From contig CAYPDT010000001.1 of NCBI GenBank assembly GCA_964409615.1, positions 435,880 to 499,879 on the forward strand: DNA of 64,000 nucleotides, written 5' to 3'. The position numbers were made by a program, and so were the translations under genes. The notes under the pieces are model-generated. The model was not told the DNA's origin. It made no database searches and saw nothing but the letters and a program-made list of their open reading frames with translations. Positions 1 to 64,000 of the stretch are shown in pieces. The DNA comes from an uncultured Candidatus Saccharibacteria bacterium (lineage in GTDB: Bacteria; Patescibacteriota; Saccharimonadia; Saccharimonadales; AWTP1-31). Within the stretch, counting starts at the first letter, position 1. Each line of letters begins with the position of its first letter.

Positions 1-526
1 AGTTTTTGGTAAAGCCCCACATGCCATGCTTAGAAGCATCGTAATGAGCCAGGCCAACCATAGAAGGGTGAACGGCATCAATAGAGGTGATGTTAATAAT
101 CTTGCCACCACCCTGGGTTTTCATAACTTCACTTGCGTACTTAGTCGTCAAGAATACACTTCGGAGGTTTACATGTATCACCTTTTCGAAAAGATCTACC
201 GGCATCTGTGCGAGAGGCATTGGCGGATAGATACCAGCGTTGTTTACCAACACATCAACGCTGCCGTAGGTATCTTTGCAGGCGCTAACCATTGCCTGCA
301 CTTGCTCTTCATCGGATACATCTACGGTGAAGGCTGTAGCCTTCCAGCCTTTGTCGGTCAGTTCTTGAGCGGTCTGCTGGGCAGATTCTGCGTCGAGGTC
401 TGCGACAACTACCCCAGCACCAGCCTCTGCCAAGCGGTAAGCGATACCCTTACCAATTCCCTTAGCTCCGCCTGTTACAATTGCTGATTTGCCTGTCAGA
501 TTTAGTAGTTCTGCAAGTGGCTTCAT
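1..526 (-). CDS. Short-chain dehydrogenase/reductase (SDR) family oxidoreductase; C-terminus lies beyond the window edge
   Basis: Absent from the ORF track because it is open at the edge. The reverse complement from ATG 526-524 reads MKPLAELLNLTGKSAIVTGGAKGIGKGIAYRLAEAG...VLVNNAGIYPP...YDASKHG. This carries the classical SDR motifs TGxxxGxG, NNAG and YxxxK. AGAGGGTG (SD-like) lies 4-5 nt upstream. The + ORF 26..487 is its antisense shadow. Confidence 0.85.
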   Translation of the reverse strand, partial: MKPLAELLNLTGKSAIVTGGAKGIGKGIAYRLAEAGAGVVVADLDAESAQQTAQELTDKGWKATAFTVDVSDEEQVQAMVSACKDTYGSVDVLVNNAGIYPPMPLAQMPVDLFEKVIHVNLRSVFLTTKYASEVMKTQGGGKIINITSIDAVHPSMVGLAHYDASKHGMWGFTKN

Positions 527-609
527 AGCACCCTCTTTCTGAGCATTATGCTCGATTACCTACTTATATTATACGCTTATATGTACAGTAGGTAACAGGG
601 GGAGTACTG

Positions 610-1080
610 TTATTTTTGGATGCGAATACGTGAGACGGTAAGGTTGTTGCCTTTTTCGTCTTTATCGCCCGTAACAATTACTTTTTGGTCTTTCTTCAAT
701 GCTTTTGCGTCAGTCTGCTTACCATCACTACTGGTTACAATCGTATCTTTTGTAAAACTGGCCGTCTGCTCCTTACCTCGGGCATCCTTAACTTTGATAG
801 TCTTATCATTGACATCCGTAATTGTGCCAATAGAACTCCAGCGTCGTGAGGCGTTTCGATTCGCGGTCGAAGCAGATGAGAAAGAGCTACCGTTAGTCTT
901 AGAAGTCTTTTCACGATTTGCCCCGTTGCGGTCACCAAGTTTATAGATTCCGAATACCAGCAATACTGCCAGAAGAGCGATAATCATCTTGGTAGCGAGC
1001 CCAAGCGTTATGGTAAAAGTAACCTTTTTAGCTTTCTTTTCTTTTGGGGCACTTTTTTCTACAGGTTTGATGTCGTCCAT
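610..1080 (-). CDS. Hypothetical membrane-anchored protein (156 aa)
   Basis: ORF track. Lys-rich N-terminus, one TM helix (MIIALLAVLLVFGIY), then a Ser/Thr/Lys-rich beta-type ectodomain. No family recognised. Confidence 0.55.
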   Translation of the reverse strand: MDDIKPVEKSAPKEKKAKKVTFTITLGLATKMIIALLAVLLVFGIYKLGDRNGANREKTSKTNGSSFSSASTANRNASRRWSSIGTITDVNDKTIKVKDARGKEQTASFTKDTIVTSSDGKQTDAKALKKDQKVIVTGDKDEKGNNLTVSRIRIQK

Positions 1081-1228
1081 TTGTTGTTCTCCGTTAGATT
1101 ACTAAAGTCTTGTTCAATGACGCGGTGTAGTTGATAGATTGTCTCCATCTAATACTATTTACAGTACAACACCACCGTGAGTATCGCTATTGTTTTAATT
1201 ACTTGATTACAGCTATTGTTGTGGAGTG

Positions 1229-3916
1229 CTACAGAAGGTCTAAAAATTGCTCGAAGAACGACTTGTCGGGTGTTGCTGCATTGCTGGCCAGAGACACAGT
1301 AATCGTAGTTATTTTGGCATCTTTTATGGTCACCATCTGTTTGGCACTGGTACTATAAAATGCATTATTATTTATGGTTTTACGGTTTTTATCACTCACT
1401 TTGGTTAGAATTGCGTAAGCACTGCTTGCCGCATCAGCACTTTTAAATTCGCGAGTCGAGATAATAACCGAGGCAACTCCTTGTGGCTGTACACCATCGA
1501 CAATAAAGGCACAGGCAGACACCTGTCCCTCTTTGGTGACTGTAGTGGGGATACTAACCCGTGGACCGTTAGTCTTTTGCTTAAGAATTTGTTCTAATTT
1601 GGTTCGAGAAACCGTATCGCAGACCGCACTTTTAGCATCTTTTGGTATGGTAACCAATTGGTCCTCGACCGATGTATTGTCTTCGCTGCTATCGTAGATA
1701 ATTTTTCGTTCTGCTACAGGTTGAGCGGTACGGGTTAGCGCAAAGATTCCCCACCCGGCAGCGGCAACCATAACGATAGCCACTCCAACAAATACGCGCT
1801 TATTTACGTTTAATCTCGCAGCTCCATGGCTCCGGGACTTTTGTGTAGTCTTAGTGGAAAACTTCGAGTTCTTACGAAGATAGAAGATAGCTAAGAGTGC
1901 AACCAGGAGCGTAACACTAGGCACAACTATCCATACCGTCTGACCTGTTTGGGCAAGATTAGATGAACCACTTTGTCCACTACCATTACTATTACCTGGG
2001 TTATTAGGTACCGGCTTAATATATGAAGCACCGAGGATATTATTACTCGACCGCGCGAGCAGTATATCTATAACATCAGCGCCTTGGCTAAACAAGCGCG
2101 CATATGGAATAAAGTCTTGGTCGAGCGGTGAACCACCGGTAAAAACATAGTTGGTAAAGCTATCTGGGTTAGATGCAGTAGTGGTTGTGATGGTAGTCTT
2201 TATAACCTCACCTGATGCTAAAGAAGTTATTGGTCCGTCTGGATTATAACCACAAAGCAAAAAGGAATAATCAGAATGCTGATTAAACAAAGTACCTGCA
2301 ATGGCTGCAGAACCTGGGCCAGCCCACGTACAGTTCAAGTCTGGGTTTGACTGCGAAACATGCGTCAGATTAGGTGGCAGCAAATCAACAAACAAAGATG
2401 TCAAAAGTGGGTTAAAGCCTGATGCATCAAGTGTTCGTGGGTCCATACTAAATGGGCCAGCATTGGTAACCGTGATGGTGTAATTAAGCTGCGCACCGGC
2501 AGCGACATCTTGTGGGTTGTCTAGTGTCTTTGTTACCGCCACATCAGCTGGTTGGCTAAAGGCTTGTGCGTAGTTATTTACATCAGCATCTCTTGCACCA
2601 TCCAAAAGGTCACCACCACCATTAAAAATTTCACCTATCGTCTGTTGTTCTGGGTCACCAAAAATAACAGTAGTTAGTATCTTATTGTAAAACACCGGCG
2701 AAGCATCATCTACAACTGTAGCTACAATGACATAGCTAAGGCTTTCACCAGCATGCAAAGTTTTGCCAGAACCACTATAAGCACACGATAATATGCTGTA
2801 ATCACTGTGATTTGCGAAGACAGGGCCGAACATCGAGGCTGAACCAAGCCCACCGTAAAAACAAGCAATATCATCACCACTGACAGAGCTATACTCTAGC
2901 TGAGGCGGTAGAATGTCGTAGAATAATTCAGTTCCCTGCCCAGGAGTAGGGTCACTTACTTGCGACAAATCAAGTGCATCAGGCCCTTCGTTGCGAATGG
3001 TAACTTGGTAGTTTAGAGTATTACCTAGCGCAAAGTTTTCGGCATTTAGTAACTTCTTTTCAGCAACCAGGTCGGTAGTATATTGATGGCTATATAATGT
3101 TTGGTTATAGTTGTTGGTTTGACTGAAAGTTGAGGTAGTTATATCGTTTGAGCCAGCGAGTGCATCTTGGTAAGCGGCTGAATCTTCGTCTGTTATTGGG
3201 GTTGCACCTACCGTGAAAGTCGTCAGATTAGTGACCCGAGATTGCATGACAACAGCACTAAGAGTGTAGGCAACGCTCTGTTCAGCAGCCAGTAGGCTAG
3301 TCCCGCCAGTATGTGCGCACGTAACCACACTATAGTCGGTATGATTAGAAAACTTAGTTCCAAAGGCAACACTGCCAGCTGACCCAGCACCTAAATCGGT
3401 ACAAGTAATGGACGGGCCAGAAATAGCACTATAGGCAAATTCTGGTGGCAGCAGCACAGTGAACAAGAAGTCAGAATCAAAGTTCGAGCTGTTAAGTGTT
3501 GCTAGATCAAATGTGTCAGGGCCGTGATTAGTGGCAGTAATGGTATATTGCACCGTATCGCCCGCTACTAAGCCGACGTTACTGTTTTGCATAACGGTAT
3601 CAAACTGCAAGTCGGTTTTTGGGAGGTACGGCTGCCCCACTGTTCCAAACTCACTGGTAGAGCCGAAGCCACTAAAGGTTGCCGGTTCTAGTTCGGTGGC
3701 CGTGAGTGCAAGATTATTATGTGACGTTCCTGGCAAAGTAGCAGTAAATTCCTGCAGACCAGTTCCACTCGAAGTAACATCTACCTGCCCGATGTAGTTT
3801 TCGCCCTCGCCGGGGAAGTCTGGGTCGGCAACCGTATTGCTAAAGAATTCTATGCGGTAATCACCAGCTGGTACATCCATAGTAAAGGTAACATCAGTAT
3901 TACCAGCCTGTTCCAC
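1229..3916 (-). CDS. DUF11-type repeat surface protein with an internal LPXTG-like sorting signal, fused to a second TM-anchored domain (895 aa)
   Basis: Three ~175-aa repeats, each with a DUF11-like core (QYTITATNHGPDTFDL / NYQVTIRNEGPDALDL / NYTITVTNAGPFSMD) and an LLPPxL...C...NHSDYS...C pattern. LAQTG (1943-1957) is followed by a hydrophobic stretch and RKNSK. About 210 further residues follow, with another TM helix. GTG start, no signal peptide. Confidence 0.7.
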   Translation of the reverse strand: MEQAGNTDVTFTMDVPAGDYRIEFFSNTVADPDFPGEGENYIGQVDVTSSGTGLQEFTATLPGTSHNNLALTATELEPATFSGFGSTSEFGTVGQPYLPKTDLQFDTVMQNSNVGLVAGDTVQYTITATNHGPDTFDLATLNSSNFDSDFLFTVLLPPEFAYSAISGPSITCTDLGAGSAGSVAFGTKFSNHTDYSVVTCAHTGGTSLLAAEQSVAYTLSAVVMQSRVTNLTTFTVGATPITDEDSAAYQDALAGSNDITTSTFSQTNNYNQTLYSHQYTTDLVAEKKLLNAENFALGNTLNYQVTIRNEGPDALDLSQVSDPTPGQGTELFYDILPPQLEYSSVSGDDIACFYGGLGSASMFGPVFANHSDYSILSCAYSGSGKTLHAGESLSYVIVATVVDDASPVFYNKILTTVIFGDPEQQTIGEIFNGGGDLLDGARDADVNNYAQAFSQPADVAVTKTLDNPQDVAAGAQLNYTITVTNAGPFSMDPRTLDASGFNPLLTSLFVDLLPPNLTHVSQSNPDLNCTWAGPGSAAIAGTLFNQHSDYSFLLCGYNPDGPITSLASGEVIKTTITTTTASNPDSFTNYVFTGGSPLDQDFIPYARLFSQGADVIDILLARSSNNILGASYIKPVPNNPGNSNGSGQSGSSNLAQTGQTVWIVVPSVTLLVALLAIFYLRKNSKFSTKTTQKSRSHGAARLNVNKRVFVGVAIVMVAAAGWGIFALTRTAQPVAERKIIYDSSEDNTSVEDQLVTIPKDAKSAVCDTVSRTKLEQILKQKTNGPRVSIPTTVTKEGQVSACAFIVDGVQPQGVASVIISTREFKSADAASSAYAILTKVSDKNRKTINNNAFYSTSAKQMVTIKDAKITTITVSLASNAATPDKSFFEQFLDLL

Positions 3917-4764
3917 GATAGATGTGTAACCGTGCCAGATACACCACCGCCAGTCAGTCCAGTTCCAGCAATTACGCCGTTAATACCGCCCGCTGCACCC
4001 GTAACAGTTATCGTTCCGGTGTTTACGTCTGTAGATATGCTGACACTGCCCGAACCAACTATCGATGCGCTGCCGTTATTAGAAATGCCATTCAAACTAG
4101 ATAGAACTGTTGACTGTAGAGCACTGAGTGGAATTGTTTGACCAAGCCTAGTAACGCTACCGTCCAGTCGTTCGTTGCTGAGTGTGCCTTCGGTAATATT
4201 GCTGGCGTTGAGGTTAGTCAAAGCCGCACCACTGCCCTGAAAACTAGCAGCAGCTACGCCGCCAGAGATGTTAATGTTGCCCACTTGAGCAGGGCCACCA
4301 AGTACCGGGCTCAAGCTTACGGTATTACCCAAAATACTCGCTAGGTCGTTCAGGGCCTGGGCTGATAAATTAAGCTTACCTTGTACGGTTAAATCGCCGT
4401 TGATGGTGACCGTTTGATCGTTTAATGACTGAACCGGTAACAGGGTATCATCACCAAGGACAGGATTTTGCACGGTGTTGTAGGCGTCGATAGTGCTTTG
4501 GTTTTTGCTAGCATTCTTAACTTTGCCAGCAAGTCGTAATGCTGCGAGGCCAAGTCCGGATACAAAAAACATAACTACCAGCAGCAGAATTGCCTGCTTT
4601 TTCCAAGGTCGTGTTGGTCGACTTTTGATTTGTGTCAAGTTTAACTCAGGTTTTTGAGGTACATTAACAGAAGCAACATCAGCGTTAGCCGGTGCCTGCT
4701 GTAGGCTTTCTAAACCGGTTGTCTTTACTTGCTTATTCTGCAAGTCTAACTGCTTATTATTCAT
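3850..4764 (-). CDS. Truncated paralog of the giant fibre protein N-terminus (304 aa); probably the 5' half of a frameshifted chimera with 1229..3916
   Basis: Residues ~49-280 are identical to giant-protein residues ~42-273 (cytoplasmic tail, TM helix ILLLVVMFFVSGLGLAAL, first repeats). After the homology breakpoint (3924) only 24 unrelated codons precede the stop. It overlaps the start of 1229..3916 in another frame. Confidence 0.5.
   Translation of the reverse strand: MNNKQLDLQNKQVKTTGLESLQQAPANADVASVNVPQKPELNLTQIKSRPTRPWKKQAILLLVVMFFVSGLGLAALRLAGKVKNASKNQSTIDAYNTVQNPVLGDDTLLPVQSLNDQTVTINGDLTVQGKLNLSAQALNDLASILGNTVSLSPVLGGPAQVGNINISGGVAAASFQGSGAALTNLNASNITEGTLSNERLDGSVTRLGQTIPLSALQSTVLSSLNGISNNGSASIVGSGSVSISTDVNTGTITVTGAAGGINGVIAGTGLTGGGVSGTVTHLSWNRLVILMLPLLWMYQLVITA
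3924..4621 (-). repeat. 698-bp direct repeat, copy 1 (identical to 13157-13854, offset 9233)
   Basis: Aligned by eye at both boundaries. Translations are identical in three frames: the 304-aa versus giant ORFs, and + strand shadow ORFs 3922..4104 / 4138..4344 versus 13098..13337 / 13371..13577. Confidence 0.9.
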
Positions 4765-4806
4765 AACTCAGAATCGCCGCCAAAATCTTCTTTAATACTA
4801 TGTTCA

Positions 4807-4835
4807 ATTTTACGTGTTTTATAGAGGTAGCACAA
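4807..4835 (-). promoter_or_regulatory. Sigma-70-like promoter of the truncated paralog (TTGTGC-17-TAAAAT)
   Basis: -35 at 4830-4835 and -10 at 4807-4812 (minus-strand sense). Conserved in position with the giant-gene promoter. Confidence 0.55.
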
Positions 4836-4905
4836 GCGGAATGACCCCAGAAAAAAATATGCTCGATTTGCAACCATACAACATAGTGACCGACCAACAA
4901 TTTAG

Positions 4906-5604
4906 TTATTTTGCTAGGATAACAACTACTTCAGTGTCTTGGGGCTGTACCTCACCAGTTGGTAGGGTTGTCTGAATCTCAGCACCAATGACTTGTGCTA
5001 TCTTTTGTGTTTCGACAGCACGTTGCCCACCTGTTACATCTACCACAATATTTTTGGTATATGACGTTTTTTTAGCAGAATTTGCTGTATCAATTACACC
5101 GAGGTCTGTACCCAGGGCCTGATTTATCGACTTCTGGGCAGCCTCTAATCCGGCACTGCTAACGCCTGCATTCATCAAGGCTACTTTTACTTTGCCAGAT
5201 GTATTGATACTAAACGGGCCCTGATTGATTATCTTATTTTCAGAATCACGGTAGATAATTATCTTGCGCGCTTTAGAGTACACAACAAGGTAATCGCCGT
5301 TTTTTGCGTTTGTGAAGAATGGATCTTCACCTAGCTTTTCGCGGTCTGTAACGGCAGCAATTTGCGGTTGTTCGTCTTTTGGCAATTCCATAATCTTACC
5401 AAGTCGTGTTAGCAACTTTTTATTAGTTTCGTCAACTGCACTAGTTGGGTTATCTTTCAGGTTCTTGTACTGTGAGTAATAGAAAATACCAAAGCCAACC
5501 GCCCCGCCGACGACGATAAACAAGGCAACTCCGATAATCAGCTTCTTAACACTGATAAATCTTTCGGTTTTAAATACGGGGCGTTCCATGTTGTTCTCCT
5601 GCAT
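4906..5604 (-). CDS. Membrane-anchored LytR_C (LytR cell-envelope-related C-terminal) domain protein (232 aa)
   Basis: N-terminal TM helix (LIIGVALFIVVGGAVGFGIFYY). The C-terminal part, VKVALMNAGVSSAGLEAAQKSINQALG...NIVVDVTGG...VVVILAK, fits the LytR_C pattern. Its ATG overlaps the giant gene stop (TAATG at 5602-5606), which suggests translational coupling. Confidence 0.65.
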   Translation of the reverse strand: MQENNMERPVFKTERFISVKKLIIGVALFIVVGGAVGFGIFYYSQYKNLKDNPTSAVDETNKKLLTRLGKIMELPKDEQPQIAAVTDREKLGEDPFFTNAKNGDYLVVYSKARKIIIYRDSENKIINQGPFSINTSGKVKVALMNAGVSSAGLEAAQKSINQALGTDLGVIDTANSAKKTSYTKNIVVDVTGGQRAVETQKIAQVIGAEIQTTLPTGEVQPQDTEVVVILAK

Positions 5605-8600
5605 TAGGGTGATTGTTTAACCGACAAAGCAATCCAGTTAAAGTCGATATCTGCCGGTGCGTTGCTTGGCACGGTAATGTCAAAGCCGTCAGCCTGTACG
5701 TTTTTTACAGCGTAACCTGCAGCACTGTCTTTTGGACTTACTGTCACAATCGGTGCTTCAATATATGGTCGCGTGAAGCTAACATGCGCTGTTTTTGTCC
5801 CGGCTTTCATGGTTACTATACCAGCCAAGTCTTTATCAGCAAAGGTTACACGGCCGTCAAAAGCAACGTCGCTTCGGAAGGTCACCTTGTCTTTGAAGGT
5901 TACGAACGAATCAAAACTAACCAAGTTCTGGAATTCGGTTGTTTGGCCAACAATTCCGCCACTCCAAGCAGCTTGGCTGAGTTGCAAAACATCAACCCGT
6001 GCGGACAACCTATCAACTTTAGTATTAAGCTGTTGTACCGATTTAACAATCAACGGGGTAAGTCGCCCGTAGTCGACTGCCCAAGGATCAGTACTTGGGT
6101 CGCTACCACCAACCTTGACTGCATCAGGGAAAATTGCGTATAAGTCTTGAGCCAAGAAGCCTGTCTGGGTGCGATGGGTCGAATCAGTTATGAAGCTATA
6201 GTCGGCAACACTAATTTGCAACAAGTCATCTAGTGTGTAGCGCGTCTCGCTAATATTTTCTTTGAGTCGTTTATCAGATGTGGTGTTGTAGGTGGTAGTG
6301 TTGGCGGTTGTATCGATACTGATACTTCCTAAGTTATCTCCCGAACCGTCAGTGAAGGTAAATAGGTTTTGGGTGCCAGAAGTTTTGCCGGTTAGTACCG
6401 TCACGCCGTTTGTCCCAGTGGCTCCAACCTTGAGACTTATGTTAGTAGTTGTGGTAATGCCGCCAATGTTGATTGTCTTTGCAGCAGCACCAGTTCCGAA
6501 GTTGAGCGTCTGCGCACCGTTGCCGACGCCAATATCAATATTACCTGTCATGGCATTTGATGAACTGCCACCTAGTTCTAGCTTTCCACTGCTCAAGTTG
6601 GGTGCCAGACTTATTTGTGCCGTACTTGTATTACCGCCCAGCACAACGTTTCCTGTGGATTGTAGATATAGCCCGGCTCCACCAAAACTAAAAGTACCTC
6701 CATACGAACCACCGGTTGTGATATTAACTGCACCGGTTGAGGTGAGCGAAGTGCCACCAGTACCGGAGTTGGTAGCGAGTGAAGTATTACCGCTTGAGTT
6801 ACCGATACTGATGTACTGTTGCCAGCCATTTAGTCCGATTTGCATCAAACAACTATTACAAGCGTTCATGTATATTGAGCCACCGTCGACTGAATAGTAG
6901 TTGCCCGCCCGCACCAAGACGGTACTGCTGCTGGTATTGCCTATGGTAATGGCGTTTGCTACAGCACCAGTTCCGATATTGATGGTTTTGCCACCAATGC
7001 CACCAGTTCCGATATTGATGGTTAGCGTGCCGGTACCAGTTGAAATATTCATGGTGCCACTCTCACCGCTAGTACTACCGAGCGAAACTGCTCCTGTAGT
7101 TGTGTCTATGGCAAAAATCGGGATACCTGTTGCGTTATTAATCCTGAAAGCATCGACAGAATTAGATTGATTCTGGAAGGTAGTTGGAGAGTTAATAACA
7201 CCGTTAAAGTTAATACTGCCGAGGTTAAAGAGTGTTGCTGCACTTGAAATCTCAAGCTGCGCAGCATCGACAAAGAATGTTCGAGCAGTTGCGTCAGTTT
7301 GTCGGTAATATACATATCTTGTGCCAGAGACTGATGCACTGGTAACGAACGTACAAGTGTATCTAGTCCAACCGGTCGTAGATACAGTCTGTCCCGTTAG
7401 ACAGCTTGTATTAGTCGAGCCGTCGTTAGTGTAGCCCATTTGGAAGGTAGAGAAATTCGACCCAGAAGCCCTGGCATACACCGAAAAGCTATATTGCGTA
7501 TTAGCAGCCAGTGCAAACGTCGCAAATGCCCCAGCATTTGCAGAGGCCGTAGTTACATTTGAAAGACTACCATTGCCTGAGTATTGATCTGTAGTGGTTC
7601 GGGATATTGTGTCGCCTGTAAAAGCTGTCCAGCCATTGATATTAACATCGAAACTTGGATTCGTGAGGAGGTTGGCATTGTTTTGCCTAACAGTAAATAC
7701 ATTATTAGATGTATTACCCCCCTGAACTTGGAATATGTCGGCAGTTTGTGCGGCAGCACCTTTTATCTGTGCTTGTACAGCAGCAGCCGCACTTCCTGTA
7801 ACCTTGAAGGCTGGGAAAGAATCACTTGAACCAGAGTTAACAACTTCTACAGTATTGCCGGCAGTCGCCTCGAGCTGCAAAACATTCGCATTATTAGAAA
7901 TCTTGTTGTTAGAAATTGTTAGTGCCCGATTACTGCTGTTGAAGATATTCAATGCACCGGTACTAGTGGTATCGAAAGTCAACTGTGGTGTTCCAGTAGC
8001 ATTTTGGATCTGGAAAGCAGATGTGGAGTTCGACTGATTCCGGAAAGTTGCAGGACTATTAATGGTGCCGTTCAGACTAATATTTCCAAGAGAATAGTTA
8101 GTAGGCGTGCTTCCTGTTTCAAGCTGAAAAGCATCTAAGTAAAATGTTCTGGCGGTTGCGTCTGTCTGACGTACATACAAAGATGGTGTGCCGCCCCAAC
8201 TGCCTGGCGTAGTAAACGTACAGCTGATACGATTCCAACCCGTTGTGACTGCCTGCGCCGTAGCGCAAGAAGTGTATGTACTCCCAACCACATATCCTGC
8301 TTCCAATGTACTAAATGCTGAGGCCCCTTTGGCGTAGAACGAGAATGTATAGGTCGTACTTGTCGCTAAAGAGTATGACTGCCGAACGCCGTCTCCGGTG
8401 GCTGCTGTCGGACCAACAGCTAGCCCCGCCGGGCCAGAGTACGTTTCTGCTGTTGTCCTGGCAAAAGAAGTAGAGTTAAGGTTTGTCCATCCCGTTGTAT
8501 TCGTATCAAAAGATGGATTGACAATTAGGTTAGAATTGTTCTGCGAAACCGAAAGAATATTATTAACCGTATTACCACCCTTTACCTGTAATATGTCTGT

Positions 8601-11600
8601 GGTTTGGACTCCACTAAAACCTTGGACCATCAAGCCTACCTTGTTGGCATCTTGAGTAAACTGTTGGATAGCCACTACATTAGAAGTACCCGAATTGACG
8701 GCGAAGACATTGCCATAGCCCCCAGATCCAACACTCAAGGTTCCCGTACTGCCCGGGCCAAGTTGCAAACTAGCTGCCCCCAGGTATGAATTCGCACCAG
8801 CACCGCCCGTGATATTAGCCGAGGTACATGGCCCAACACACAGCACTCCAGTACTGGTATTAAAACTCATTTGATCAGCCCCAGCCGCATTCTGAATACT
8901 GAGGGCACGTTGTGAATCTGTCGCATTACGCAAACGCAACGAACTAGAGATAACACCATTAAGATCAATTTGTCCAGGCTGATATTCGGTAGCAACTGAT
9001 CCCAATTCCAACTGGACACCATCAATGTACATAGGGCCAGAATGTCGAATATAGAGGTATGTGCTCCCTGAAACTGTTCCGGTAGTAAAAGTACAGGTCA
9101 TGCGACTCCAAGTATTGGCCGGGATATTCCAGTTATGATTGTTACAGTCAGTGTTTGTCGACCCATTTTCTGATCTACCCGTATAGGCATTGGTCCAGCC
9201 GGCGGTATACCGTCCGTAGTACGAAAGCGTATATGTAGTATTAGAGGCAAGAGCGTACGTGTACTTAACCCCATCACTAGCAGTTGTACCGCTAAACGAA
9301 AGTGCGCCATCGCCTACAAAGGTAGGGCTCGTAATTTGAGAAAAAGTGCTAGAACCCAGTGCTGTCCAGCCAGAAGTATCAGTATCAAAACCAGAATTGT
9401 CTATCAGGTTGGGAGTAACTTGATTAACAGAGAATATTGGAGTTGCTTGCGCAGTCCCATCCTTTACCTGCAAAATATCGGCGGTCTGCGCCCCAGCACC
9501 TTGGATAACTGCTGTAACGTTTGCAGCGTTTGCCGATTGGATATTCATATTAGCAGTTTGGGTAGTGGTTTGGTTCTTAATTACGTTATTTGCAGATGAA
9601 GATACAGTACAGCCAGTACTGTCACACACCTGGTTACCTCCAACCCTCAGGGCAGTAGTTGAGTTAATATCACCAGCTACATCGAGAGTATAGCTTGCGG
9701 TGGCCTTACCGATGGCGACACGGTTGTTATATGTGTCGGCAACGAACAGATTGCTCGTTCCGGCATTATTCTGAATTTGGAAAGCTGTGGTCGTGTCTGA
9801 TTGATTCCTGAACACTGCTGGGCTAGTGAACATACCTGAGAAACTTAATGTAGCTTCTTGATATGGAGTTAGCGTCGAACCAATTTCAATCTGCATCGCA
9901 TCTACGAAGAAAACTCGTGAAATAGCATCGGTCTGCCTATAGTACACGTTACGAACAACACTTGCGGGTGTAGTAAAAGTACATGTATAGCGCTGCCACA
10001 CAGCAGAAGAGACGGTCTGCCCTGTTAGACAACTGGTGAATGTTGTATTGTCGGTATACCCCATCTCGAAGGTTGAGAAGCTTGACCCAGAGGCTTTGGC
10101 GTACACCGAAAGAGTGTATGTAGTATTCAACGCAAGGTTAGTCCATATCTGGCGAACCCCATCATTTGCTGCTGCTGTGGTGGCAATTCTAAGACTACCA
10201 ATCCCAGCATACTGCTCTGCTGTACTCCGTGTGAGGGTAGCAGAACCCAATGCACTAACGCCACCGGTTCCTGTATCAAAGTTCGAGACTGTGCCAAAGA
10301 GGTTTGTTCCGGCTGATGGATTGACGATTAATGGTGTGGCATTCTGCGTAGTATCTCCTACAGTAAGGCTACCGCCGTTGTATACGTTGCTATTGGCGTA
10401 TTGAGAGAAAGCTCCGCCCCCAGACACGGTAAGTGCACTCGCTGCAGCTGCAGTAACGCTCATACTACCAACGGACGATAGAGCAAAGCCATTAGAGACT
10501 GTAGCGCCGCCATTCCCAGTATTACTGAGGCTAAATATGTTAGTGCCCGTTGCATTTTGTAATGAAAATGCAGTGTTTGAATTTGATTGTGTACGAATGA
10601 CTACCGGCGAGTTTACCACCCCGTTCAATGCAATTGTCCCTTGTTGAAATGCAGTAGTAGTGGTTCCTGGCTCTACCTGCACGGCATCTACATAAAAACT
10701 TCGCGCTGTGGCATCGGTTTGGCGAATGCCTATAAAGCGCGTGCCAGAAACGGATGCACTAGTAGTGAAGGAACATGTATAGCGTGTCCACCCACCAACT
10801 AATACAACCTGATTGTTAACACAGTTAGATTGCGTTGTGCCGTCATTTGTAAAGGTAATCTGCATGCTACCCCACTGAGTGGTATTTACCCGTGAGTAGA
10901 AAGAAACAGCATATGATGTACTTGCGGCAAACTGATAATTATATCTGGCGCCATCGTTAGCTGCTGCTGTAGTTGTAACGAGCAGCGAGCCCAATCCAAT
11001 ATATTGGTCGGTAGTCGAACGTGCGATTGAAGCATTACCAAGAGCTGACCACCCAGAGGTATCGACATCGAAACTTGGGTTAGTTATGATGTTTGTCGTA
11101 TTCTGACTAACCCCTAGTAGTGTTGAGCCGCCACCAGAAGTAACTTGCAAGATGTCTGCTACCTGGGCGGTCGACCCCTGAATGGTTGCCGTAACACTGT
11201 TAGCATCAGCCGATTTGATGTTCATGTTAGCAGTCTGGGTGGAGGTGCCATTTTGGATGTAGTTGTTACTACCGCTACCTATAGCGTAGCCACAATTATT
11301 GCTAGTGTCGCAAACTTGGTTTGAGCCCTGATAGATTGCCCCTGTACTGGTTATCTTGGCAACAACATCGTTATTTTGGTCGCGGGCTTGCAATAAGTCT
11401 GCTGTCTGACCAGTCGCTCCCTGCACTACAGCGACCACACTACTGCTACTGGCTGATTGAATATTCAGGTTTGCCGTCTGTGTAGTAAGGCCGTTTTGGA
11501 TGTAGTTGTTGCTGCCTGAACTTGGAGCACAAGTTGCTGTTGGGCCACAAATAGCTACTCCATTAATGCGGAAACTATTGCCCGCCGCGATGTTAATATC

Positions 11601-13976
11601 TCCGTTAACATCCAACGTATAGCCAGCCGTTGCTTGGCCAATGGCAATACGAGTGTTGGTTGTGTCGGCAACAAACAAGTTGCTAGCAGCGGCATTTTGA
11701 ATCTGGAAGGCAGTGGTTGAATCGGTAGCGTTTTTAAAGAGGTTAGCAGCACTAAATGTTTGAGCACCGTTCAGCTTTGCAATATTACTGTCGTTACTCA
11801 AATTAGCACTGCTGATCTGAGTGCCATTAACTTGGAATTGGCCCGTAGTGCTAATGTTGCCGCTGGCGTCAATCTTGGCAATTACGTTGTTGCTGGCATC
11901 TGTAGCTTGGAGCAAGTTAGCAGTCTGGCTTGTTTTTGCCTTGAGTACAACTGTTGGACTGGTGGTAGCTGTCGATTCAATGTTAAAGTTGGCACCCGTC
12001 TGAAGTGAGGTACCGTTTTGGATGTAGAAATTAGCCCCTGCACTTGCTGCACAACCACTGGCATCACAAACCAAGTTACCGCCTACCCGTAAGCCAGTAG
12101 CAGAGTTAATATCTCCGTTAACATCCAATGTATAACCAGCTGTTGCTTGGCCAATGGCAACCCGAGTGTTAGTGCTGTCTACCGTGAATACGTTGGTTGA
12201 ACCCGCGGCATTCTGTACGCGAAATGCAGTGGTTGAATCTGCGCCTGCTTTGTATAATCCACTAGCTCCAATTGTCACTAAGCTGCCGGTATCGCTAATC
12301 GAGCTATCGCCTATCGATTGACTGCCGGTAAATTTAGCCAGTTTGTTAGTGTTTCCACCAAGCGTTGTAACACCACCACCAGCGCTTGCACAGTTACCAA
12401 CAGTAGTACAGAGCGTATAGGTTCCGGGGGAGGTAGCGGCATCGAGATTGTAAATTACATTTCCGGTGGGTGTTCCGGTAAAACCGAGGCTCACCGTACC
12501 CGAACCACTGGTAGCAGTCAGCTTAGTAGTCAGGTCACCCTGCAGCGTCAGCGACTGATTAGTAGCACCGATGACCATCGAAGCTGATGGTTGAATAACG
12601 TTTACAGTCAGCGGTTGAGAAAAGACCACATTGCCAGTGAATGTTTGGTTAGCATTCAATAGGGCAACGTTGGCGCTTAATCGCCCGTCGGCTAAGGTAC
12701 CAGCACTGATATTGCTGGCGTTGAGGTTGGTTAAAGCCGCACCGCTGAGGGCTGGTAGATTACCGCTGTTATCAAGTTTTACTAACTTGTTAGCTAGGTT
12801 GAAAGTATTGCCCTGCAATGTAACGTTTGCCCCCAAACGCGCATCGGCTAAGGTACCAGCACCGATATTGCTGGCGTTGAGGTTGGTTAAGTTTGTTGCG
12901 CTGATTACGGGCAGCTCACCCGCGCCATTAAGCTTGACCAGTTGGTTGGTACCGTTAAAGGTGTTGCCTTGCATGGTGACGTTAGCACTCAAACGACTGT
13001 CACTAACAGTGCCACTACTGATATTGCTGGCGTTGAGGTTGGTTAAGTTTGTTGCGCTGATTACGGGTAGTTCGCCTGCGCCATTAAGCTTGACCAGTTG
13101 GTTGGTACCGTTAAAGGTGTTGCCTTGCATGGTGACAACGCCACTATCTACATCGAGTGTAACCGTGCCAGATACACCACCGCCAGTCAGTCCAGTTCCA
13201 GCAATTACGCCGTTAATACCGCCCGCTGCACCCGTAACAGTTATCGTTCCGGTGTTTACGTCTGTAGATATGCTGACACTGCCCGAACCAACTATCGATG
13301 CGCTGCCGTTATTAGAAATGCCATTCAAACTAGATAGAACTGTTGACTGTAGAGCACTGAGTGGAATTGTTTGACCAAGCCTAGTAACGCTACCGTCCAG
13401 TCGTTCGTTGCTGAGTGTGCCTTCGGTAATATTGCTGGCGTTGAGGTTAGTCAAAGCCGCACCACTGCCCTGAAAACTAGCAGCAGCTACGCCGCCAGAG
13501 ATGTTAATGTTGCCCACTTGAGCAGGGCCACCAAGTACCGGGCTCAAGCTTACGGTATTACCCAAAATACTCGCTAGGTCGTTCAGGGCCTGGGCTGATA
13601 AATTAAGCTTACCTTGTACGGTTAAATCGCCGTTGATGGTGACCGTTTGATCGTTTAATGACTGAACCGGTAACAGGGTATCATCACCAAGGACAGGATT
13701 TTGCACGGTGTTGTAGGCGTCGATAGTGCTTTGGTTTTTGCTAGCATTCTTAACTTTGCCAGCAAGTCGTAATGCTGCGAGGCCAAGTCCGGATACAAAA
13801 AACATAACTACCAGCAGCAGAATTGCCTGCTTTTTCCAAGGTCGTGTTGGTCGATTTTGAGAAATTTTGGGTGACGAAGTAGAAGCAGCACGCTCATTAG
13901 CCGGTGCTTGTTCTAAGCTCTCTAAACCGGTTGATTTGACTTGCTCATTTTGCAAGCCTGCCTGTTTGTTATTCAT
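5604..13976 (-). CDS. Giant membrane-anchored tail-fibre-like surface protein with C-terminal Peptidase_S74 intramolecular-chaperone domain (2,790 aa)
   Basis: Short cytoplasmic tail plus one TM helix. Three 52-aa tandem repeats. Recurring fibre segments (TAFQIQNAAG..LFVADT.NTR.AIGQATAGYTLDVNGDIN). Five CBM4/9-like modules (NPSFD..T.GW ... W.RYTCTFTT ... F.VDA.Q.E). C-terminal SDKRLKENISETRYTLDDLL...TGFLAQDLYAIFPDAV...VDYGRLTPLIVKSVQQL matches the Peptidase_S74 (endosialidase chaperone) consensus. Confidence 0.9.
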   Translation of the reverse strand: MNNKQAGLQNEQVKSTGLESLEQAPANERAASTSSPKISQNRPTRPWKKQAILLLVVMFFVSGLGLAALRLAGKVKNASKNQSTIDAYNTVQNPVLGDDTLLPVQSLNDQTVTINGDLTVQGKLNLSAQALNDLASILGNTVSLSPVLGGPAQVGNINISGGVAAASFQGSGAALTNLNASNITEGTLSNERLDGSVTRLGQTIPLSALQSTVLSSLNGISNNGSASIVGSGSVSISTDVNTGTITVTGAAGGINGVIAGTGLTGGGVSGTVTLDVDSGVVTMQGNTFNGTNQLVKLNGAGELPVISATNLTNLNASNISSGTVSDSRLSANVTMQGNTFNGTNQLVKLNGAGELPVISATNLTNLNASNIGAGTLADARLGANVTLQGNTFNLANKLVKLDNSGNLPALSGAALTNLNASNISAGTLADGRLSANVALLNANQTFTGNVVFSQPLTVNVIQPSASMVIGATNQSLTLQGDLTTKLTATSGSGTVSLGFTGTPTGNVIYNLDAATSPGTYTLCTTVGNCASAGGGVTTLGGNTNKLAKFTGSQSIGDSSISDTGSLVTIGASGLYKAGADSTTAFRVQNAAGSTNVFTVDSTNTRVAIGQATAGYTLDVNGDINSATGLRVGGNLVCDASGCAASAGANFYIQNGTSLQTGANFNIESTATTSPTVVLKAKTSQTANLLQATDASNNVIAKIDASGNISTTGQFQVNGTQISSANLSNDSNIAKLNGAQTFSAANLFKNATDSTTAFQIQNAAASNLFVADTTNTRIAIGQATAGYTLDVNGDINIAAGNSFRINGVAICGPTATCAPSSGSNNYIQNGLTTQTANLNIQSASSSSVVAVVQGATGQTADLLQARDQNNDVVAKITSTGAIYQGSNQVCDTSNNCGYAIGSGSNNYIQNGTSTQTANMNIKSADANSVTATIQGSTAQVADILQVTSGGGSTLLGVSQNTTNIITNPSFDVDTSGWSALGNASIARSTTDQYIGLGSLLVTTTAAANDGARYNYQFAASTSYAVSFYSRVNTTQWGSMQITFTNDGTTQSNCVNNQVVLVGGWTRYTCSFTTSASVSGTRFIGIRQTDATARSFYVDAVQVEPGTTTTAFQQGTIALNGVVNSPVVIRTQSNSNTAFSLQNATGTNIFSLSNTGNGGATVSNGFALSSVGSMSVTAAAASALTVSGGGAFSQYANSNVYNGGSLTVGDTTQNATPLIVNPSAGTNLFGTVSNFDTGTGGVSALGSATLTRSTAEQYAGIGSLRIATTAAANDGVRQIWTNLALNTTYTLSVYAKASGSSFSTFEMGYTDNTTFTSCLTGQTVSSAVWQRYTCTFTTPASVVRNVYYRQTDAISRVFFVDAMQIEIGSTLTPYQEATLSFSGMFTSPAVFRNQSDTTTAFQIQNNAGTSNLFVADTYNNRVAIGKATASYTLDVAGDINSTTALRVGGNQVCDSTGCTVSSSANNVIKNQTTTQTANMNIQSANAANVTAVIQGAGAQTADILQVKDGTAQATPIFSVNQVTPNLIDNSGFDTDTSGWTALGSSTFSQITSPTFVGDGALSFSGTTASDGVKYTYALASNTTYTLSYYGRYTAGWTNAYTGRSENGSTNTDCNNHNWNIPANTWSRMTCTFTTGTVSGSTYLYIRHSGPMYIDGVQLELGSVATEYQPGQIDLNGVISSSLRLRNATDSQRALSIQNAAGADQMSFNTSTGVLCVGPCTSANITGGAGANSYLGAASLQLGPGSTGTLSVGSGGYGNVFAVNSGTSNVVAIQQFTQDANKVGLMVQGFSGVQTTDILQVKGGNTVNNILSVSQNNSNLIVNPSFDTNTTGWTNLNSTSFARTTAETYSGPAGLAVGPTAATGDGVRQSYSLATSTTYTFSFYAKGASAFSTLEAGYVVGSTYTSCATAQAVTTGWNRISCTFTTPGSWGGTPSLYVRQTDATARTFYLDAFQLETGSTPTNYSLGNISLNGTINSPATFRNQSNSTSAFQIQNATGTPQLTFDTTSTGALNIFNSSNRALTISNNKISNNANVLQLEATAGNTVEVVNSGSSDSFPAFKVTGSAAAAVQAQIKGAAAQTADIFQVQGGNTSNNVFTVRQNNANLLTNPSFDVNINGWTAFTGDTISRTTTDQYSGNGSLSNVTTASANAGAFATFALAANTQYSFSVYARASGSNFSTFQMGYTNDGSTNTSCLTGQTVSTTGWTRYTCTFVTSASVSGTRYVYYRQTDATARTFFVDAAQLEISSAATLFNLGSINFNGVINSPTTFQNQSNSVDAFRINNATGIPIFAIDTTTGAVSLGSTSGESGTMNISTGTGTLTINIGTGGIGGKTINIGTGAVANAITIGNTSSSTVLVRAGNYYSVDGGSIYMNACNSCLMQIGLNGWQQYISIGNSSGNTSLATNSGTGGTSLTSTGAVNITTGGSYGGTFSFGGAGLYLQSTGNVVLGGNTSTAQISLAPNLSSGKLELGGSSSNAMTGNIDIGVGNGAQTLNFGTGAAAKTINIGGITTTTNISLKVGATGTNGVTVLTGKTSGTQNLFTFTDGSGDNLGSISIDTTANTTTYNTTSDKRLKENISETRYTLDDLLQISVADYSFITDSTHRTQTGFLAQDLYAIFPDAVKVGGSDPSTDPWAVDYGRLTPLIVKSVQQLNTKVDRLSARVDVLQLSQAAWSGGIVGQTTEFQNLVSFDSFVTFKDKVTFRSDVAFDGRVTFADKDLAGIVTMKAGTKTAHVSFTRPYIEAPIVTVSPKDSAAGYAVKNVQADGFDITVPSNAPADIDFNWIALSVKQSP
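7238..11093 (-). repeat. Five ~290-aa super-repeats (fibre segment plus CBM4/9-like module) within the giant gene
   Basis: The module-start Asn codons of N(P/S/F).FD lie at 11079-81, 10281-83, 9396-98, 8517-19 and 7659-61 (aa 966, 1232, 1527, 1820, 2106). Confidence 0.8.
12663..13130 (-). repeat. Three tandem 156-bp (52-aa) coding repeats in the giant gene
   Basis: Units 12975-13130 and 12819-12974 are near-identical (MQGNTFNGTNQLVKLNGAGELPVISATNLTNLNASNI..GT..D.RL.ANVT). The third unit, 12663-12818, is diverged. Confidence 0.85.
13157..13854 (-). repeat. 698-bp direct repeat, copy 2 (5' coding module of the giant fibre gene)
   Basis: See copy 1. The upstream flanks (13855-~14060 versus 4622-~4850) are homologous but diverged. 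The downstream flanks are unrelated. Confidence 0.9.
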
Positions 13977-14018
13977 GATGCAAAATCGCTATCAATTTCC
14001 TCTTATTTCTTATGTTTA

Positions 14019-14047
14019 ATTTTACGTGATTTTTAGAGGTAATACAA
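14019..14047 (-). promoter_or_regulatory. Sigma-70-like promoter of the giant fibre gene (TTGTAT-17-TAAAAT)
   Basis: -35 at 14042-14047 and -10 at 14019-14024, located in the 120-bp gap after the kinase gene. Confidence 0.55.
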
Positions 14048-14096
14048 GCAGCATTCCCCGTAGCACAGGTTGTTAGTATTCGGCTATTTGAGTTTG

Positions 14097-17000
14097 CTAA
14101 ATGCTAGCGTTAGCAGTGATGGGTGCAACGAGTAATGGCGCAAGCTTTTTACTCTTTTGCAGTGCTGGCAAGCGTACTGTTACAGTGGTGCCGTTCTTAC
14201 TGCTGCGCACCTCTAGTCGTCCGCCTAACTTCTCGGCAATAATTCTGTTGATATGAAGGCTCAGTCCAAGCCCCTCATAGTTAAATGTCTCGGTACTGGT
14301 GGCACGATAAAATGGTTCAGATAAATGGGCCAGGTGGTCTGGATCAATACCGGTTCCATTATCTATCACCCGCAGATTCACCCAGTTACCCGCCTGTTGG
14401 GCAGAGATAGTCACTCGCCCACCAGGCTTACTAAACATGATGGAGTTGTCTGTCAACGATTCAATGATTTGTGCCAGCTCTTGGGGCTGAATAGCAACGC
14501 GTAAGCTAGCCGGTACGTCTAGCTGTAACTGTACCTGCTTTTCGGCCGCCTTGGCCTGCAGTTTACTGATGGCTCGAGGCACCTCTTGGCCAAGATTCAG
14601 CTCGGGTGAATCAACTGTTTTGGCTGAGTATAAACGTACTTTTTGCAAACTCTCTACCATTTGACCTAGAGCATGTAGACCGTTAAAGAACGTTCTTGTT
14701 TCGGGAATCGCGTGTAACTCTTGGGATATGATAGTGATATTTTCATAATGTCCTGCCAATGTTTCTGCTGCTCGTGACATAAAAGCGTTCCGTTCTTCTA
14801 TCAATTTCTGCTGAGAAATGATGGCACTTCGTGCAATCTCTTGCGAAGCACGCTGAACATCTTTGTACTTCTGAAAACCTACAAGCAATACTGCAAACAG
14901 CACTAAGCAAATCACCTGCAAAGCTGTTTGTACCGATGCAAGCACGTACACGTTTGTCAGACCAAACAGAAGCGTCACAAGCGCGAACAAACTGCCAGCA
15001 ACCACAATTGGTAGCCACACAGCTTTTTGCATAAGCGGGCTCGTGTCACCCCCACCACTCCATGCTGTAGAGCTAGTGACAACTGGGCTCGACAACTCAA
15101 GCTGACTCTGCGAGGCTAGCTGATGAACATCTTGGCCATACTTTTTTAATGCCGTTTCTAGCCGTTGCGTTGCCCAATCGGGAAGTTTTTTTAGCGATAC
15201 AAGCAACTCTAGCGCTCCACTCATAATTGCCACAGGCGTATTTAGGTAGTGATTCGTGATTGATACATACGAATCTGTTGCTTGTTTTATGGTCTTCATG
15301 TGTTCTAATTGCTCTTGTAGCTGGCGGCGGACAAGATATTCTTTGTACCCCCGGCGCCCGTACAACAATGCCAAAAATAGCAGTACTAGCAAAATAAACC
15401 ACGAGATAGCCCGGGCAATCGGTTCAACTATAAATGGCTTTTTAACGACTGCTTTTGTCTTGGGAAGTTCAGTAATACTGCCCACTGGCCGACGTTGGAG
15501 TAGTTGTTGATTTTGTTGTTGCTGCAGAGGCTGAGGCTCCTGATTGCCGCTCGCTACTGGCTGATTTTGAGTCATGTTGGGAACAGGCCGGGTTGGCACT
15601 CGTGGTGGAGGCATTGTGCTATTGGTCCCAGTAGAGCCCCCACTAGGAGCAGTTGGGTCTGGTGGGTTAGTGGTCTCGGTGCCAAGCACTACTTGCACGT
15701 TTACCTGTACTCGCCCCGCTACGAAGCCCTTAAAGTTAAGAAATCCTGAATTTGCATTCAATAGTGACGACGAGAACACAAAACCAATAGTGCCTATCTC
15801 GAGGATACTCTCAATGGAGTTAGTGGTCGAGTTATATATCCCCCAGTTGCCATCACCTTGTCTAAAAGTGTATTTACCGGGTGATTCCTGCAGTGGGGCT
15901 ATCTCCCGTACAATACCTGGGAATTCTTTTGATGACAGTGCATTGCCTGTCGTAGTATCGAACCGTTGCAACAGGTTACTACTGCCTGACACCATGAAAG
16001 CAATTGTGCCGTCTTGCGTAATACCAACCGTGTTATCGCCACTGCCATTCGATATATTTTTGGCAAACGTTACGTCCCGATTCACCGTCCAATCGTTTGT
16101 GTTTATCACCTTCATATCACCCACGGCACCACTGATCGCCGGTGAAAGATACAGCTTCTGCTGATCGGCACGGTAGTCGGCAGTGACTCTCGAGTAGTAG
16201 CGAGAAGTCACTGGATACGTACCAAGAAGTGTATAGCTATGGGCATCGAATATCTGGTAAGTATCAACATAGAAGTCTCCGTCCGATGGATTTCCTTGAT
16301 ATTCTCCACCATACACAATAAAGAAATCATTAGAAGGAGCGTCGACTGCTAACATCTTTTTGCTAGTGTTAAGTCGAGTAATCTGCCCTGTTGTAGTGTC
16401 AAAGATATCGACAGCCGAATCTAATCCAGTTGGGATGTAGATTTTCGTGCGGTCCGGAGATTGCGCTATCTTCTTCATCACATTGCCAGTCGTAATATTG
16501 AAGGGGCCGTTTGTGTCGAGGTCATAGGTTGTGGTCTGCATGGTAGTCAGATTTAACTCGGTGTACTTGTTGGCGGTACTAGTGTTTATAAAATATGTCT
16601 TTAGACCGTCAGCAGAGGTGAACACCGAGCAGTTCTCAAAAACATCCATGCCGATCGTTGCCGAGCCAGTGGTTTGTTTGGTGACAAGATCATACTTGTA
16701 TAATGTCAGACCGGCCTGAGAATACGAGTCCATGCTAAAGGTAAGGGCAACATTGCCATCTGGCGAGAGATACTGCGGAATACGCCCGTCGAAATCAATG
16801 TCGTCGTGAATTTCTACCTGGTTTTGTGCAAAGTTATAAAACTGATATCCGGTAACATTAAACTCTTCGCCCAAATAAGCAATAGGAAAGCCCGTCGAAT
16901 CAGCGCTGGCCTGTGCTGTTATGGTTGCTGCACCTGGTGTTAAACCGGTCAGTTGGTACGTCCAGTTATTGTTCTGGTCGGCAACCGCTGCCCCCTTCTG

Positions 17001-19184
17001 AACGTCGTTAATAAACAGCTCCACCTTATAACCGGCAGGGGCGCGTCCGTGCGCCGTATAGGTTGCTGAGGTAAGCTGTGTATTCGGCAAGGGGTCGGTA
17101 ATCGTCACAGTTTCGACACTAAAGTCTATCGACTTTTCAGCGAGGCTATTTTGCGTTGCAGTCACTTGACTGTTAATAGCGCCAGATACGCCTTCTTCAA
17201 GTGGTGCAACAATCTCATTCACTTCAGTAGTAGTGAGATTATACGTATAGTCGTGAAATATTTGATCTGATTCGTCTACATGGTACACAATGACTGGATC
17301 AGGTACAGCACTAAAGCGTATAACCTTATTTGATTGATTTACAATAGTTGTTGTCTGGCCCGTTGTGAGATTGAGCTGTTTGATCGCACCGCCCGTGTAG
17401 GAGTCAGTGTATTCAGCGTAGTAGCCAATATTAGCATCAAAGGGCGATTGATAAAGCGGGTTGTACGCAGACTGCTGATTAGGGCCAAGCGAAATACTGG
17501 GCTCTAGTGTTCGATCCGTTAGGTTGACGACGACAATAATGTCGCCAACTAAATTGTTGCTATAGTTAGCAACATAGGCTCTCGTGCCTGATGGATTAAC
17601 CAGGATGTCACCCACCCCTCCACAATTGTTTCCTACCTGCACTGGCGTTAGAAGCTGACCACCTACCAAGTCAATAGTTCGAAGTACAAGTGGCTGTCCG
17701 TAACTATCACAAGAGGCGAAGGTCATCGCACTGTCATCTGAGTTAATTTTTATGTTGCTCATAATGGGATTGCCCGCAAGCACAATTTCGTCAACAAGTT
17801 GCTGACTAGCGATATCGATCTTCACAAACTTCCCTTGGATCCGAACCCATACTTCATCTTGATTATTTGTCAACACCACTTGGCTCGCTTGGTAGCCTGA
17901 TTGCTCCGTTTCGTATGGCAATAGATCGATTGTCTGGACAGTGGCGTCAGCCATAGTAATCGAGACAAAAGTGGTTGTGGTGTGTAATAGGTACATTGAC
18001 TGAGACTTTGACAACGTACCAAATTCGGTTCCACTGCGATCCGTCATCCGTATGTCTTCAGAAGTCTCAAATATCTGGCCCACCAGCTCTTGGGTTGTGG
18101 TATCAATAACAGCCACGCGAGTTCCGGTAGCGTTTCCGCCACTATTGTAGATCTTGCCCACTACAACTACTCGTTGCTCATTGGTGCTCGCAATGATTCT
18201 CTCGGGTCGGAAGGGTAGCTGAACCGTCTTTATGAGATCGCCCTGGCTCGTGTCGATAATGCTAGCACCGCCGGTAGAATAGTCTGTTGAATTATAGTTA
18301 GATGACCCGCGTGTTAGTACGTATAGTCGTTGTTTAGTGGGTAGTGTCACATTCCCTAGTGATGTGTCGCTGGCTTCCATCGGCAACACAATTGTGCCCG
18401 TAATCTTATGTTCGATAGTATTAATTACCCTTACGCCGTCGTAGCTAACAGAGTATAGGTATTTGCCACTTTCTTGAGCATTAACGGTGATATTGTGGCC
18501 ACCAAGCGCCAAATTATTTACTGGCTGAAATGACCACTGGCCTTTACTAGTAGACGTAGTTGTGCCTGCAGACTGACCATCAAGTGTAATAGTTAGTATG
18601 CTGTTAGGTGGTGCAGTACCTCGTAAAATTGGACGAGGCGTAAAGGCCACGAAGCCACTAGTACCGCTTCCCGATATAGTGATGTCTAGATTTTTTGCCT
18701 GTATAAACCGCTGACTACCGAACACTATAACCAGTCCTAGTAGCGTAAAGCTAGCTAATCCTACAAACCCACTGTATGCAAACGATTTCCATCTACTCCG
18801 CACAAGCGGGATGGTCACGACCCGCACATGGTGTGACAGGTTGTACTTAACTTCTGGAAGTGCAATACGTAATGGTGCTTTGTGTTGCCTATAATCGATG
18901 GTCAGGTACAGTAGAACCCCAATCACCAGAGCCGTGCCGATTCCAAACACTAAAGTTATTGCCTGACTATTTAGGCCAAGAAGCGAATTGTGCAAATTTT
19001 CGTAAGATGGACGACCTAACGGACTCCAGCTTACTAAACCCATCAACACCGCAGGCCCAAACACTGTCAATACACATTGCAAAATATTGCGGCGAATTCT
19101 TCGTTTCTTAGAAATTTGGTAGTGGTCATGTTGAATAGAATATACCGACTTTTCACTATTTTTTTGGAAAAATTTTATCCTCAT
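14097..19184 (-). CDS. Giant sensor histidine kinase with extracytoplasmic Ig-like and beta-propeller region (1,695 aa)
   Basis: N-terminal TM helices. Ig-like segments (LRGTAPPNSILTITLDGQSAG..GQWSF; APAGYKVELFINDVQKG...NNWTYQLTGLTPGAATITAQA). YVTN-type propeller-like repeats (GTRAYVANYSNN...). P/Q-rich linker, then more TM helices. H-box-like ITNHYLNTPVAIMSGALELL. HATPase_c motifs: N box (LTDNSIMFSKPGG), G1 (VIDNGTGI), G2 (GLGLSL). Confidence 0.8.
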   Translation of the reverse strand: MRIKFFQKNSEKSVYSIQHDHYQISKKRRIRRNILQCVLTVFGPAVLMGLVSWSPLGRPSYENLHNSLLGLNSQAITLVFGIGTALVIGVLLYLTIDYRQHKAPLRIALPEVKYNLSHHVRVVTIPLVRSRWKSFAYSGFVGLASFTLLGLVIVFGSQRFIQAKNLDITISGSGTSGFVAFTPRPILRGTAPPNSILTITLDGQSAGTTTSTSKGQWSFQPVNNLALGGHNITVNAQESGKYLYSVSYDGVRVINTIEHKITGTIVLPMEASDTSLGNVTLPTKQRLYVLTRGSSNYNSTDYSTGGASIIDTSQGDLIKTVQLPFRPERIIASTNEQRVVVVGKIYNSGGNATGTRVAVIDTTTQELVGQIFETSEDIRMTDRSGTEFGTLSKSQSMYLLHTTTTFVSITMADATVQTIDLLPYETEQSGYQASQVVLTNNQDEVWVRIQGKFVKIDIASQQLVDEIVLAGNPIMSNIKINSDDSAMTFASCDSYGQPLVLRTIDLVGGQLLTPVQVGNNCGGVGDILVNPSGTRAYVANYSNNLVGDIIVVVNLTDRTLEPSISLGPNQQSAYNPLYQSPFDANIGYYAEYTDSYTGGAIKQLNLTTGQTTTIVNQSNKVIRFSAVPDPVIVYHVDESDQIFHDYTYNLTTTEVNEIVAPLEEGVSGAINSQVTATQNSLAEKSIDFSVETVTITDPLPNTQLTSATYTAHGRAPAGYKVELFINDVQKGAAVADQNNNWTYQLTGLTPGAATITAQASADSTGFPIAYLGEEFNVTGYQFYNFAQNQVEIHDDIDFDGRIPQYLSPDGNVALTFSMDSYSQAGLTLYKYDLVTKQTTGSATIGMDVFENCSVFTSADGLKTYFINTSTANKYTELNLTTMQTTTYDLDTNGPFNITTGNVMKKIAQSPDRTKIYIPTGLDSAVDIFDTTTGQITRLNTSKKMLAVDAPSNDFFIVYGGEYQGNPSDGDFYVDTYQIFDAHSYTLLGTYPVTSRYYSRVTADYRADQQKLYLSPAISGAVGDMKVINTNDWTVNRDVTFAKNISNGSGDNTVGITQDGTIAFMVSGSSNLLQRFDTTTGNALSSKEFPGIVREIAPLQESPGKYTFRQGDGNWGIYNSTTNSIESILEIGTIGFVFSSSLLNANSGFLNFKGFVAGRVQVNVQVVLGTETTNPPDPTAPSGGSTGTNSTMPPPRVPTRPVPNMTQNQPVASGNQEPQPLQQQQNQQLLQRRPVGSITELPKTKAVVKKPFIVEPIARAISWFILLVLLFLALLYGRRGYKEYLVRRQLQEQLEHMKTIKQATDSYVSITNHYLNTPVAIMSGALELLVSLKKLPDWATQRLETALKKYGQDVHQLASQSQLELSSPVVTSSTAWSGGGDTSPLMQKAVWLPIVVAGSLFALVTLLFGLTNVYVLASVQTALQVICLVLFAVLLVGFQKYKDVQRASQEIARSAIISQQKLIEERNAFMSRAAETLAGHYENITIISQELHAIPETRTFFNGLHALGQMVESLQKVRLYSAKTVDSPELNLGQEVPRAISKLQAKAAEKQVQLQLDVPASLRVAIQPQELAQIIESLTDNSIMFSKPGGRVTISAQQAGNWVNLRVIDNGTGIDPDHLAHLSEPFYRATSTETFNYEGLGLSLHINRIIAEKLGGRLEVRSSKNGTTVTVRLPALQKSKKLAPLLVAPITANASI

Positions 19185-19230
19185 ATCACTTCACTTATGC
19201 TTACTAAAACTATAGCATAAGTCACCGGCA

Positions 19231-19494
19231 TTAGACGTTGATAAACAGAGATATCTGGTTACTCGAAACTTTTAGAATACCGTTATCAATAGCAAAAGTT
19301 TTTGCCCCTTGTTCTGTCTCGATAGCTACCGTGCAATCAGTCAGTATAGCCAACATGTTTGCATGCCCTGGCAAGACATCGAGCGGGCCAATGTTGTTAG
19401 CCGCCGACAACGAAAAAGCCTTACCCTCGAATAATACTTCTTTCATGGAGTAGGCCTTAATCTGCAGTTCAGGATTGGCCGTCAGATGTTTCAT
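19231..19494 (-). CDS. atpC: F1 ATP synthase subunit epsilon, beta-sandwich domain only (87 aa from ATG 19494)
   Basis: LQIKAYSMKEVLFEGKAFSLSAANNIGPLDVLPGHANMLAILTDCTVAIE fits the epsilon N-terminal domain (..G..GILPGH.P....L). Last gene of the atp operon. The ORF-track start at 19542 is less likely. No C-terminal helical hairpin. Confidence 0.7.
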   Translation of the reverse strand: MKHLTANPELQIKAYSMKEVLFEGKAFSLSAANNIGPLDVLPGHANMLAILTDCTVAIETEQGAKTFAIDNGILKVSSNQISLFINV

Positions 19495-20836
19495 CTGGCT
19501 CCTTTGGCGTAGCCTTGGTGCTTCCAAGAATTTTTTCGACACCCTTTAGAGTTTGCTCGCGGGTGAAATATTCACCCTTTTTGCCACTCAAATCCTCGGT
19601 TACAAACATCCGCTGTGAAAAGAACTGGGTCAGTTCTTGGGCACGCTCATAGTCTAGCCGATCTTCGGGTGAAAGCTCACTTTCACCCACAATAGCAATG
19701 ATTGTTCGCAGGCTGTAATACTTGCGCATGATTGCTTTTACTCGACCTACCAAATTAAAATGACGTTCGCCAAGTATCTCGGGAGTAATCAAAGAGCTTG
19801 TGGTATTGAGTAAATCTACAGCCGGGAAAATTCCACGCTCAAATACATCACGCGACAACACAATTGTAGAATCAAGTTGCTGGCTTATCTCTACCACTGC
19901 CGGATCGCTCAGGTCATCTGCAGGAATAAAAATAGATTGGATTGAGGTGATACTTCCCTTGTCGGTGGCGTGCAACGAGTCTTCGAAGCGGTGGAGGTCC
20001 GAGAATAAACTGGCCTGGTAACCACCTTCGCTCGGTGTGGTGCCTCGCATAGCAGCCAGCTCATTGCGAGCTTGCACAAAACGATAGATATTATCCACGA
20101 AAAACAGCACATCTTTACCTTGGTCGGTAAAAGAGTGTGCCACGGTTGCTGCCGAAGGGCCGACCAATGAACGTAGTGCGGCATTTTCATTCATCTGGCC
20201 CATAAACATAACCGTTGATTCACCCAAGCCACGATCCTTAAGGGTGTGGAACAGTTCATGGCCTTCACGTATACGCTCACCAATACCCACAAAAAAGCTG
20301 AGAGCGGTTTGTTTGTCAGCCACGTTATGCATCATCTCGGTGGTCAATACCGTTTTCCCTACACCAGCGCCTCCAATAATGCCGATGCGTCGTCCTTTTA
20401 CAAACGGTGCCATGAAGTCGATAACTTTGATTCCGGTTTCGAGCACTTCGGGTTTGCGTTTTTTGCTGAGCAATTGGCGGGGTGCAGTACTCAGTGGTAC
20501 GGTTCGGCTGCTTTTTAAATCTCCCTCGCCATCTATTACACGCCCTGTAGAATCAAAAACGCGGCCCAACACTGCTTGCCCAACCGGCAACATTACCGAA
20601 GCCTCGCCCAACACAACCACATCATGTTGCTGCAGTTGCGGAGAGCCGAAGATATTAAGACAGTACACCGTGTCGTCAGTTGAGTTCTCGACAATTAACA
20701 TCACATCTGGTTTATCAACGACACTGAGCATCTGCCCAGCTTCGGGTCGCTGGTCATTGGTCAGTCGCACCACCACAAATAAATCATTCAACGCGCGGAT
20801 AGAGCCGACTTGTCCGGCGTGTGTTTTGGTAGGCAT
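19469..20836 (-). CDS. atpD: F1 ATP synthase subunit beta (455 aa)
   Basis: Walker A GGAGVGKTV; beta-type sequence throughout (MNENAALR, DNIYRFVQA, SIQSIFIPADDLSDPA); operon position. Confidence 0.93.
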   Translation of the reverse strand: MPTKTHAGQVGSIRALNDLFVVVRLTNDQRPEAGQMLSVVDKPDVMLIVENSTDDTVYCLNIFGSPQLQQHDVVVLGEASVMLPVGQAVLGRVFDSTGRVIDGEGDLKSSRTVPLSTAPRQLLSKKRKPEVLETGIKVIDFMAPFVKGRRIGIIGGAGVGKTVLTTEMMHNVADKQTALSFFVGIGERIREGHELFHTLKDRGLGESTVMFMGQMNENAALRSLVGPSAATVAHSFTDQGKDVLFFVDNIYRFVQARNELAAMRGTTPSEGGYQASLFSDLHRFEDSLHATDKGSITSIQSIFIPADDLSDPAVVEISQQLDSTIVLSRDVFERGIFPAVDLLNTTSSLITPEILGERHFNLVGRVKAIMRKYYSLRTIIAIVGESELSPEDRLDYERAQELTQFFSQRMFVTEDLSGKKGEYFTREQTLKGVEKILGSTKATPKEPDETSDGQS

Positions 20837-21687
20837 TATAATCCCCTCGCTGCTATGGTTATTTGTCTGGTTAGTTCATCACGTTCGGTACGTTTACTAG
20901 ATAAAAATTCTAGAAAAGTATGTTTTCGTTGCTTCACGGCACGTTCGTGGGCCAACGTCATGTTGGTAAAGCGGCTGGCCAATTGCGCCAAGCGGGATTC
21001 TAATAAAAGCTGGGTGACAGTGGTGTACAACATGGTTTGTTCTAATGTCAAAATTGCCACCTCTAGAGATGGTTCAAAGATATAGTTGCCCGAGGCAATA
21101 ATCTCGGCTTCACCGGTTTCTATCATGGCTTTTTCTTCTGCAGTCAATTGTTGTGCTTCTAGTAAAAACTTGCGTTTAGCTGCCTGTTGTGTGGTTAGTG
21201 AAATGTAGGCATCGTAAAAAGCGGTAGCGGTTTCGTAGGTACGAATCAAATCAACAATCGGGCCTACGGTAAAATCTTTAGTAATATCGGGTACCTCGAA
21301 GGCTCGAATTGGCTGTATGCCATGCTGCTTAAGCAGCTGTGCCCCGTGCGACCCAATGACTACTACATCTTGGCGATCAGCATGATAATGGGCTTTGAGG
21401 TCCGCCAAAATCTGTTCGTCATTTTGGCCGGTTAAGCCAGCTGGTGAGGCAACAAACAAGAATAGCTCTTTAGTGCTAATAGCAGCATCTCGTAGCGTAA
21501 TACGGGTTTCAGTGCGTAGTTGCTGATAGATTTCCCAGAGGTCGTTATAAAACATTTTAGAGCTCAGTACTTGCTGCCTAATAGATCGAATTTTGACACT
21601 GGCGGTGTTTTGGAATACCTCAGTTAAATCTTCGATTACACGAACAGTTTGTAACTCATCTTTCAGTAATCTCGTCCTGGCGTTCAT
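20836..21687 (-). CDS. atpG: F1 ATP synthase subunit gamma (283 aa)
   Basis: Lies between alpha and beta with 1-nt and 4-nt overlaps. Size and helical N/C termini are typical of gamma. Confidence 0.75.
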   Translation of the reverse strand: MNARTRLLKDELQTVRVIEDLTEVFQNTASVKIRSIRQQVLSSKMFYNDLWEIYQQLRTETRITLRDAAISTKELFLFVASPAGLTGQNDEQILADLKAHYHADRQDVVVIGSHGAQLLKQHGIQPIRAFEVPDITKDFTVGPIVDLIRTYETATAFYDAYISLTTQQAAKRKFLLEAQQLTAEEKAMIETGEAEIIASGNYIFEPSLEVAILTLEQTMLYTTVTQLLLESRLAQLASRFTNMTLAHERAVKQRKHTFLEFLSSKRTERDELTRQITIAARGL

Positions 21688-23096
21688 GATGAGTGCCCCA
21701 CATAAGTATCAACCATCTTTTGAGCTAAGTCGGCGTGTGTCTCAGAGGCAAGTGCCGAGTTCACTACTTTCTTGACTGCCTTTTTGATAGCTGGCATATC
21801 GAGCATTCTCTCGCCAGCCAAGAAAGCCGTCTTTAACATCACCTGTTGTTCGGGTAGTGTAAAGAATTCGGTTGGCGCCTGGTTAAAGAAGGTTCGAATA
21901 CGTTCTCCAAGACGAAGTGCTTGGCGATATTGATCTGGTAGTTCCTGACCAAAATGAGCAAATTCACTTGCCTGGCGATACGAGGCAAGGGTGGTGAATA
22001 TATCTTGAGCAAGTGCTTTTTGTAGGTTTTCTTGGGCACGCCCACCAACACGAGACACGCTCAAGCCAACATTAACTGGCGGGGTGCTACCTTTCTGCAT
22101 TTCTTCGGTATCAAAGATAATTTGCCCATCCGTAATAGAGATGAGGCTGGTAGAAAGATGGCTGGTTATATCGTTATTGCTGGTCGTCATAATCGGTAAA
22201 GCCGACAGCGAACGCTGGTTACTTTTCAGCTTCCCCGCTCGCTCTAGTAATGATGAATGACGGTAGAACATATCACCAGGATACGATTCGCGGCCGGGCG
22301 ACACATCGGCCAAGAGTGACATTTCGCGGTACACCTTGGCATGATTTGCAAGGTCATCATAAATAACCACTACATCAGTATCGTTATGCCAGAAATACTC
22401 ACCAACTGCAGCACCTGCATAGGGGGCCAAAAACGCCAGCGGCAAGGCGGTCAAACTATCAGCCACTATGAGCACCGTGTTTTTGAGTGTGCCATTGGCC
22501 TCTAGATAGTCGACAAGTTGCTCTACATCTGTTTTACGCTTGGCAATTAACACAAAGATAACTACGCGACCAAGCCGGGCTTGGTTCACTGCAGCCTGTG
22601 CGGCAAAACTAGTTTTACCAGACTTTGAGTCACCCATAATAGCGATGCGTTGACCCATAACAATCGGGAATAAAGTATCAACTACCGTAACACCTGTTTC
22701 AAGCTGCTGGTTTAGCATCACCCGCTCCGAGAAAGAAGGAGCAGGAGCAAACACTGAGTACGATTCTTTAGAAATCAGCGGAGCGCCACCGTCTAGCCCC
22801 CTGAGTAAGGGGTCTACTACCCTACCGAGTAGTGCATGACTAGGAGCAATTGTTAATGCATCACGATACATTACTACGTTGCCACCTACTGTTGCAGTCT
22901 CGCTGGTTAGCAAGTCAATCATTACCAATTCGTCAGTTATGCTGCGCACAAAACCAACGTCTCCGGCTTCGGTAACAACTTGGCTTCCAAGCATCACCCC
23001 AGGCATACCGCTAACTGTGAGGATGAAGCGATTAACTGCAACAATCTCACCCACCGGCATATTGGCGTTGATAAGCCGTTTATAGAGTTGGCTCAT
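21684..23096 (-). CDS. atpA: F1 ATP synthase subunit alpha (470 aa)
   Basis: Walker A GDSKSGKTS; alpha-type motifs (IYDDLANHAKVYREMSLL, PGRESYPGDMFYRHSSLLERA); operon position. Confidence 0.92.
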   Translation of the reverse strand: MSQLYKRLINANMPVGEIVAVNRFILTVSGMPGVMLGSQVVTEAGDVGFVRSITDELVMIDLLTSETATVGGNVVMYRDALTIAPSHALLGRVVDPLLRGLDGGAPLISKESYSVFAPAPSFSERVMLNQQLETGVTVVDTLFPIVMGQRIAIMGDSKSGKTSFAAQAAVNQARLGRVVIFVLIAKRKTDVEQLVDYLEANGTLKNTVLIVADSLTALPLAFLAPYAGAAVGEYFWHNDTDVVVIYDDLANHAKVYREMSLLADVSPGRESYPGDMFYRHSSLLERAGKLKSNQRSLSALPIMTTSNNDITSHLSTSLISITDGQIIFDTEEMQKGSTPPVNVGLSVSRVGGRAQENLQKALAQDIFTTLASYRQASEFAHFGQELPDQYRQALRLGERIRTFFNQAPTEFFTLPEQQVMLKTAFLAGERMLDMPAIKKAVKKVVNSALASETHADLAQKMVDTYVGHSS

Positions 23097-23542
23097 ACCG
23101 CAAGCCTTTTCATTAGTCGTGCCCTACCGGCAAAAAAGCCAGATTGCAACGAGTGGTCGTAATGCTTCTTTGGTGTCTGAATTATCACACCCGCACCAAT
23201 AGTGCTATCAGTACGAAAACTTACTATCACTCGGCCGGTCATCTGAGCACTAAACCAGTTCTGGATGGCTTGCTGCTGGGCTTCTTCCAGAGGTTGGGCA
23301 GTCACAATTTTTACTACCGGCAATTCTGCTACTAATCGCCCAACTTCCGACCGCAGCTGTGCAGTGGTTTGGGCAGTAAGCTGGTCTAAACCATTCTCTG
23401 TAAGTATTGCCTGTAAATCTACAGACAACCCATGTTTTTTTCGCTTAGTCGAAAGAGCAACATCAAGTTCTGCCAAGAGTTGCTTGAGGCGTTCGAGAGT
23501 GCCGATAGATACCGGTATGCTAATTGCTGCCCTACTCACCAC
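23093..23542 (-). CDS. atpH: ATP synthase subunit delta (OSCP-like, 149 aa)
   Basis: Lies between b and alpha. The C-terminal part, VSFRTDSTIGAGVIIQTPKKHYDHSLQ, resembles the delta C-terminal pattern (..D.SLIGG..I..G....D.S). Confidence 0.65.
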   Translation of the reverse strand: MVSRAAISIPVSIGTLERLKQLLAELDVALSTKRKKHGLSVDLQAILTENGLDQLTAQTTAQLRSEVGRLVAELPVVKIVTAQPLEEAQQQAIQNWFSAQMTGRVIVSFRTDSTIGAGVIIQTPKKHYDHSLQSGFFAGRARLMKRLAV

Positions 23543-24149
23543 TTAACTCCTTGAATAAATCATCTTTATTAGCTTCGAGGCGAGCAAGTATAAACTCTTG
23601 CTGGTCACCCAACTCTAAGCCCTGCAAACTACTCTGGAGGTAATCGGCCAAAACGTCAGCAGCCTGCTCTTCTACCAACGACTTCACGCGTGCCAAGACT
23701 TTGGTCCGATAATCACCCAAGACCGCTTGATGTTCTTGTTGCAAAGCCTCTATATCTTTCTGTAGCTTTGCCATGCTCTGTTGTAACGAACCAGCGTCTC
23801 CGGCAACGAGCCCTTTAACTTGTTCTATCTGTTCGGCAGCAGCCTGTTGCAAGGCTTCACGATTTTGGGCCAAGCTTTCTTCTAGATTAGCCAAAGTCTG
23901 TTTTTTAGCTTGAGCCACTACCTCAGCAATCTCTTTCTTAAGCGGGGACATGGCTGAAACAACATGGGCTTGCACATCTTTTTCTAACTCTTTACGGAGG
24001 TTAGCGATAAAGCTTGGTTGTAAGATGGTGAGTTTTAACTCTTGCCGATATTTATCACGCGCCCAGGTTCGCTCGCGCATCAACATAATTAGGGCTATAG
24101 CAGTCACTACAAGACATCCTAAAACCCCCAACCAGCGAACATCAAACAT
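23532..24149 (-). CDS. atpF: ATP synthase subunit b-like (205 aa)
   Basis: Single N-terminal TM helix followed by a long Ala/Gln/Glu-rich coiled coil. Sits immediately upstream of delta. Confidence 0.6.
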   Translation of the reverse strand: MFDVRWLGVLGCLVVTAIALIMLMRERTWARDKYRQELKLTILQPSFIANLRKELEKDVQAHVVSAMSPLKKEIAEVVAQAKKQTLANLEESLAQNREALQQAAAEQIEQVKGLVAGDAGSLQQSMAKLQKDIEALQQEHQAVLGDYRTKVLARVKSLVEEQAADVLADYLQSSLQGLELGDQQEFILARLEANKDDLFKELSGE

Positions 24150-24153
24150 CTTG

Positions 24154-24990
24154 TTAGCCCCCTAATATTAAATAAACTGCCGACGCCGCACCAACCACAA
24201 CAATGGTCGACAAGCCAATCATCACAAACAAACTGCGCCGTATAATACCTTTGCTCAAGGGGTTTCGCCCGATTGAATGAATACTCGACGACACCGAACT
24301 ATACAGAATGGTTGCTGATGCTAATATAGCAAAAAGTACGATTGACACCGCTATCACAGCTTGCACATTACTGACCGGCTTACCCACCGCACTTCCCAGA
24401 AAATTCCGTAAGTTATTGAGCATTGGGCTGTTCGGCTGACCATCGGGTGCCCATTGCTCCACGGTGACGTTGATAATTATTTTGCCCACCTGCACAGTCT
24501 TCTTCTTGCCAGCACTATCACTCAGTTCGACTGTTTTTTTGCCCGTGCCGGCAGTGCCATCAAAATCTTGTTGTGCGATGCCTATGACTTTTCCGGGGCT
24601 ACTTGCCTTCATGGCCACACCGTTAATTGGTGAAATACTCAGGTGGTCACCCTTTTTAATATCCCCGTTGGCAGTTGATACTTGGGTAGGCGTTTGGCCG
24701 TTACTAACCACCTGTATCCTGCTTGACCCATCGGTGAAAGTCACGAGTGCCTGCGTCTGCCCAACAGCCACACCAACCATAGAATCTCTGGTTGTAAGGG
24801 TTGTCATCTCGACCGTCTGAGCGTCTTTGGGGTCAATACTTACCAAAGCTCCTTCGCTGACAGCCGCAGTAGTTTTATAGCCGTTAGACGTAGCGGTTTG
24901 GGCGGCCAAGACAACGGCAGGTGACATAAATCCGATGGCAGAAACTGCCATCACAACAACTGCCACCAAGATTGCTTTATGTCGTAGCAC
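24154..24990 (-). CDS. Secreted-domain protein with C-terminal ATP-synthase c-subunit-like TM hairpin lacking the carboxylate (278 aa); first gene of the atp operon
   Basis: GTG start with AGGAG 4 nt upstream. Signal/TM sequence AILVAVVVMAVSAIGFMSPAVVLA. A ~190-aa beta-rich ectodomain. The C-terminal hairpin has loop SIGRNPLSKGIIRRSL, comparable to the c-subunit loop IARQPEAEGKIRGTL. There is a 4-nt gap to atpF. Confidence 0.6.
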   Translation of the reverse strand: MLRHKAILVAVVVMAVSAIGFMSPAVVLAAQTATSNGYKTTAAVSEGALVSIDPKDAQTVEMTTLTTRDSMVGVAVGQTQALVTFTDGSSRIQVVSNGQTPTQVSTANGDIKKGDHLSISPINGVAMKASSPGKVIGIAQQDFDGTAGTGKKTVELSDSAGKKKTVQVGKIIINVTVEQWAPDGQPNSPMLNNLRNFLGSAVGKPVSNVQAVIAVSIVLFAILASATILYSSVSSSIHSIGRNPLSKGIIRRSLFVMIGLSTIVVVGAASAVYLILGG

Positions 24991-25127
24991 GATTCTCCTG
25001 AAAATTCTTATGATTTAATACTAACATATCTGTTGAGCAAGCCAAAGACGGTATCTTTCATTGCTTGCGGTTTTGTTTTGAGCTACACTATTATAAGATC
25101 ATTAGAAGTGAGGGAGATACTAAATAT

Positions 25128-25634
25128 ATGGATCAAGTTGTTAAGCGTTCGCAAAATTCTGGCCAACAGGCGCCCGTTGGCGCACCAGCAAAAGTTACTC
25201 AGCAAAAACCAAAACGCTTCATTAAGTACATTGTATTTGCTGTAGCAGTATTGCTAGTGCTAGGCGGTGGCTTTATGGCCAAACAAAAAATGATGCGTAA
25301 CGACTTTGCTGGCGCTGTTAATAAAGACCGTTATCAGGCTATCTTCCTTACCAACGGCCAGGTTTACTTTGGTAAAATCGATAAAATTGGTGGCACCGGC
25401 TACACCCTAAAAGACATCTATTACCTTCAAGTTCAACAAGGAGTGCAGGGCGAAAACGCACAGCAGCAAAACCCCGATCAAAATCAGAACCTTTCACTAG
25501 CCAAGCTAGGTAGCGAACTTCACGGCCCAGAAGATGTCATGTACATCGAAGGTAAGCAAGTACTGTTCTGGGAAAACCTCAAGACAGACGGCCAGGTTGC
25601 CAAGGCTATCCAAGCCAACCAAAACAAAAAATAA
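25128..25634 (+). CDS. Hypothetical membrane-anchored protein (168 aa from ATG 25128)
   Basis: GAGGGAG SD ~11 nt upstream of ATG 25128. One TM helix (IVFAVAVLLVLGGGF). Followed by an intrinsic terminator. Confidence 0.6.
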   Translation: MDQVVKRSQNSGQQAPVGAPAKVTQQKPKRFIKYIVFAVAVLLVLGGGFMAKQKMMRNDFAGAVNKDRYQAIFLTNGQVYFGKIDKIGGTGYTLKDIYYLQVQQGVQGENAQQQNPDQNQNLSLAKLGSELHGPEDVMYIEGKQVLFWENLKTDGQVAKAIQANQNKK

Positions 25635-25652
25635 CCATCAAGCGGAAACAAG

Positions 25653-25676
25653 AAAAGAGCCTTCGGGCTCTTTTTT
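25653..25676 (+). terminator. Rho-independent terminator after 25128..25634
   Basis: AAAAGAGCC-TTCG-GGCTCTTTT followed by TT. Confidence 0.8.
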
Positions 25677-25731
25677 ACTTGCGAGACATTGCAACCACTA
25701 GACAAGCATAACCATAAAAGCACCGAAGGTA

Positions 25732-25760
25732 TTGACTTTATTACTATTTTATGTTAAATT
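25732..25760 (+). promoter_or_regulatory. Promoter TTGACT-17-TAAATT, 9 nt upstream of ATG 25770
   Basis: Read directly; no SD lies between the -10 and the ATG. Confidence 0.6.
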
Positions 25761-25769
25761 ATAGGCAAT

Positions 25770-28310
25770 ATGTCTCAATTAGGTGTTGATCATGGCGAAG
25801 CTGTGCAGCCGGTCGGTGTAACCGAACCGGAGCTTCTTGCTATCTATCAGCAAGTCGAAGGTGTGGTTGCTGATACACAATCTATGGCTGAAGCACAGAA
25901 GGCAGCTACAGACACCCTTGCCGCTCAGCAAGAGGGTGACCCGGATTACAACGCATTACTCCGCACACCTGCTGGTGAGTTTTTGAGTAGTGATGCTTTA
26001 GTACAAGTTGTGGTTCTTGGCCATTATGCTCGAAAGGTGCAGCCAGTAGCCGACAGAACGAACGACACTACAATTCCCTTCACCTTAGACAAGAGCGTTC
26101 AAGCACTAGGCGGAACCATATTGCCGTCTCGGCTAACTGAACTACTCACCTTTGTTGCCGCAAGAATGTACAATGGTGAACCATTGCTTGCTGCCGACCA
26201 GAACATGGTTAACACTGCAAAAACAATATTGCGCGAGGTTGTAAACCTAGAATCTGACGTGCCTTTCGTCTGGGAAGACTGGACCAAAGAAGCTCTGGGC
26301 CCCATCGCTGACGTAGTCGAAAACCAAGAGAGTACACTGGCTACCGAAACTGAATCTAGTGTGCAGGAACAAAGTGCCGCACTAGTTGAACAAGCAAAGT
26401 TGATTGCTGCCCTACCAACCGAAGCAACCTTAGACGGGATTGCCGGTATGGCACTCGTCGACACGCTCCGTGGCCTGCAGGACAACGTACACCCACACTT
26501 AATGACTAAAGAAGAAATTCGAGATTGCCTCCAAAAGGGTGTTGATGGTTCTATTCTTGCACTTTTAAATGCATCAAAAGTTCTTGATATTGCTAATACT
26601 GGAGTTAAGGAATCCAATCTTGGTGAAGTTCCTCGGTTAACTCTAATGGCAAATATCGCAGGTATCGGCCGCATGCGGCGCATACCTCAAATTATGCGAG
26701 GCAAATTCAGTCGCAATGCTACGGGCGACCAAAAGGCCGGCCTCATAGTTAACGCACATCAGACTATGCTGGAACTTTTACGTGTCACAGAACATAGTGG
26801 TGAAGCAATTGCCAAACTCCGCCAAACTCGAACACTTAAGGCAGTAAAGCTAAGTTTTAGTAGATTTGTCGAAATGAACCTCGAAGATATAGACAGTCAT
26901 TTTTATGGCGACCTCGATGAGTTTGGCCAGGCCGTTGAGCCGTCTACAGAAGCTACTCTAGAAATGCTGGCCCTCGAACAATATAAAAATGCACGCTTGC
27001 AGCAAGTAGTCGCTGACTTACATGCCAAGGGCGTGCTAAGCACTGTACAAGTTCAGCGCTTAGAACAATCTTTCCAATCACGTCTGGAAAGCTTTATAAC
27101 GCACAGCCAACAAAAAGAAGAACTAGCCGAAATTCAGCAGGTATTAGAACAAATATATGCCGAAATCCAGGGCGCAGAATCTCCATACGCCTACGGTTCT
27201 AAAGCCGTCCGAGCCTTCGAAGGCGGAGTTGGGCTTGTTCGTGATATGACTGAGCTCCTGGATGGCCGAGAACTTGGTGGCGATGAGCGTATTGCACGCG
27301 CACTATCCATGCTTATCTTGCAGTCCGAACAAGCCAAAGACCCTAATGAGTATTTTGATAACCTAGCAATTGCCCGCAACTTTATTCAGCAACGCATGGG
27401 TGATATTGCATTCTTAGGTGCCAGCGACCGCTACAAATCACCGCTTATAGAAACCCTGCAATGGATTGACGAAATGCTTGATTCTGGCAAAGACACAAAC
27501 TTGGCCAACAAACGACTCGAGCAATTCCTTGAGCGTTACTGCCTCGGCATTGAAGAAAGCGCGCAGCAAACTGAACCTATTGTCGACCCAAACCTTGATA
27601 TAGAGGATAACGAAGAAATTGCCGTAGATGAGAATCAGGAACAGCCAACAGAAGAATTACTTGTTGAGCCAGTTGACGAGGATGAATCCCCAGAAGCTGG
27701 TGAGCAAGAAACACCTCCAAGTAAACCAACTAAAGAGCTCGACCCTCAGCAAAAAGCGATTATAGAAGCCTACATTGGAACGCTCAGCGATATTCTGCAA
27801 AACGATATCATTACACATGCCGATGTAGATGTATTTCCTCCTGGTGAATCACTACGAAATGCACGCACAATGGGCGAGGTAACTGGCAATCACTTTATAG
27901 ATGTTGACCCTAAACGCTTAGAAAACTTGGTTTCTATGGCCCATAGCCTGCGCGAAAACGGCAAAACCGTTGAACTCATGTGGACCAACCCTACAAATTG
28001 GTCGCCACTTCCACACTTCGTACTTTACGTGCGAAATAGTGATAGTGATCAGACTGGAGTCTGTATTCTTGAAAATCCTGTCAACGGTAATGCAACCTAT
28101 GCTTTTAAGGTAGACGGTGAAGAGATTGATAGCTGGCAGGCAATTGCCGGTATGCAGCGAAGTATGGCGCGCGGATTCGGTGCAAGTGCCTTCGTGCATC
28201 CTCCAAAAGGTGCCGCAACGTTTAGCCAACACTACAGCTTAAAGCTTATGAGCTACGCAATTTCTAATCTTGGCGCTCCAACCAAACGACTAACGGTTAG
28301 CGGCAAGTAA
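25770..28310 (+). CDS. Large acidic cytoplasmic hypothetical protein (846 aa)
   Basis: Long uninterrupted ORF with a TTGACT-17-TAAATT promoter 9 nt upstream of the ATG. Helical and Glu/Asp/Gln-rich, with no TM helix and no recognisable motif. Confidence 0.7.
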   Translation: MSQLGVDHGEAVQPVGVTEPELLAIYQQVEGVVADTQSMAEAQKAATDTLAAQQEGDPDYNALLRTPAGEFLSSDALVQVVVLGHYARKVQPVADRTNDTTIPFTLDKSVQALGGTILPSRLTELLTFVAARMYNGEPLLAADQNMVNTAKTILREVVNLESDVPFVWEDWTKEALGPIADVVENQESTLATETESSVQEQSAALVEQAKLIAALPTEATLDGIAGMALVDTLRGLQDNVHPHLMTKEEIRDCLQKGVDGSILALLNASKVLDIANTGVKESNLGEVPRLTLMANIAGIGRMRRIPQIMRGKFSRNATGDQKAGLIVNAHQTMLELLRVTEHSGEAIAKLRQTRTLKAVKLSFSRFVEMNLEDIDSHFYGDLDEFGQAVEPSTEATLEMLALEQYKNARLQQVVADLHAKGVLSTVQVQRLEQSFQSRLESFITHSQQKEELAEIQQVLEQIYAEIQGAESPYAYGSKAVRAFEGGVGLVRDMTELLDGRELGGDERIARALSMLILQSEQAKDPNEYFDNLAIARNFIQQRMGDIAFLGASDRYKSPLIETLQWIDEMLDSGKDTNLANKRLEQFLERYCLGIEESAQQTEPIVDPNLDIEDNEEIAVDENQEQPTEELLVEPVDEDESPEAGEQETPPSKPTKELDPQQKAIIEAYIGTLSDILQNDIITHADVDVFPPGESLRNARTMGEVTGNHFIDVDPKRLENLVSMAHSLRENGKTVELMWTNPTNWSPLPHFVLYVRNSDSDQTGVCILENPVNGNATYAFKVDGEEIDSWQAIAGMQRSMARGFGASAFVHPPKGAATFSQHYSLKLMSYAISNLGAPTKRLTVSGK

Positions 28311-29234
28311 GCCACGTAGTTCATCGATTGTAGTAGCAGCCATGAGCTGCTCGCGAAATTCTTTGGCGCCAGCAAAACCTTCGATATAAATCTTGCAGAA
28401 TTTGTTAAGTGTGACCATCCGCCGTTCGGCGTTGCCCCAAGTTTTAGCAAAGAGCTCCACATGCTTGGTGTAGAGGTCTATCTTTTGCTGCTTAGTCATC
28501 TCCTGCCATGGTGTCTGTTTGGCAAAAACATACGGATCATGAAACACGCCACGACCAACCATAATGCCATCTAAATTGTACTGTTCGGCAAGCTGTTCGC
28601 CTTGAGCGCGGCTTTCGACATCACCATTACCAACAATCAAAGTATCAGAGGCAAGGGAAGTGCGGAGTTTTGCAACCTCACCAATTAAATCCCAATGAGC
28701 CGGGACTTTAGACATTTCTTTCACCGTTCGGCCATGAATAGTTAACATGTTAAGCTTATGCTTCAGTAAGAATTCGTGCCATGTAAAGTCAACCGTATTG
28801 AAGCCCAGGCGGGTTTTTACGCTGACAGGGAAGTCATCGCCTACCCCTTCCCTAACCGCCTGCAAAATGTCCCCTGTTAGCTCTCTGTTATTTATAAGTG
28901 CGCTGCAGCATCCGTTTTGGACAACTGGCTTGGCTGGGCAGCCCATATTAATGTCTATGCCAGCAAAGCCCATTTCTTTAATTTCTTTGGCTGTTTGATA
29001 ATAATTTTGAGGTGTCTTACCCCAAACCTGGGCAATAAGTGGCGTCTCTCTATCAGTAAACTGTAGTTTATGAATTAACTTTTCCCTACCCGGACTTTGC
29101 AAGCCATCTACATTCACGAATTCAGTAAAGAACAAGTCTGGTGCCGCTGTGTCAGCAATAATCTGCCGAAACACCGTGTCTGTCACGTCATCCATAGGAG
29201 CTAACACAAAAAAAGGTTGCGGGAGGTTATACAT
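28290..29234 (-). CDS. tRNA-dihydrouridine synthase (Dus family, 314 aa)
   Basis: APMDDVTDTVFRQII, GIDINMGCPAKPVVQNGCCSAL and PVSVKTRLG are Dus TIM-barrel motifs and include the catalytic Cys region. Confidence 0.85.
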   Translation of the reverse strand: MYNLPQPFFVLAPMDDVTDTVFRQIIADTAAPDLFFTEFVNVDGLQSPGREKLIHKLQFTDRETPLIAQVWGKTPQNYYQTAKEIKEMGFAGIDINMGCPAKPVVQNGCCSALINNRELTGDILQAVREGVGDDFPVSVKTRLGFNTVDFTWHEFLLKHKLNMLTIHGRTVKEMSKVPAHWDLIGEVAKLRTSLASDTLIVGNGDVESRAQGEQLAEQYNLDGIMVGRGVFHDPYVFAKQTPWQEMTKQQKIDLYTKHVELFAKTWGNAERRMVTLNKFCKIYIEGFAGAKEFREQLMAATTIDELRGLLAANR

Positions 29235-29240
29235 AGCTGA

Positions 29241-30002
29241 CTAAACTGACCCGACTAAATCACGAAGGGCGCGTTCTGCGATTGGGCGAGCTAAGCTGTG
29301 CTGCCGAGATTGCTGCAAGTGCTTAATCCAGAACTCTAGGCGCTTCTGTTGTTCGGTAACAGCCTTAGCTACTAGTTCCCTACTTTGACCAACGGTAATT
29401 CCAGCCAATACTTCATCTATATGAGTCTTAACCGCTGGGTCTAGTTCGTCAACACTGTAAACATCAATAATTGTCCGCGCACTTTCGAGCCCCCGAACAC
29501 GAGCGGCCCTTTTTAGTACATCAAAACCAGGTGATTCTTGCCCAGCACTTTTAGTATAGGCCTGCAAATCAACGAAGCGTACTAGTTGGCGTACTGCTCT
29601 GTTATCGCCAATTTCTTCGCTTAGACTGGAGAAAGGGTAATCAAGCAATCCAATATCTTCTTGTAAATTAGCCAATCCTTGATGGTCGCTACGTGCTCGT
29701 TGAGCGAAACCGGCAAACTCTGCAGTTTTACTACGGACTGCCTGCTCTGGCATATCAGTTCGAGCCTTACGCTGGTGTTGTAGTACCTCGTTAAGGTGAC
29801 GGGCAGTTTTACCTGGTATGTCATCAAAGGCAACTACTGCCGTTGCAGTATTGAGCTCATCACGAGTGGTGGGCAAAAAACCCTGCGTTTCGTTCATCAC
29901 CTCAAGTCGCTCAAGCGCTGTTAGCTCTTCAGGCAGCAGTATCCGCTGGTCTACCGGCGGCTTTGGTGCTTCGAAAAGTGATTGCTGTTCAGCGATTGTC
30001 AT
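29241..30002 (-). CDS. Hypothetical protein (253 aa)
   Basis: ORF track; soluble and helical; no motif recognised. Confidence 0.55.
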   Translation of the reverse strand: MTIAEQQSLFEAPKPPVDQRILLPEELTALERLEVMNETQGFLPTTRDELNTATAVVAFDDIPGKTARHLNEVLQHQRKARTDMPEQAVRSKTAEFAGFAQRARSDHQGLANLQEDIGLLDYPFSSLSEEIGDNRAVRQLVRFVDLQAYTKSAGQESPGFDVLKRAARVRGLESARTIIDVYSVDELDPAVKTHIDEVLAGITVGQSRELVAKAVTEQQKRLEFWIKHLQQSRQHSLARPIAERALRDLVGSV

Positions 30003-30101
30003 AGATATACGTTATCATAATACAGCTGTTTTTGCAAGAACATAAGCGTTTTAATATTACTCTCTTTACCCCTGTTACACGCAGTTTAGCTCGTTTTAAG
30101 T

Positions 30102-31199
30102 CTACTCCCAACGGAACAAGCGGAAAGCAATAGCATAGACTACGATAATCCAAACGCCGATGATGCCCAGCTGCGGGCCAAGCTCTAGCAAGCCTTTGCC
30201 CTCGTTGGCAATTAAGCGAATGCCGTCGATAACAGGCGTCAGCGGTAAGAAGCCAGAAACCTTCTGCAGCCATTCCGGCATTAAGAACCGCGGGAAGAAT
30301 GTGCCAGACAAAAACATCATCGGAAACACCACAATGTTGCTAAGCGGCGCAGCTTGCTGCTCGTTTCGAGCCCAACCACCAATGGCCAATCCAACCCCCA
30401 AAATACAGATAATACCCAGCACAATAAACAGTGCTAGCTCAAATATATTGCCGCTAATCTTGAGGTTAAATACTAAAATAGCCACTGCAAACTGTACGGC
30501 TATCGATATTACGCCAATGACTGACTGCGAGATTACGTTCGAAATAAAGTACTCCGAGACACGTAGTGGTGTAGTGCGCAAACGACGCAGTACTCCCTGT
30601 TTTTTCAATTCTGGGAAGACATTCACCGGCCCAAATATGCCCAAGCCAATAATCGAGAAGCCGAGCAACCCAGCAAAAGTATAGTCGAAGCGGCTCAAGC
30701 CTTTGTCATTAATCTGGCTACCTGCAGCCGTAAAGGGCATCTCAACCGACACAAACTGCTTATTGATTGCCTGGAATTGGTTCTGCAAAACAGTAGTTAG
30801 CGTACCACCGGCTTGCTCACTATTCTGTGTGTAGTACACCTTAGCTTGGCCAGTTGGCTTGCCGTCTTTCTGCTCACCAAAGTTTGCTGGCAAGACGATA
30901 GTGGCATCTACTTGGCCACGGCGCATTTTATCTTTGGCGTTGTCGAGTGAAGTTACATCGGCATCGACTTTAAAGATTGGATTCTTTTTGGTTTGCTCAA
31001 CAAGCTGCTGTGCGTACGGGCTTTTCGATTCGTTTACTAGGCCAACCGTAAATGATAAATCTCGGTCTTTACCAAATATGCCGCCAAAGACAAACAAGAA
31101 AATTAACGGAAAAGCAAAGACAAAAAAAATGGCCGTTTTGTCGCGAAAGGCCCGGCGAATAGCAATTTTAGAAAAGGTTCTAATAGATAAATAATTCAT
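30102..31199 (-). CDS. ABC-2 type transporter permease (365 aa)
   Basis: N-terminal TM helix, a large extracytoplasmic loop, then five C-terminal TM helices. Immediately downstream of an ABC ATPase (3-nt gap). Confidence 0.75.
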   Translation of the reverse strand: MNYLSIRTFSKIAIRRAFRDKTAIFFVFAFPLIFLFVFGGIFGKDRDLSFTVGLVNESKSPYAQQLVEQTKKNPIFKVDADVTSLDNAKDKMRRGQVDATIVLPANFGEQKDGKPTGQAKVYYTQNSEQAGGTLTTVLQNQFQAINKQFVSVEMPFTAAGSQINDKGLSRFDYTFAGLLGFSIIGLGIFGPVNVFPELKKQGVLRRLRTTPLRVSEYFISNVISQSVIGVISIAVQFAVAILVFNLKISGNIFELALFIVLGIICILGVGLAIGGWARNEQQAAPLSNIVVFPMMFLSGTFFPRFLMPEWLQKVSGFLPLTPVIDGIRLIANEGKGLLELGPQLGIIGVWIIVVYAIAFRLFRWE

Positions 31200-31201
31200 G
31201 G

Positions 31202-31981
31202 CTAGTCCTTCAAGTCCTTCCCGGTTAAATCAATAAACACATCCTCCAGGTTAGCCTGTTCGACATGCTGCTTCTTACTAAATCCACGAGCCAGCAACTG
31301 TTTAATAAGATTCTTGGGTGTATCGATAGTTACAATCTTGCCGTTATCCATAATAGCTACTCGGTCACAAAGTAATTCGGCTTCATCCATGTAATGTGTG
31401 GTCAAGATAACAGTCACGCCTTTAGCTTGAATATCACGAATCAAATCCCATAGGTTGCGCCGAGCCTGTGGATCGAGGCCAGTAGTTGGCTCATCCAGGA
31501 AAAAGACTTTGGGCTTATGGACCAAAGAGGCAATAACGCTAAACCGCTGCTTTTGGCCGCCAGAAAGCTTCTCGACATAACTGTTGGCCTTATCGGCCAG
31601 GTTCACTTCCTCCAAAAGCTTCTTAGCATTCACCTTCACGCCGTACGCCGAAGCCATCTGCTCTAGCTGTTCAGTAAGCTTTACACTCGTCATAAAGGCT
31701 GGACTTTGTGGTTGCACGCCAATGATATACTTCACTGCTTGTGGGTCTTCTGCAACGTCGATACCGTCTACCAAGGCTTGCCCACCATCAATCGGCCGCA
31801 ACGTTTCTATCATTTCTAAGGTTGTAGTCTTACCAGCACCATTAGGGCCCAAGATACCAAACACTTCGCCCTTTTTAACACTAAAGGTTATACCTTTAAC
31901 TACCGTTTTATCATCATACTTTTTAGTAAGTCCGGTAACCTCGAGAATTGGTTTACCGCCTTGAATTGTTGCTTTTACCAT
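31202..31981 (-). CDS. ABC transporter ATP-binding protein (259 aa)
   Basis: Walker A GPNGAGKTT, signature LSGGQKQR, Walker B FFLDEPTTGLD, H-loop TTHYMDEA. Confidence 0.92.
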   Translation of the reverse strand: MVKATIQGGKPILEVTGLTKKYDDKTVVKGITFSVKKGEVFGILGPNGAGKTTTLEMIETLRPIDGGQALVDGIDVAEDPQAVKYIIGVQPQSPAFMTSVKLTEQLEQMASAYGVKVNAKKLLEEVNLADKANSYVEKLSGGQKQRFSVIASLVHKPKVFFLDEPTTGLDPQARRNLWDLIRDIQAKGVTVILTTHYMDEAELLCDRVAIMDNGKIVTIDTPKNLIKQLLARGFSKKQHVEQANLEDVFIDLTGKDLKD

Positions 31982-31987
31982 AACATA

Positions 31988-31996
31988 ACTATATCA
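31988..31996 (-). promoter_or_regulatory. Extended -10 (TGaTATAGT), 6 nt upstream of the ABC ATPase ATG 31981
   Basis: Read directly on the minus strand; no SD. Confidence 0.5.
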
Positions 31997-31999
31997 GAT

Positions 32000-32137
32000 G
32001 TCCTGCGTATCCTGCGGCCACCTGACCGCTCACGCGCGGGTGGTCTGGCAACTGAACTGCAGAAAATATCGCATTTCTTTGCCAGACCAAACCGGCTGCG
32101 CTTGCGGAGAGTCAGGTAGCTGCACAATACGCAGAAC
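32000..32137 (-). repeat. Long-hairpin element, copy 1 (candidate structured RNA, minus-strand sense)
   Basis: 27-nt outer arms (32000-32026 / 32111-32137, 22 of 27 paired). The 84-nt core is roughly 80-85% identical by eye to the reverse complement of copy 2. The inner 10-bp helix is GGTCTGGCAA/TTGCCAGACC. Confidence 0.8.
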
Positions 32138-32151
32138 GCAGAAAATAAGTA

Positions 32152-32180
32152 CAAAAAAACGACCCGGGTGGTGCCCGGGC
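32152..32180 (-). terminator. Rho-independent terminator after the 65-aa gene
   Basis: On the minus strand: CCCGGG-CACCA-CCCGGG stem-loop, then TCGTTTTTTT. Confidence 0.75.
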
Positions 32181-32204
32181 CGCTCGTATCCAATATAGTC
32201 AGAA

Positions 32205-32402
32205 CTATTTGGTTCGCTTAACGGTAAGGAAACCGTTGCGTGGGTTTTCGTTAACTTCCATACCTGCTGGTAGGTCAGTTGCTTCTGGGCGTGAGTCTTT
32301 GCTGAAGTAGTAGATAGTCTGCTCTTTGCCGCCTCGTAGAACAACCTTCTTTGAGTTCAGGTGGTAGGTAACTCCCTTTGAGTTTGTGTGCTTGTAAGCC
32401 AT
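32205..32402 (-). CDS. Small basic hypothetical protein (65 aa)
   Basis: TTGACA-18-TATGTT promoter, GAGGGAG SD 7 nt upstream of the ATG, and an intrinsic terminator downstream. This set of expression signals supports a real gene. Confidence 0.7.
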   Translation of the reverse strand: MAYKHTNSKGVTYHLNSKKVVLRGGKEQTIYYFSKDSRPEATDLPAGMEVNENPRNGFLTVKRTK

Positions 32403-32441
32403 TTATTGTCTCCCTCTCTTATGCGTTAGTAATGCATCCCT

Positions 32442-32471
32442 AACATACTCTGGGGTATTCCCGCTTGTCAA
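32442..32471 (-). promoter_or_regulatory. Promoter TTGACA-18-TATGTT of the 65-aa gene
   Basis: -35 at 32466-32471 and -10 at 32442-32447. Followed by a leader carrying a GAGGGAG SD. Confidence 0.6.
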
Positions 32472-32518
32472 TAACATTTAACACTTTGACCGGTGTTTAC
32501 CCCTGTTACGGTTACTGT

Positions 32519-33634
32519 CTATTTTACCTCACGTTGTGCACCAGCTTCGATACAAGCCGAGCCCTGGAAGGCCTTCTGAATGTCGGCATCTTTCTCGTAA
32601 TCTTTACAGTCAGATGGTGATTGGAAGCCAAGTACGCCAGCATATTTCCACTCTTTTTGTGCCTCGGTTTTAACAAATTTAAGCGGTGCTGTATTAGTAC
32701 TAACGGTCGTGATTTTGTAGTTATTCTTGCCATCTTCAACTTTGCTAATGCCAAAGTATTCATACTGGCTCTTGGCAACAGCCTTCAGGTACAAGTCTAC
32801 AAAAGGCTTAACTTCTTTGGCTGCGCTAGCAATTTTGTCTGTTGTAATACAGTCTGCCCATACAGAGCTGTAACCTGCATTTATGGGCATCGAGCAAAGT
32901 ATTGAATCTTTTTTGTAGTAGTCGTAGGTAACATCAGTTGCCGGTTGGGTGATGGTTATGGTATCAACTTTCTTATACCCCAGTGTTGTAATGTACTCCC
33001 CAAGCGCCTTTAAGGTGTCGGCTTGTGCCTTGCTGCTCACTTCGTAGCTAGTACCCTTGGCATTGATAAGATGATTAAAACTTCCACCCTCCTCAGTAGG
33101 GATGTGCACCATGTAGTCAACACCATCAGTTTTATATATGACACCGTTTCTATTATCGTCTTCTACTGTGTAGGTATAGTTAGCCTTTTGAGCATCATGC
33201 AGTGTTTTGGCTTTGGCCTCGAGTTTCAAAATGGTTACTACTGGGGTTGTTGCATCTTCTTTAGTCGTGTCGCTTACGACTGGCTGATTATTGTTTGGGG
33301 CTGCCTTTTTATCTTTACCCGTGAGCAAGAAGAATGATAGGCCACCAATAATAAGCAGTACTACCAGGACGGCGACAATCGGCAAAGCCTTGGAACGGGG
33401 TTTCTTGAATGGTGCTGGTTGCGACAAATAGCCGACCGATGGGCTTGGTGTTGATTCTGCAGGCGTCTCGTTTGGTAGGCTAAGTGGTGAAGATGGCTCA
33501 GCAGGCGCGTTGGGTACCGCAGGTTCCTGGGTTACTACCGGCTCCGAAACCGTTGGCTCTGGTGTAGGGGGTGTGGTTGTTGGTTGATCTGGCTCGAAAC
33601 TAGTTGGGGGTTGTGTATTATCCATAAGCATCAT
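32519..33634 (-). CDS. Pro/Thr-rich membrane-anchored hypothetical protein (371 aa)
   Basis: Pro-rich N-terminus, one TM helix (LPIVAVLVVLLIIGGLSFFLL), and a ~250-aa ectodomain containing Cys residues. Confidence 0.6.
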   Translation of the reverse strand: MMLMDNTQPPTSFEPDQPTTTPPTPEPTVSEPVVTQEPAVPNAPAEPSSPLSLPNETPAESTPSPSVGYLSQPAPFKKPRSKALPIVAVLVVLLIIGGLSFFLLTGKDKKAAPNNNQPVVSDTTKEDATTPVVTILKLEAKAKTLHDAQKANYTYTVEDDNRNGVIYKTDGVDYMVHIPTEEGGSFNHLINAKGTSYEVSSKAQADTLKALGEYITTLGYKKVDTITITQPATDVTYDYYKKDSILCSMPINAGYSSVWADCITTDKIASAAKEVKPFVDLYLKAVAKSQYEYFGISKVEDGKNNYKITTVSTNTAPLKFVKTEAQKEWKYAGVLGFQSPSDCKDYEKDADIQKAFQGSACIEAGAQREVK

Positions 33635-33717
33635 TGTAGCACCATCGTGGCACCTTAAGCTGGCATGGACACTATCAGCAGTTCTGCCGCGAGAACAGCT
33701 CCCTCGACGTGCTTAGA

Positions 33718-34329
33718 CTATAAGTCGTGCAGCTCGGCCTTCACCCAGCGTTCAATCCCAAAGCGTACCACAAAACAGGCAAACGAAATACTGGCGACCA
33801 CCAAACTCCAACCGGCTAAATCCGGCGACCAAACTGGTGATACGAAATCAAACTTGTACAGGCTATCTGGTATTTCTTTCTGTTGAATTCCTCGAGCACT
33901 AACATATTCGGTAATGCATGGTATGCGCCCACTGCCCGACAGGCCAACTGGGAAGCGCTTTTCACATTCAGCTTGGGCTTCGGTGTATATCTTAACGTTC
34001 TCAACACTCAAACGGTCTTGCTCGGCCTTCACAAGCCGTTCATAACGATACTTAAGCTGTATTGGCTGTTTGATACCGTTATCACCGCTCGATAGACTAG
34101 TATTCATGTGGCTGTACATATATTGCCGCAGTTCCCTGAGGGACGCCTCGACATCGCCGTTATCTTTGTCGGTCTGTACTACCTTATCTCGTAGGCGCAT
34201 GGCAGTGATATTGTTGTTCCGCAAAGCAAAAATACTGACCACCCCACTAACAATGGCCACAACCAAGAAAGCCCACAAATTAATGTGTTTGAGTACCTTG
34301 TAAAAGTGTCGGAACCAGCGCTTATCCAT
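33718..34329 (-). CDS. Hypothetical membrane protein, two TM helices (203 aa)
   Basis: TM helices near both ends (LWAFLVVAIVSGVVSIFAL; GWSLVVASISFACFVV). Confidence 0.55.
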   Translation of the reverse strand: MDKRWFRHFYKVLKHINLWAFLVVAIVSGVVSIFALRNNNITAMRLRDKVVQTDKDNGDVEASLRELRQYMYSHMNTSLSSGDNGIKQPIQLKYRYERLVKAEQDRLSVENVKIYTEAQAECEKRFPVGLSGSGRIPCITEYVSARGIQQKEIPDSLYKFDFVSPVWSPDLAGWSLVVASISFACFVVRFGIERWVKAELHDL

Positions 34330-34345
34330 AACCGTTATTATGCCC

Positions 34346-35554
34346 CTAGCCTTTCAGTGATTCAAATTTCTCGGTAGTTATTAGCATCGAAGCAATTGCT
34401 GCAATGGCAAACCCGATGATTATTGTTGCACGCGCAGAAAGCACCATGGCCAAGACCACAAGCACCCACCACATGATGGCCTTTGCCATGCAACCCATAA
34501 TTTCCATAGAGGTAATAAAGACTATTCGATGGCCCGGTAAATCATCAGCGGCATCATAAAAGCCTTTGGTGTAGGGCAGTCGATAACCAATAGTTATTGC
34601 TTCATTTGCCACATTTGTCGCCAAAGCCATAGGGTAACTAACCGTGAATACCCGCACTATGTACACCAAGCTATTGGCAACCGCGCTGTATCGTAGCAAG
34701 GGCCGGCCTTTCTTGTTATCAACTACCCTGCCGATAGCGTGAGCCGTAAACGCAGCCACCAGCACTGAAACCGAAGCCATGATGCCAACTCGTGCGAACA
34801 CTGAATCACCGGGCAAGACAAAAAGTGCCAAGAACAGCGGCCATAACATTAGGCACAAAGTATTCTCGACATTGACGCCTATATGAGCTGGGATATATTT
34901 GCGGACCTTACCGTACTGGAAGCCGGCAAAATCGAGTTTTTGGCGAATACGAACTGGTTCTGCAGTTTTAAACAGTGGCCAAAGACCAACCAGCAACATA
35001 ACAATAGATACTAAAAAGATGTAGCGTGAGCCAAATACCGAAGCTACCACACCACCAGTTAGAGGGCCCAGTGCTGTGCCAATCTTCTCCATAATTTGCT
35101 CAAAGCCCAGCTCTTTGCCACCGTGATTCCGATGTTTTACTTTTGAGAAGTCGATATGAAATGGAATGAAAAAGAAGCTATTAGCGCCTCCCCAGAATGC
35201 GCCCAACAAAGCCAATGGCCAGCCAAAGTTAGGCAAGGTTAAGAACAAGGCCGAACTAATAATTTGCATCAACTGCCCTATTACCAATGTATGTTTGGGG
35301 CCAATCCGTGCGGTTGTATACGCTGCTGCCAAATCAAGGCCAATACGAGCTGTGAAGTAACAGCCAAAAACGCTCATAATTGCCGGTAAAGAGTATCCCA
35401 GTTTGTACAAATAAACGGGAATAAAAATACCTACCATGCTAATCGCAAGACTGCGAATCATCATAGTCGCATAAATCTCGCTCAGTTCATTGAAGGTAAC
35501 ATCACGCCACGGATGACGGTAGGCCAGCAATTTTTGGATTATTTTTTGTAACAT
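34346..35554 (-). CDS. Major facilitator superfamily transporter (402 aa)
   Basis: About 12 predicted TM helices in two halves. Size and loop pattern (..GPKHTL.. after TM2) are typical of MFS. Confidence 0.7.
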   Translation of the reverse strand: MLQKIIQKLLAYRHPWRDVTFNELSEIYATMMIRSLAISMVGIFIPVYLYKLGYSLPAIMSVFGCYFTARIGLDLAAAYTTARIGPKHTLVIGQLMQIISSALFLTLPNFGWPLALLGAFWGGANSFFFIPFHIDFSKVKHRNHGGKELGFEQIMEKIGTALGPLTGGVVASVFGSRYIFLVSIVMLLVGLWPLFKTAEPVRIRQKLDFAGFQYGKVRKYIPAHIGVNVENTLCLMLWPLFLALFVLPGDSVFARVGIMASVSVLVAAFTAHAIGRVVDNKKGRPLLRYSAVANSLVYIVRVFTVSYPMALATNVANEAITIGYRLPYTKGFYDAADDLPGHRIVFITSMEIMGCMAKAIMWWVLVVLAMVLSARATIIIGFAIAAIASMLITTEKFESLKG

Positions 35555-35622
35555 GTTTATTTAGTTTTACTACTATCAGCATACCATACATAAGCACAAC
35601 TAACACCTACCAAAACACCTTG

Positions 35623-36372
35623 TTATTGCCCTGGAAGGTCGGGAATCTGCGGTTGCGGCGTAGGCTCTGGTAACGGTTGTTGGGCTTGTGCCAGACTTGG
35701 CTGTGATTGATTACTTGCAGTAGTGGCGTTGGCATTTTCACCAGTGGCAAATTGCGTAATCTTGTTCAATATAGAAAGGTCACTACCATCCTCCGTCTTC
35801 AGCTCCACGCCAATAAATGAAGCAATCTGCTGTGCTTCTTGTAATAACGGGCCGTCCTGCCCTGAAAGATCCATACTGAGTGGCCCAATACCCAAGGTGC
35901 CCTGGGCTTCTTTTGATTTCTCGCCAACGGTGATTGTTTTATTATCCCTAAACACAAGTGTTACCGTGCCAGTTAACCACATTTCTGGGGTGTTGCGCTG
36001 AGTATTTGTCCGCTGCTCAACGCCTTTGGTGTGTTGAACGAAGGCAATATCTGCCAGATTAAAGCCATCGTCAGATGATTTATTGCCAATTAGACGTTCC
36101 CTATGCTCTCCGCTCTGCCCTTTTTTACTGAGCCGAATTACTTTTTTCTCGGCAGTCAGCAGAATCCACGCTCCGATAGCAATGGCGCCGACAGAAAATG
36201 CTATCAAGGCCCACGGTGCTTGCTGCCCTGGCTTGCCGAGCTCTAGAAAGCCCCGGAAAACTAAAAATAATAACAACCCAATGCCAAATAGGATAAACAG
36301 AACACCACCCAATAACGTGCTTTTACCACTGTCCGTAATGGTCATCTCTTCTGGTGTTTGTGTAATCTTCAT
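35623..36372 (-). CDS. Hypothetical membrane protein (249 aa)
   Basis: Two TM helices near the N-terminus and a Gln/Pro-rich C-terminus. Confidence 0.55.
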   Translation of the reverse strand: MKITQTPEEMTITDSGKSTLLGGVLFILFGIGLLLFLVFRGFLELGKPGQQAPWALIAFSVGAIAIGAWILLTAEKKVIRLSKKGQSGEHRERLIGNKSSDDGFNLADIAFVQHTKGVEQRTNTQRNTPEMWLTGTVTLVFRDNKTITVGEKSKEAQGTLGIGPLSMDLSGQDGPLLQEAQQIASFIGVELKTEDGSDLSILNKITQFATGENANATTASNQSQPSLAQAQQPLPEPTPQPQIPDLPGQ

Positions 36373-36446
36373 AGCTTGAGTATATCAAAGTGGCTATGCT
36401 TGTATGACTTGTGGTCAGTTGAGTAGTGGCAAGCTATACTAATACT

Positions 36447-37745
36447 ATGCATATTTTCTTTTCGGGTATTGGTGGCGCTGGCATCGGCCCTCTTGCCATG
36501 GTCGCCCAGCAAGCGGGCTATACTGTTAGTGGTAGCGACAAACAAGACTCCCAGTACATCAGCTATCTTAAAAAACACGGCATTACTAATATCCATATTG
36601 GGCAAGATGCTCAGAGTTTGGCCGACGTACATAGCGCAACCCCCATCGATTGGTTTGTATATTCTTCGGCCGTTGAAAAAGAAAATGCCAATGCCCCAGA
36701 ACTTGTTTTTGTACGTGAACAAAGCATTAAATTCAGCAAACGCGACGAATTACTCAACCAAATACTTACCGACAAGCAGCAGAAACTGATTGCCATTGCC
36801 GGTACTCACGGCAAAACCACAACCACTGCCATGGCTGTTTGGTTGCTTACCCAATTAAAGACGCCTATAAGTTACATCCTTCCCGCAAAAACAAGCTTTG
36901 CCGACATGGGTCATTTTAATCCTAACGGTGAGTTTTTTGTGTACGAATGCGACGAATTTGACCGCAATTTCCTTGCGTATCAGCCCTATTTGAGCCTTAT
37001 CACCGGTGTAAGCTGGGATCATCACGAGATTTTTCCGACCCGCGAAGATTACCAAGCTGCTTTTAAAGAATTTATTAGCCAAAGCGCTCACACTATTTTG
37101 TGGCGCGAAGATTACGACTACTTGAGTATTACCGGAACATCACGGCTCGACGTCTTAGAATCCGACCATCCGCACATTCAAGACATAACCCTAGCTGGTC
37201 AGTTTACTCGACTCGATGCATGGTTAGTAATTCAGGCCATCCACGAAGCTATCAAAACACCAGTCAAAGAACTAATTTCCCACATGAACAAATTCCCTGG
37301 TTTGCAGCGACGTATGGAACAACTGATTCCAAACCTGTATAGCGACTACGCTCACACTCCCGAGAAGATTCGGGGAGGCATGAGTGTAGCCCTAGAGATG
37401 GCCAGCGCAAAAAATCAGGATGTTGTAATCGTATACGAAGGCCTGACAAACCGTCGGCAGCACTACATGATTGATGATTACAAAGATTGTTTTGATGGCG
37501 CTAAACAAGTTATCTGGATTCCTAGCTACTTAGCTCGTGAAGACCCCAACCAGCGAATTGTCCCCCCAGCCGAACTTATTCAACACCTCACCGACCCATC
37601 TGTTGCCATGGCTATGGAGCGCGATGAAGCACTTAAAAAAACTATCCAGGCTCATCTGGATGCTGGTGATATGGTTGTCGGTATGGCCGGTGGCGGCGGT
37701 GACTCTCTCGACGAATGGCTCCGTAGAGAATTCACCAGTATTTGA
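36447..37745 (+). CDS. murC: UDP-N-acetylmuramate--L-alanine ligase (Mur ligase family, 432 aa from ATG 36447)
   Basis: N-terminal FSGIGGAGIGPLA (MurC/Mpl-type) and the ATP-binding loop AIAGTHGKTTTTAM. TATACT lies 6 nt upstream of ATG 36447. Confidence 0.8.
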   Translation: MHIFFSGIGGAGIGPLAMVAQQAGYTVSGSDKQDSQYISYLKKHGITNIHIGQDAQSLADVHSATPIDWFVYSSAVEKENANAPELVFVREQSIKFSKRDELLNQILTDKQQKLIAIAGTHGKTTTTAMAVWLLTQLKTPISYILPAKTSFADMGHFNPNGEFFVYECDEFDRNFLAYQPYLSLITGVSWDHHEIFPTREDYQAAFKEFISQSAHTILWREDYDYLSITGTSRLDVLESDHPHIQDITLAGQFTRLDAWLVIQAIHEAIKTPVKELISHMNKFPGLQRRMEQLIPNLYSDYAHTPEKIRGGMSVALEMASAKNQDVVIVYEGLTNRRQHYMIDDYKDCFDGAKQVIWIPSYLAREDPNQRIVPPAELIQHLTDPSVAMAMERDEALKKTIQAHLDAGDMVVGMAGGGGDSLDEWLRREFTSI

Positions 37746-37795
37746 CAATGTACTATTGATAATATTGTAATATTCTGCTATTATATAGTTATCCA

Positions 37796-37870
37796 ATGGT
37801 TGAAAGCCATTCAACCGTCGGGGTATTACATCCGAGAGCACTCCTCTTAACCGAGGAGTGTTTTTATTGA
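37796..37870 (+). ncRNA. Candidate ~70-nt small transcript (or 24-codon micro-ORF MVESHSTVGVLHPRALLLTEECFY), antisense to the NYN gene 3' end
   Basis: TATAGT (37784-37789) is followed by 6 nt and then ATG, the same architecture as the leaderless genes here. It contains the hairpin GGTTGAA-AGCCA-TTCAACC and ends in an intrinsic terminator (37839-37865). Confidence 0.3.
37839..37865 (+). terminator. Rho-independent terminator (murC and/or the small transcript)
   Basis: CACTCCTC-TTAACC-GAGGAGTG followed by TTTTT. Overlaps the last codons of the convergent NYN gene. Confidence 0.75.
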
Positions 37871-38422
37871 ATGCTGGCGGTGCTTAACGTCTGACCCCCA
37901 AATGTCTTGATTAATACTTAAGACATCTGTATAGCTATCTGCTCCCGTACGAAGTTCATTTGAAACATTGTTACGAGATGAGTAGATATGCACCTTCTTG
38001 CCTTTGTTACGCACAAACCTAACAAGAGCAAGGAAATCAGAATCCCCACTGAACAAGATTGCTTCATTATACTTTTTTATTTGGTTAACAACATCTATGG
38101 CCATTTCAACATCCATGTTGCCCTTTTCTTGAATAACTAGACCATGTTCGGTATCTACCTTTATTTGCTTCAAGACTTTTTTTCGTACCACAAATTTCAA
38201 GGCCTTCTCTAGGTACACATAAAAACTAAACTTGCCGGCCGTACTATATTCACGCGTGCCGGGAGCAGGATATGCATCATAGTAATACACCCTAATGTCA
38301 GCAGCATGGTACGTGACTTTAATAAATTCTTTGAGTTTTGCAAGATCAAACATACGCCCTTTGGCCTTCTGAACGGCCCATAGATTAGATGCATCGATAA
38401 AAACAAAAACTACCTTGCTCAT
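37847..38422 (-). CDS. NYN/LabA-like (PIN-related) domain protein (191 aa from ATG 38422)
   Basis: VFVFIDASNLW, YYDAYP and LFSGDSDFLALV are NYN (DUF88/LabA) motifs. Confidence 0.75.
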   Translation of the reverse strand: MSKVVFVFIDASNLWAVQKAKGRMFDLAKLKEFIKVTYHAADIRVYYYDAYPAPGTREYSTAGKFSFYVYLEKALKFVVRKKVLKQIKVDTEHGLVIQEKGNMDVEMAIDVVNQIKKYNEAILFSGDSDFLALVRFVRNKGKKVHIYSSRNNVSNELRTGADSYTDVLSINQDIWGSDVKHRQHSIKTLLG

Positions 38423-38460
38423 ACATCTCATTATAAATGAGATACGCTGTGGCAATAACC

Positions 38461-38925
38461 CTATATTTTGGGTGACCACTCTTGACGGGGGTTGCCCTCA
38501 AAATCTTTAGTATTAAAGACTACAAAGTTTGTAGGTGTAATTCTATAAAATTTATTGGTGTCGGTGCCGTCTTTCATCTTTGCTTTTGCGGCATCATCTT
38601 TACCAAGTTTTTCACAGTAACCGTCTACAACTGCGTGGTCGGTTGCTTCAGCTAAAAGTTCGGCAACCCCCTCAACAGTCATTCCGATTATGTAATCTTC
38701 TTCAGGAGTATTTTCGTGCACCTTAATAACTGCAGCCACTTTTGGATTGGCGGCAATTTCTTTAGAATGTCGCCGTTCGGTAGTGCTGCGCCAATATATA
38801 CTGAGGTCGTCATCTGCGTAAAAATGTATATTGCACAACCATGGCTGGCCATCTTTTGCTGTTGCCAGTTGGATAACATTGTTAGTTTTTAGGTATTCTC
38901 GTACACATTCTTCAACGGTTTTCAT
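38461..38925 (-). CDS. Pyridoxamine 5'-phosphate oxidase-family FMN-binding protein (154 aa)
   Basis: LATAKDGQPWLCNIHFYADDDLSIYWRSTTERRHSKEIAANPKVA fits the PNPOx-like split-barrel pattern. Confidence 0.7.
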   Translation of the reverse strand: MKTVEECVREYLKTNNVIQLATAKDGQPWLCNIHFYADDDLSIYWRSTTERRHSKEIAANPKVAAVIKVHENTPEEDYIIGMTVEGVAELLAEATDHAVVDGYCEKLGKDDAAKAKMKDGTDTNKFYRITPTNFVVFNTKDFEGNPRQEWSPKI

Positions 38926-39263
38926 CGGTTATCTCCTGCTCCCTTTATAACATCTCGCTGTTTACGAGATTGCAGCTTGGCAACGTTACGCTGCATAATG
39001 TCGTCGAATGATAATCCTAAGCTATCAGCCATAACGGCGATATACCAAACAACATCGCCTAATTCTTTGGCTAACTCGGCCGTATCTTCAGCAGTGATAA
39101 CACCCGCTTTGTAGGCAACGATTTTCTTCCATTTTTCAACCACCTCACCAGCTTCGCCCGCTACGCCCATGGCCCAAATAGTTTTTTCCATCAAAGTGTC
39201 TTGATGTGTGGGGTCTGTATACGCAGTTGTTAACGCTTGTTTCTGGTACTCATCAAATGTCAT
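38922..39263 (-). CDS. MazG-like nucleotide pyrophosphohydrolase (113 aa from ATG 39263)
   Basis: FDEYQKQALTTA, GVAGEAGEVVEKWKK and ELGDVVWYIAVMADSLG are MazG EExxE/D-type motifs. ATGA overlap with the upstream NUDIX gene. Confidence 0.8.
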   Translation of the reverse strand: MTFDEYQKQALTTAYTDPTHQDTLMEKTIWAMGVAGEAGEVVEKWKKIVAYKAGVITAEDTAELAKELGDVVWYIAVMADSLGLSFDDIMQRNVAKLQSRKQRDVIKGAGDNR

Positions 39264-39736
39264 ACGTATTCTCCTTCTTTCCAACCAAACTCAAAATAAG
39301 TTTGCTTGTTGTTATACGCATTTATTAATGCGTGCTGGTACTCCATTAATTCTTGTGGCAACGCATCCAAGCCAAACCATGCGCCCTCACCATGTTTATG
39401 AGGTTCAGCATTATGTGGTTCACCCAACCATTCATGGCATACAAACATCACATCTACCCAGGCTTCACCTGGTGCGTTGTCGGACTTACGATGCATAGTT
39501 AAGGCATAGTGCATGTCTTGTGCGTCTACCGTAACGCCAACTTCTTCAAAAGCTTCACGTACCGCCGCTTCCGTAAACGACTCGCCGGCATCTACCTTAC
39601 CGGCCGGCAAACTCCACTCACCGTCACGGTAACCCGTATTAGAACGTTTAATAAGGAATGTTTGGTTATCTTTGATGAGGAGCATGTAGCTTGCAGCGCG
39701 CGTTTTGGCTTGATTTGGATCATTGTTACTACTCAT
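39260..39736 (-). CDS. NUDIX hydrolase (158 aa)
   Basis: Nudix box GKVDAGESFTEAAVREAFEEVGV (GX5EX7REUXEEXGU). Confidence 0.88.
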   Translation of the reverse strand: MSSNNDPNQAKTRAASYMLLIKDNQTFLIKRSNTGYRDGEWSLPAGKVDAGESFTEAAVREAFEEVGVTVDAQDMHYALTMHRKSDNAPGEAWVDVMFVCHEWLGEPHNAEPHKHGEGAWFGLDALPQELMEYQHALINAYNNKQTYFEFGWKEGEYV

Positions 39737-40311
39737 GCGTCTATTGTAACAGCGCCCTGTCGTAGCACTTCAATTGCATCATCTACTACCCTTATTAAGG
39801 TAGAGGGCTGCAGGTTGGCTCGTTCACCACCGTCGATATAAAAGTCTACCGAATTACCAAAATATGCCTGGGCTTCGGCAATAGTATTCGCCGGTGGCTC
39901 ACCGGGTTGATTAGCACTGCTAGTGAGTAGAGGGCCCGTTTTTTCTAAAAGCTTAACGAGTTTAGCGTCATCTACAACTCGTACTGCTAACGAAGCCTTG
40001 CCTTGGTCGAGGTAGCCGAGTTTAGGATTGTCTGTTGGGACCACAACGCTTACTTGACCGGGCCAAAACTGCTGCACTGCTGCAAGGTACCGGCGCTTCA
40101 TGCCAAGTTCTACCAATTGGTCAACACTCGCGGCGATTATAGTACCGGGCTTATTCTCACGCGACTTTAGCTGATACAGGCGCTCCACCGCAGCATGATG
40201 AGCCGCAACGCATACCAAGCCATACACTGTATCGGTTGGGAGTACGCCCACTGCACCACCAAGTAGAGCTTGCAAAAGATCAGCGTCTTGTAGGTTTTTG
40301 CTTTGAATCAT
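39733..40311 (-). CDS. tsaC: L-threonylcarbamoyladenylate synthase, YrdC/TsaC type (192 aa from ATG 40311)
   Basis: LPTDTVYGLV, KSRENKPGTII and LLTSSANQPGEP are YrdC-domain motifs. TGtTATAAT lies 6 nt upstream of ATG 40311. The ORF-track start at 40353 would translate promoter sequence. Confidence 0.8.
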   Translation of the reverse strand: MIQSKNLQDADLLQALLGGAVGVLPTDTVYGLVCVAAHHAAVERLYQLKSRENKPGTIIAASVDQLVELGMKRRYLAAVQQFWPGQVSVVVPTDNPKLGYLDQGKASLAVRVVDDAKLVKLLEKTGPLLTSSANQPGEPPANTIAEAQAYFGNSVDFYIDGGERANLQPSTLIRVVDDAIEVLRQGAVTIDA

Positions 40312-40317
40312 TACTGC

Positions 40318-40326
40318 ATTATAACA
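40318..40326 (-). promoter_or_regulatory. Extended -10 (TGtTATAAT), 6 nt upstream of the tsaC ATG 40311
   Basis: Read directly; no SD. Confidence 0.55.
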
Positions 40327-40356
40327 GGGGTGTCCCACCCTAGCCATAACCACCGG

Positions 40357-40416
40357 TCCAAGGTCCGACCTTGGAAACCGTCAATTTCCAAGCTGTTTCC
40401 AAGGTCGGACCTTGGA
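40357..40416. promoter_or_regulatory. Paired 19-bp palindromes, copy A (TCCAAGGTCCGACCTTGGA - 22 nt - TCCAAGGTCGGACCTTGGA); candidate operator
   Basis: Units at 40357-40375 and 40398-40416. Each is a perfect 9-N-9 palindrome. Located between the divergent tsaC and mscS starts. Confidence 0.6.
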
Positions 40417-40420
40417 AACT

Positions 40421-40429
40421 TGGTACACT
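40421..40429 (+). promoter_or_regulatory. Extended -10 (TGgTACACT), 6 nt upstream of the mscS ATG 40436
   Basis: Read directly. Palindrome unit A2 ends 7 nt upstream of the TACACT hexamer. Confidence 0.5.
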
Positions 40430-40435
40430 ATAAGC

Positions 40436-41332
40436 ATGAACATATTTGCAGTTTCACTTGATAGTAAAAATATTACCCTGTTTGATCAGCCAAAAGCTTG
40501 GCTAGAGACCCATGGTCTGAACATAGTCATCATCATTGTTGGGGCATGGGTGCTGAGGCGCGTTGGGGTTGCCCTAATTACCAGCATTATCAACCGTGCT
40601 ATTAGGGGGCATCAGTTCGCTACCGAAACCGACCGCAAAAAACGCATCGATACTATCGACAGCCTCCTGGGGGCTCTCAGCAAAATTATCGTCTGGATTG
40701 TTGCTGTCATCATGGTTGTGGATGAGCTTGGGATTAATACGGCTCCATTGCTTGCAAGTGCTGGTGTGGTGGGAGTTGCCTTCGGTATTGGTGCTCAGTC
40801 ACTCATAAAAGACTTCACTAACGGGTTGTTTATCATCCTAGAAAACCAATTTAGAGTTGGTGACTTTGTACAATTCGATACCGTTAGTGGTGTAGTGCAG
40901 TCGATTACGATGCGTACAACCATACTAAAAGATTTCGATGGCAATGTGCATCACGTGCCCAACAGTAGTATTGTAGTAGCGACAAACATGACCTTTGGTA
41001 CTAGCGGTATTAACCAAGACTTTACCGTTAGTGTCGATACCGACCTGGAGAAGCTTGAAAAAGTTATTAATGAGGTTGGTGAGTCATTGGCTGCAGACGA
41101 AAAAATTGGCAAGAAAATTAAGCGCAACCCATACTTTGCTCAGGTTGTTAAGTTTGGCGAACGAGGTATTGTAGTCAAGGTCTTGGGCGAGACAACACCG
41201 GGTGCACAATGGAATGTCAAAACCGAACTTATCAAACGATTGCGTCAAGCATTTATCGAGAATGGTATCGACCTACCAATGTCACCTCGTGCCGATAAAC
41301 TAGCTAAATCTAGCCCGAAAAGCAGCAAATAG
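40436..41332 (+). CDS. mscS: Small-conductance mechanosensitive channel (MscS family, 298 aa from ATG 40436)
   Basis: Three TM helices, then FRVGDFVQFDTVSGVVQSITMRTTILKDFDGNVHHVPNS (MscS beta-domain signature). Confidence 0.85.
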   Translation: MNIFAVSLDSKNITLFDQPKAWLETHGLNIVIIIVGAWVLRRVGVALITSIINRAIRGHQFATETDRKKRIDTIDSLLGALSKIIVWIVAVIMVVDELGINTAPLLASAGVVGVAFGIGAQSLIKDFTNGLFIILENQFRVGDFVQFDTVSGVVQSITMRTTILKDFDGNVHHVPNSSIVVATNMTFGTSGINQDFTVSVDTDLEKLEKVINEVGESLAADEKIGKKIKRNPYFAQVVKFGERGIVVKVLGETTPGAQWNVKTELIKRLRQAFIENGIDLPMSPRADKLAKSSPKSSK

Positions 41333-41866
41333 CTCTGACTGTTCCAACTGTTTAAGTTGGTCTTTACACCACCATGACCACTCATCTTTAGTATCGGCTT
41401 GAGCTTTCTCGACAAATTCCTGCCAGTCGAGCCACTCAAAATTATCTACCTCTTCAGCATTAGGATTTGGTTGGGTGGTTGCGACTGCTACGTATACTGG
41501 GCAAAATTCATGCTCAATGATTCCGTTATAGGGTGGTGTTTTATAAATGTACTTTGGTAGTACAACTTGCAAATCAGTAATCTGCATGCCTAACTCGTAG
41601 TCAGTACGCCTGATAACTGCATCGTCACGAGATTCACCAGGTGCTGGATGGCCACAGACTGAGTTTGTCCAGACATTGGGCCAAACCTTCTTAATTGATG
41701 CCCGCTGAGTGACCAAAAATTGGCCTTTATCGTTAAAAATGTAGCATGAAAATGCGGAGTGTAGTCGTGTATTACCATGATGAGCTTCGAGCTTCGGAGC
41801 TGTCTCGCCAGTCGGCTGGCCATTTTGATCCACGTACACAACGCGTTCTTGATTAGGGTCGGTCAT
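41300..41866 (-). CDS. idi: Isopentenyl-diphosphate delta-isomerase, type 1 (188 aa)
   Basis: RLHSAFSCYIFNDKGQFLVTQRASIKKVWPNVWTNSVCGHPAPGES and EHEFCPVY match IDI-1 active-site motifs. Confidence 0.85.
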   Translation of the reverse strand: MTDPNQERVVYVDQNGQPTGETAPKLEAHHGNTRLHSAFSCYIFNDKGQFLVTQRASIKKVWPNVWTNSVCGHPAPGESRDDAVIRRTDYELGMQITDLQVVLPKYIYKTPPYNGIIEHEFCPVYVAVATTQPNPNAEEVDNFEWLDWQEFVEKAQADTKDEWSWWCKDQLKQLEQSELFAAFRARFS

Positions 41867-41867
41867 C

Positions 41868-42932
41868 TTATACTCCTATTAATTCTTTATGACGCCGAAT
41901 TTTTTCGCGTACAACACCCGCTTTTAAGTCACGAAGCGAGAAAGCTCGGCGATTGATTTCTGGCACCGCCCGCAATCCTAGTACTTCCGCAACCTCAAGC
42001 GTTGTTTTATCTGGAGTGGATGCACTGGCGGTTACAACAGTTAGGCCCTCGATAGTGCCAAGTTCGGCTGCCTCTTGGGCATTTGCCACGGCGTGCACAG
42101 TTACATCTGGTTGCCCATCAGTTAAATGCTGCGCTAATTCATAGTAACTTTTACCATTGGCCGACTCTGGATCAGTTGCCACAACAATGCGCCGGGGCTT
42201 TAATTCTACTGTTTGCGCCACTCCACGTTGCCTGTCTTCTACCGCAAAACAAACTTCACCACGATCAGTAAACTCTACCTTGGCAGTACGTTGCTGTGAA
42301 CGAATATATGTGGCCACTTGTTCTCTATAGGCAAGTACCTTTGAGCTTTGTAGGGTAGTTTGGCTAACTATGCGGTACATACCCGATGCGCCCAACAAGT
42401 CGCTTGTTGGACGTTCACCAAGCTCTAGATAACGGCGATGTACCGGAAAATACTCTACTCTATCACGAGTTTTAATAAAATCAAGATGCCCAACCATGCC
42501 TTCAACTTCGTCGTGGAGCTTATCAACTTCACCCGGCTTTCCATGACAGATGTATAGTAAGCTTTCTCCGTTTCGTCGCGCGCGACGAGCAGACTTGTGG
42601 GTTGCCAACACCAGAGGACAAGCGGCATCAAAAGTAGTAGAACCAATTTGCTCAAGTTTCCACTGAACTTCTGGGCTTGTACCATGTGCGCTAGTAACTA
42701 CTAACTGATTCGGTGGAATTTCGGAGACATCCTCAACAAAGATTACTCCGCGAAGCGCATGAAAGTTGGTAACATCACGATTATGAACAATATCATGGAG
42801 CCCATAGACGGTTTCGATTCCGGCGGCACGTGCTTCATCAGAGACCATTGTTACGAGCTGGTCTGCTGCTGCAACACCTTCACAGAAGCCAAAGTGCTCG
42901 GGGAATACAACTGATTCAACACCTGCTGACAT
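41868..42932 (-). CDS. ispH: 4-hydroxy-3-methylbut-2-enyl diphosphate reductase (354 aa)
   Basis: FGFCEGV, HDIVHN and TSAHGTSPEV are IspH/LytB motifs and include cluster-ligand Cys positions. Adjacent to idi. Confidence 0.8.
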   Translation of the reverse strand: MSAGVESVVFPEHFGFCEGVAAADQLVTMVSDEARAAGIETVYGLHDIVHNRDVTNFHALRGVIFVEDVSEIPPNQLVVTSAHGTSPEVQWKLEQIGSTTFDAACPLVLATHKSARRARRNGESLLYICHGKPGEVDKLHDEVEGMVGHLDFIKTRDRVEYFPVHRRYLELGERPTSDLLGASGMYRIVSQTTLQSSKVLAYREQVATYIRSQQRTAKVEFTDRGEVCFAVEDRQRGVAQTVELKPRRIVVATDPESANGKSYYELAQHLTDGQPDVTVHAVANAQEAAELGTIEGLTVVTASASTPDKTTLEVAEVLGLRAVPEINRRAFSLRDLKAGVVREKIRRHKELIGV

Positions 42933-42966
42933 CTCTTAATTCTACCACAGGCCAGGTTGGGTAAGC

Positions 42967-43842
42967 TTAGAGACCGAGAGTAGTATCGCTTAAGTCAGCT
43001 TCTTGGAAGTCTTTGGTGTCGTCGATTTTCTTTAGCGAAGCATCAATGTCATCACTAGCCTTTTGAACATCGTCAGCCGTTGCAGGGTTTTTGGTTTTTT
43101 GTGTCACTGCAGGTGTATTCTTTTTAGCGGTATCAGCTTTGGTCTTGTTATTCTGCCAATAGGCGTAGCCAGCACCGGCGATTAATGCCAATGATATTAG
43201 CACGGCAACAAGGATAGCTCCGAGGTGACCTTTGTGTCGAGGCGCACTTGTTATAGGTGCCGTCACTACAGAACCCTCTGATTTTTCAGTTTCTGCTGCT
43301 GGTTTTTCTTCTGGTTTAGCTACTGCTTCTGATTCAGAGGTCTGAGGCTCATTATCTTCAGTTAGGTTATCCTCAGTATTTGCCGAAATTTCTGGCGCTG
43401 TTCCACTCATAATTGGAGCGGTGTTTTGCTGAGGGTCTTGCGGTGGGTTAATTGAATCGTCTTGTGCCGTCTCGGTGATTTGTGTCGCAGGTTCGGGTGA
43501 TACCTCTGGTGGTGAACTCGGTTCGTCTGCACTAGTCTCTGTGCTAAAACTTGCCTGACTAGGCTCATCGGCAACTGGCATGTCACTAGACGTTGAAATT
43601 TCTGGCGCTGTATCATTAACTGAATTTTCAGATGGTAGTGGCGCATCAAGTTGGTCTAGAGACACTGGGCTAGAATTTACCGATGGGGGTGCCATAGAAC
43701 TACTGCTCGTACTTGTCTGGCTTACAAAGCCATCAACAGAGCGACCACCCGATAGTGGGGCTCGATCGATAGGCCGCCGCGTGACCGGGATACTAACATG
43801 ACCCGAAGGAGTTGGAGTAATCGGCTTAGTAATGTCGTCCAT
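42967..43842 (-). CDS. Ser/Pro/Glu-rich membrane-anchored hypothetical protein (291 aa)
   Basis: Low-complexity acidic N-terminal region, one TM helix (AILVAVLISLALIAGAGYAYW), and a short C-terminal tail. Confidence 0.55.
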   Translation of the reverse strand: MDDITKPITPTPSGHVSIPVTRRPIDRAPLSGGRSVDGFVSQTSTSSSSMAPPSVNSSPVSLDQLDAPLPSENSVNDTAPEISTSSDMPVADEPSQASFSTETSADEPSSPPEVSPEPATQITETAQDDSINPPQDPQQNTAPIMSGTAPEISANTEDNLTEDNEPQTSESEAVAKPEEKPAAETEKSEGSVVTAPITSAPRHKGHLGAILVAVLISLALIAGAGYAYWQNNKTKADTAKKNTPAVTQKTKNPATADDVQKASDDIDASLKKIDDTKDFQEADLSDTTLGL

Positions 43843-43843
43843 C

Positions 43844-44491
43844 TTACTGTGCTGCTTTCTTAGTTGTGTCTGTGGCTTTAGCTAGAGATGCTTGAGCAGT
43901 CTTTAGGCTAGGCTTTAGGGTGTCTTGTAGATAGGTACGAATTGCCATGACGTCTTTGTTGACACTTGTACGTTGCCCACGAGCAGCCTCAAGCGTTGCT
44001 TTAAAGCCCACGGGGTCGGTTGTGCAATCTTGCTCGTTTAAATCGGCGAGAATAGATTTATAGTTAGTGACGTCTGTGCTATAGGTTTTGATGAGTTCAG
44101 CTACTTTTGTTTGCTGTTCGGTTAGCTTAGTAGTATCAACATTCGCGTCGTTGAGTTGGCCAACAATCTTTTCGACAGTCGTGGTAATGTCACCGTAGAC
44201 AGTTGTACGATTTGTGCTACTAGTACCAACCGTTACGGTAAGCGCTTTTGTAATAGTCTGAGCAGCTTTGCATTTGCCCTTTAATACTGTCTGCTGGGCG
44301 GCCGTTAGCTGCACAGGGTTTTTAGTCTTGTAATCTTCCACTCGTTGAGCAAGCGTTTTTGTAGATTGCTTTGTAGCATCATTTGTCGCTGCAGGAGTAG
44401 CGGCAGGCGTGGCGGCCGAAACTGCTGGCACATATAGTGCCAAGGATAAAACCACACCCAGAGCCATCACCATTCGGTTAAGTTTTTTCAT
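43844..44491 (-). CDS. Secreted helical hypothetical protein (215 aa)
   Basis: Signal peptide (MVMALGVVLSLALYVPAVSA) followed by a Thr/Lys/Ala-rich helical region with two Cys residues. Confidence 0.6.
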   Translation of the reverse strand: MKKLNRMVMALGVVLSLALYVPAVSAATPAATPAATNDATKQSTKTLAQRVEDYKTKNPVQLTAAQQTVLKGKCKAAQTITKALTVTVGTSSTNRTTVYGDITTTVEKIVGQLNDANVDTTKLTEQQTKVAELIKTYSTDVTNYKSILADLNEQDCTTDPVGFKATLEAARGQRTSVNKDVMAIRTYLQDTLKPSLKTAQASLAKATDTTKKAAQ

Positions 44492-44560
44492 AGTTACCTT
44501 TATTTTACCACAAGCGTTTTATTGTGCTATATTCATGCCTCCGCCCACCATGCAACTGTC

Positions 44561-45379
44561 TTAAATAGTAGCCAGCCGGTAGACATTTGCATTGCAGTCA
44601 ATCAGACCTTCTCGCTCTAAATCATCCAGCACTGTACCGAGGCGGGAGTCTGCAATGGCGACAGACAACTGCTCAAGACTCTGGCTGTCGCCGGTAAGCA
44701 AACGCAAGACTTGCCCACGAATTTGCCGCTTAGAACCTTCAAATTTTGACTGTTTTGCATAATGCTTACTACTTCGTGAAACATTGCCAATAGTAGCTTT
44801 GAGATAACTACCGTAATCCATCAAGGCCCAATACCATTCACGAGGATTATGTTGGTCGAGAGTGTCTGCAATCAAAGGCAACAGTTCTTTATCATAAATG
44901 TCATCACGGTCGGCAAAAAAATGATGGATGAACACTGTTCGGATATTAGTCTCTACGAATACAACTGGTTTATTAAAGGCGTAAGCCAGGATTGCCCCAG
45001 CGGTATTAACCCCCACTCCAGGTAGGCCGACTAACGACTTTTGGTCTGATGGAAAGACACCATTATACTGCTGTACCACGGTTTGTGCGGCTTGCCATAA
45101 AAACTTAGCCCTCCGGTTATAACCAAGCCCTTGCCAAGCTCGTAGCACATCTGCCAATGACGCCTCTGCTAGGCTTGCAACAGTTGGGAATAATGCTAAA
45201 AACTCTTGGTATTTGTGGATTACCCGCTGGACTTGTGTTTGCTGTAGCATTATTTCACTAACTAAAATTAGGTAGGGGTCAAACGCGTCACTTTGGGTAG
45301 AATGACGCCACGGTAAATCACGACCATAATCGTGATAATACGTCCAGACCGTATCTGTAAAGTTAGTGTATTGTTGCAC
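44561..45379 (-). CDS. HhH-GPD DNA glycosylase, MutY/A-G-specific adenine glycosylase-like, without Fe-S cysteines (272 aa)
   Basis: LPWR...DPYLILVSEIMLQQTQV..V...Y..F...FPT, GLGYNRRA and LPGVGVNTAGAILAYAF are MutY N-terminal and HhH-GPD motifs. The whole protein has only one Cys. Confidence 0.75.
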   Translation of the reverse strand: MQQYTNFTDTVWTYYHDYGRDLPWRHSTQSDAFDPYLILVSEIMLQQTQVQRVIHKYQEFLALFPTVASLAEASLADVLRAWQGLGYNRRAKFLWQAAQTVVQQYNGVFPSDQKSLVGLPGVGVNTAGAILAYAFNKPVVFVETNIRTVFIHHFFADRDDIYDKELLPLIADTLDQHNPREWYWALMDYGSYLKATIGNVSRSSKHYAKQSKFEGSKRQIRGQVLRLLTGDSQSLEQLSVAIADSRLGTVLDDLEREGLIDCNANVYRLATI

Positions 45380-45430
45380 AGCCTTATGCTACCAGACAGG
45401 AGTCAACATGCATACGTTCAAGATAATAAG

Positions 45431-45724
45431 CTACGATTTACGCTTAGCAATCTGTGTCATACCAAAGGCAAGCAGTGCAAAGCCAGGTAACACCCTAACC
45501 GCACTAACAATACTCACGTAGTACCAACCGCCACCAGAGCCAAGCTCGGTAAATGCATCACTTACATCAGCATATGCCCAGTACAACACCCCTATAGCGC
45601 CAATTATAAAAGGTATATAGGTCAACCAGCCCTCCCTGCTGTTAGGTAAATAGCTGCCTCTAACTTTTATGAACCACTTTCGTTTTTTTAGTACTTTTGC
45701 TTTGTGAGTCTTTTTTTGTGCCAT
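45431..45724 (-). CDS. Small membrane protein (97 aa)
   Basis: Basic N-terminus with two or three TM helices. Overlaps the end of the upstream gene by 65 nt, so the start is uncertain. Confidence 0.4.
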   Translation of the reverse strand: MAQKKTHKAKVLKKRKWFIKVRGSYLPNSREGWLTYIPFIIGAIGVLYWAYADVSDAFTELGSGGGWYYVSIVSAVRVLPGFALLAFGMTQIAKRKS

Positions 45725-47081
45725 ATGTATTTAGCCCTTCATATATCATTATACAAATTACCATTCCAAAACCCAGGTACAACAGCCACTCCCCACTGTA
45801 GACATAGGGAGTTTTTACCGTGTTCGTCTTGGCCTCTACTAGTAGAGTACTGCGTCCTTTAACTTCAGCTGTTTGCTTACCATTTATGTCTATGCTGTAG
45901 GCACTGGCGGCGTTGGCAGATTGCAAAAAATATCGAGCATTAGCGACCGCCATAAAGCGAGCCAAGCTCTTTTGTTGCCATGCGAACAAGGGCGAGCCCT
46001 TAAAAATAGATAGCGAGGCAGAATTGGTGAACACAGTAGCCCCGCTGCGTGCAAAAGTACGGTAATCTTGAGGTGCAATAATGCTTGAGCAAACAGCAGC
46101 AGCCACTGAGACCTTGTCACGAATATAAAAGGGCTGTAGTTGATTCTTGCCTTTAAGCACCGACTTAGCGTAGCTAAAGTAATTCAGTGTCTTGGTTTGC
46201 CCTGTTAATCGTAATCCAAAACGCACAATATATGCCAAATCTTCGCCGCCAGGTATCAATCGATGCTTGGGTTGCTTAGTAACAATACCGTCTTGGGTAT
46301 TACCAAACAGCAAGTTGTTAATATGGCCAATAACTGGGGGTCTATAGTACTGCTCTGAACCAACAAAATAAGTCTTGGGTTGTTTTTGATTAGTCCGACG
46401 AATGCGCTCTGTAAGATTCTTGTTTGTTATTTTTTCAAGCCCATATTCAGGGAACACAACCAGCTCACTACCTCTCGGTTCAATTGGAGGTACGCGGTCT
46501 TTTAGGGTTTCACTTATTAGGGTGACTGGTAGACTTACCCCACTCGGATTACGGTAAAATAGCCAACCGCACAACGCCAAAAAAGCGCAAACCATCAAGG
46601 GAACCACCGATAACCACTTTTTTTTATGAGTCAGCAAAAAGTAGGTCAGCCAAAAGAAAGTAGCCAAGCCGTAAAAGCCTACCAAACGAGCCGCAAAGCG
46701 AAGTGGTGTGTTTGCTAAAAGCAGTGCCGGAGACCCCATAGGCAAAACATTATCTACACTTCCTTGCGGCCCCAACCACAGAATAGTTGTCAGCCAACAA
46801 GCCAAGAAATCTGCCACCGCTAACAGCGGAAGCCCTAGAGGAATTACCCACTGCTCTCCGTATTTATCTGCAATCTGTTGCAGTAACCGAAAGAATTTCC
46901 ACATCACCGATGAAGTAATTGCAACGTTTATTCCAAACACAACCACGGCCAAAATGTAGCCTTGTAGTTTTGAACCAGCCAAGTCGAGCATATCAGTAAA
47001 AAATACCCACGACCATGCCACCCCAAACCAAACGACCAACCCCATAAGAGCTGGTCGTTTATGTAGCGTCGCTAGTTTCAT
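45660..47081 (-). CDS. lnt: Apolipoprotein N-acyltransferase-like (polytopic N-terminal domain plus CN-hydrolase domain, 473 aa)
   Basis: About 6 N-terminal TM helices. The C-terminal domain has ELVVFPEYG (Glu), KHRLIPGGEDL (Lys) and AAVCSSII (Cys), resembling the Lnt E-K-C triad context. Confidence 0.55.
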   Translation of the reverse strand: MKLATLHKRPALMGLVVWFGVAWSWVFFTDMLDLAGSKLQGYILAVVVFGINVAITSSVMWKFFRLLQQIADKYGEQWVIPLGLPLLAVADFLACWLTTILWLGPQGSVDNVLPMGSPALLLANTPLRFAARLVGFYGLATFFWLTYFLLTHKKKWLSVVPLMVCAFLALCGWLFYRNPSGVSLPVTLISETLKDRVPPIEPRGSELVVFPEYGLEKITNKNLTERIRRTNQKQPKTYFVGSEQYYRPPVIGHINNLLFGNTQDGIVTKQPKHRLIPGGEDLAYIVRFGLRLTGQTKTLNYFSYAKSVLKGKNQLQPFYIRDKVSVAAAVCSSIIAPQDYRTFARSGATVFTNSASLSIFKGSPLFAWQQKSLARFMAVANARYFLQSANAASAYSIDINGKQTAEVKGRSTLLVEAKTNTVKTPYVYSGEWLLYLGFGMVICIMIYEGLNTYGTKKDSQSKSTKKTKVVHKS

Positions 47082-47084
47082 TAA

Positions 47085-47783
47085 CTACTTTGTAGGTGCT
47101 GGGGTGCTAGTCGAGCTGGTAGAAGCCGGTGCAGTACTCGTTGAGCTAGTCGAGCCATAGTTTGCAACTTCTCGAATAATAATGTTGCTAACATCGATGG
47201 ATGAACCAGCCGCCCCTACTGCAACTCGACCAAGAAACATAGTATTGGCATTCGAGTAAGAGACAGCTAGGGTACCCGTGCAATAGGTCGCAAATGACGA
47301 TGAGTTTATTGTGGATCTCTGAGTCGCTGATGAGCCAATCTGGCCTGGTAGAAAGGAGGACAGTAGCCATAAATTAAGCTCTCCCTTACCTCTTGCCGTA
47401 GCGCAAATTTGAAAGTTCTTGCCAACCATTGTTGCATCTATGGGTGTAGCTTTTGGCATAATAAAAGCTGCATTTGGGGTATAGGAATCTGCAACACCCG
47501 GGGCACTACATTTTAAGTTAAACCCAGGATTTGGATTTTTTTGATCACCAAGTTCAATTTTAGTCGTTTTACAAGGCGAAGCTGTGGGCGTCTCACCAAT
47601 GGCAATTGTGTTGGCGGCTGCTGTGTACGTCCAGGTGGCAACCGCAGCAAAACTCTTATAAACAATTATCCCGCCACCGATGATAGCAAAAGCTAATACC
47701 GAAACAATCAGGCGCCCTTTAGGAGTGTTTAAGTCTAGCTTTTTTAAAGCATTATTTTTATTAGTCTTTTTGGGTGCAGGCAT
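47085..47783 (-). CDS. Membrane-anchored/secreted hypothetical protein with Ser/Thr-rich tail (232 aa)
   Basis: N-terminal TM helix (LIVSVLAFAIIGGGIIVY), a Cys-containing ectodomain, and a C-terminal STSSTSTAPASTSSTSTP tail. Confidence 0.55.
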   Translation of the reverse strand: MPAPKKTNKNNALKKLDLNTPKGRLIVSVLAFAIIGGGIIVYKSFAAVATWTYTAAANTIAIGETPTASPCKTTKIELGDQKNPNPGFNLKCSAPGVADSYTPNAAFIMPKATPIDATMVGKNFQICATARGKGELNLWLLSSFLPGQIGSSATQRSTINSSSFATYCTGTLAVSYSNANTMFLGRVAVGAAGSSIDVSNIIIREVANYGSTSSTSTAPASTSSTSTPAPTK

Positions 47784-47819
47784 GATATTCCTTATGGTTA
47801 GTTGACTATAGAGTATTGC

Positions 47820-49028
47820 TTAAACTGCTGCAGTGTCAAGTCGCTTACGATTTTTTGAATACAGCACTACCAATAGGCAGACCCAAAGGGTCATTTCCAT
47901 TTGAATATTGATATTATTTACTAACAAGAATAAGACAATAAACAAAAGTATCTTTTGTGCCACGCCTACTGGACTATAATTCAGTTTTGTAGCTCGTAAA
48001 GCCAGCACTATAAGCCAAAAGAATACGCCAAAAATTATTACACCCCGCTCTACAAGTATGTCGACAAAATAATTGTGGCTACTCTCGAATCGAATACCAT
48101 CACGGGTGTCTTCGGCGAGTAACGGATAAGCTGGACCGTTGGCATGGATATTACTTTCTATAGAGCCGCTACCACCACCGAGCAGCAGTTTGATTTTGTC
48201 TTTTGGTACACTCGCCTGGATAAGATTCAACCGGTATTCTGCACTCTCCACAAGATACGGCACATTGTATAGCCTGCCGAAGTAACCCCGCATAATTACA
48301 GCCAGCACAATCAACCCTAGGCTCAGTGCAGCAAGTAATTTAAGGTAACGCTTGCAGTAACTCCAAAACATCCAAACCATAATCGCGGCAAGCAGTATAA
48401 GCGCACTTCTAGTCTGCGTGAGCAATAAACAAATAGATAGAAAGCCGATACCACCAACAACATGCCAACTGCGATTGATTCGATTTTTATACAGCCACAT
48501 ACCGATGATAATGCCAATAGCAAACACACAAGCAGCGTAAATAACCTGGGAGTCTAAAAAGCCCAAACGCATTGTTGCCTTGGTGTTGGCGACCCAAAAT
48601 ATAAAGTTGACCACTGCCCATGCAACGGTTCCATAAAAGACACCGGTAAGCGTTTTTCGTAAATCAAGCGATAGTACAAATAGGGCAATAGCAATGCTGG
48701 CTAACAATGACAGGATACTAGGATGAACTAAAGGGTGCCCAAAAAGAGCACTTTGGGTATTCGAGGTTGCCAAAAGTAATACAACCGAAAGCAATCCAAA
48801 CGGTCCAACCACTTGTTTAACCAGTTTGTCCTGAAGAATATCTCGGGCATATAGCCACACGTAGGTAATAGCCAGCGCGCCGGCAAAACCAATAAAACAA
48901 CGCCTGAGCCAAAAGGCCATATATAAATTTGTAGTCCAGAAGAACATACTCAAAAACACACTCAGTGTAGTCGAAAAGCGAAGTAAACTTTGGGATGTAC
49001 TTTCTTGCGACATTTTTGTCTTAGACAT
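47820..49028 (-). CDS. O-antigen ligase/Wzy_C-like polytopic membrane protein (402 aa)
   Basis: About 10 TM helices. LLLTQTRSALILL and SSHNYFVDILVERGVIIFG fit the Wzy_C pattern (HN.Y...L.E.G..G). Confidence 0.6.
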   Translation of the reverse strand: MSKTKMSQESTSQSLLRFSTTLSVFLSMFFWTTNLYMAFWLRRCFIGFAGALAITYVWLYARDILQDKLVKQVVGPFGLLSVVLLLATSNTQSALFGHPLVHPSILSLLASIAIALFVLSLDLRKTLTGVFYGTVAWAVVNFIFWVANTKATMRLGFLDSQVIYAACVFAIGIIIGMWLYKNRINRSWHVVGGIGFLSICLLLTQTRSALILLAAIMVWMFWSYCKRYLKLLAALSLGLIVLAVIMRGYFGRLYNVPYLVESAEYRLNLIQASVPKDKIKLLLGGGSGSIESNIHANGPAYPLLAEDTRDGIRFESSHNYFVDILVERGVIIFGVFFWLIVLALRATKLNYSPVGVAQKILLFIVLFLLVNNINIQMEMTLWVCLLVVLYSKNRKRLDTAAV

Positions 49029-49044
49029 TGTTATAGTTATACCA
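49029..49044. promoter_or_regulatory. Back-to-back overlapping extended -10 elements (TGtTATAGT on +; TGgTATAAC on -) in the 15 bp between divergent ATGs 49028 and 49044
   Basis: + element at 49029-49037 (6 nt to ATG 49044). - element at 49036-49044 (7 nt to ATG 49028). Confidence 0.5.
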
Positions 49045-51353
49045 TGCCTCGCCTTCGTTTACTTGTGGCTTCTAGATTGTTGAAATCCCCGAACTATCTA
49101 CGCCTATTTCTTTGTACTCCTCTGTTATTCTTGCCAGGGTTACCTGCCTCTAGCGGTCGGGTTCAGGCATTAATTTCACTGGCAATTCTGATAGGTGGTG
49201 GGATTATGTCCCTCCAGTTCAAGCACTATGCCAACATGTCAGCCATATTAAAAATAATCATTAGTATTTTCGTAGCATCAGTTATTGCAACCATCGCCGC
49301 ACGGCTTATAATCCACAAGCCATTGTACTTTTTAGGACTTGACCCAGACTATATGGGGCTATTTGCTTGGCTCGGAATTTTAGCGGCAGGCATATTTTGG
49401 GCCCCGTACTACAAGCTACTACTCGATGCTCGGTCTCGTGTTATCTGGCTAGGGCTCCTCGTAGTCTGTTGCCTGATAGGAATTCCGGCTATCATTTCGA
49501 ACACCCCTCTAATGGGTGTATTTTTGAGACCGGCTACAGTGGCTTTGATTGGTAATCTACTTCTAATAAGTTGTTTATTTGATAGCAAAAAAGTCTGGTG
49601 GCCTGGGGTCCTAATTAGCACCGGAGTAATTCTAGTGACCCAGGATACACTTGGAATACTATGCTTAATTACCCTGTTGTTATGTGGAATTTACTGGCAT
49701 CGCCACACGCCAAAAAAACAGGCAATTTTGGGTGGTGTGCTTGTTGGATGTACATCTTTAGTAATGCTATTGCCGGGTTATTTCTGGAGTTTTGGACAAG
49801 CCAAACTGAGCAGAAGTACTCACGAAACAGCAACACTATATAGCCAATCATGGCAGAATTTTAGCGTACATCAACTGTTCTATAACATTGGCCCAGGCAC
49901 CCTCACCACCGACACTAACAATCAAAATCCAGTACCGGCCAGTATTGTTCATGACTTACGATTACCGGGTATCGCCTTTGGTAGGCACGGCCTTCTGTAT
50001 GATTCTTTTATCTTTTTCGGTGGCATCTCTGCCCTTTGTATTGTCGTTGGTATATTACTTGGATACCGTCGATGGCTGCGGGGAGACATCGAGCCAAAAT
50101 ATATGTTGCTGTACAGCGTATTACTAACATACACCCTACTTTTTCCACCCAATATTTTTTGTACTAGCCTCTTTTTTATTGTGCAATTTGGCATCCTATT
50201 ACCCAAGACGACAGCATTACACTGGCATAGATTTCGAGCACGTAGGCTAATGCTGCTACTCGCCATTTTATGTAGCAGCCTCGTGTTTCTTTTTCTTACC
50301 AAACTCTTCACCGCAGAAAAACTACCAGCAGCGACCAGCCCTGCCGTAACGCAAAAACTTAATGCCGCCACCCAAAAAGTATTAGAGGAATCTATTCGTA
50401 AGCATCTAGTGTTTTCTGCCTCACCACGCGGAAGCGCTGTTTTATTAGATGCAGATACTGGTATGGTCCTAGGCTTAAGCGATGTTATCTCGGAAAAACG
50501 CAGTGCCTGCAAAGATACATTGTCTTGTCGTAACCCACAACTAAATGCTGCATTACAAGCCTGGGAACCAGGCTCAGTCATGAAGCCTTTGTTGGTTGCA
50601 GCAAGCTTAGAATCTGGTGTCACTCAGCTGAACGATACGTTTTTTGATCCACCGTATCGCAAAATAGATGATTTTGCTGTGTACGATGCCCAGCCGCACG
50701 AGCCAGAAACCATGCGGATTCAGGATGTCTTGAATAGGTCACGCAACACCGGTGCTATTCATGTGTTTGAACAGTTCAAGAAAGTCGGTGAGCCCGCTGA
50801 TATCTGGCGAACATACCTCACCAAGAATTATATGTTCGGTCAACCAACCGGAATTGATGCCAGTGAAGCGTCGGGTACCATCCCAAATGGGCTCGGCAGC
50901 CGAGAGCTTAACCGCCAGTTTACTATGAGCTCCTACGGTATAGGTGTTACCGTGACACCTATACAGTTAGCTGCAGCTTACGCCAGCTTAGTTAATGGCG
51001 GAATATACCGTCAGCCGCACCTTCCAAACGACAATACTTACACTTCATTTCGTAATCTTTCACCCGAGACAAGTAAAAAAATGCTGGCATCACTCAAAGA
51101 AGTGTATACCAAGAACAAAGTAGTCGACCTTGATGCTAATTTGACACTTGGAGGTAAAACAGGAACAGCACCGGCTTACGATGGTGGTCAATCGTATAAG
51201 CCAGCTGTCGATATTGGTGTGTATGCTGGTTTTATACAAAAGAACAACAAAACCTACATCCTGGTTGTCAAAATTGATGAGCCAAAAACAAAAGAGTTTG
51301 CCAGCTACGCTGCACGAGACACCTGGACTGACATAGTATCAAAATTATATTAG
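49044..51353 (+). CDS. Polytopic membrane domain fused to a class-B penicillin-binding-protein transpeptidase domain (769 aa from ATG 49044)
   Basis: About 430 aa with at least 10 TM helices. Then the transpeptidase motifs SxxK (GSVMKPL), SxN (NRSRNTGA) and KTG (GGKTGTA). No recognisable PBP pedestal/dimer domain. TGtTATAGT lies 6 nt upstream of ATG 49044. Confidence 0.75.
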   Translation: MPRLRLLVASRLLKSPNYLRLFLCTPLLFLPGLPASSGRVQALISLAILIGGGIMSLQFKHYANMSAILKIIISIFVASVIATIAARLIIHKPLYFLGLDPDYMGLFAWLGILAAGIFWAPYYKLLLDARSRVIWLGLLVVCCLIGIPAIISNTPLMGVFLRPATVALIGNLLLISCLFDSKKVWWPGVLISTGVILVTQDTLGILCLITLLLCGIYWHRHTPKKQAILGGVLVGCTSLVMLLPGYFWSFGQAKLSRSTHETATLYSQSWQNFSVHQLFYNIGPGTLTTDTNNQNPVPASIVHDLRLPGIAFGRHGLLYDSFIFFGGISALCIVVGILLGYRRWLRGDIEPKYMLLYSVLLTYTLLFPPNIFCTSLFFIVQFGILLPKTTALHWHRFRARRLMLLLAILCSSLVFLFLTKLFTAEKLPAATSPAVTQKLNAATQKVLEESIRKHLVFSASPRGSAVLLDADTGMVLGLSDVISEKRSACKDTLSCRNPQLNAALQAWEPGSVMKPLLVAASLESGVTQLNDTFFDPPYRKIDDFAVYDAQPHEPETMRIQDVLNRSRNTGAIHVFEQFKKVGEPADIWRTYLTKNYMFGQPTGIDASEASGTIPNGLGSRELNRQFTMSSYGIGVTVTPIQLAAAYASLVNGGIYRQPHLPNDNTYTSFRNLSPETSKKMLASLKEVYTKNKVVDLDANLTLGGKTGTAPAYDGGQSYKPAVDIGVYAGFIQKNNKTYILVVKIDEPKTKEFASYAARDTWTDIVSKLY

Positions 51354-52039
51354 TTTAAGGTGTAGCTAGTGATTTTCCAGATGTTATCAACTAGCTGTAA
51401 ATTACCAATTCCCTTGTAGTTTTTACCGCTCATAACAGCGCTAAAGTTAACCGCACCAGTACTACCGCTCGTAGCCGACCAGCTTGCTTCGTCTACCTGC
51501 ACGGTACTGCCGGCGGGCACCTTTGAGGTGTCAGCAGTTACATACTTATTGTTTTTTAGGCCGTCTTTCTCGATAGAAGTAATCGCCGTACAAACTCCCT
51601 CTGGCATACCGCTGACTCCACAAGGTGCCGTTGGGTTAGTGCTTGTGTTTGTATTGGTATTAGTATCGTTTGCAGAACTCGTCGTATTAGAATCAGAGGA
51701 CGACTGTTGATTAGTTGAGGTTTTTTCTGTAGTTGTGGCGGTAGAGTTATTCGACGAGGTTGTTGCTTGACTAGTATTGGTGCTGTTCGGCGATTGAGAG
51801 GATGCAGTCTGATTAGTCTTAGTTAGGTAATAGGTCATACCGCTATAGCCCAGCAACACCGCCAGAGCGATACCAAGAATCAGAGCTAACACCTTGGTTA
51901 TACGAGAGTGGAAGATAGGCCCCATGCTCACTCGCTTCACTGTTGGTTTGGCTTGAAAAACCGGTGCCGGCTCGGGCGCCTGTTCTTCAATCTTCTTTGG
52001 AGGAGCGCTCAAGTCGAGCGGGTTAAAGTCAGTAATCAT
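51350..52039 (-). CDS. Membrane-anchored Ser/Thr/Asn-rich hypothetical protein (229 aa)
   Basis: One TM helix (VLALILGIALAVLLGYSGMTYY), a low-complexity S/T/N linker, and a ~90-aa C-terminal domain. Confidence 0.55.
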   Translation of the reverse strand: MITDFNPLDLSAPPKKIEEQAPEPAPVFQAKPTVKRVSMGPIFHSRITKVLALILGIALAVLLGYSGMTYYLTKTNQTASSQSPNSTNTSQATTSSNNSTATTTEKTSTNQQSSSDSNTTSSANDTNTNTNTSTNPTAPCGVSGMPEGVCTAITSIEKDGLKNNKYVTADTSKVPAGSTVQVDEASWSATSGSTGAVNFSAVMSGKNYKGIGNLQLVDNIWKITSYTLN

Positions 52040-52091
52040 ACATAAGCATTATGACGGATAGAGTTGTTTATCGCCAGCCCGTCTGGCACAT

Positions 52092-52724
52092 CTACTTCAG
52101 ATTATCTTTAATAGCATCGGCCAGTACTTTGGTTTGTTCTAGTGTGGCCTTAGTGACGCTGGTGCCTGTGTAATGGCTGATGATATACCAGTTATTACCG
52201 GCCAACACATTTAGTTGTCCGGTAGAGGGATTGAAATATGCCTTACTTCCATAACCGGTGACATCCTGCACTCCGGCCGGCTTTGCGCTGGTGAATGGAG
52301 TTTGGTTTGATGCAGCTCCAGCTTTGTTCTTGGCAGCACGAACTAATAGCCCAACCGTTTCGATGCTAGCTAGCTGGTCTTTAACCGATCCGGTTGTCAC
52401 AGATTTATGCGTGTAAATACAGTTGCTTACCGAAATGTCATCTGTCGAAGCAGTACCGGCCGAGGTATCACCTTTTTCTGCACCGTCACCCAAGACTTTT
52501 TTTGCAACACCAGCCGATAAAACATCACAGGCATCCACGGCCACCATAGCGTCATTGCCAGTTTTAATGTTTGAGGTATCAATTGCCGACGAAGATGGGT
52601 CTTTCTTGGTCAATACTATGCCTATGCCAGCACCCACGATGACTACTCCAGAAACAATAGCAATTATTAGCTTATTCACTCCGACTCCTTTAGCCTTAAT
52701 GTTACTTATGGAAATATTGTACAC
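52092..52724 (-). CDS. TM-anchored hypothetical protein, paralogous to the C-terminal domain of 1229..3916 (210 aa)
   Basis: The GVNKLIIAIVSGVVIVGAGIGIV anchor and the shared pattern (A)CD......L ... VS.C.(F/Y) ... K.A.AAS also occur in residues ~700-895 of the DUF11 protein. Confidence 0.6.
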   Translation of the reverse strand: MYNISISNIKAKGVGVNKLIIAIVSGVVIVGAGIGIVLTKKDPSSSAIDTSNIKTGNDAMVAVDACDVLSAGVAKKVLGDGAEKGDTSAGTASTDDISVSNCIYTHKSVTTGSVKDQLASIETVGLLVRAAKNKAGAASNQTPFTSAKPAGVQDVTGYGSKAYFNPSTGQLNVLAGNNWYIISHYTGTSVTKATLEQTKVLADAIKDNLK

Positions 52725-52771
52725 CCCTTGTTAACCAGCGATGTGTGCAGATAACTAAGCCGCTTGTGATG

Positions 52772-53071
52772 TTATAAAGCGCCGACTAACTCTCTTTGGG
52801 TGTATGCAGCGTTCATGCGGGGAGTATAGTGTGCATAATTTGCCCGTGATGACACAGTTGGCGCACTTCGGCGCACTTGCCTTTGTGGTAAAACTAACTT
52901 TGAAGCTCTTGCCTGGCTGACCGTTTTAAATTTTGGAGCTTCTGTTTTTACGACCGCATGAGCTTTTGGACTAAAGACGCTCAGAATAGACTTGCCGTAA
53001 TGTATACCAACTTCGATTGGGTCATCTGCAAGCGTTTCGTAGGTGAGGTTCAGATTTGCGAGTAAACTCAT
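52772..53071 (-). CDS. Hypothetical protein (99 aa)
   Basis: ORF track only; basic C-terminal half. Confidence 0.4.
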   Translation of the reverse strand: MSLLANLNLTYETLADDPIEVGIHYGKSILSVFSPKAHAVVKTEAPKFKTVSQARASKLVLPQRQVRRSAPTVSSRANYAHYTPRMNAAYTQRELVGAL

Positions 53072-53143
53072 ATTTTTGTTTTTTTCTGTACCCTTTTATT
53101 ATACCGCTTATGTCAAACATAGGCATGCGCTCGGGTTAGGAGC

Positions 53144-54109
53144 CTATTTTTTATCGGTAGTCTTGGGTGGCAGATAAAATTGACGTTCTTTTCGGTAGCT
53201 ATTCTGCAGCAATTGATTTCGGATTAGTTTAATAACAACTAGAACTAGTAGCACTGCACTAGTAATCATAACCATTATCGAAGACCATGTAGCAGCTTGG
53301 CCGCCAAGTCTAAAACTGCCCTGCATGACAACAGTAGTCATGAATACTGCACCTAGAATAAGTTTGCCAACTGTTCCTAACTTTTGTCTTTGTAACCGCC
53401 CTGTCGACGAAGTGTTTGCGGCGCTACCAGATAGAGCCAATTTTCGTGGGCTATTATCATCAATACCCTCGGCAAGCTTGACGGCTAGTTGGTAAAACGA
53501 TTCTAATTGTTCAACTTTCCGTAGGTAACTATATTCATAGAGGTACAAAATATCGTTTTCAACCTCCATATCGTAGTAGCCATAATTGGCCATGATTATG
53601 CGCATGACGTCTGGTGCAAACAGTGATAAGGTGGTAATTTGCTGCCCACCAGGGAAATAAATGTCGAAGTACTGCCCAAAATCACCTTCGGCCGTATAAC
53701 GCTGGCTAACATCTAACCCATTATTTTCTTGCATGTCGTTCAACTTAGAGTTCACAAACACGTGGGCTCCTGTACCCTTAAGAGAAATCGCTGCTACGGT
53801 TCGGGCATAGGTCCGCTTATTTTTACCACTACCTTCGGTATGTGTCAGAAAGAATAATGCGACATTCTTACCGACGCTCTTGTCAGTGCCGTATGTCTTA
53901 TAGCTCATCATGCCCTGCAACACACCGGTATAGCCAGTTCGACTCGTGGGTTCAAACGTTAGCCCATGCTGTGCCGCAAAGGCGATGAAGCCCTTATCTT
54001 GGCCGTTAAACCAACGAAATATGAGCCAAATAATCACACTCACAAAAGCAATAAAACTTACCGCATTGGCTAATAACTGAAGGCTAGAAACGTTATCCAT
54101 ATTTAGCAT
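53144..54109 (-). CDS. Hypothetical membrane protein (321 aa)
   Basis: N-terminal TM helix, a ~200-aa soluble middle region, and two C-terminal TM helices. The start (54109 or 54100) is ambiguous. Confidence 0.55.
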   Translation of the reverse strand: MLNMDNVSSLQLLANAVSFIAFVSVIIWLIFRWFNGQDKGFIAFAAQHGLTFEPTSRTGYTGVLQGMMSYKTYGTDKSVGKNVALFFLTHTEGSGKNKRTYARTVAAISLKGTGAHVFVNSKLNDMQENNGLDVSQRYTAEGDFGQYFDIYFPGGQQITTLSLFAPDVMRIIMANYGYYDMEVENDILYLYEYSYLRKVEQLESFYQLAVKLAEGIDDNSPRKLALSGSAANTSSTGRLQRQKLGTVGKLILGAVFMTTVVMQGSFRLGGQAATWSSIMVMITSAVLLVLVVIKLIRNQLLQNSYRKERQFYLPPKTTDKK

Positions 54110-54123
54110 AAGTATAACAATGT

Positions 54124-54152
54124 TTGACTTACAAAAGGCTACATTTTATAGT
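54124..54152 (+). promoter_or_regulatory. Promoter TTGACT-17-TATAGT, 7 nt upstream of ATG 54160
   Basis: Near-consensus hexamers with optimal spacing; no SD. Confidence 0.65.
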
Positions 54153-54159
54153 TCCGAAC

Positions 54160-54834
54160 ATGCCCGGAGACCGCAAACGCTTTGCTCGTGCCACTAAGCA
54201 ATGGCACACAATGCTCGAGGATCAGAACTTTAGTGCGTCATCAGACACTGGTATAATTGCTGTGCTTTGTTCCTATTACTCAGATGAGCGTGCTGACCAT
54301 GATGGTCGGGAGATGCCCGAAGATACACTCGCAATTCGGGCTGTGGCCGAGCAGCTTGCCCAACGAATCACCGAACACGGACGGGTAGCTGAACTAGTGC
54401 TAAATGCATCTCGCGATGACATCACAGCCGCACTACAAGACCGTGCGGTTAGCGATATGCATCTTGTTGGACACGGCTGCTTATCGGCCATCGACTTAAT
54501 ATCTGTTACCGACGATGGAGTTGAAGAAGCATACTACGATTGGGAAGACATAGTTGCAAACGTAACTCACTTAAAACGGGGGCTTTTTGTGCAGCGAACT
54601 TGTGGTGTCTACGCACGACCGTTTTCGGTCCCACTGGGTTTATTTGCAACTATTTCTCCTGCTAACGTGTACGTACCAGCCGGCCACGAAATTGAGGCCT
54701 ACGACATAGACCATCCCATCTATGAGTTATTACAACCCTTGAGTGATGGCGAAGAACTCACTTACAGCTATATCAAATCAGTATTCTACGACGCTGAGCA
54801 GTTGGCTCAATTTTCAAATTACCAAAATACTTAG
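54160..54834 (+). CDS. Hypothetical cytoplasmic protein (224 aa from ATG 54160)
   Basis: A textbook TTGACT-17-TATAGT promoter ends 7 nt before ATG 54160. HLVGHGC ... LFVQRTCG weakly recalls a caspase/CHAT-type His...Cys dyad (low confidence). Confidence 0.6.
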   Translation: MPGDRKRFARATKQWHTMLEDQNFSASSDTGIIAVLCSYYSDERADHDGREMPEDTLAIRAVAEQLAQRITEHGRVAELVLNASRDDITAALQDRAVSDMHLVGHGCLSAIDLISVTDDGVEEAYYDWEDIVANVTHLKRGLFVQRTCGVYARPFSVPLGLFATISPANVYVPAGHEIEAYDIDHPIYELLQPLSDGEELTYSYIKSVFYDAEQLAQFSNYQNT

Positions 54835-54844
54835 TACTGGCGAA

Positions 54845-56170
54845 CTATGGTGCTAAGCGGTTGATGTCTCGTGGGAAGAGGGTTGCCTCTTTTACATTAG
54901 CCAGGCCAATGGTTTTCATTACAAAGCGATCCACACCAAAGCCGCAACCACCATGCACAGGCAAGCCATATTTAAATGCTTGCAGGTATGCTTTAAAGCC
55001 TTCGTGTGTAACATCTAAGCCAGCTTTGGTCATCTGTTCTATCATCTTTTCGTAGTTGTTCTCGCGGAGTGGCACAGTTGAAAGTTCAACTCCACGGAAT
55101 ATTAAATCGCCCCACAACACGGTGCCGTCTTCGACATCCAGTTTGTGATAGAACTTACCAGCCGCCAAAGGAAAGCGCACTGCGTATACAAGATCACTGC
55201 CTAGTTGCTTGCGTGCATGTTCAGCAATCCAACGCTCTTCATCTGGTGTTAAGTCTTTCTCGTCGGTAACTTCGGTTTTGGTCGCCTTGGTATACATTTC
55301 GTGAATTTCTGCAATCGTAAAGCGGGGCACCTTGCCGTCTTCAGGTAGCTTTAATTCTGGCGCGTTCAGCGACTTCAGGTCGTCAGCAAATTCTTCGTAC
55401 ACTTTTCGTAGAGCATACTGCGTCATATCAGCAACCATGTCGAGCACTTCGTCATGGTCTTTTACAAAACCCATTTCAAGGTCGAGCATCGTCAGTTCAG
55501 TCAGGTGGCGCGTAGTTGCGCTTGGCTCAGCTCGATAACTATGGCCAATTTCGAAAACACGTTCGAATGCACCGACCATAATTTGCTTAAAGAACTGGGG
55601 GCTCTGGGCCAAGGTAGCTGTCTTGCCAAAATAGTCCAGCTCGAATACTTCGGCACCACCTTCAGTGGCTTCAGCTAGAAGTTTTGGTGTATCAATTTCG
55701 ATGAATTCGTTCTGATGTAAAAAGTCCCGTAAATGGCGCGTTAAACCCGATCGGATTTTAAAGATTTTCTGCTCTTGAATGTTACGTAGGTTAAGTGGAC
55801 GAAGCTCTGGGTCGAATAGCGTATCAAGGTGTTCGCTTTTATGACTTATAGGCTTGTCAATCTCGATTGGTGGCTCTTCGGTAACCGGCACTATAACGGT
55901 AATTGTCGGGTCGTGCAGCTCGGCTCCACCTGGAGCACGCTCATCAGGGAAAACGGTACCGGTAATCTCTACAACTGAGCCGATTTGCATACCACGAAGT
56001 TTTTCGACTTCTTCGCCTTTCTCTACTAATACTTGTGTCAGCCCGCTGCGATCACGGACGTTAATAAAGTTCAATCCACCCAGCAAACGCTTTTTGTGAA
56101 TCCACCCTTGTATAGTTATTTCTTTACTGCCATGACTGGCAACATCTCGTGCTAAAACTCTTTCTTTCAT
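54845..56170 (-). CDS. aspS: Aspartate--tRNA ligase, archaeal/type-2 (441 aa from ATG 56170)
   Basis: Class IIb motifs: FRAEPS-like YRAEPSATTRHLTE, GGCGFGVDRFVM and a C-terminal LFPRDINRLAP. The ORF-track start at 56284 would translate the palindromic element. Confidence 0.85.
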   Translation of the reverse strand: MKERVLARDVASHGSKEITIQGWIHKKRLLGGLNFINVRDRSGLTQVLVEKGEEVEKLRGMQIGSVVEITGTVFPDERAPGGAELHDPTITVIVPVTEEPPIEIDKPISHKSEHLDTLFDPELRPLNLRNIQEQKIFKIRSGLTRHLRDFLHQNEFIEIDTPKLLAEATEGGAEVFELDYFGKTATLAQSPQFFKQIMVGAFERVFEIGHSYRAEPSATTRHLTELTMLDLEMGFVKDHDEVLDMVADMTQYALRKVYEEFADDLKSLNAPELKLPEDGKVPRFTIAEIHEMYTKATKTEVTDEKDLTPDEERWIAEHARKQLGSDLVYAVRFPLAAGKFYHKLDVEDGTVLWGDLIFRGVELSTVPLRENNYEKMIEQMTKAGLDVTHEGFKAYLQAFKYGLPVHGGCGFGVDRFVMKTIGLANVKEATLFPRDINRLAP

Positions 56171-56178
56171 ATGTCTCC

Positions 56179-56187
56179 AGTGTATCA
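56179..56187 (-). promoter_or_regulatory. Extended -10 (TGaTACACT), 8 nt upstream of the aspS ATG 56170
   Basis: Read directly on the minus strand. Confidence 0.5.
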
Positions 56188-56219
56188 CCCGTAAGGTGTT
56201 TGTTAAACGCACCCGCTTG

Positions 56220-56281
56220 TCCAAGGTCCGACCTTGGAAAAAGGACAGTCTATCCAGCTGTTTCCAAGGTCGGACCTTGGA
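56220..56281. promoter_or_regulatory. Paired 19-bp palindromes, copy B (same units, 24-nt spacer); candidate operator upstream of aspS
   Basis: Units at 56220-56238 and 56263-56281. The spacer is homologous to copy A (..GTC.AT..CCA(A)GCTGTT). The flanks CACCCGCTTG / CAAGCAGCGGGTG extend the inverted repeat. Confidence 0.6.
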
Positions 56282-56434
56282 CAAGCAGCGGGTGGGTATA
56301 TTTTAGTTGGCTGAGGGAGGGTCGAGTACGTAGCAAAAGAACGCCGGCTTAGCTACCGACCCGAGAATTTCTATTAGAATTGCGGATTGCACGTACTATT
56401 ATCATATTAAGTAAATTATATCATGTAATCTGAA

Positions 56435-57493
56435 TTAGGCAATTTCGGGATTATCAACAACTGGCGCCTGCTCTTCGGGAACGTGAGTGTGAGCTTTCTT
56501 GTCTTTCTTAGCCTCTAATGCTGCCACTGCCCGGAGGTCTTCGTATTTATCGAACTCATCAACAATTTGCTTGCCCAGCACTTGTTCTAACACATCTTCA
56601 ATAGTGATAATGCCAACCACTTCTTCAAAACCATTTACTACAATAAACAGATGATGCTTAGTGCGCAAAAAGGCTTGCAAAGCATGCTGAAGTGGCTTTT
56701 CTTCGTTAACATAGAAGACCGATTTCTTCATGGTGTTCTTCACCGTGCCACCGGTTTTAGCCTTTACTAAATCGCGGATATACAAGGTGCCGATGATTTC
56801 ATCCGGTTCATCGCCAAGAACAGGAAAACGTGAAAAGCCGCTCTTGTGTAGCTCATCCATCAATAACGGGCCGATTGCTTCATCTGCCTTGACCATCTTT
56901 ACGACCCGTTTAGGCGTCATGATGTCGCGAATTAACTTGTCACTAAAACTAAGCGCGCTCTTTACGATACCTAGCTCATACGTAGACATGCGATTATCTG
57001 GTTGATGAGCCTGCTTGTCTAGTAATTCAACGAGGTCTTCTTTTTGATAAATACCACTGTGCACTGTTATGCGACTGTGCTTCTGGGCAAAAGCCCCAAT
57101 CTTGCTCAAAAGAGGATACAGGCGCTCAAGCACCCAAGCTAAACCTGGGGCAACAACTTTAGCCATTTTTTCGCTCCAGGTGGTAACACGACTATTTGGC
57201 AACCATGCAAACGCTACCCACAGTAAAGCAGCACAGCCAAACAGGGCCAGCCAAGCCGGCAAACTGGTAGTAAGAGCAACAAAAAATCCGGCCGAACTGA
57301 GGCCGATGATTAGCCACAGCACAATATCAAGGCTCACGCCATACGAGACAGCCCGGTGCAAGCCTCTAGCCATTTCATCACCTTTGGCGGCCCGACGTTT
57401 TAACTCTTTAACTGGTACTTTACTGTAAGTTTTTTGGATTGAGACACTGGCAACCGTCAGTACGGCGAGTACCAAAATTAGAAACGCTATCAT
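56435..57493 (-). CDS. CNNM/DUF21 plus CBS-pair domain protein (CorC/HlyC-family transporter-like, 352 aa from ATG 57493)
   Basis: Four N-terminal TM helices, IRDIMTPKRVV, a CBS pair, and IITIEDVLEQVLGKQIVDEFD. Confidence 0.8.
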   Translation of the reverse strand: MIAFLILVLAVLTVASVSIQKTYSKVPVKELKRRAAKGDEMARGLHRAVSYGVSLDIVLWLIIGLSSAGFFVALTTSLPAWLALFGCAALLWVAFAWLPNSRVTTWSEKMAKVVAPGLAWVLERLYPLLSKIGAFAQKHSRITVHSGIYQKEDLVELLDKQAHQPDNRMSTYELGIVKSALSFSDKLIRDIMTPKRVVKMVKADEAIGPLLMDELHKSGFSRFPVLGDEPDEIIGTLYIRDLVKAKTGGTVKNTMKKSVFYVNEEKPLQHALQAFLRTKHHLFIVVNGFEEVVGIITIEDVLEQVLGKQIVDEFDKYEDLRAVAALEAKKDKKAHTHVPEEQAPVVDNPEIA

Positions 57494-57516
57494 ACTAACT
57501 ATAGTACTATATAAGT

Positions 57517-58164
57517 ATGAGTAAGAGATTTTTGGTCGTTTTATTAGTGTGTGTTCTTGGGTTATTCGGCGTGTATGTCGCCACATCAAAAAAAGATTCT
57601 AAAGACAATGGCGGTAAAACCACCGGTGATACCTCTAAAGTCAGCAATCACGTCATTGGCGAAAACAGTAAAAAAGTAACACTCGTAGAATATGGCGATT
57701 TCCAGTGCCCAGCCTGCGGCCAGTATTACCCTATCGTTAAACAAGTTAAAGAAAAGTACGCTAAAGAAATTCAGTTCCAATTCCGAAACTTCCCACTTAG
57801 CCAGATTCACCAAAATGCCCGAGCATCGTCTCGTGCGGCTGAAGCTGCAGCCAAACAGAATAAATTCTGGGAAATGCACGACCTTTTGTACGACAACCAA
57901 AGCAGTTGGCAATCGAGTAGCAATACCGCACCAATTTTTGAGTCATATGCCTCACAACTCGGGCTTGATTTAGCAAAATATAAAACCGACTACGCCAGCA
58001 CTGAAGTCAACGATATTATCAACGCAGACTATGCAGAAGGTGCAAAACTCGGTGTTAACTCTACGCCAACATTCTTCCTGCAAGGTAAGAAATTAGAAAA
58101 GAACCCCCAGAACCTCGACGAGTTCAATAAACTTATCGAAGACGCCATCAAGAACGCAAAGTAA
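57517..58164 (+). CDS. DsbA-family thiol:disulfide oxidoreductase (215 aa)
   Basis: Signal/anchor sequence, then EYGDFQCPACGQYYP (CxxC) and STPTFFLQGKKL (cis-Pro loop region). Confidence 0.85.
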   Translation: MSKRFLVVLLVCVLGLFGVYVATSKKDSKDNGGKTTGDTSKVSNHVIGENSKKVTLVEYGDFQCPACGQYYPIVKQVKEKYAKEIQFQFRNFPLSQIHQNARASSRAAEAAAKQNKFWEMHDLLYDNQSSWQSSSNTAPIFESYASQLGLDLAKYKTDYASTEVNDIINADYAEGAKLGVNSTPTFFLQGKKLEKNPQNLDEFNKLIEDAIKNAK

Positions 58165-58167
58165 CAA

Positions 58168-59391
58168 CTACTTTTGACCTAGCTTGCTGAGCGTGTCGGC
58201 CCAGTTCATTCGCTGCTCAACAGCTGATTGCGTTGCTGCGTCTGCACGATGCGTTAGCTTGCCTGCACCACCCTGCCCAGCAACCACCGCATACTTCTTG
58301 GTGAGCGATATTTTTGTCAGACCATTCCGATTCGCAAGACTAAGGCAATCATCCTGATACTGCTTGCACTTGCTGGCAATATCCAGCCAACCTTGCACAT
58401 TCTTGTCGTACTTCACCGACATAGTCACGTCGATACTGGCACTGCGTTGTTCTTCTGGTTCTAGTTGATCAAAGATAAAGTTTCCGGTTGCATATACAAT
58501 CAGCCTCCCGTTATATACCTCGGTGTTTTGCACCCAGTGAGGATTATTAGCAATCACAAATTCTGGCCCTTGATCGGCGATGGCATGAGCAATTTCCTGC
58601 TGTATAGCATTAGCTGTTGGTTGGTATTCGGTTCCCATTTCAACGAATGCCAAAACTGGCATGACTTTTGCATATTGTTTCATCTGCTCAATTTCACCAG
58701 CAAGGGGCTTGCGGAAGAAATAATGCCATCCGCACATGGCTACCGGTAAGTTGGCCTTCGACTCTGCACTGCTTTGTTTTTGTATTCGTACAGGCAGCGT
58801 AATAACCTCACATATATCTTTAGCAACTCCCGGATCAAAGCTACCAAAATATTGGACGCCCGCTTCTGCTAAGTGCTGTCTTGTTTCGGCAAGGCCGACC
58901 GCACCACCTTGGTCACCAGTATGGTTATTGGCTAAATCGTAAACATCAAAGTACTTTTTTGCTTCAGATAAAAACTCTGGACGACAATTAAAAGTGAGTT
59001 GGCTCACCTGCACCGCAAACGGAACTATATTATTAGTAACCGGGCATTCAAAACTGGTTATCCAAGCGTCATAACTCTTGCGGTCAAAAGTATCCAGCTG
59101 ACTAAACGGATGTGCGTAGTCATAAGTACCATCCACACGGCGGCTATCGCGTTCGACAGCCCGCGCCCAAACAGTTGTACCATGGAACAAATAGTGACCC
59201 AAAACACTACTGGCCTGATTAACATTCTGCATCTTGGCAGCTTCTGGCGGTGTTGTGCCTTGCTGCGAGCTCCGATTGCGCAACCACATTGCGCCACTAA
59301 AACCGATAAGACCAATAAGTACTATGCAAGACAGGAACAGATACAACTTCTTGTGTCCGCGCTTCTTAGTGCCAATAGAGTAGTCAGCCAT
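58168..59391 (-). CDS. CapA/PGA_cap-family metallophosphatase-like protein (407 aa)
   Basis: N-terminal TM helix. DLANNHTGDQG, MCGWHYF and ANNPHWVQ are typical of CapA. Confidence 0.7.
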   Translation of the reverse strand: MADYSIGTKKRGHKKLYLFLSCIVLIGLIGFSGAMWLRNRSSQQGTTPPEAAKMQNVNQASSVLGHYLFHGTTVWARAVERDSRRVDGTYDYAHPFSQLDTFDRKSYDAWITSFECPVTNNIVPFAVQVSQLTFNCRPEFLSEAKKYFDVYDLANNHTGDQGGAVGLAETRQHLAEAGVQYFGSFDPGVAKDICEVITLPVRIQKQSSAESKANLPVAMCGWHYFFRKPLAGEIEQMKQYAKVMPVLAFVEMGTEYQPTANAIQQEIAHAIADQGPEFVIANNPHWVQNTEVYNGRLIVYATGNFIFDQLEPEEQRSASIDVTMSVKYDKNVQGWLDIASKCKQYQDDCLSLANRNGLTKISLTKKYAVVAGQGGAGKLTHRADAATQSAVEQRMNWADTLSKLGQK

Positions 59392-59429
59392 ATTACTAAT
59401 AAGTATGGCATACGTAGATTTATATCGAT

Positions 59430-60479
59430 TTAGAATCTAGGGTCACGGGGAGGCCAGCTGGAATCGGGGTACTCCTCAAAAGATTCATGACCAGCACCGT
59501 CGCTTGATTGCACTTCGATAAATCCTATAGATAAACCAAGGGCATCTAGAATTAACGATTGTAATTCAGCCGGGCCACCAAAGGTTCTTCGACCAAGCTC
59601 GAATCTCGATAACCTGCCGTCTCCGCAGCCGTTATTGAACTGCCGCCTGAGTGCAGCACCGTTTCGCATCATTTCATGAAGCTCAACACGTGCTAGTCGA
59701 TCATTATATGAAAGACCTCTCGTCCCAACGCTCACAACTTGCGAACGGCCGTCACCTTTAACTAATCCTTCTTGTGGACCAAATGGCTTACAGACATCCT
59801 TAATTTCAAAGTCGTCAAAAACCACAAAGTCAGGATTATCGACTGTTCTATTGCGAATATTGTTAACAACTCCAGTTCTAACATCAAGAGTGTTAATATC
59901 ACGAAGAGCCGTAGTAATGCCATCCATTGATGCTCCTGTATGACGACAAGCATCTAGGACCAGAACTCGGCCGTTAAACTTTTCGTCTTTCTGAACTGCT
60001 TCCAGGAATTGTGGAGTAAATCGGCCTGCAACCTGAGAACGACCGCCCATAAGCAAGTCAAAGCGGTAGTCTTTTCGACCCTGACTTCGCAGTTGTCGAT
60101 CTAAACGCGGGTTGAACGCAAGCTCACTAGCGAGTCGTCCGTAGCTGACCTCGCTCGTTTCTGCATAGTTTTGGATAGCACGAACATAATATTCATCTTC
60201 GTGGTGTACATCTGGGGATAAAAAGCCAGCTGGGTTTAAGAAGTAGATTGAAGGTCGAGTTTCATCAGGTGCTACTTCTTCAAACGCCGCCCGAATAGGA
60301 ATCTGAAGGTTTCGTACAGCGCGATCAACAAGTACCAACGTACCAATATCTTCTTGACGAAGATATTCAGCGACCCGATATCCCGCTTCGGCAATCATTG
60401 CACGTTCTTGGGGGTTGGTAAAATATTCGAATGGATACGGTTGACCACCATGGTGTTCACCGCCTGAAACGTAACTCAT
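59430..60479 (-). CDS. Hypothetical protein with PRTase-like core and C-terminal XRE-like HTH (349 aa from ATG 60479)
   Basis: RVLVLDACRHTGASMDG resembles a PRPP-binding loop. The C-terminal RLSRFELGRRTFGGPAELQSLILDALGLS resembles an XRE HTH. gTGgTATAAT lies 8 nt upstream of ATG 60479. Confidence 0.5.
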   Translation of the reverse strand: MSYVSGGEHHGGQPYPFEYFTNPQERAMIAEAGYRVAEYLRQEDIGTLVLVDRAVRNLQIPIRAAFEEVAPDETRPSIYFLNPAGFLSPDVHHEDEYYVRAIQNYAETSEVSYGRLASELAFNPRLDRQLRSQGRKDYRFDLLMGGRSQVAGRFTPQFLEAVQKDEKFNGRVLVLDACRHTGASMDGITTALRDINTLDVRTGVVNNIRNRTVDNPDFVVFDDFEIKDVCKPFGPQEGLVKGDGRSQVVSVGTRGLSYNDRLARVELHEMMRNGAALRRQFNNGCGDGRLSRFELGRRTFGGPAELQSLILDALGLSIGFIEVQSSDGAGHESFEEYPDSSWPPRDPRF

Positions 60480-60583
60480 AAACATGAATTATACCACATT
60501 TATTTAAATATAGCAATATATGATTAGCAAATCTCGCATGTTTGCCAAACATACCTAACAAGAGAACGGAGCAGTACTAGTAG

Positions 60584-60673
60584 CTAGTACTGCAAAAACT
60601 GCTGCCAGCTGGGGCGCTTTATTTTAACTTCCACTTTATAGCCTCGACTAATTGTTTTTACTTTGATTCCCAT
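60584..60673 (-). CDS. Candidate unlisted 29-aa basic peptide (MGIKVKTISRGYKVEVKIKRPSWQQFLQY)
   Basis: Below the ORF-track size cutoff. A strong SD (AAGAGGGGAA) lies 5 nt upstream of ATG 60673. The stop sits inside a perfect 10-bp hairpin (60571-60593). Confidence 0.3.
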   Translation of the reverse strand: MGIKVKTISRGYKVEVKIKRPSWQQFLQY

Positions 60674-60690
60674 AACTTCCCCTCTTTTGG

Positions 60691-60733
60691 GCCACAAAAA
60701 ACCGTCTCAAAATTTTGTGTGGCTATTTTTTTT
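60691..60733 (+). terminator. Rho-independent terminator inside the 420-bp intergenic region
   Basis: GCCACAAAAAA ... TTTTGTGTGGC (10 of 11 paired), followed by TA and eight T. There is no annotated + strand gene upstream. Confidence 0.6.
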
Positions 60734-60906
60734 GTAAATTTTTGTTTTTCTTGGGAGCAATTAATACACGTTTTGTGCGCTCACAAAGAATACGTAGGAT
60801 TTTACATAAGCATGATGGCTTTGTCAACACATAGTCTGCGTAATTAGTTTGCACTCTCTACGGCTATGGTATACTGAGCATAAGCAATAAACATAAAAGG
60901 GTACGT

Positions 60907-61146
60907 ATGGCAACAAAAGCAAAAACAACCAAGAAAAAAACAACTGTTAAGCGCGTAGCAGTGAGTCCAGAAACTGGTCGCCTAACAGCTGCAGCTGCCA
61001 CCTTATTTGGTGGTGTAGTGGTGGTACTTATCGGTACGCTACAAGATAACGATGACATTAAACTTCTCCTCATTGGTTTTGGAGCAGCATTCTTAGTACT
61101 TGGTGGAGTACTTGTCGGCATGTCCACTAAACCTTGGAAGAAATAA
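60907..61146 (+). CDS. Small membrane protein (79 aa)
   Basis: TTTGCA-16-TATACT promoter (~60848-60875), a leader containing AAAAGGG, a Lys-rich N-terminus and two TM helices. Confidence 0.6.
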   Translation: MATKAKTTKKKTTVKRVAVSPETGRLTAAAATLFGGVVVVLIGTLQDNDDIKLLLIGFGAAFLVLGGVLVGMSTKPWKK

Positions 61147-61162
61147 CTTCCGGCAATAGCTC

Positions 61163-62863
61163 ATGCATAGCAGCGTCTTTAACGAAATTAGTGCCATCAT
61201 CGCACTCGGTGCTGGCATTGCACTTATTATGCGCTTTTTGCGCCAACCACTGATTATTGGTCATATCCTTACAGGTATCATCGCTGGCCCAACAGTCTTA
61301 AAGCTCATTCATGCCGACGCCTCGTTTAGCGGCTTATCCGACATGGGTGTAGCGCTACTGCTTTTCATTATTGGCCTCGATTTAAGCCTTAAGGCATTTT
61401 CGAGAGTCGGTAAAACAGTATTTCTAACGACTGCTGCCCAGATCAGTACCATAACAGCAGTAGGCTACGCTTGTTCACGACTTTTGAACTTTAATAAGAC
61501 TGAGTCTTTTGTATTAGGGCTCGGTTTAGCCATGAGCAGCACTATTATTATCGTAAAGCTGCTAAATGATAAAAAAGAAACAACTCGTCTGTATGCTCAA
61601 ATTACCATCGGCGTACTGCTGCTTCAGGATGTAGTAGCTACCATTGCAAAGATTGGGCTGGCTGCAAAGTCACATCCTGGTGACACAGTACAAACTCTGC
61701 TCACCCTTGGCCTCAGAGGCATTGCCCTAGTTGTACTGCTGTATAGCCTTGTTCGGTACATTGTGCCCCACTTAACTGATACACTCGAGCGCAACAAAGA
61801 ACTACTGCTACTGTTTTCACTTGGCTGGGGGTTGGGTTTTGCCCTCTTGTTTGCCAAAGCAGGTTTTTCTATCGAAATTGGCGCTCTGTTTGCGGGTGTC
61901 AGCTTAGCAGGCCTACCATATAGTAGTGAGATGGCTTCACGGCTAAAGCCGCTACGTGACTTCTTCTTAGTTATTTTCTTTATCACGCTTGGGCAGACAA
62001 TGGCACCCGGAAAGCTAACACAAGTTATTCTGCCTGCCCTCGGACTAAGCTTAATTGTTCTTATCCTAAAGCCACTGATAGTGTTAATCAGCATGGGCAG
62101 TATGGGCTACACTAAGCGCGCCAGTTTTAAGGCTGCAGTAGCCATGAGTCAGGTCAGTGAATTCTCGCTCGTATTCCTTGCCGCTGCTGTGGCTAGTGGT
62201 TTTGTGGCCGAACGAGCCTCTACCACACTTACCCTGACGGCGTTAATAACCTTTGCCACTTCGACCTACCTCATTAAGTACGACAATGTAATCTTTACTA
62301 AGCTCGAACGACATCTCCGCTTATTCGAGCGACACGTTACTAAACTCGAACAACACGGCGGTACCATGACATACCCTATTGTTCTCTTCGGCTACCGCAA
62401 AGGTGGTCATGAATTCTTAAAAACGTTTAAGAAAATGGAGAAGAAGTTTGTGGTGGTCGACTACGACCCCGAGAATATAGAGACCCTCGAACGCCAACAG
62501 GTACCTTATCTGTACGGCGACGCCACCGACCCCGAACTACTCGATGAGCTTAACCTTACCAAGGCACGGCTCGTTATTTCTACTATTGGCGACCGCGAAA
62601 CCAACCATTTTTTGGCGCACTGGCTAGCTACCCATAATCCACGAGCTGTCTTTGTTTGCTCAGCTGACCGTGCAGAACATGCTTCTGACTTATATTCCGA
62701 GGGAGCCTCGTACGTAATGATGCCGCACTATATTGGAAGTGAAAAAATCAGTACCTTTATCCGCCGCAATGGCTTTAATAAGAGCGAGTTCAAAGCCTTC
62801 CGCGAAAAACACTTATCGTACTTACAGTCACATTTCGAAGAACAAATCGAAGAAGCAAGTTAA
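61163..62863 (+). CDS. Cation:proton antiporter (CPA2/Kef-type) with C-terminal RCK/TrkA-N domain (566 aa)
   Basis: About 12 TM helices (GHILTGIIAGP start typical of the Na_H_Exchanger family). The C-terminal part, VLFGYRKGGHEF...VVVDYDPE...YGDATDPELL, is RCK-like. Confidence 0.82.
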   Translation: MHSSVFNEISAIIALGAGIALIMRFLRQPLIIGHILTGIIAGPTVLKLIHADASFSGLSDMGVALLLFIIGLDLSLKAFSRVGKTVFLTTAAQISTITAVGYACSRLLNFNKTESFVLGLGLAMSSTIIIVKLLNDKKETTRLYAQITIGVLLLQDVVATIAKIGLAAKSHPGDTVQTLLTLGLRGIALVVLLYSLVRYIVPHLTDTLERNKELLLLFSLGWGLGFALLFAKAGFSIEIGALFAGVSLAGLPYSSEMASRLKPLRDFFLVIFFITLGQTMAPGKLTQVILPALGLSLIVLILKPLIVLISMGSMGYTKRASFKAAVAMSQVSEFSLVFLAAAVASGFVAERASTTLTLTALITFATSTYLIKYDNVIFTKLERHLRLFERHVTKLEQHGGTMTYPIVLFGYRKGGHEFLKTFKKMEKKFVVVDYDPENIETLERQQVPYLYGDATDPELLDELNLTKARLVISTIGDRETNHFLAHWLATHNPRAVFVCSADRAEHASDLYSEGASYVMMPHYIGSEKISTFIRRNGFNKSEFKAFREKHLSYLQSHFEEQIEEAS

Positions 62864-62868
62864 GCAAT

Positions 62869-63016
62869 AGCCCACTCACAGAGCCCACTGCCACTAGACT
62901 CTCCGTCAGCGCAGCCGGGTTGGTATGACAAGGAAATGCGATAATGTTATTGCAGTTCAGTTGTCATGCCATCCGCGCGTGAGCGGTCTAGTGGCAGTGG
63001 GCTCTGTGAGTGGGCT
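62869..63016 (+). repeat. Long-hairpin element, copy 2 (candidate structured RNA / terminator, plus-strand sense)
   Basis: Perfect 31-bp outer arms (62869-62899 / 62986-63016), an 86-nt conserved core, and an inner helix GGTATGACAA/TTGTCATGCC. A T-run (63021-63026) begins 4 nt after the 3' arm. Confidence 0.8.
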
Positions 63017-63656
63017 AAGCTTTTTTGTTGGCTGATTCGATATCGTGGTACAGCCATTGTTTACGGGCATAAGTTTCGACACTCTTAAGTAGCCCTTGTG
63101 GGTGCTCGCCGGCAATCATACTGGAACGAATTTTTGTTGAGGAAATAAGTGGCTGTGTATTGGTTGTGTGCCACAGTGCTAATGGCTGAACCGGCAGATG
63201 CTGAGCCTGTTGAACTATAACCTCTGAAGAGACGCCTTCCCGCTCTGCCACAATAATCTCAACTTGTTGCAGCATATACTCTACGTGGGGCCATTGCTCT
63301 GGAAAGTGGGTAAGGTGGTCGAATAAATCAGCTCCCAGCAAAACTGCAAGAGTATCCTTGGGGAAGCGTTTTTGTAAGTGCCCCATGGTGGTCTTTGGCA
63401 GAAAGTATTTACCAGGCAAATCAAGCACCCCTAACCGTGGATGAGCTCGCACAGCAAGCTCCAACATAGCTATACGGTGAGCAATATGGCTAACCTGCGG
63501 CTTGCGGCGGGGCTTGACCTCTGGTGCGAAATAAACCATGTCTAGATGGGCAACCTTTAGGGCGTGTAAGGCAAAAGTTACATGCCCTTTGTGTACCGGA
63601 TCAAAACTGCCCGAGAATATACCAATTCGCCGCGGGGTTTTTGAGGTTTTAGACAT
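63015..63656 (-). CDS. nadD: Nicotinate/nicotinamide-nucleotide adenylyltransferase (213 aa)
   Basis: IGIFSGSFDPVHKGHV (GxFxPxHxGH) and ISSTKIR (the ISST.IR motif). Confidence 0.85.
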   Translation of the reverse strand: MSKTSKTPRRIGIFSGSFDPVHKGHVTFALHALKVAHLDMVYFAPEVKPRRKPQVSHIAHRIAMLELAVRAHPRLGVLDLPGKYFLPKTTMGHLQKRFPKDTLAVLLGADLFDHLTHFPEQWPHVEYMLQQVEIIVAEREGVSSEVIVQQAQHLPVQPLALWHTTNTQPLISSTKIRSSMIAGEHPQGLLKSVETYARKQWLYHDIESANKKA

Positions 63657-63828
63657 CCAACGGCATACCTTCGCAGCACTTTGTAGGCATATGGCACGCT
63701 AGGCACATAAAGTGACCATGAACTGGTTGAATTGGGTAGTGCCCACAATTGTCGCAAAAGAATTCTGGAGATTTATCTTTGATAAGTTCTTGGTAAATTT
63801 GGTCGTCGGTGTTTGTATCGGTATTCAT
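63649..63828 (-). CDS. Unlisted Cys-rich small protein (59 aa), 8-nt overlap with the nadD start
   Basis: Below the ORF-track cutoff. Reads MNTDTNTDDQIYQELIKDKSPEFFCDNCGHYPIQPVHGHFMCLACHMPTKCCEGMPLDV, with CxxC...CxxC...CC suggesting a zinc ribbon. Its stop overlaps the nadD ATG (GATGTCTAA). Confidence 0.45.
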   Translation of the reverse strand: MNTDTNTDDQIYQELIKDKSPEFFCDNCGHYPIQPVHGHFMCLACHMPTKCCEGMPLDV

Positions 63829-63868
63829 TGTTACGCCTTTAGATTATAAGTTTTGGAATCTTTACTCA

Positions 63869-64000
63869 TTAATAGGTGCCTTTGGTTGCTTGCTTGTTCT
63901 CTTTTGCACCACAAGAAGTACAAAGTTTTTTAACTTGCGTTTTATTATACGCATAGACAATGCTCTTGTTACCACATTTGCATGCTCGTTGTGTGTCTTT
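63869..64000 (-). CDS. C-terminal fragment of a protein ending in a zinc-ribbon (CKCG...CTSCG); N-terminus beyond the window
   Basis: An open frame at the edge reads ...KDTQRACKCGNKSIVYAYNKTQVKKLCTSCGAKENKQATKGTY, with the stop at 63869-63871. Identity is not determinable from 43 residues. Confidence 0.4.
   Translation of the reverse strand, partial: KDTQRACKCGNKSIVYAYNKTQVKKLCTSCGAKENKQATKGTY

Follow-up and report, generated by a model that had tools for sequence, protein, structure and literature searches.

A probable recombination scar with gene conversion beside a giant fibre gene in an episymbiotic Saccharibacteria lineage

Results

An exact 698-nt repeat links a giant fibre gene to a partial copy

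Two neighboring ORFs in the 64-kb stretch of DNA analyzed here (the window), one of 304 aa and one carrying DUF11 repeats, are probably the two parts of a pseudogene scar, left by a single microhomology-mediated illegitimate recombination and kept fresh by recombination with a nearby giant fibre gene, rather than a switch. Overall, this is a recombination scar of an ordinary kind, accompanied by gene conversion and well documented across the population. Among the four explanations that the first-pass annotation had offered for these ORFs, the decaying chimera is the one that found support. The features of the repeat are as follows.

5604 to 13976, minus strand: giant fibre gene encoding 2790 aa, from ORF and profile searches
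13157 to 13854, minus strand: the module as it occurs in the giant gene, of which it forms the native 5' part by sequence comparison
3924 to 4621, minus strand: relic of the fibre 5' module, matching the copy in the giant gene over all 698 nt
4622 to 4850, minus strand: relic-specific 5' flank, with promoter-like TTGTGC-17-TAAAAT (4835 to 4807), UTR, and the first 48 codons with a 21-nt insertion, 65 to 71% identical to the giant flank
4906 to 5604, minus strand: 232-aa gene between the giant gene and the relic, inside the repeat-bounded 9.2-kb unit

The giant protein has an N-terminal membrane anchor, tail-fibre-like repeats, five CBM_4_9 domains, and a C-terminal Peptidase_S74 chaperone domain. 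In the relic, the module encodes an RPTRPWKK motif, a transmembrane anchor (hydrophobic peak at residues 57 to 80), and about 230 residues of the stalk base. Its junction with the rest of the giant gene is conserved in a related species (L016). The exact repeat described at the first pass was borne out by direct sequence comparison, in which 698 of 698 nucleotides matched between 3924 to 4621 and 13157 to 13854 at an offset of 9233, and these are the only two copies of the module in the window.

Identity drops abruptly on either side of this core. Upstream, homology goes on at an offset of 9212, with a 21-nt indel; downstream, the flanks are unrelated, as had been reported. The promoter hexamers named earlier were also found, the giant-gene counterpart of the relic elements being TTGTAT-17-TAAAAT at 14047 to 14019, and the same promoter-like elements are also kept in L016. 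The earlier estimate of about 80% similarity upstream was too high: identity between the two 5' flanks is 65% in the promoter/UTR, 71% in the first 48 codons, and 75% when measured across 179 nt. The repeat is therefore an identical tract within homologous but diverged flanks, the pattern expected of gene conversion, and the 65 to 71% flank identity requires either old paralogy or allele swapping.

The joint lies in an 8-nt microhomology

Three further features describe the place where the relic meets the DUF11 sequence.

3850 to 4764, minus strand: 304-aa ORF made of the relic N terminus, the module, and 24 out-of-frame codons from DUF11 DNA; 249 aa and ended by TGA in 11 other assemblies
3924 to 3931, minus strand: recombination joint with the 8-nt microhomology GGTTACAC, from codon comparison with relatives
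1229 to 3916, minus strand: 5'-truncated DUF11-family surface-protein gene, an 895-codon ORF whose residue 1-2 aligns at about 467 to 470 of full-length relatives

The first-pass description of both ORFs held. The fibre frame reads ...GTVT up to the joint, just as in the giant gene and in L016, and the 304-aa ORF then runs through its 24 out-of-frame codons to a stop at 3850. The 895-aa ORF starts at GTG 3916, reached from the 304-aa frame by a -1 shift, and has no signal peptide; its first 100 residues contain no hydrophobic segment (maximum Kyte-Doolittle value, 0.45). Profile searches identified DUF11 repeats in it (PF01345, E = 1.8e-12; TIGR01451, E = 7.6e-12).

Full-length relatives of this ORF, LPXTG-type surface proteins of Saccharibacteria of which some carry the JGI name "CSLREA domain-containing," are 1150 to 1350 aa long and extend about 466 residues further at the N terminus. 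There they have a signal peptide followed by a right-handed beta-helix (Beta_helix PF13229, at about residues 286 to 443), both of which are present in P0002 and P0004. Residue 1-2 of the ORF aligns with residue 467-470 of relatives of 1171 to 1347 aa, and no remnant of their N-terminal part was found anywhere in the 64-kb window. In L007, L009 to L011, and L028 a CotH gene lies directly upstream of the DUF11-family gene, and the full-length genes of relatives have their own signal peptide and no module copy. No CotH gene immediately precedes the ORF in the window, where the relic module takes that place. By this alignment the DUF11 ORF is a 5'-truncated remnant that has lost the signal peptide and the beta-helix. 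The remnant is uninterrupted across its 895 codons, and the two SNPs detected in it (in L005) are both synonymous; its presumed loss of function follows only from the absent export signal. An 841-aa variant (P0272) was considered as a sign of decay and rejected as a chimeric contig end. The missing Shine-Dalgarno motif before GTG 3916 was likewise dropped as an argument against translation, the motif being seen in only 15 of the 46 ORFs of the window.

The last 8 nt of the repeat match the codons of a PGYT motif in the relatives (CCT GGT TAC ACT, also found as CCT GGT TAT ACG). At 3931 to 3924, GGTTACAC is read as (G)GT TAC AC in the fibre frame, giving V-T, and as GGT TAC AC(A) in the DUF11 frame, giving G-Y-T. 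The string is present in the giant copy, and for the DUF11 parent it is implied by GGT TAC AC(T) in the relatives. Homology to DUF11 relatives in tblastn starts at 3931, within the repeat, and the DUF11 frame crosses the joint as GYTSIVE, matching the conserved PGYTSIVE of relatives (GYTSIVEQAGNTD versus PGYTSIVEDAGDTE in P0004), so that both parental sequences can be traced right to the joint. Because the DUF11 frame matches the relatives straight through, no base is missing there. The first-pass annotation had suggested that a single-nucleotide indel would create a fusion of about 1,170 aa; the arithmetic of that fusion is right, but the missing nucleotide does not exist. An assembly or sequencing indel, also proposed, conflicts with the intact DUF11 frame and with a joint that is base-for-base the same in 13 assemblies. 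Judged by its codon phases, the joint marks an illegitimate recombination and not an indel, with both frames entering GGTTACAC in different phases.

Among the relatives, none was found to have the undeleted parent arrangement, in which a second intact fibre gene would lie immediately upstream of a full-length DUF11 gene; what they show is a CotH gene and then a DUF11 gene of full length, with no fibre gene adjoining. L016 is readable only to 11 kb from its giant gene. Since no relative has the undeleted arrangement, we infer a deletion from the joint alone.

The scar is shared by the population, and the perfect identity is private to the window

Two additional features emerged when the window was compared with 12 other independent metagenome assemblies (6 Logan, 5 JGI, and 1 ENA) and with near-clonal strains.

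4017 to 4119, minus strand: tract private to the window genome and candidate minimal gene-conversion tract; the 12 others differ at 14 synonymous sites (4060 to 4119), and 11 of them also at 4017 and 4023 (VNTG to VYT-stop)
11400 to 14600, minus strand: allelic block at the giant gene 5' end, 60 to 75% identical to L023/L025 in the core (12400 to 14000) and 87 to 97% on the shoulders

The joint is identical in all 12 other assemblies (13 of 13 counting the window). A TGA codon lies 36 codons upstream of it in 11 of the 12, leaving a 249-aa ORF; this nonsense allele is a GGA-to-TGA change at codon 250. Because the TGA precedes the joint, read-through or a frameshift fusion is impossible in these 11 assemblies. 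In the window organism TGA is a stop codon: 6 of 46 ORFs terminate with it, and neither the 2790-codon nor the 1695-codon gene contains it in frame. On these counts a reassignment of TGA to glycine (code 25), suggested by the GGA-to-TGA nature of the nonsense allele, was rejected.

The relics of all 12 other assemblies differ from the window relic at 14 to 16 sites within 4017 to 4119, the 14 clustered differences being synonymous without exception, and perfect identity between relic and giant gene over this tract is seen in the window assembly alone. The window relic is thus private at 4017 to 4119, which requires either that the giant gene has recently converted at least 103 nt of the relic or that the assembly has collapsed the repeat. 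For a conversion of this tract, the direction from giant gene to relic is favored by parsimony, as all other relics share the alternative state. The event would be recent and lineage specific, since the tract is not identical in closely related genomes: besides the 14 to 16 differences in the 12 assemblies, the giant module of L023/L025 is only 59 to 65% identical to the relic. Recent recombination or gene conversion, as read at the first pass from a perfect core inside diverged flanks, is supported by these comparisons. Among near-clonal strains, SNP density in the relic is about 6 times that of neighboring DNA, and 3 of 5 changes alter the protein.

L023 and L025 are contigs of the same clonal frame that span the whole locus and are about 100% identical to the window over 2022 to 11400. 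At its 5' end their giant gene carries another allele, whose identity to the relic is 65% and 59% in the two module parts flanking the private tract, and because of this allele they have no repeat; on either side of the allelic block, identity to the window is again about 100%. Outside the private tract, the window giant module matches, at 100% identity, the relic of strains in which the giant gene has a very different module. L005 and the window have the same giant 5' flank joined to a relic-type module, and because of this shared join the two-copy state is probably ancestral and the L023/L025 allele an import. An IS insertion was noticed near the 5' end of the giant gene.

In L012 and L016 a fibre gene directly follows a conserved gene of about 1700 aa, which is the position of the giant gene in the window, and L016 has a single module copy. 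A short contig, L005, shows the order giant-type flank, module, and DUF11 fragment, as predicted for a deletion between the repeats, and this arrangement encodes only a 297-aa truncated ORF (P0048). The loss of 9.2 kb between the repeats, foreseen at the first pass, therefore matches one real contig, which may itself be a graph-path chimera. The LytR_C label given earlier to the 232-aa gene in this interval did not survive, as the gene has neither a LytR_C nor any other Pfam or NCBIfam match even at E <= 5.

Exact-pattern scans of JGI metagenome contigs with the middle of the module and with the window-type module/giant-gene joint gave no match, in a collection that apparently does not hold the JGI samples reached through clusters. 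A scan of genome contigs yielded no same-species genome and one relative with 75% amino acid identity and a single module copy. There was no match in exact look-ups of the 304-aa and 1695-aa proteins of the window, whose own genome the contig index lacks, no near-identical protein or further window-type giant allele in a protein search with giant residues 286 to 900, and no match in an Rfam search of the window.

Discussion

We propose that the event was, most simply, a deletion between two co-oriented genes. It would have fused a fibre-gene 5' end, with its promoter, N-terminal tail, membrane anchor, and stalk-base module, to about codon 466 of a surface-protein gene whose original product would have combined a signal peptide and a beta-helix with DUF11 repeats and an LPXTG-like motif. 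The crossover would have fallen inside the 8-nt string, which the parents read in different phases, and the product would have been out of frame from the outset. Both halves are gene fragments, one a promoter-bearing stub, yielding at most an anchored peptide of 249 to 304 aa, and the other the 895-codon remnant without a signal; the scar is fixed in the species-level population. The relic module, still homologous to the giant 5' module, would continue to exchange sequence with it. In the window genome, the giant gene carries a module allele matching the relic, and a short giant-to-relic conversion (at least 4017 to 4119) would then have wiped out 14 synonymous differences and the nonsense codon, leaving 698 identical bases. 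Recombination between the direct repeats may also remove the intervening 9.2 kb.

In genome annotation, both the 304-aa ORF and the 883/895-aa ORF should be labeled as pieces of one fused pseudogene rather than as two hypothetical proteins or a frameshifted gene. More broadly, the 5' end of the giant tail-fibre-like gene of this episymbiotic Saccharibacteria lineage emerges as a recombination hot spot, with 2- to 3-kb allele replacement between near-clonal strains, conversion with the relic, and possibly deletion of the whole gene. The locus serves as a worked example of surface-gene diversification and reveals no new mechanism.

Several other explanations were weighed against the recombination scar. 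The perfect identity, as distinct from the joint, could be a product of assembly (a collapsed repeat, bubble popping, or a strain-chimeric contig), with a true relic that has the 14 to 16 differences. We regard this as rather unlikely, even though the window version of 4017 to 4119 is unique among the 13 assemblies, the window otherwise agrees with the L023/L025 strains at about 100% identity over 9 kb, true identity in the 5' part of the module extends for 497 nt, longer than typical assembly k-mers, and strain mixtures are clearly present, with several contigs breaking near window positions 9212 to 9230. The source contig apparently measures 698,658 nt, suggesting a high-quality assembly, and 14 differences in 60 nt suffice for unique read placement; an artefact would in any case change only 16 of 698 positions, and the repeat, the joint, and the pseudogene reading would stand. 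That the stub is a working gene for a short membrane-anchored protein of 249 to 304 aa, expressed from the conserved promoter, is improbable. Its promoter hexamers are conserved between copies and species, short module proteins exist in other Saccharibacteria (P0071, a natural protein of 382 aa, shares the anchor and the module), and the 14 module differences between the window and other relics are all synonymous. However, that pattern could have come from a functional giant allele via conversion, the C terminus, which consists of DUF11 codons read out of frame, varies freely by strain (249, 297, or 304 aa), and the excess of SNPs in the relic, most of them protein changing, argues against such a gene. 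A further reading, in which the relic is kept as a working homology partner, was prompted by the finding that the window giant module is mostly base-identical to the relic of strains with a 59 to 65% giant module. The relic would then be a single silent module copy, a possible donor after replacement by a foreign 5' allele, and an arm of an irreversible "fibre-off" deletion in which the giant fibre and the 232-aa gene are lost together in a single event. We hold this to be quite improbable; L005 shows the "fibre-off" arrangement.

Expression of the remnant by rearrangement or frameshifting fares worse. In Rhs/CDI systems (Koskiniemi et al. 2014, PMC3967940), "orphan" toxin fragments sit downstream of a large main gene, and the layout here, with a main gene, a homology stretch, and a fragment lacking start and export signals, resembles that of Salmonella rhs (PMC3967940). 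The DUF11 fragment might accordingly be a stored alternative C terminus, placed behind the giant promoter and export module by the 9.2-kb deletion, and L005 has exactly the predicted order. Such a cassette is nonetheless very improbable: the module frame leads into the DUF11 frame only after a -1 shift, so that the recombinant yields only the truncated ORF of L005; the cut falls immediately after the beta-helix and not at a conserved module boundary; and the homology stretch holds a stop codon in 11 assemblies. The relatives, moreover, carry independent, signal-peptide-bearing DUF11 genes behind CotH without a module copy, an observation that the first-pass annotation had itself named as a refutation. 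The switch suggested there, considered here as -1 frameshifting by the ribosome or as a reversible indel of 1 nt near 3916 to 3982 that would give the anchored DUF11 fusion of about 1,170 aa, is extremely improbable. The two ORFs do overlap by 67 nt (3850 to 3916), and the DUF11 frame is open for 21 codons further upstream of the GTG, to 3979, as the fusion would need. Yet the stretch 3982 to 3850 lacks an X XXY YYZ slippery heptamer and any short tandem repeat, and its longest homopolymer measures 3; the joint is without length variation in the 13 assemblies, the TGA at codon 250 stops translation before the overlap in 11, and the microhomology fully accounts for the frame offset.

The recombination scar can be set beside several known systems. 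It resembles fused pseudogenes formed by microhomology-mediated illegitimate recombination in that two unrelated coding sequences are joined at an 8-nt shared string, with the frame ignored and the interval lost; it differs in that the parent arrangement is seen in no relative and that the scar is unusually conserved (13 of 13 assemblies), with one side still overwritten by conversion. Like Rhs/CDI orphans, it has a downstream fragment that lacks start and export signals and follows a segment of homology to the main gene, and the interval is lost when the two segments recombine; unlike them, its homology stretch is out of frame, so that the recombinant makes no fusion, no toxin/immunity pair is present, and the fragment is cut within a structural protein.

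Gene conversion and concerted evolution between paralogous bacterial gene segments are exemplified by tufA and tufB. The likeness lies in an identical tract bounded by diverged homologous sequence, which differs between close strains, and in an unconverted patch that differs at synonymous sites only. Here, however, one partner is a truncated, out-of-frame relic, homology ends at the joint on one side, and the 5' end of the expressed partner is swapped between strains as a 2- to 3-kb allele. In silent-cassette antigenic variation, as in Neisseria pilE/pilS and Borrelia vlsE, a nonexpressed partial copy likewise exchanges sequence with an expressed surface-protein gene by conversion. The relic differs from these systems in being a single copy and not a cassette array, and in sharing the conserved anchor module instead of a variable exposed region; the best-supported transfer at this locus would run from the expressed gene to the relic.

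A probable out-of-frame scar next to a fibre gene

The first-pass annotation gave an accurate account of a feature that is real. The best reading is a recombination scar that joins two gene fragments out of frame, of which the fibre-module half still trades sequence with the giant gene. Scars of this kind are ordinary, and this one is seen across 13 assemblies. To go by the names of its relatives, the organism belongs to Candidatus Saccharibacteria. The locus is chromosomal and adjoins the ATP synthase operon, and all the genes under discussion lie on the minus strand:

1229-3916, minus strand, DUF11 open reading frame (ORF) of 895 codons
3850-4764, minus strand, 304-aa ORF
3924-4621, minus strand, relic, the second copy of the fibre 5' module
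4906-5604, minus strand, 232-aa gene
5604-13976, minus strand, giant gene (2790-aa fibre gene)
13157-13854, minus strand, giant-gene copy of the module

The product of the giant gene is anchored in the membrane and resembles a tail fibre; it has five CBM_4_9 domains and ends in a Peptidase_S74 chaperone domain. The gene directly follows a conserved ~1700-aa gene, the same position as that of the fibre gene in the relatives L012 and L016. The ~1700-aa protein carries a C-terminal HATPase_c domain, and its place directly upstream of the fibre gene is conserved in relatives (window 14097-19184; L012 4926-9986; L016 4745-9874); in L009 (14219-19321), the gene adjoins a CotH-DUF11 gene pair.

Base-by-base comparison showed that the relic equals the giant-gene copy over 698 nt at an offset of 9233, with an abrupt loss of identity on both sides, and no further copy occurs in the window. 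Upstream of the repeat, homology goes on at an offset of 9212, past a 21-nt indel. These flanks are diverged homologues as proposed, but the earlier estimate of their identity was too high, since we obtained 65% for the promoter/UTR and 71% for the first 48 codons. Promoter-like hexamers are present at 4835-4807 and 14047-14019 and are kept in a related species. The 304-aa ORF follows the giant-protein sequence to GTVT and then runs through 24 unrelated codons, and a −1 shift from its frame is required to enter the DUF11 ORF, which starts with GTG at 3916. We also observed three tandem 156-nt units (70-94% identical) at 12697-13136, beginning 20 nt downstream of the giant-gene repeat copy and encoding a TMQGNTFNG...LTNLNASNI motif, at which short-read assemblies would break up.

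The DUF11 ORF is a 5'-truncated remnant

The DUF11 ORF contains DUF11 repeats (PF01345, TIGR01451). Its relatives in public data are 1150 to 1350 aa long, and its residue 1 or 2 aligns to their residue ~467-470. In the relatives, the ~466 residues that are absent here comprise a signal peptide and, at about residues 286-443 of the relative P0002, a right-handed beta-helix (PF13229), and no remnant of this N-terminal part was found in the entire window. As the annotation had noted, the ORF has no signal peptide, its first 100 residues being devoid of a hydrophobic segment. In every relative, the full-length gene is preceded by a CotH-LTD gene and in none by a fibre module. Since the relatives are full-length and CotH-LTD-preceded and the N-terminal ~466 residues are missing here, the window gene is a 5'-truncated remnant. 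The window's genome probably keeps an intact surface protein of this kind elsewhere, comparable to P0023 (L028 3696-8946), a 981-aa DUF11 paralogue with its own CotH gene in front.

The last ~160 residues of the ORF (1229-1720) are 58% homologous to a separate ~205-aa gene that comes after the DUF11 gene in L009-L011 and is fused in frame in the window and in P0002. This fusion places an LPXTG-like LAQTG motif and a transmembrane segment in the middle of the ORF (residues ~655-730), and another transmembrane segment comes after them. L008 has a sortase gene (5185-5853) between the DUF11 gene and a gene homologous to the 156-aa gene of the window (610-1080; 54% identity), while the window has only 148 nt at that position (1081-1228), without a sortase.

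The joint lies in microhomology

DUF11-family homology starts at 3931, within the repeat, and not at the GTG. Across the joint (3931-3924), the DUF11 frame reads H-G-Y-T-S-I-V-E-Q-A-G-N-T-D, and the conserved sequence of the relatives is P-G-Y-T-S-I-V-E-D-A-G-D-T-E. The PGYT codons are CCT GGT TAC ACT in the relative P0006 and CCT GGT TAT ACG in P0004, and the giant gene reads GGC ACG GTT ACA C|TC. The final 8 nt of the repeat, GGTTACAC, were therefore common to both parents, each of which reads them in its own phase. The 'one nucleotide out of frame' of the first-pass annotation is thereby accounted for: no base is missing, and the crossover fell in microhomology irrespective of frame, which marks illegitimate recombination. 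A deletion would be the simplest such event, because the 5' part of one gene runs into the 3' part of a downstream gene that has the same orientation.

Joint and stop codon in other assemblies

Through exact-protein look-ups and cluster members, we reached 12 other assemblies of the locus from different samples, namely Logan assemblies (SRR23702460, SRR23702459, SRR12350679, SRR12350678, SRR30654310, and SRR10132661), JGI assemblies (3300045347, 3300045350, 3300045353, 3300045354, and 3300045356), and the ENA assembly ERZ15185725. The joint is identical in all 12 and is therefore neither the assembly error nor the sequencing indel that had been considered. A switch dependent on an indel or frameshift is likewise disfavored. 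In 11 of the 12, two substitutions (window 4023 and 4017) convert VNTG into VYT-TGA, yielding an ORF of 249 aa that stops 36 codons short of the joint. Because TGA does act as a stop codon in this organism, no fusion could arise in those strains, whether through read-through or through a frameshift or indel at the joint. In addition, the overlap region lacks a slippery heptamer, any homopolymer of >3, and short tandem repeats, and the defining features of programmed frameshifting and of slipped-strand phase variation fail here.

The remaining proposal was a cassette system with alternative passengers behind one 5' module. On the surface, the layout is like that of the orphan fragments of Rhs/CDI systems, where a stored C-terminal module is activated when it recombines with the main gene (PMC3967940), but the in-frame relationship that defines them is absent. 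The module is out of frame with the DUF11 fragment, and the full-length gene of relatives stands behind CotH-LTD without a fibre module, both of which speak against cassettes; the recombinant-type contig L005 encodes 297 aa only. The locus does share features with gene conversion among paralogous segments and with recombination joints mediated by microhomology.

Among near-clonal strains (4015-4764, L001-L029), SNPs in the relic ORF (4733, 4696, 4691, 4314, and 4179) are ~six times denser than in the neighbouring ~3.6 kb, a ratio from small numbers; three alter the protein, and some may be assembly errors. P0272, an 841-aa version of the DUF11 remnant, proved false, being a product of the chimeric ends of the JGI contig L029 (1-55, a duplicated 55 nt; 9248-9347, unrelated GC-rich sequence of about 100 nt).

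Perfect identity and probable gene conversion

The window relic differs from those of all 12 other assemblies at 14 sites within 4060-4119, all synonymous and mostly 3 nt apart. The JGI contigs L023 and L025 cover the whole locus in the order ~1700-aa gene, giant gene (2792 aa), 232-aa gene, relic, and DUF11 remnant, and match the window at ~100% identity over 2022-11400 and again past 14600. At about 11400-14600, they carry another allele of the 5' 2-3 kb of the giant gene, 60-75% identical in its core; its module shows 65% and 59% identity to the relic in the parts flanking the 4060-4119 patch, and no repeat is present. Thus, the locus does not generally have the perfect repeat, and a divergent allele in strains otherwise ~100% identical suggests that DNA was imported at the hypervariable end of a surface gene. 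The short contig L005 (SRR10132661), from a strain about 1% diverged, joins a giant-type 5' flank to a relic-type module, as does the window; the more parsimonious reading is therefore that two copies with near-identical modules are the older state and that the L023/L025 allele is the import. L005 itself may have arisen by deletion, may represent an ancestor from before the insertion, or may be a chimeric path through a de Bruijn graph.

Because all other relics have the alternative 14-site patch, we infer that the giant copy overwrote the window relic over at least 4017-4119; the converted tract, 103 nt or longer, would also have taken away its nonsense codon. The window-specific bases at 4017-4119 occur in one assembly only and could instead have come from the collapse of a repeat or from a contig chimeric between strains, in which case at most 16 of the 698 positions are affected. 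As to the 65-71% flank of the relic, diverged despite an intact 895-codon remnant, old tandem paralogy with later conversion would explain it, as would, alternatively, allele swapping at the hypervariable N-terminal tail.

The 232-aa gene between the two copies had been called LytR_C, but neither Pfam nor NCBIfam yields a match for it, even at an E value of ≤5. The gene shows weak similarity to a 123-aa gene after the short fibre gene P0071 in L012. In L006 (1534-2334; ENA ERZ15185725), an IS1595-family transposase and a GH31 gene adjoin the locus inside the 232-aa gene, with the breakpoint at window ~5449 and about 71 nt absent around window 5041-5123.

Follow-up and report, generated by a model that had tools for sequence, protein, structure and literature searches.

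Like other CPR bacteria, the Saccharibacteria live in attachment to bacterial hosts, and to our knowledge little beyond the type IV pili is established about how they recognize and hold these hosts. Peptidase_S74 intramolecular chaperones nucleate folding in phage tail fibres and tailspikes, in MyRF, and in the MAT (mosaic adhesive trimer) fibres of Bdellovibrio. The last of these are the closest characterised relatives of the protein described here. They are surface trimers whose S74 domain bears an SDxxxK motif, with self-cleavage at S782 proven by experiment, and they aid prey handling (PMC10769870). The S74 subgroup of the MATs, e.g., Bd3182 (Caulton et al. 2024, PMC10769870), comprises surface fibres of the cell, not of a phage, in a species that preys on other bacteria; MATs measure about 900-1,100 aa and carry a cleavable signal peptide followed by a ~130-aa β-rich N-terminal domain that binds a surface element of the diderm cell. 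In phage tail fibres and tailspikes, viz., the K1F endosialidase (3GW6), T5 pb1 (4UW8/8hqz), 8jov, and S16 gp37 (6f45), the S74 fold with its Ser/Lys dyad follows a fibre or β-helix region in a repeat-rich chain, and in the solved structures it forms the chain end. MyRF (7dc3) is a eukaryotic transcription factor anchored in the membrane, which trimerises and self-cleaves via an S74-type domain, such that its N-terminal part is released and its C-terminal part is kept in the membrane. Long trimeric adhesive fibres are further represented by the trimeric autotransporter adhesins of the YadA/UspA1 type. For the Saccharibacteria themselves, host cell-wall glycans have been found to matter for attachment, and the existence of further adhesins acting at close range has been proposed (PMC11623550). 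Fibre proteins of the kind described below go unmentioned in the Southlakia Tn-seq paper, and a literature search for CPR or Saccharibacteria in combination with S74, tail fibre, or intramolecular chaperone returned nothing relevant.

Here we describe a giant fibre protein encoded in a 64,000-nucleotide stretch of DNA from an uncultured Candidatus Saccharibacteria bacterium (hereafter the window; Table 1). As judged from its sequence, it is a member of a large, mosaic, resident family of N-anchored giant proteins in Saccharibacteria. It shares with the S74-type MATs the C-terminal S74 domain with the SDxxxK motif, and its family shares with theirs a mosaic organization with a constant N-terminal module, swapped tips, and both S74 and non-S74 members. 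Moreover, the fibre-repeat motif (..VGIG....Y.LDV.GDIN) is found just before the S74 domain in Bacteriovorax/Bacteriovoracaceae proteins, i.e., in other predatory bacteria. Unlike the MATs, going by the description of their N-terminal domain, it is held by a TM helix at its N-terminus, preceded by 50 aa of cytoplasmic tail; at 2,790 aa it is also far larger, has a shaft bearing five CBM jelly rolls, extends beyond the S74 domain into a probable coiled coil and an H-lectin-like β-sandwich, and occupies a fixed locus beside the atp operon. With the phage chains it shares the S74 fold and dyad, the position of this domain behind a fibre or β-helix region, and a repeat-rich build; in contrast to them, it is membrane-anchored rather than part of a virion, and about 170 residues more follow its S74 domain. 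It differs from MyRF in possessing a fibre and CBMs and in its reversed topology. Relative to the trimeric autotransporter adhesins, its anchor, the TM helix, sits at the other end of the chain, the N-terminus; Pfam detects no C-terminal YadA-type β-barrel, the end being formed by the S74 domain and the β-sandwich, and some members of the family bear YadA-head-like repeats (PF05658).

Table 1. Features of the fibre locus in window coordinates (residue numbers are those of the fibre protein).
Feature	Residues	Nucleotides	Strand	Basis
Spacer of 120 nt 5' of the fibre gene		13977..14096	minus	
Fibre gene, 2,790 aa, stop codon included		5604..13976	minus	ORF list and translation, ATG start
N-terminal cytoplasmic tail; GLESL motif at aa 17, RPTRPWKK just before the TM	1-50	13827..13976	minus	
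Single transmembrane signal anchor	51-72	13761..13826	minus	Kyte-Doolittle hydropathy
'LTNLNASNI..GTL.D.RL' repeats, ~52 aa; copies at 175, 311, 363, 415	171-450	12627..13466	minus	
Fibre repeat 1, TAFRVQNA...RVAIGQATAGYTLDVNGDIN...C..(S/T)GC	557-700	11877..12308	minus	self-BLAST
Fibre repeat 2 (54% identity with repeat 1)	729-873	11358..11792	minus	self-BLAST
CBM_4_9-type jelly roll 1	966-1102	10671..11081	minus	Pfam, NCBIfam GTA_spike_fiber; limits by conserved motifs
CBM jelly roll 2	1231-1364	9885..10286	minus	Pfam, self-BLAST, conserved motifs
Fibre repeat 3 (53% identity with repeat 1)	1388-1506	9459..9815	minus	self-BLAST
CBM jelly roll 3	1527-1657	9006..9398	minus	Pfam, self-BLAST, conserved motifs
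CBM jelly roll 4	1820-1950	8127..8519	minus	Pfam, self-BLAST
CBM jelly roll 5 (best Pfam stretch)	2106-2242	7251..7661	minus	Pfam, AF2, Foldseek
G/T/N/S-rich region, presumed trimeric β-helix, putative distal tip after cleavage	2300-2566	6279..7079	minus	short internal repeats
Peptidase_S74 intramolecular chaperone core	2567-2621	6114..6278	minus	Pfam, profile, Foldseek
Predicted nucleophile and cleavage site	S2567	6276-6278	minus	
Predicted base	K2572	6261-6263	minus	
Rest of S74 fold and long helix, probably coiled coil	2622-2669	5970..6113	minus	AF2 helix, model residues 220-253
H-type-lectin-like C-terminal β-sandwich	2690-2790	5607..5909	minus	AF2, Foldseek, Pfam
Gene for a 232-aa single-pass membrane protein; its ATG overlaps the fibre stop codon (TAATG)		4906..5604	minus	
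Direct duplicate of the fibre 5' module: 73 nt leader and codons 1-273		3924..4837	minus	blastn

Domain architecture of the fibre protein

The original prediction of one uninterrupted ORF for the fibre was confirmed, and an identical protein (P0001) is encoded on a 698,658-bp NCBI contig; near-identical fibre copies in independent assemblies exclude an assembly artefact. The signal anchor that had been proposed, RPTRPWKKQ followed by AILLLVVMFFVSGLGLAAL, was likewise recovered as the sole strongly hydrophobic segment, being the only place in the whole protein where a 19-aa window exceeds a Kyte-Doolittle hydropathy of 1.6. A single TM segment is retained in 103 of 120 homologs, in which it starts at a median position of aa 70 (n=103) and is flanked by a net charge of +3.5 before and +1.3 after it, a bias towards the N-terminal side that fits an N-in orientation. 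The protein has 24 cysteines, which lie as 12 closely spaced pairs, an arrangement to be expected if it is exported. A conserved N-terminal module past the anchor (aa 80-170) is common to 19 homologs.

The shaft indeed contains the tail-fibre-like repeats that had been noticed in the translation: the motif TAF[QRS].QN...DT.N.R.AIG....YTLDV.GDIN recurs at aa 583, 755, 1135, and 1397, of which the copy at 1135 is degenerate and the other three belong to full repeats of ~140 aa each with a pairwise identity of 52-56% (self-BLAST). The CBM-like jelly-roll units were also borne out, with Pfam CBM_4_9 (PF02018) matching in five stretches (E=3.1e-49; score of 167 bits, cut-off 25.9) and the NCBIfam family GTA_spike_fiber matching the same protein, again in five stretches. 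Unit 4 matches a CBM16 domain by sequence (PDB 2zew, E=7e-6). The AF2 model of unit 5 (aa 2040-2300; pLDDT 83.5, core >90) has its best Foldseek matches in CBM22 (4xuo, E=1.6e-8, TM 0.74), CBM16, and CBM4 domains, with TM-scores of 0.74-0.76 against the first two. By both profile and fold, we assign these jelly rolls to the CBM_4_9 superfamily (CBM4/9/16/22), and they are predicted to bind glycans.

The C-terminal Peptidase_S74 domain of the original prediction is present, with PF13884 matching over its full length (profile positions 1-58 of 58) at E=1.5e-11 and a score of 44.8 bits, the cut-off being 22, but it does not terminate the chain, as ~170 residues forming a helix and a β-sandwich lie beyond the Pfam domain. 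At its start is the Ser-Lys dyad motif S2567-D-K-R-L-K2572 (SDxxxK type), and in 15 homologs its S, R, L, and K (SDxRLK) do not vary. A profile built from the C-terminal alignment (A1) recovers phage S74 tail-fibre chains (8jov, 2.5e-15; 6f45; 8hqz) and also MyRF (7dc3). In Foldseek, the best PDB match of the S74 region, modelled with a pLDDT of about 70-79, is the MyRF ICA 7dc3 (E=1.9e-4; TM 0.60 relative to the target). The terminal β-sandwich is modelled with a pLDDT of 84-94 and resembles the Helix pomatia agglutinin (2ccv; Foldseek E=1.8e-3, TM 0.51), with phage tailspike C-terminal domains being similar; the corresponding Pfam profile, H_lectin (PF09458), matches at positions 2-66 of 67 with E=4.2e-4 and 20.8 bits, below its 24-bit cut-off. 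A word-indexed homolog search with the 224-aa predicted cleavage fragment returned eight short fragments only. An exhaustive HMMER search showed the S74 domain with a trailing helix and β-sandwich to be a common end among database relatives, which therefore represents a variant S74 architecture and not grounds for exclusion from the S74 family. The G/T/N/S-rich region that precedes the S74 domain is common to the closest homologs only, is of low confidence in the AF2 monomer model (pLDDT <50), and shows a weak match to UspA1 (E=0.007).

Genomic neighbourhood

The fibre gene is surrounded by genes for ATP synthase, Dus, an ABC transporter, an MFS protein, and a Mur ligase, and an ortholog lies between the atp operon and genes for pyruvate kinase, PGK, and TIM. 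PHROGs yielded no structural matches within 5.6 kb on the downstream side or within the first 14 kb upstream; among the ORFs tested up to about 26 kb upstream, Pfam recovered cellular functions and no phage families. Thus, with housekeeping genes on either side and no neighbour matching PHROGs or Pfam phage families, the earlier view of a cellular gene outside any prophage stands. The domain content does resemble that of a tail fibre, as it would if the gene belonged to a prophage, tailocin, or other phage-derived particle with its remaining genes elsewhere; however, this neighbourhood, the GC content of the gene, which is unremarkable and like that of the rest of the window, and the N-terminal TM anchor, which is incompatible with virion assembly, render that explanation very improbable and already close to refuted.

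A giant sensor kinase with Ig-like ectodomains is encoded directly upstream of the fibre gene, both here and in the closest genome (L001). The σ70-like promoter previously ascribed to the fibre gene was not recovered, a consensus scan of 13800-14300 returning no sites; the intervening spacer contains neither a consensus promoter nor a terminator, and its sole candidate, picked by eye, is TTGTAT-17-TAAAAT (3/6 + 5/6). Given that no promoter was detected, transcription may run into the fibre gene from the histidine kinase gene upstream of it. On the downstream side, homologs of the 232-aa protein are encoded directly 3' of the fibre gene in L008/L043, about 3 kb downstream in the locus L016, and nearby in L013 and L024. 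The 232-aa protein matched no Pfam family even at E<=10, and a LytR_C-like domain that had been guessed from its sequence pattern was accordingly dropped.

Relationship to phage fibres

Across 50,697 phage genomes, the S74 domain alone is matched, at 28-37% identity, and the terminal β-sandwich finds no match. The 820-aa stalk matches three records, all via the LNASN repeat, two of these being the same tail fibre of Synechococcus phage S-SRM01 (35% identity over the repeat region) and the third a single marine virus. The fibre repeats have no phage matches at E<=1e-3. Two scans of IMG/VR returned no relatives, an absence that constitutes weak evidence, as these scans depend on short patterns. 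The original prediction had viewed the protein as possibly a domesticated phage receptor-binding protein, i.e., a tail-fibre gene that was captured and then given a membrane anchor. Such a history would be in keeping with the abundance of S74 domains in phage fibres (230 INPHARED phage records with an S74 match and structural matches to 268 viral ICA proteins in the BFVD library), with the presence of the LNASN repeat in a cyanophage tail fibre, and with the name given to the CBM units in NCBIfam, 'phage head spike fiber domain'. Nevertheless, in the sense of a recent event it did not hold up, and we regard it as improbable: the phage likeness is confined to the S74 domain and one type of repeat, within the Saccharibacterial family, the S74 domains of other members (24-35% identity) are as distant from that of the window as are the phage versions, and the family has many members and is syntenic throughout the class. 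The S74 domain is short, and at identities of 24-37% to phages and some Saccharibacterial paralogs it has little phylogenetic resolving power; an ancient transfer, if there was one, may have gone either way.

A mosaic family at a fixed locus

Searches for the family yielded 184 matches. A genome scan with the fibre-repeat alignment (A2) was run against the GTDB representatives, among which the window genome is absent and the best match is L001 at 93%. In 10 diverged Saccharibacteria loci, whose AtpD identity ranges from 88% down to 52%, a family gene lies directly after atpA-G-D(-C); the products of these post-atp genes are of 1,674-3,841 aa and end with or without an S74 domain. The stalk repeats are common to 94-100 of 120 homologs (94 for the LNASN type, 100 for fibre repeat 1) and the S74 region to 18 of them, with the distal domains varying. 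In the closest genome (L001/P0002), AtpD is 88% identical and the N-terminal module of the fibre 86%, against 48% for the CBM units, and its fibre lacks the S74 end and has Kelch repeats among its domains instead. Among the homologs, Kelch, β-helix, or YadA-head-like tips occur. In this family, the anchor and stalk base stay constant and the locus fixed, and evolution proceeds by exchange of the distal modules.

Proposed function

Taken together, we consider it reasonably probable that the protein is a giant, N-anchored, adhesive surface fibre that is trimeric, self-cleaving, and glycan-binding; adhesion to a glycan or a host would be the best reading by analogy to the Bdellovibrio MAT fibres (PMC10769870). 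We envisage that the N-terminal tail stays in the cytoplasm, with the TM helix serving as an uncleaved signal anchor, and that about 2,700 residues are exported, which would make for a fibre well beyond the several hundred residues first proposed. The C-terminal module, comprised of the S74 domain, the coiled coil, and the β-sandwich, would emerge last and set three chains in register, such that folding of the predicted trimer is nucleated at the C-terminus and runs toward the N-terminus. The Ser2567/Lys2572 dyad, the two residues from which self-cleavage is predicted, would then probably cut between T2566 and S2567, thereby freeing the 224-aa fragment and exposing the G/T/N-rich tip. In the mature fibre, the shaft of repeated fibre motifs would display the five jelly rolls of the CBM4/9/16/22 type, and the fibre would bind polysaccharide, most plausibly the cell-wall glycans of a bacterial host, resulting in attachment or host recognition.

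A more general envelope or matrix function, be it in a glycocalyx, an S-layer-like scaffold, or the capture of environmental polysaccharide, rather than in host recognition, would also account for several of these observations. The conservation of the atp-adjacent locus across very diverged Saccharibacteria fits a core structural role, CBM4/9/16/22 folds classically occur in plant-polysaccharide enzymes, and the sensor kinase encoded directly upstream has Ig-like ectodomains. Yet the distal modules are replaced even among close relatives, as is usual for receptor-binding proteins but not for lattice-forming scaffolds, Pfam detects no SLH or other S-layer domains, and the diversity of the homologs' tips points in the same direction; we accordingly hold this function to be unlikely, if with an appreciable chance of being correct.

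As host-directed adhesins, the members of this family would be concrete candidates for mediating close-range adhesion and host range, being large, anchored, predicted to bind glycans, and furnished with swapped tips at a fixed locus, and these candidates are testable, as genetic tools are now available for cultivated Saccharibacteria. They would further extend the use of the S74 chaperone-protease by cells, as opposed to viruses, from the predatory Bdellovibrio to an epibiont of ultrasmall size; new relative to that precedent are the mode of anchoring and the additional domain beyond the predicted cleavage site.

More speculatively, the post-atp locus could be a host-range determinant of Saccharibacteria that evolves like a phage receptor-binding gene in a cellular parasite, with a constant module of promoter, anchor, and stalk base being recombined with interchangeable distal cassettes, and with S74 cleavage additionally freeing a soluble, trimeric, lectin-like fragment that has its own function, e.g., in priming or marking the host surface. 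We put this forward as a rather doubtful proposal in this full form. Under it, the duplicated 5' module of the fibre gene may be a trace of distal-cassette exchange. This 914-bp copy (3924-4837), situated 9.2 kb downstream of the original, matches 13157-14049 at 92%, with the last 300 nt being 100% identical (blastn). Its translation yields a 304-aa anchored stub (ORF 3850-4764), and a DUF11 ORF adjoins it in a different frame. As the 304-aa ORF is a copy of the fibre 5' module, its tblastn matches upstream of fibre genes at other loci are the N-termini of those fibre genes themselves and do not point to a separate conserved gene.

Modular build of the fibre protein

The fibre gene is one uninterrupted ORF (Table), and we regard it as real because near-identical copies or fragments of it recur in other, independent assemblies. 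Its product is rich in T, S, G, A, and N, and contains 24 cysteines arranged as 12 close pairs. The N-terminal anchor of the original prediction is confirmed, with RPTRPWKK, as quoted there, found directly ahead of the sole strongly hydrophobic segment of the protein (aa 51-72). The sigma-70-like promoter attributed to the gene was not recovered: a consensus scan of window 13800-14300 detected no site, and TTGTAT-17-TAAAAT is the only candidate in the 120-nt upstream spacer.

Self-comparison makes the modular build of the protein evident (Table). Both of the anticipated domain families match in Pfam well over their curated cut-offs, namely CBM_4_9 in five stretches (E 3.1e-49) and Peptidase_S74 (hereinafter S74) at aa 2567-2621 (E 1.5e-11); NCBIfam also recognizes the five CBM units as 'GTA_spike_fiber' (E 5e-37). 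A model of one CBM unit (aa 2040-2300), computed from aligned repeats of the protein itself and of its homologs, reaches a pLDDT of 83.5 (core >90), and its best PDB matches are CBM22, CBM16, and CBM4 (TM 0.74-0.76 relative to the targets), which are glycan-chain-binding modules. A direct sequence match to CBM16 agrees with these structural matches.

Table. Features of the fibre protein and its genomic surroundings (aa, residues of the fibre protein; otherwise window positions)
Feature	Position	Strand	Description	Source
Fibre gene	5604-13976	minus	2,790 codons, ATG start	
LTNLNASNI..GTL.D.RL repeat	aa 171-450		four copies, ~52 aa	self-comparison
Fibre repeats	aa 557-700, 729-873, 1388-1506		three, ~140 aa each; TAFxxQNA...AIG....YTLDVxGDIN motif	self-comparison
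Super-repeats	cores aa 966-1102, 1231-1364, 1527-1657, 1820-1950, 2106-2242		five, ~290 aa, one CBM jelly roll apiece	self-comparison
DUF11-repeat ORF	1229-3916	minus	895 aa; adjoins duplicated anchor module, out of frame	
Stub ORF in duplicate	3850-4764	minus	304 aa, anchored	
Direct duplicate	3924-4837		914 bp; fibre 73-nt leader and first 273 codons	blastn
Membrane protein gene	4906-5604	minus	232 aa, single-pass; start overlaps fibre stop codon (TAATG)	
Sensor histidine kinase	14097-19184	minus	1,695 aa, multi-pass; HATPase_c at aa 1567-1674; directly upstream of fibre gene	
Two ORFs upstream of atp operon	23532-24990	minus	205 and 278 aa	
ORF	25770-28310	plus	846 aa	
Inverted self-match	62868-63017		150 nt, 81% identity	window self-comparison

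A conserved chromosomal locus

Upstream of the fibre gene, beyond the histidine kinase, lie atpD, atpG, and atpA, and farther upstream genes for Dus, an ABC transporter, an MFS transporter, a Mur ligase, a NYN-domain protein, and NUDIX. These neighbors are cellular, as had been proposed, and none has a structural phage match in PHROGs; the GC content is uniform across the window, which has no Rfam matches. The fibre-repeat alignment picked out 42 loci in GTDB genomes, mostly from Saccharibacteria, with the remaining few from Bacteriovorax, Bacteriovoracaceae, Bacteroidota, Planctomycetota, Elusimicrobia, and Marinamargulisbacteria. In ten Saccharibacteria loci a fibre-family gene starts just downstream of atpD, and across these the AtpD identity to the window drops from 88% to 52%. 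In the locus L043 the gene order is OSCP-atpA-atpG-atpD-atpC, and after these come the fibre gene, a gene of 222 aa, and those for pyruvate kinase, PGK, and TIM. The fibre locus is a stable chromosomal locus rather than a prophage.

For the histidine kinase, roughly six TM segments are predicted, and its ectodomain of ~1,100 aa contains Ig-like domains (Big_13, Big_7). Its gene sits between atpD and the fibre gene both in the window and in L001, the closest genome (41% identity), an insertion that the more distant genomes lack. The 205-, 278-, and 846-aa ORFs belong to no Pfam family; the first two occupy the same place in L004, L008, and L013, further loci of Saccharibacteria. In L008/L043 and L016, likewise Saccharibacteria, homologs of the 232-aa gene come after the fibre gene. 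The window self-comparison also revealed an inverted match (Table).

A constant base with exchangeable distal modules

A homolog search with the fibre protein recovered 184 giant proteins, whose named sources are Candidatus Saccharibacteria, Saccharimonadales, or Patescibacteria, and some of which NCBI titles 'tail fiber domain-containing protein'. A strongly hydrophobic segment lies within the first 250 residues of 103 of 120 homologs (median start aa 70), with a net charge of +3.5 before and +1.3 after it. The LNASN repeats are common to 94 and the fibre repeat to 100 of the 120; the S74 region is shared by only 18 and the terminal sandwich that follows it by 22, the distal parts instead featuring Kelch repeats, beta-helix or pectate-lyase-like domains, or YadA-head-like repeats. 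Gene products encoded at the conserved locus span 1,674 to 3,841 aa, with the S74 end present in L008, L013, L016, and L019 and absent in L001, L003, and L004. The homolog from L001 (P0002) is 86% identical to the window protein in its N-terminal module (AtpD, 88%) and just 48% in the CBM part, with the S74 end missing. Given this distal divergence and the variable lengths and ends beside a conserved N-terminal module, the family architecture is one of a constant anchor and stalk base joined to exchangeable distal modules.

The 232-aa membrane protein encoded downstream of the fibre gene lacks a family match in Pfam, NCBIfam, or PHROGs; it probably works together with the fibre. The direct duplicate beyond it is 92% identical to the fibre gene overall and 100% over its last 300 nt. 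Together with the DUF11 ORF it may represent a second fibre gene interrupted by an indel, or else what remains of a recombination event; under either origin the junction is consistent with modules being exchanged where the constant region ends. The frame of the stub ORF is broken exactly at the duplication end. The DUF11 ORF has a sortase-type sorting signal (LAQTG, a hydrophobic stretch, and RKNSK) without a secretion signal of its own, and continues for ~190 aa beyond the sorting signal into what appears to be another membrane protein.

The composite C-terminal end and its relation to phages

The S74 domain is present as originally predicted, but not at the very C-terminus, being followed by a helix and a beta-sandwich. 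In an alignment of 15 S74-bearing homologs, from 150 residues ahead of the Ser through the C-terminus, the SDxRLK motif keeps S2567, R2570, L2571, and K2572 without exception, and with them the Ser/Lys dyad. The derived profile matches the phage tail fibre 8jov (E 2.5e-15), 6f45 (S16 long tail fibre tip), 8hqz (T5 pb1), and 7dc3 (MyRF), extending in the first three to within a few residues of the chain end. The AlphaFold2 monomer model, which covers aa 2417-2790, is of poor quality ahead of S74, as would be expected of an intertwined trimer, moderate in S74 (pLDDT about 70-79), and good (84-94) in the terminal sandwich, which comes after a long helix. In Foldseek searches different parts of this model match different structures: the S74 part pairs with the MyRF ICA domain (E 1.9e-4), and the sandwich with H-type lectins such as Helix pomatia agglutinin (E 1.8e-3) as well as with the C-terminal domains of several phage tailspikes. 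The last 105 residues cover nearly all of the H_lectin profile of Pfam at 20.8 bits, under its 24-bit cut-off, and hence we term the predicted domain H-lectin-like. When 1.84 billion representative proteins were searched exhaustively with the profile in HMMER, 207,250 passed E<=1e-3, of which 1,848 also passed E<=1e-30; since the last profile positions are included in most of the best 150 matches, the S74-helix-sandwich end is, judging by these profile matches, a common module not peculiar to this gene.

Searched against 50,697 phage genomes, the C-terminal 262 aa yield 230 matching records, all confined to the S74 part (28-37% identity) and never reaching the terminal sandwich. Residues 80-900 match only three records, via the LNASN repeats, two of which belong to one phage, Synechococcus phage S-SRM01 (tail fibre, 35%). 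IMG/VR scans, which depend on short patterns, turned up no relatives. Other Saccharibacterial S74 domains are 24-35% identical to that of the window, and thus as distant as the phage ones. Hence, of the original interpretation the cellular, non-prophage locus stands, but domestication from a phage in any recent sense is not supported: module sharing with phage fibres is real but old, and the sequences give no direction of transfer.

Relation to mosaic adhesive fibres of predatory bacteria

The closest known system is that of the mosaic adhesive trimer (MAT) fibres of Bdellovibrio, surface trimers in which the N-terminal domain is constant, the tips are swapped, and the ends either carry S74 (SDxxxK) or do not; their self-cleavage has been demonstrated experimentally (PMC10769870). 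In contrast to these, the window fibre has a TM anchor with a cytoplasmic tail, is about three times longer, and features a CBM array, an extra post-S74 domain, and a fixed locus. We propose that it would be exported via an N-in signal anchor, with the S74 module mediating registration and folding of a putative trimer from the C-terminal end, and probably cleaving itself between T2566 and S2567; the long CBM-decorated fibre would thereby be displayed and might bind host glycans in an adhesive role.

In the literature searched, we found no paper linking CPR or Saccharibacteria to S74 fibres. A Southlakia Tn-seq study named other adhesin-type proteins (VCBS, dockerin, FN3), and a study of type IV pili postulated extra close-range adhesins and showed that host cell-wall glycans matter (PMC11623550). 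The fibre is a variant of the cellular S74-terminated mosaic adhesive fibres, uncharacterised in Saccharibacteria.

In the Bacteriovorax protein (L032), KVGIGMLSPVYTLDVTGDINSS lies immediately ahead of the S74 site SCTSDIRLKENI. In L031, L032, L037, L038, and L040, the first two from predatory Bacteriovoracaceae/Bacteriovorax and the others from Bacteroidota, Planctomycetota, and Marinamargulisbacteria, the fibre-repeat motif (..VGIG....Y.LDV.GDIN..) directly precedes the predicted S74 cleavage site, and the remaining hits outside Saccharibacteria place it likewise. From this placement, the motif looks like an element associated with S74 and multiplied along the Saccharibacterial shaft.

Follow-up and report, generated by a model that had tools for sequence, protein, structure and literature searches.

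Intergenic palindromes of the Correia/NEMIS type (Neisseria) and of the ERIC type are elements of 100–160 bp that form long hairpins when transcribed. They lie in UTRs or between genes and differ between strains in their insertion; their terminal inverted repeats are conserved, they occur in tens to hundreds of copies, and they make a TA target duplication. The stems of Correia elements bind RNase III, are cleaved and can alter the expression of neighbouring genes (PMC2649163). Classical MITEs carry terminal inverted repeats that are conserved between copies, have a target-site duplication, reach many near-identical copies per genome, and show presence/absence polymorphism at orthologous sites. 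Orphan structured RNA motifs of the kind collected in Rfam are recognized by covarying structure, invariant internal-loop nucleotides and a restricted phylogenetic range. In RNase III processing stalks such as the stems of rRNA precursors, a conserved RNA is flanked by a duplex that is free in sequence. Very little was found to have been published about non-coding RNAs or repeats in Saccharibacteria and in CPR bacteria generally, and literature searches gave nothing relevant.

Here we report a rare, previously undescribed element that occupies two intergenic sites within the window (the whole 64-kb stretch of Candidatus Saccharibacteria DNA analysed). It consists of a conserved folded core of ~86 nt, which is probably an RNA, clamped by paired arms of 25–36 bp. 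By behaviour, the element resembles the Correia/NEMIS and ERIC-type palindromes most, since it is a long intergenic hairpin with a comparable placement and strain insertion polymorphism, yet it fails their defining features. Their pattern is in fact reversed: the covarying core with its invariant loops is kept, the arms are unique, the copy number is 1–2, and no target duplication is seen. Nor is it a classical MITE, because its termini are not conserved between copies; there is also no flanking target-site duplication, and two copies were found in the 64-kb window and none in the other loci searched. It does share presence/absence polymorphism with MITEs, at the loci of both copies. The earlier note had set a MITE aside because the termini differ, and that argument holds, yet it has to be reconciled with insertion polymorphism, as both window loci are empty in relatives.

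By type of evidence, the element is an orphan structured RNA motif, since covarying structure, invariant internal-loop nucleotides and a restricted phylogenetic range are all present. Unlike such motifs, it has a long, near-perfect closing duplex of free sequence and has been gained at individual loci. Its likeness to RNase III processing stalks is one of architecture only. The arms resemble template-switch (quasipalindrome correction) hairpins, created and maintained at replication, in which stems are perfect, compensated changes occur together and complementary arms drift (PMC8794818; see also PMC13100816). Template switching is a mutational mechanism rather than a functional class, and would account for the arms and not for the conserved core. 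Integron attC sites, REP/REPIN sequences and retron ncRNAs are, like this element, strand-specific hairpins in which structure is in part kept over sequence. In attC sites, however, the base of the stem (R and L boxes) is conserved and the apex varies, which is the opposite of what is seen here: the stem base is the variable part, and the alignment of seven members described below has no conserved GTTRRRY / RYYYAAC pair. REPINs have conserved arms and an associated RAYT (TnpA_REP) gene, whereas the arms of this element are unique to each copy and no RAYT gene is found among the called genes near copy 1 or copy 2. Retron ncRNAs have an adjacent reverse transcriptase, while the genes downstream of this element encode an ABC transporter (copy 1) and a convergent NadD (copy 2).

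The earlier note had not recognized the element as any known RNA family, and Rfam 15 agrees: the whole window gave no match at gathering thresholds, and searches of both copies at E values up to 10 gave best scores of 20.6 bits (gathering 45.5) and 15.7 bits (gathering 68), with E > 0.5. SRP RNA, 6S RNA, Y RNA, self-cleaving ribozymes, group II domain V, K-turns and sarcin–ricin loops were considered and rejected, as they have no Rfam support and their motifs are unlike those of the element. TIGR arrays are tandem arrays with an adjacent Tas gene and are hence inapplicable.

Copy 1 (31995–32141, sense on the minus strand) comprises, in the sense direction, a 5' outer arm (32111–32141, CTGCGTTCTGCGTATTGTGCAGCTACCTGAC), a conserved core of 84 nt (32027–32110) with the motifs AGCCGG, GAAATGCGA, TGCAGTTCAG and CCGCGCGTGAGCGG, and a 3' outer arm (31995–32026) that pairs with the 5' arm. 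Within the core, an inner helix is formed by 32042–32051 and 32079–32088 (GGTCTGGCAA/TTGCCAGACC). The distal end of the 3' arm adjoins the motif TATAGT (31988–31993), which stands 6 nt before the ATG (31979–31981) of the ABC transporter operon. On the other side, the intrinsic terminator of a 65-aa gene (32157–32185, minus strand) lies 15 nt upstream of the element in its sense direction and outside it; this terminator is also kept in the relatives L034 and L047. Copy 1 thus sits between the terminator of the 65-aa gene and the putative ABC promoter, where the earlier note had placed it.

Copy 2 (62868–63017, sense on the plus strand) takes up all of the spacer that separates the convergent genes for a Kef-type antiporter and NadD. 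Its 5' outer arm (32 nt, 62868–62899) starts 4 nt past the Kef stop codon, and is followed by a conserved core of 86 nt (62900–62985), with an inner helix formed by 62922–62931 and 62961–62970 (GGTATGACAA/TTGTCATGCC, including one U.G pair). The 3' outer arm (32 nt, 62986–63017) ends in CTA, which is the minus-strand stop codon of NadD, and precedes AGCTTTTTTG.

Across the whole elements, copy 1 is 81% identical to copy 2 when the latter is reverse-complemented. The cores, whose identity is 81–87%, had been judged by eye to be 80–85% identical, and the aligned blocks bear this out, with 87% identity between 32017–32061 and 62951–62995, and 83% between 32067–32120 and 62890–62943. The inner helices differ exactly as had been described, by two double compensatory changes (C-G to A-U and G-C to A-U) and one change from A-U to G.U. 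The outer arms of the two copies have no sequence relationship, yet each pair is self-complementary; for copy 1 the earlier description of 27 nt with five mismatches is accurate, while the 31 nt given for copy 2 has to be corrected to 32 of 32 complementary positions (62868–62899 with 62986–63017). The first 27 arm pairs of copy 1 consist of 22 Watson–Crick pairs, three that are G.U on the minus strand (as had been claimed), one A.C, which would read G.U on the plus strand, and one true mismatch. Folding z-scores range from –7.7 to –14.8 over the four strand readings, and no sequence among 200 shuffles was equally stable. A covariance model run on the window found only copy 1 (32012–32127, minus strand, 115.4 bits) and copy 2 (62883–63000, plus strand, 121.8 bits); the next match, at 17.6 bits, is unrelated, and there was no third copy in the 64-kb window even with filters off.

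The search for further homologues with covariation that had been proposed yielded five more distinct members, bringing the family to seven. Four were obtained by exact-pattern scans built from conserved blocks: L013 from Ca. Saccharibacteria UBA5152, L011 from an uncultured-bacterium MAG, and L019 and L022 from metagenome contigs. The fifth, L034, was obtained by locus look-up and lies at the orthologous copy-1 locus of a relative. The best outside match and the flanking proteins, which are annotated as Candidatus Saccharibacteria or Saccharimonadales, assign the window to Saccharibacteria (TM7). Common to every member are the blocks AGCCGG, GAAATGCGA, TGCAGTTCAG and CCGCGCGTGA(G/A)(C/T)GG, some of which were forced to be present by the patterns used. 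The inner helix has a distinct sequence in each member and is fully paired in each, and the long arms are likewise unique to each member, none being shared between two copies. Arm pairing is 31/31 in L019, 30/30 in L034, and 25 pairs with one bulge in L013, and is less perfect in L011, L022 and copy 1. The cores of L019 and L022 are 91% identical, although their genomic contexts differ. The complete element is assembled identically in several independent samples, the same copy 1 being present in the near-identical strains L002–L006 and the same copy 2 in L030 and L032.

The covariance model found no further copies in 28 sources totalling 324 kb (about 260 kb of it related contigs). Most genome and metagenome matches of the pattern scans (L007–L010, L012, L014–L018, L020 and L021) were dismissed as chance matches in GC-rich DNA. 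Three pattern scans of viral contigs gave no true homologue, returning either chance matches inside coding DNA (L001, L050) or none, and blastn against phage and plasmid collections gave no match.

The consensus structure predicted by RNAalifold for the sense strands of the seven sequences is a single rod. From base to tip, P1 (the arms) is followed by a 5' bulge of 8–12 nt, a 2-bp helix that covaries, an internal 3x4 loop (GNA / GUGA), a GC helix of 5 bp that is invariant and carries a bulged C, and the inner helix, which is variable (7–10 bp). The apical domain beyond it (GAA-A-UGCG ... UGCA-G-UUC-AG) is invariant, including one G.U pair, and lies beneath an AU-rich loop that varies. The invariant helices AGCCGG...CCGCGC recur across the family, in which core length is 84–92 nt, and about 45 positions are invariant, unpaired loop nucleotides among them. 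That structure is conserved over sequence, as first proposed from two copies, is borne out across the seven distinct members: 23 of the 41 pairs are changed on both sides, and 87% of cells are paired, compared with 30–42% when the 3' partners are slid by 1–3 columns. On all five measures used, none of 500 shuffles reached the observed covariation. The 2-bp helix in the 3' motif (GAGCGG, GAGTGG or GAACGG) covaries with its 5' side (AAGCGC, GAACGG, AAGTGG), and an alternative CC:GG pairing of the 5' bulge with the 3' motif is possible in all members. The covariation is significant and supports a conserved secondary structure, the generic mark of a structured RNA.

Both strands are predicted to fold into very stable hairpins (–64 to –115 kcal/mol), but in single-sequence calculations all seven members are more stable on the sense strand, by 2.5–12 kcal/mol. 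Copy 1 reaches –85.3 kcal/mol on the minus strand and –75.4 on the plus strand, and copy 2 reaches –110.8 on the plus strand and –97.2 on the minus strand. The earlier argument that both copies point to the same RNA sense is therefore upheld, and the five outside members agree. The consensus energy is –42.75 kcal/mol for the sense strand and –38.14 for the antisense strand. One predicted G.U pair is invariant in all seven members, and the antisense strand shows C.A mismatches exactly at the G.U sites of the sense strand. Together with the energy difference, these mismatches favour a single-stranded form that is strand-specific. RNA is the simplest candidate for this form, but the strand margin is modest.

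The history of the copy-1 locus can be followed in relatives. In L034, the order of 65-aa gene, terminator, element and ABC operon is the same as in the window. The ABC ATPases of the two are 94% identical as proteins, but 51% of third codon positions differ, which puts synonymous sites near saturation. Even at this distance the cores retain 73% identity, and compensation in the inner helix is complete (TGGC/GCCA to GACC/GGTC). The comparison indicates that the core is under purifying selection at the copy-1 locus. Somewhat further away are L047 and L048 (91.5% and 88.8% identity, respectively, to the window, and 91.9% and 90.6% to L034), and beyond these come L036 and L041. No element occupies the locus in L047, L036 or L041: only ~37 nt separate terminator and TATAGT in L047, and in L036 and L041 the 65-aa gene and the ABC gene stand ~90 nt apart. 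On this distribution, the simplest history would be that the element was gained once, by the common ancestor of the lineages of the window and L034, and was then kept for a long time.

The copy-2 locus is empty in L023, L024 and L025-28. In relatives whose NadD is 82%, 67% and 59% identical, the spacers between the NadD and Kef genes are element-free and only 28, 24 and 2 nt long, which identifies copy 2 as a gain. Copy 1 is nearer to copy 2 (81%) than to its positional orthologue in L034 (73%), which suggests duplication within the lineage. Since both window loci are empty in relatives, the mobile or duplicative history of the element is real, even though it is no MITE. No target-site direct repeat flanks copy 1, copy 2 or L034, as judged against the empty sites of L023 and L047.

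The arms behave differently from the core. Over 30 aligned arm columns, identity between members is 13–53%, with likeness confined to a few pairs next to the core. The arms of copy 1 and L034, which occupy orthologous sites, are 40% identical over these columns, no more than those of unrelated members, and the L034 arms are 30/30 Watson–Crick despite their complete replacement relative to copy 1. Arms can thus turn over fully in place while remaining paired, and the unrelated arms of different copies need no special origin. Two such origins were considered and rejected. The first is that the arms are inverted local flank made at insertion: the empty sites L023 and L047 contain neither of the arms, no convincing similarity was seen between the arms and ancestral spacers or gene ends, and turnover in place explains the data. 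Insertion into pre-existing palindromes was discarded because palindromes are missing from the empty sites, and long ones are scarce across the window.

The same turnover is seen at shorter range among strain variants of copy 2. With the window as reference, L045 and L046 supplied the left arm and L033 the right arm; both L045 and L033 come from run SRR22387748 and were treated as one strain on the grounds of their shared sample. Of the 32 positions in each arm, 8 are changed in the left and 6 in the right, and positions 6, 13, 15 and 19 are changed complementarily on both arms. These four doubly compensated positions compare with 0.2–0.5 expected (P = 7e-5 to 2e-3). In the SRR22387748 strain, arm pairs 9, 21, 22 and 28 stay mismatched, and position 1, in the NadD stop codon, also differs. 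L029 provides the right arm only, as contigs end inside the element. In total, 14 of 64 arm positions are changed, against 2 of 64 counted in the core (61 compared; Fisher p = 0.002), so that in these variants the core changes about seven times more slowly than the arms. The flanking genes diverge by about 3–6%, and their third codon positions by 9–16%. These changes indicate that the arms drift at a roughly neutral rate but concertedly, and that the core is constrained.

Selection at the RNA level alone would tolerate G.U pairs in the arms. Three arms are perfect over 93 bp and contain no G.U at all, which points to a DNA-level process or to pairing that is needed on both strands. In the imperfect arms there are 7 G.U against 3 A.C (an ungapped count that includes the distal stretches of copy 1), and in the SRR22387748 strain 0 G.U against 2 A.C, so that G.U is at most slightly commoner than A.C and not clearly favoured. 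To judge from these counts, a DNA-level feature is a better description of the arms than of the core, which fits intra-hairpin template switching; a requirement for pairing on both strands would fit the arm data equally. Template switching is described as creating and repairing perfect stems and as introducing multi-base compensated changes in one event (PMC8794818).

With respect to genomic context, four of the seven members lie between convergent genes (copy 2, L013, L011 and L022), copy 1 and L034 each have a terminator on one side and the next operon on the other, and L019 lies between recJ and rpsU, antisense to both. Six of the seven are downstream of the preceding gene and in its orientation, a bias that is not statistically significant. 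This orientation is suggestive of transcription within a 3'UTR or by read-through; the antisense placement of L019 means that a sense-strand transcript is not guaranteed by context. A consensus promoter scan found no promoter belonging to the element. The element is not an intrinsic terminator in general, since a hairpin followed by a U-tract is lacking in most cases: a T-run follows copy 2 and is absent after copy 1, L013, L019 and L034. Copy 1 and L022 have separate terminators, the L022 element being placed after the stop codon of a gene and ahead of the terminator of the same gene. That the core encodes a conserved small ORF was considered and rejected, because the ATG in GAAATGCGA meets differing stops (MR* in copy 2, MRY* in L013, 14 aa in copy 1). 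Among the called genes, no transposase, HUH, recombinase/integrase or reverse-transcriptase gene was found within about 10 kb of copy 1 or within about 4 kb of copy 2.

We hold with moderate confidence that the element is a low-copy structured RNA module of a Saccharibacteria subgroup (Saccharimonadales-like, TM7). Its functional part would be the core hairpin of 84–92 nt, whose invariant helices and internal loops probably bind a predicted trans-acting factor such as a protein partner, leaving the inner helix (7–10 bp) and the closing duplex (25–36 bp) free in sequence. The element would be transcribed within 3'UTRs or by intergenic read-through, sense-strand transcription being assumed, and the long duplex may serve as a clamp or as a processing stalk for RNase III. 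RNase III cleaves long regular duplexes, and cleavage here would release or stabilise the core, and might also cap the 3' ends of convergent transcripts. The RNase III step on its own, which is suggested by the architecture, is to be regarded as doubtful. The arms may be kept near-perfect by concerted evolution, in which template switching within the hairpin at replication acts together with selection for pairing, and rare new copies would arise when the whole unit of arms and core is duplicated into intergenic DNA. Counted against an RNA are the antisense position of L019, the arms free of G.U, the modest strand edge of a structure that was itself predicted on the sense strand, and the number of sequences, only seven.

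Several of these observations would also be at home in a non-autonomous mobile DNA element, which we consider possible but rather unlikely. The strand-specific hairpin, as single-stranded DNA or a cruciform, would then be the substrate of a trans-encoded enzyme (a HUH endonuclease, a tyrosine recombinase or similar), with the core as its recognition site, arms that help the hairpin to extrude, and movement that leaves no target-site duplication. Such an element would explain why relatives have empty sites at both window loci, with neither arm found there, why members with cores as similar as those of L019 and L022 (91%) lie at non-orthologous loci, and why copy 1 is closer to copy 2 than to L034. 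Perfect Watson–Crick arms devoid of G.U would be expected if both DNA strands matter, an antisense copy such as L019 would be accounted for, and gaps between convergent genes would be favoured as the least harmful places for insertion. However, the copy number is very low, arms are never shared by two copies, neither a target-site duplication nor conserved termini are seen, and the neighbourhoods of copies 1 and 2 (~10 kb and ~4 kb) have no transposase, HUH, recombinase or RT gene among those called. The copy at the copy-1 locus has, moreover, been kept under purifying selection to synonymous saturation, which would be unusual for a selfish element that does not multiply, and the G.U positions conserved on one strand fit RNA at least equally well.

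A structured RNA has also to be weighed against a generic cis-acting hairpin with no role in trans, one that terminates transcription in both directions, insulates the flanking genes or shields their 3' ends from exonucleases, and in which the core is kept only by descent. The placement of four of the seven members between convergent genes, the very stable folds on both strands, the T-run after copy 2, and the symmetric Watson–Crick arms, as would be needed if both transcripts fold, speak for such a hairpin. We nevertheless regard it as improbable. A U-tract follows copy 2 only, and the ordinary terminators beside copy 1 and L034 (which lie just after one) and L022 (just before one) imply that termination is provided separately; nor would descent readily keep about 45 invariant positions, including unpaired loop nucleotides, through synonymous saturation, or make the core evolve about seven times more slowly than the arms. 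That the similarity arose by chance, that the element is an assembly artefact, or that it belongs to a known RNA or mobile-element family is extremely improbable, and we consider these explanations already refuted. The frequent breaking of short-read contigs inside the element could be taken as a sign of artefact, but the identical assemblies from independent samples and the homologues in unrelated assemblies speak against chance and artefact, as do the Rfam results, with nothing at gathering thresholds and nothing credible to E 10, and the lack of phage or plasmid matches against a known family.

The element, which is well supported and absent from Rfam, with a core 73% kept at 51% third-codon divergence, may thus represent a functional RNA, or a system that recognises hairpins, that is new for these reduced genomes, and it is a concrete candidate for either. 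It is also a natural example of stem maintenance, in which sequence is wholly replaced while pairing stays near-perfect and compensated changes at several sites separate strains; it thus bears on how compensatory evolution of RNA stems happens and on the proposed answer of template switching. A bolder proposal, which we think quite unlikely, is that these ultra-small CPR bacteria harbour a novel kind of genetic element borne on a hairpin, whose folded ~90-nt core copies itself into intergenic DNA with no nearby transposase, terminal repeats or target duplications, or else that the element is a portable RNA cassette. If it were self-copying, template switching within the hairpin would keep rewriting the 30-bp arms and restoring their perfect pairing; if it were a cassette, the core RNA would be excised from host transcripts by cleavage of the duplex, as a processing or regulatory unit suited to reduced genomes. 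Short-read assemblies break at the element, and its numbers in metagenome-assembled genomes are therefore probably underestimated.

The arms of copy 2 of the hairpin element, which lies between the convergent Kef-type antiporter and NadD genes, reach both of the flanking stop codons (window 62861-62868 and 63015-63030), and its palindrome extends as far as AAGC/GCTT, taking in the TAA of the Kef gene. The C-terminus of NadD reads ..HDIESANKKA* in the window, compared to ..HDIESATHSID* in L023, a relative without the element. Given this difference, the end of NadD appears to have been remodelled by the insertion of copy 2.

At the copy 1 locus, a TATAGT motif is conserved 5-7 nt ahead of the ATG of the ABC transporter operon in three lineages: the window (TATAGT at 31988-31993, ATG at 31979-31981), L034, a relative with the element at this locus (2986-3003), and L047, a relative without it (157-170). 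This spacing is consistent with a leaderless mRNA for the operon. In the window, the expected position of the -35 box is taken up by the 3' arm of copy 1. The ABC ATPases of L047 and of the relatives L048/L049 are 99.6% identical, whereas upstream of the operon L047 carries the 65-aa gene and L048 a Peptidase_C39_2 gene. The near-identity of the ATPases next to different upstream genes indicates a recent rearrangement directly upstream of the operon between L047 and L048/L049.

Copy 1 (32012-32127) and copy 2 (62883-63000) are inverted relative to each other and 30.8 kb apart in the window. Their cores could in principle recombine, which would flip the intervening segment.

The long palindrome of the element is an assembly breakpoint in short-read data: at the copy 2 locus in other samples, the contigs L029, L031, L033, L045 and L046 all terminate within the element. 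The family is therefore probably truncated or under-counted across metagenome assemblies.

The window also contains a 300-nt exact direct repeat (3924-4223 and 13157-13456, copies 9.2 kb apart) and, in the 6-13 kb region (at 7-12 kb), many repeats of 60-80% identity with a period of ~860-880 nt. Together, these suggest a very large repetitive gene, or several of them. A 19-bp palindrome, TCCAAGGTC(C/G)GACCTTGGA, which is unrelated to the hairpin element, occurs as two copies ~41-43 nt apart at each of two loci (40357-40416 and 56215-56286), and looks like a paired operator to which a dimeric DNA-binding protein would bind. The first pair sits between divergent ORFs.
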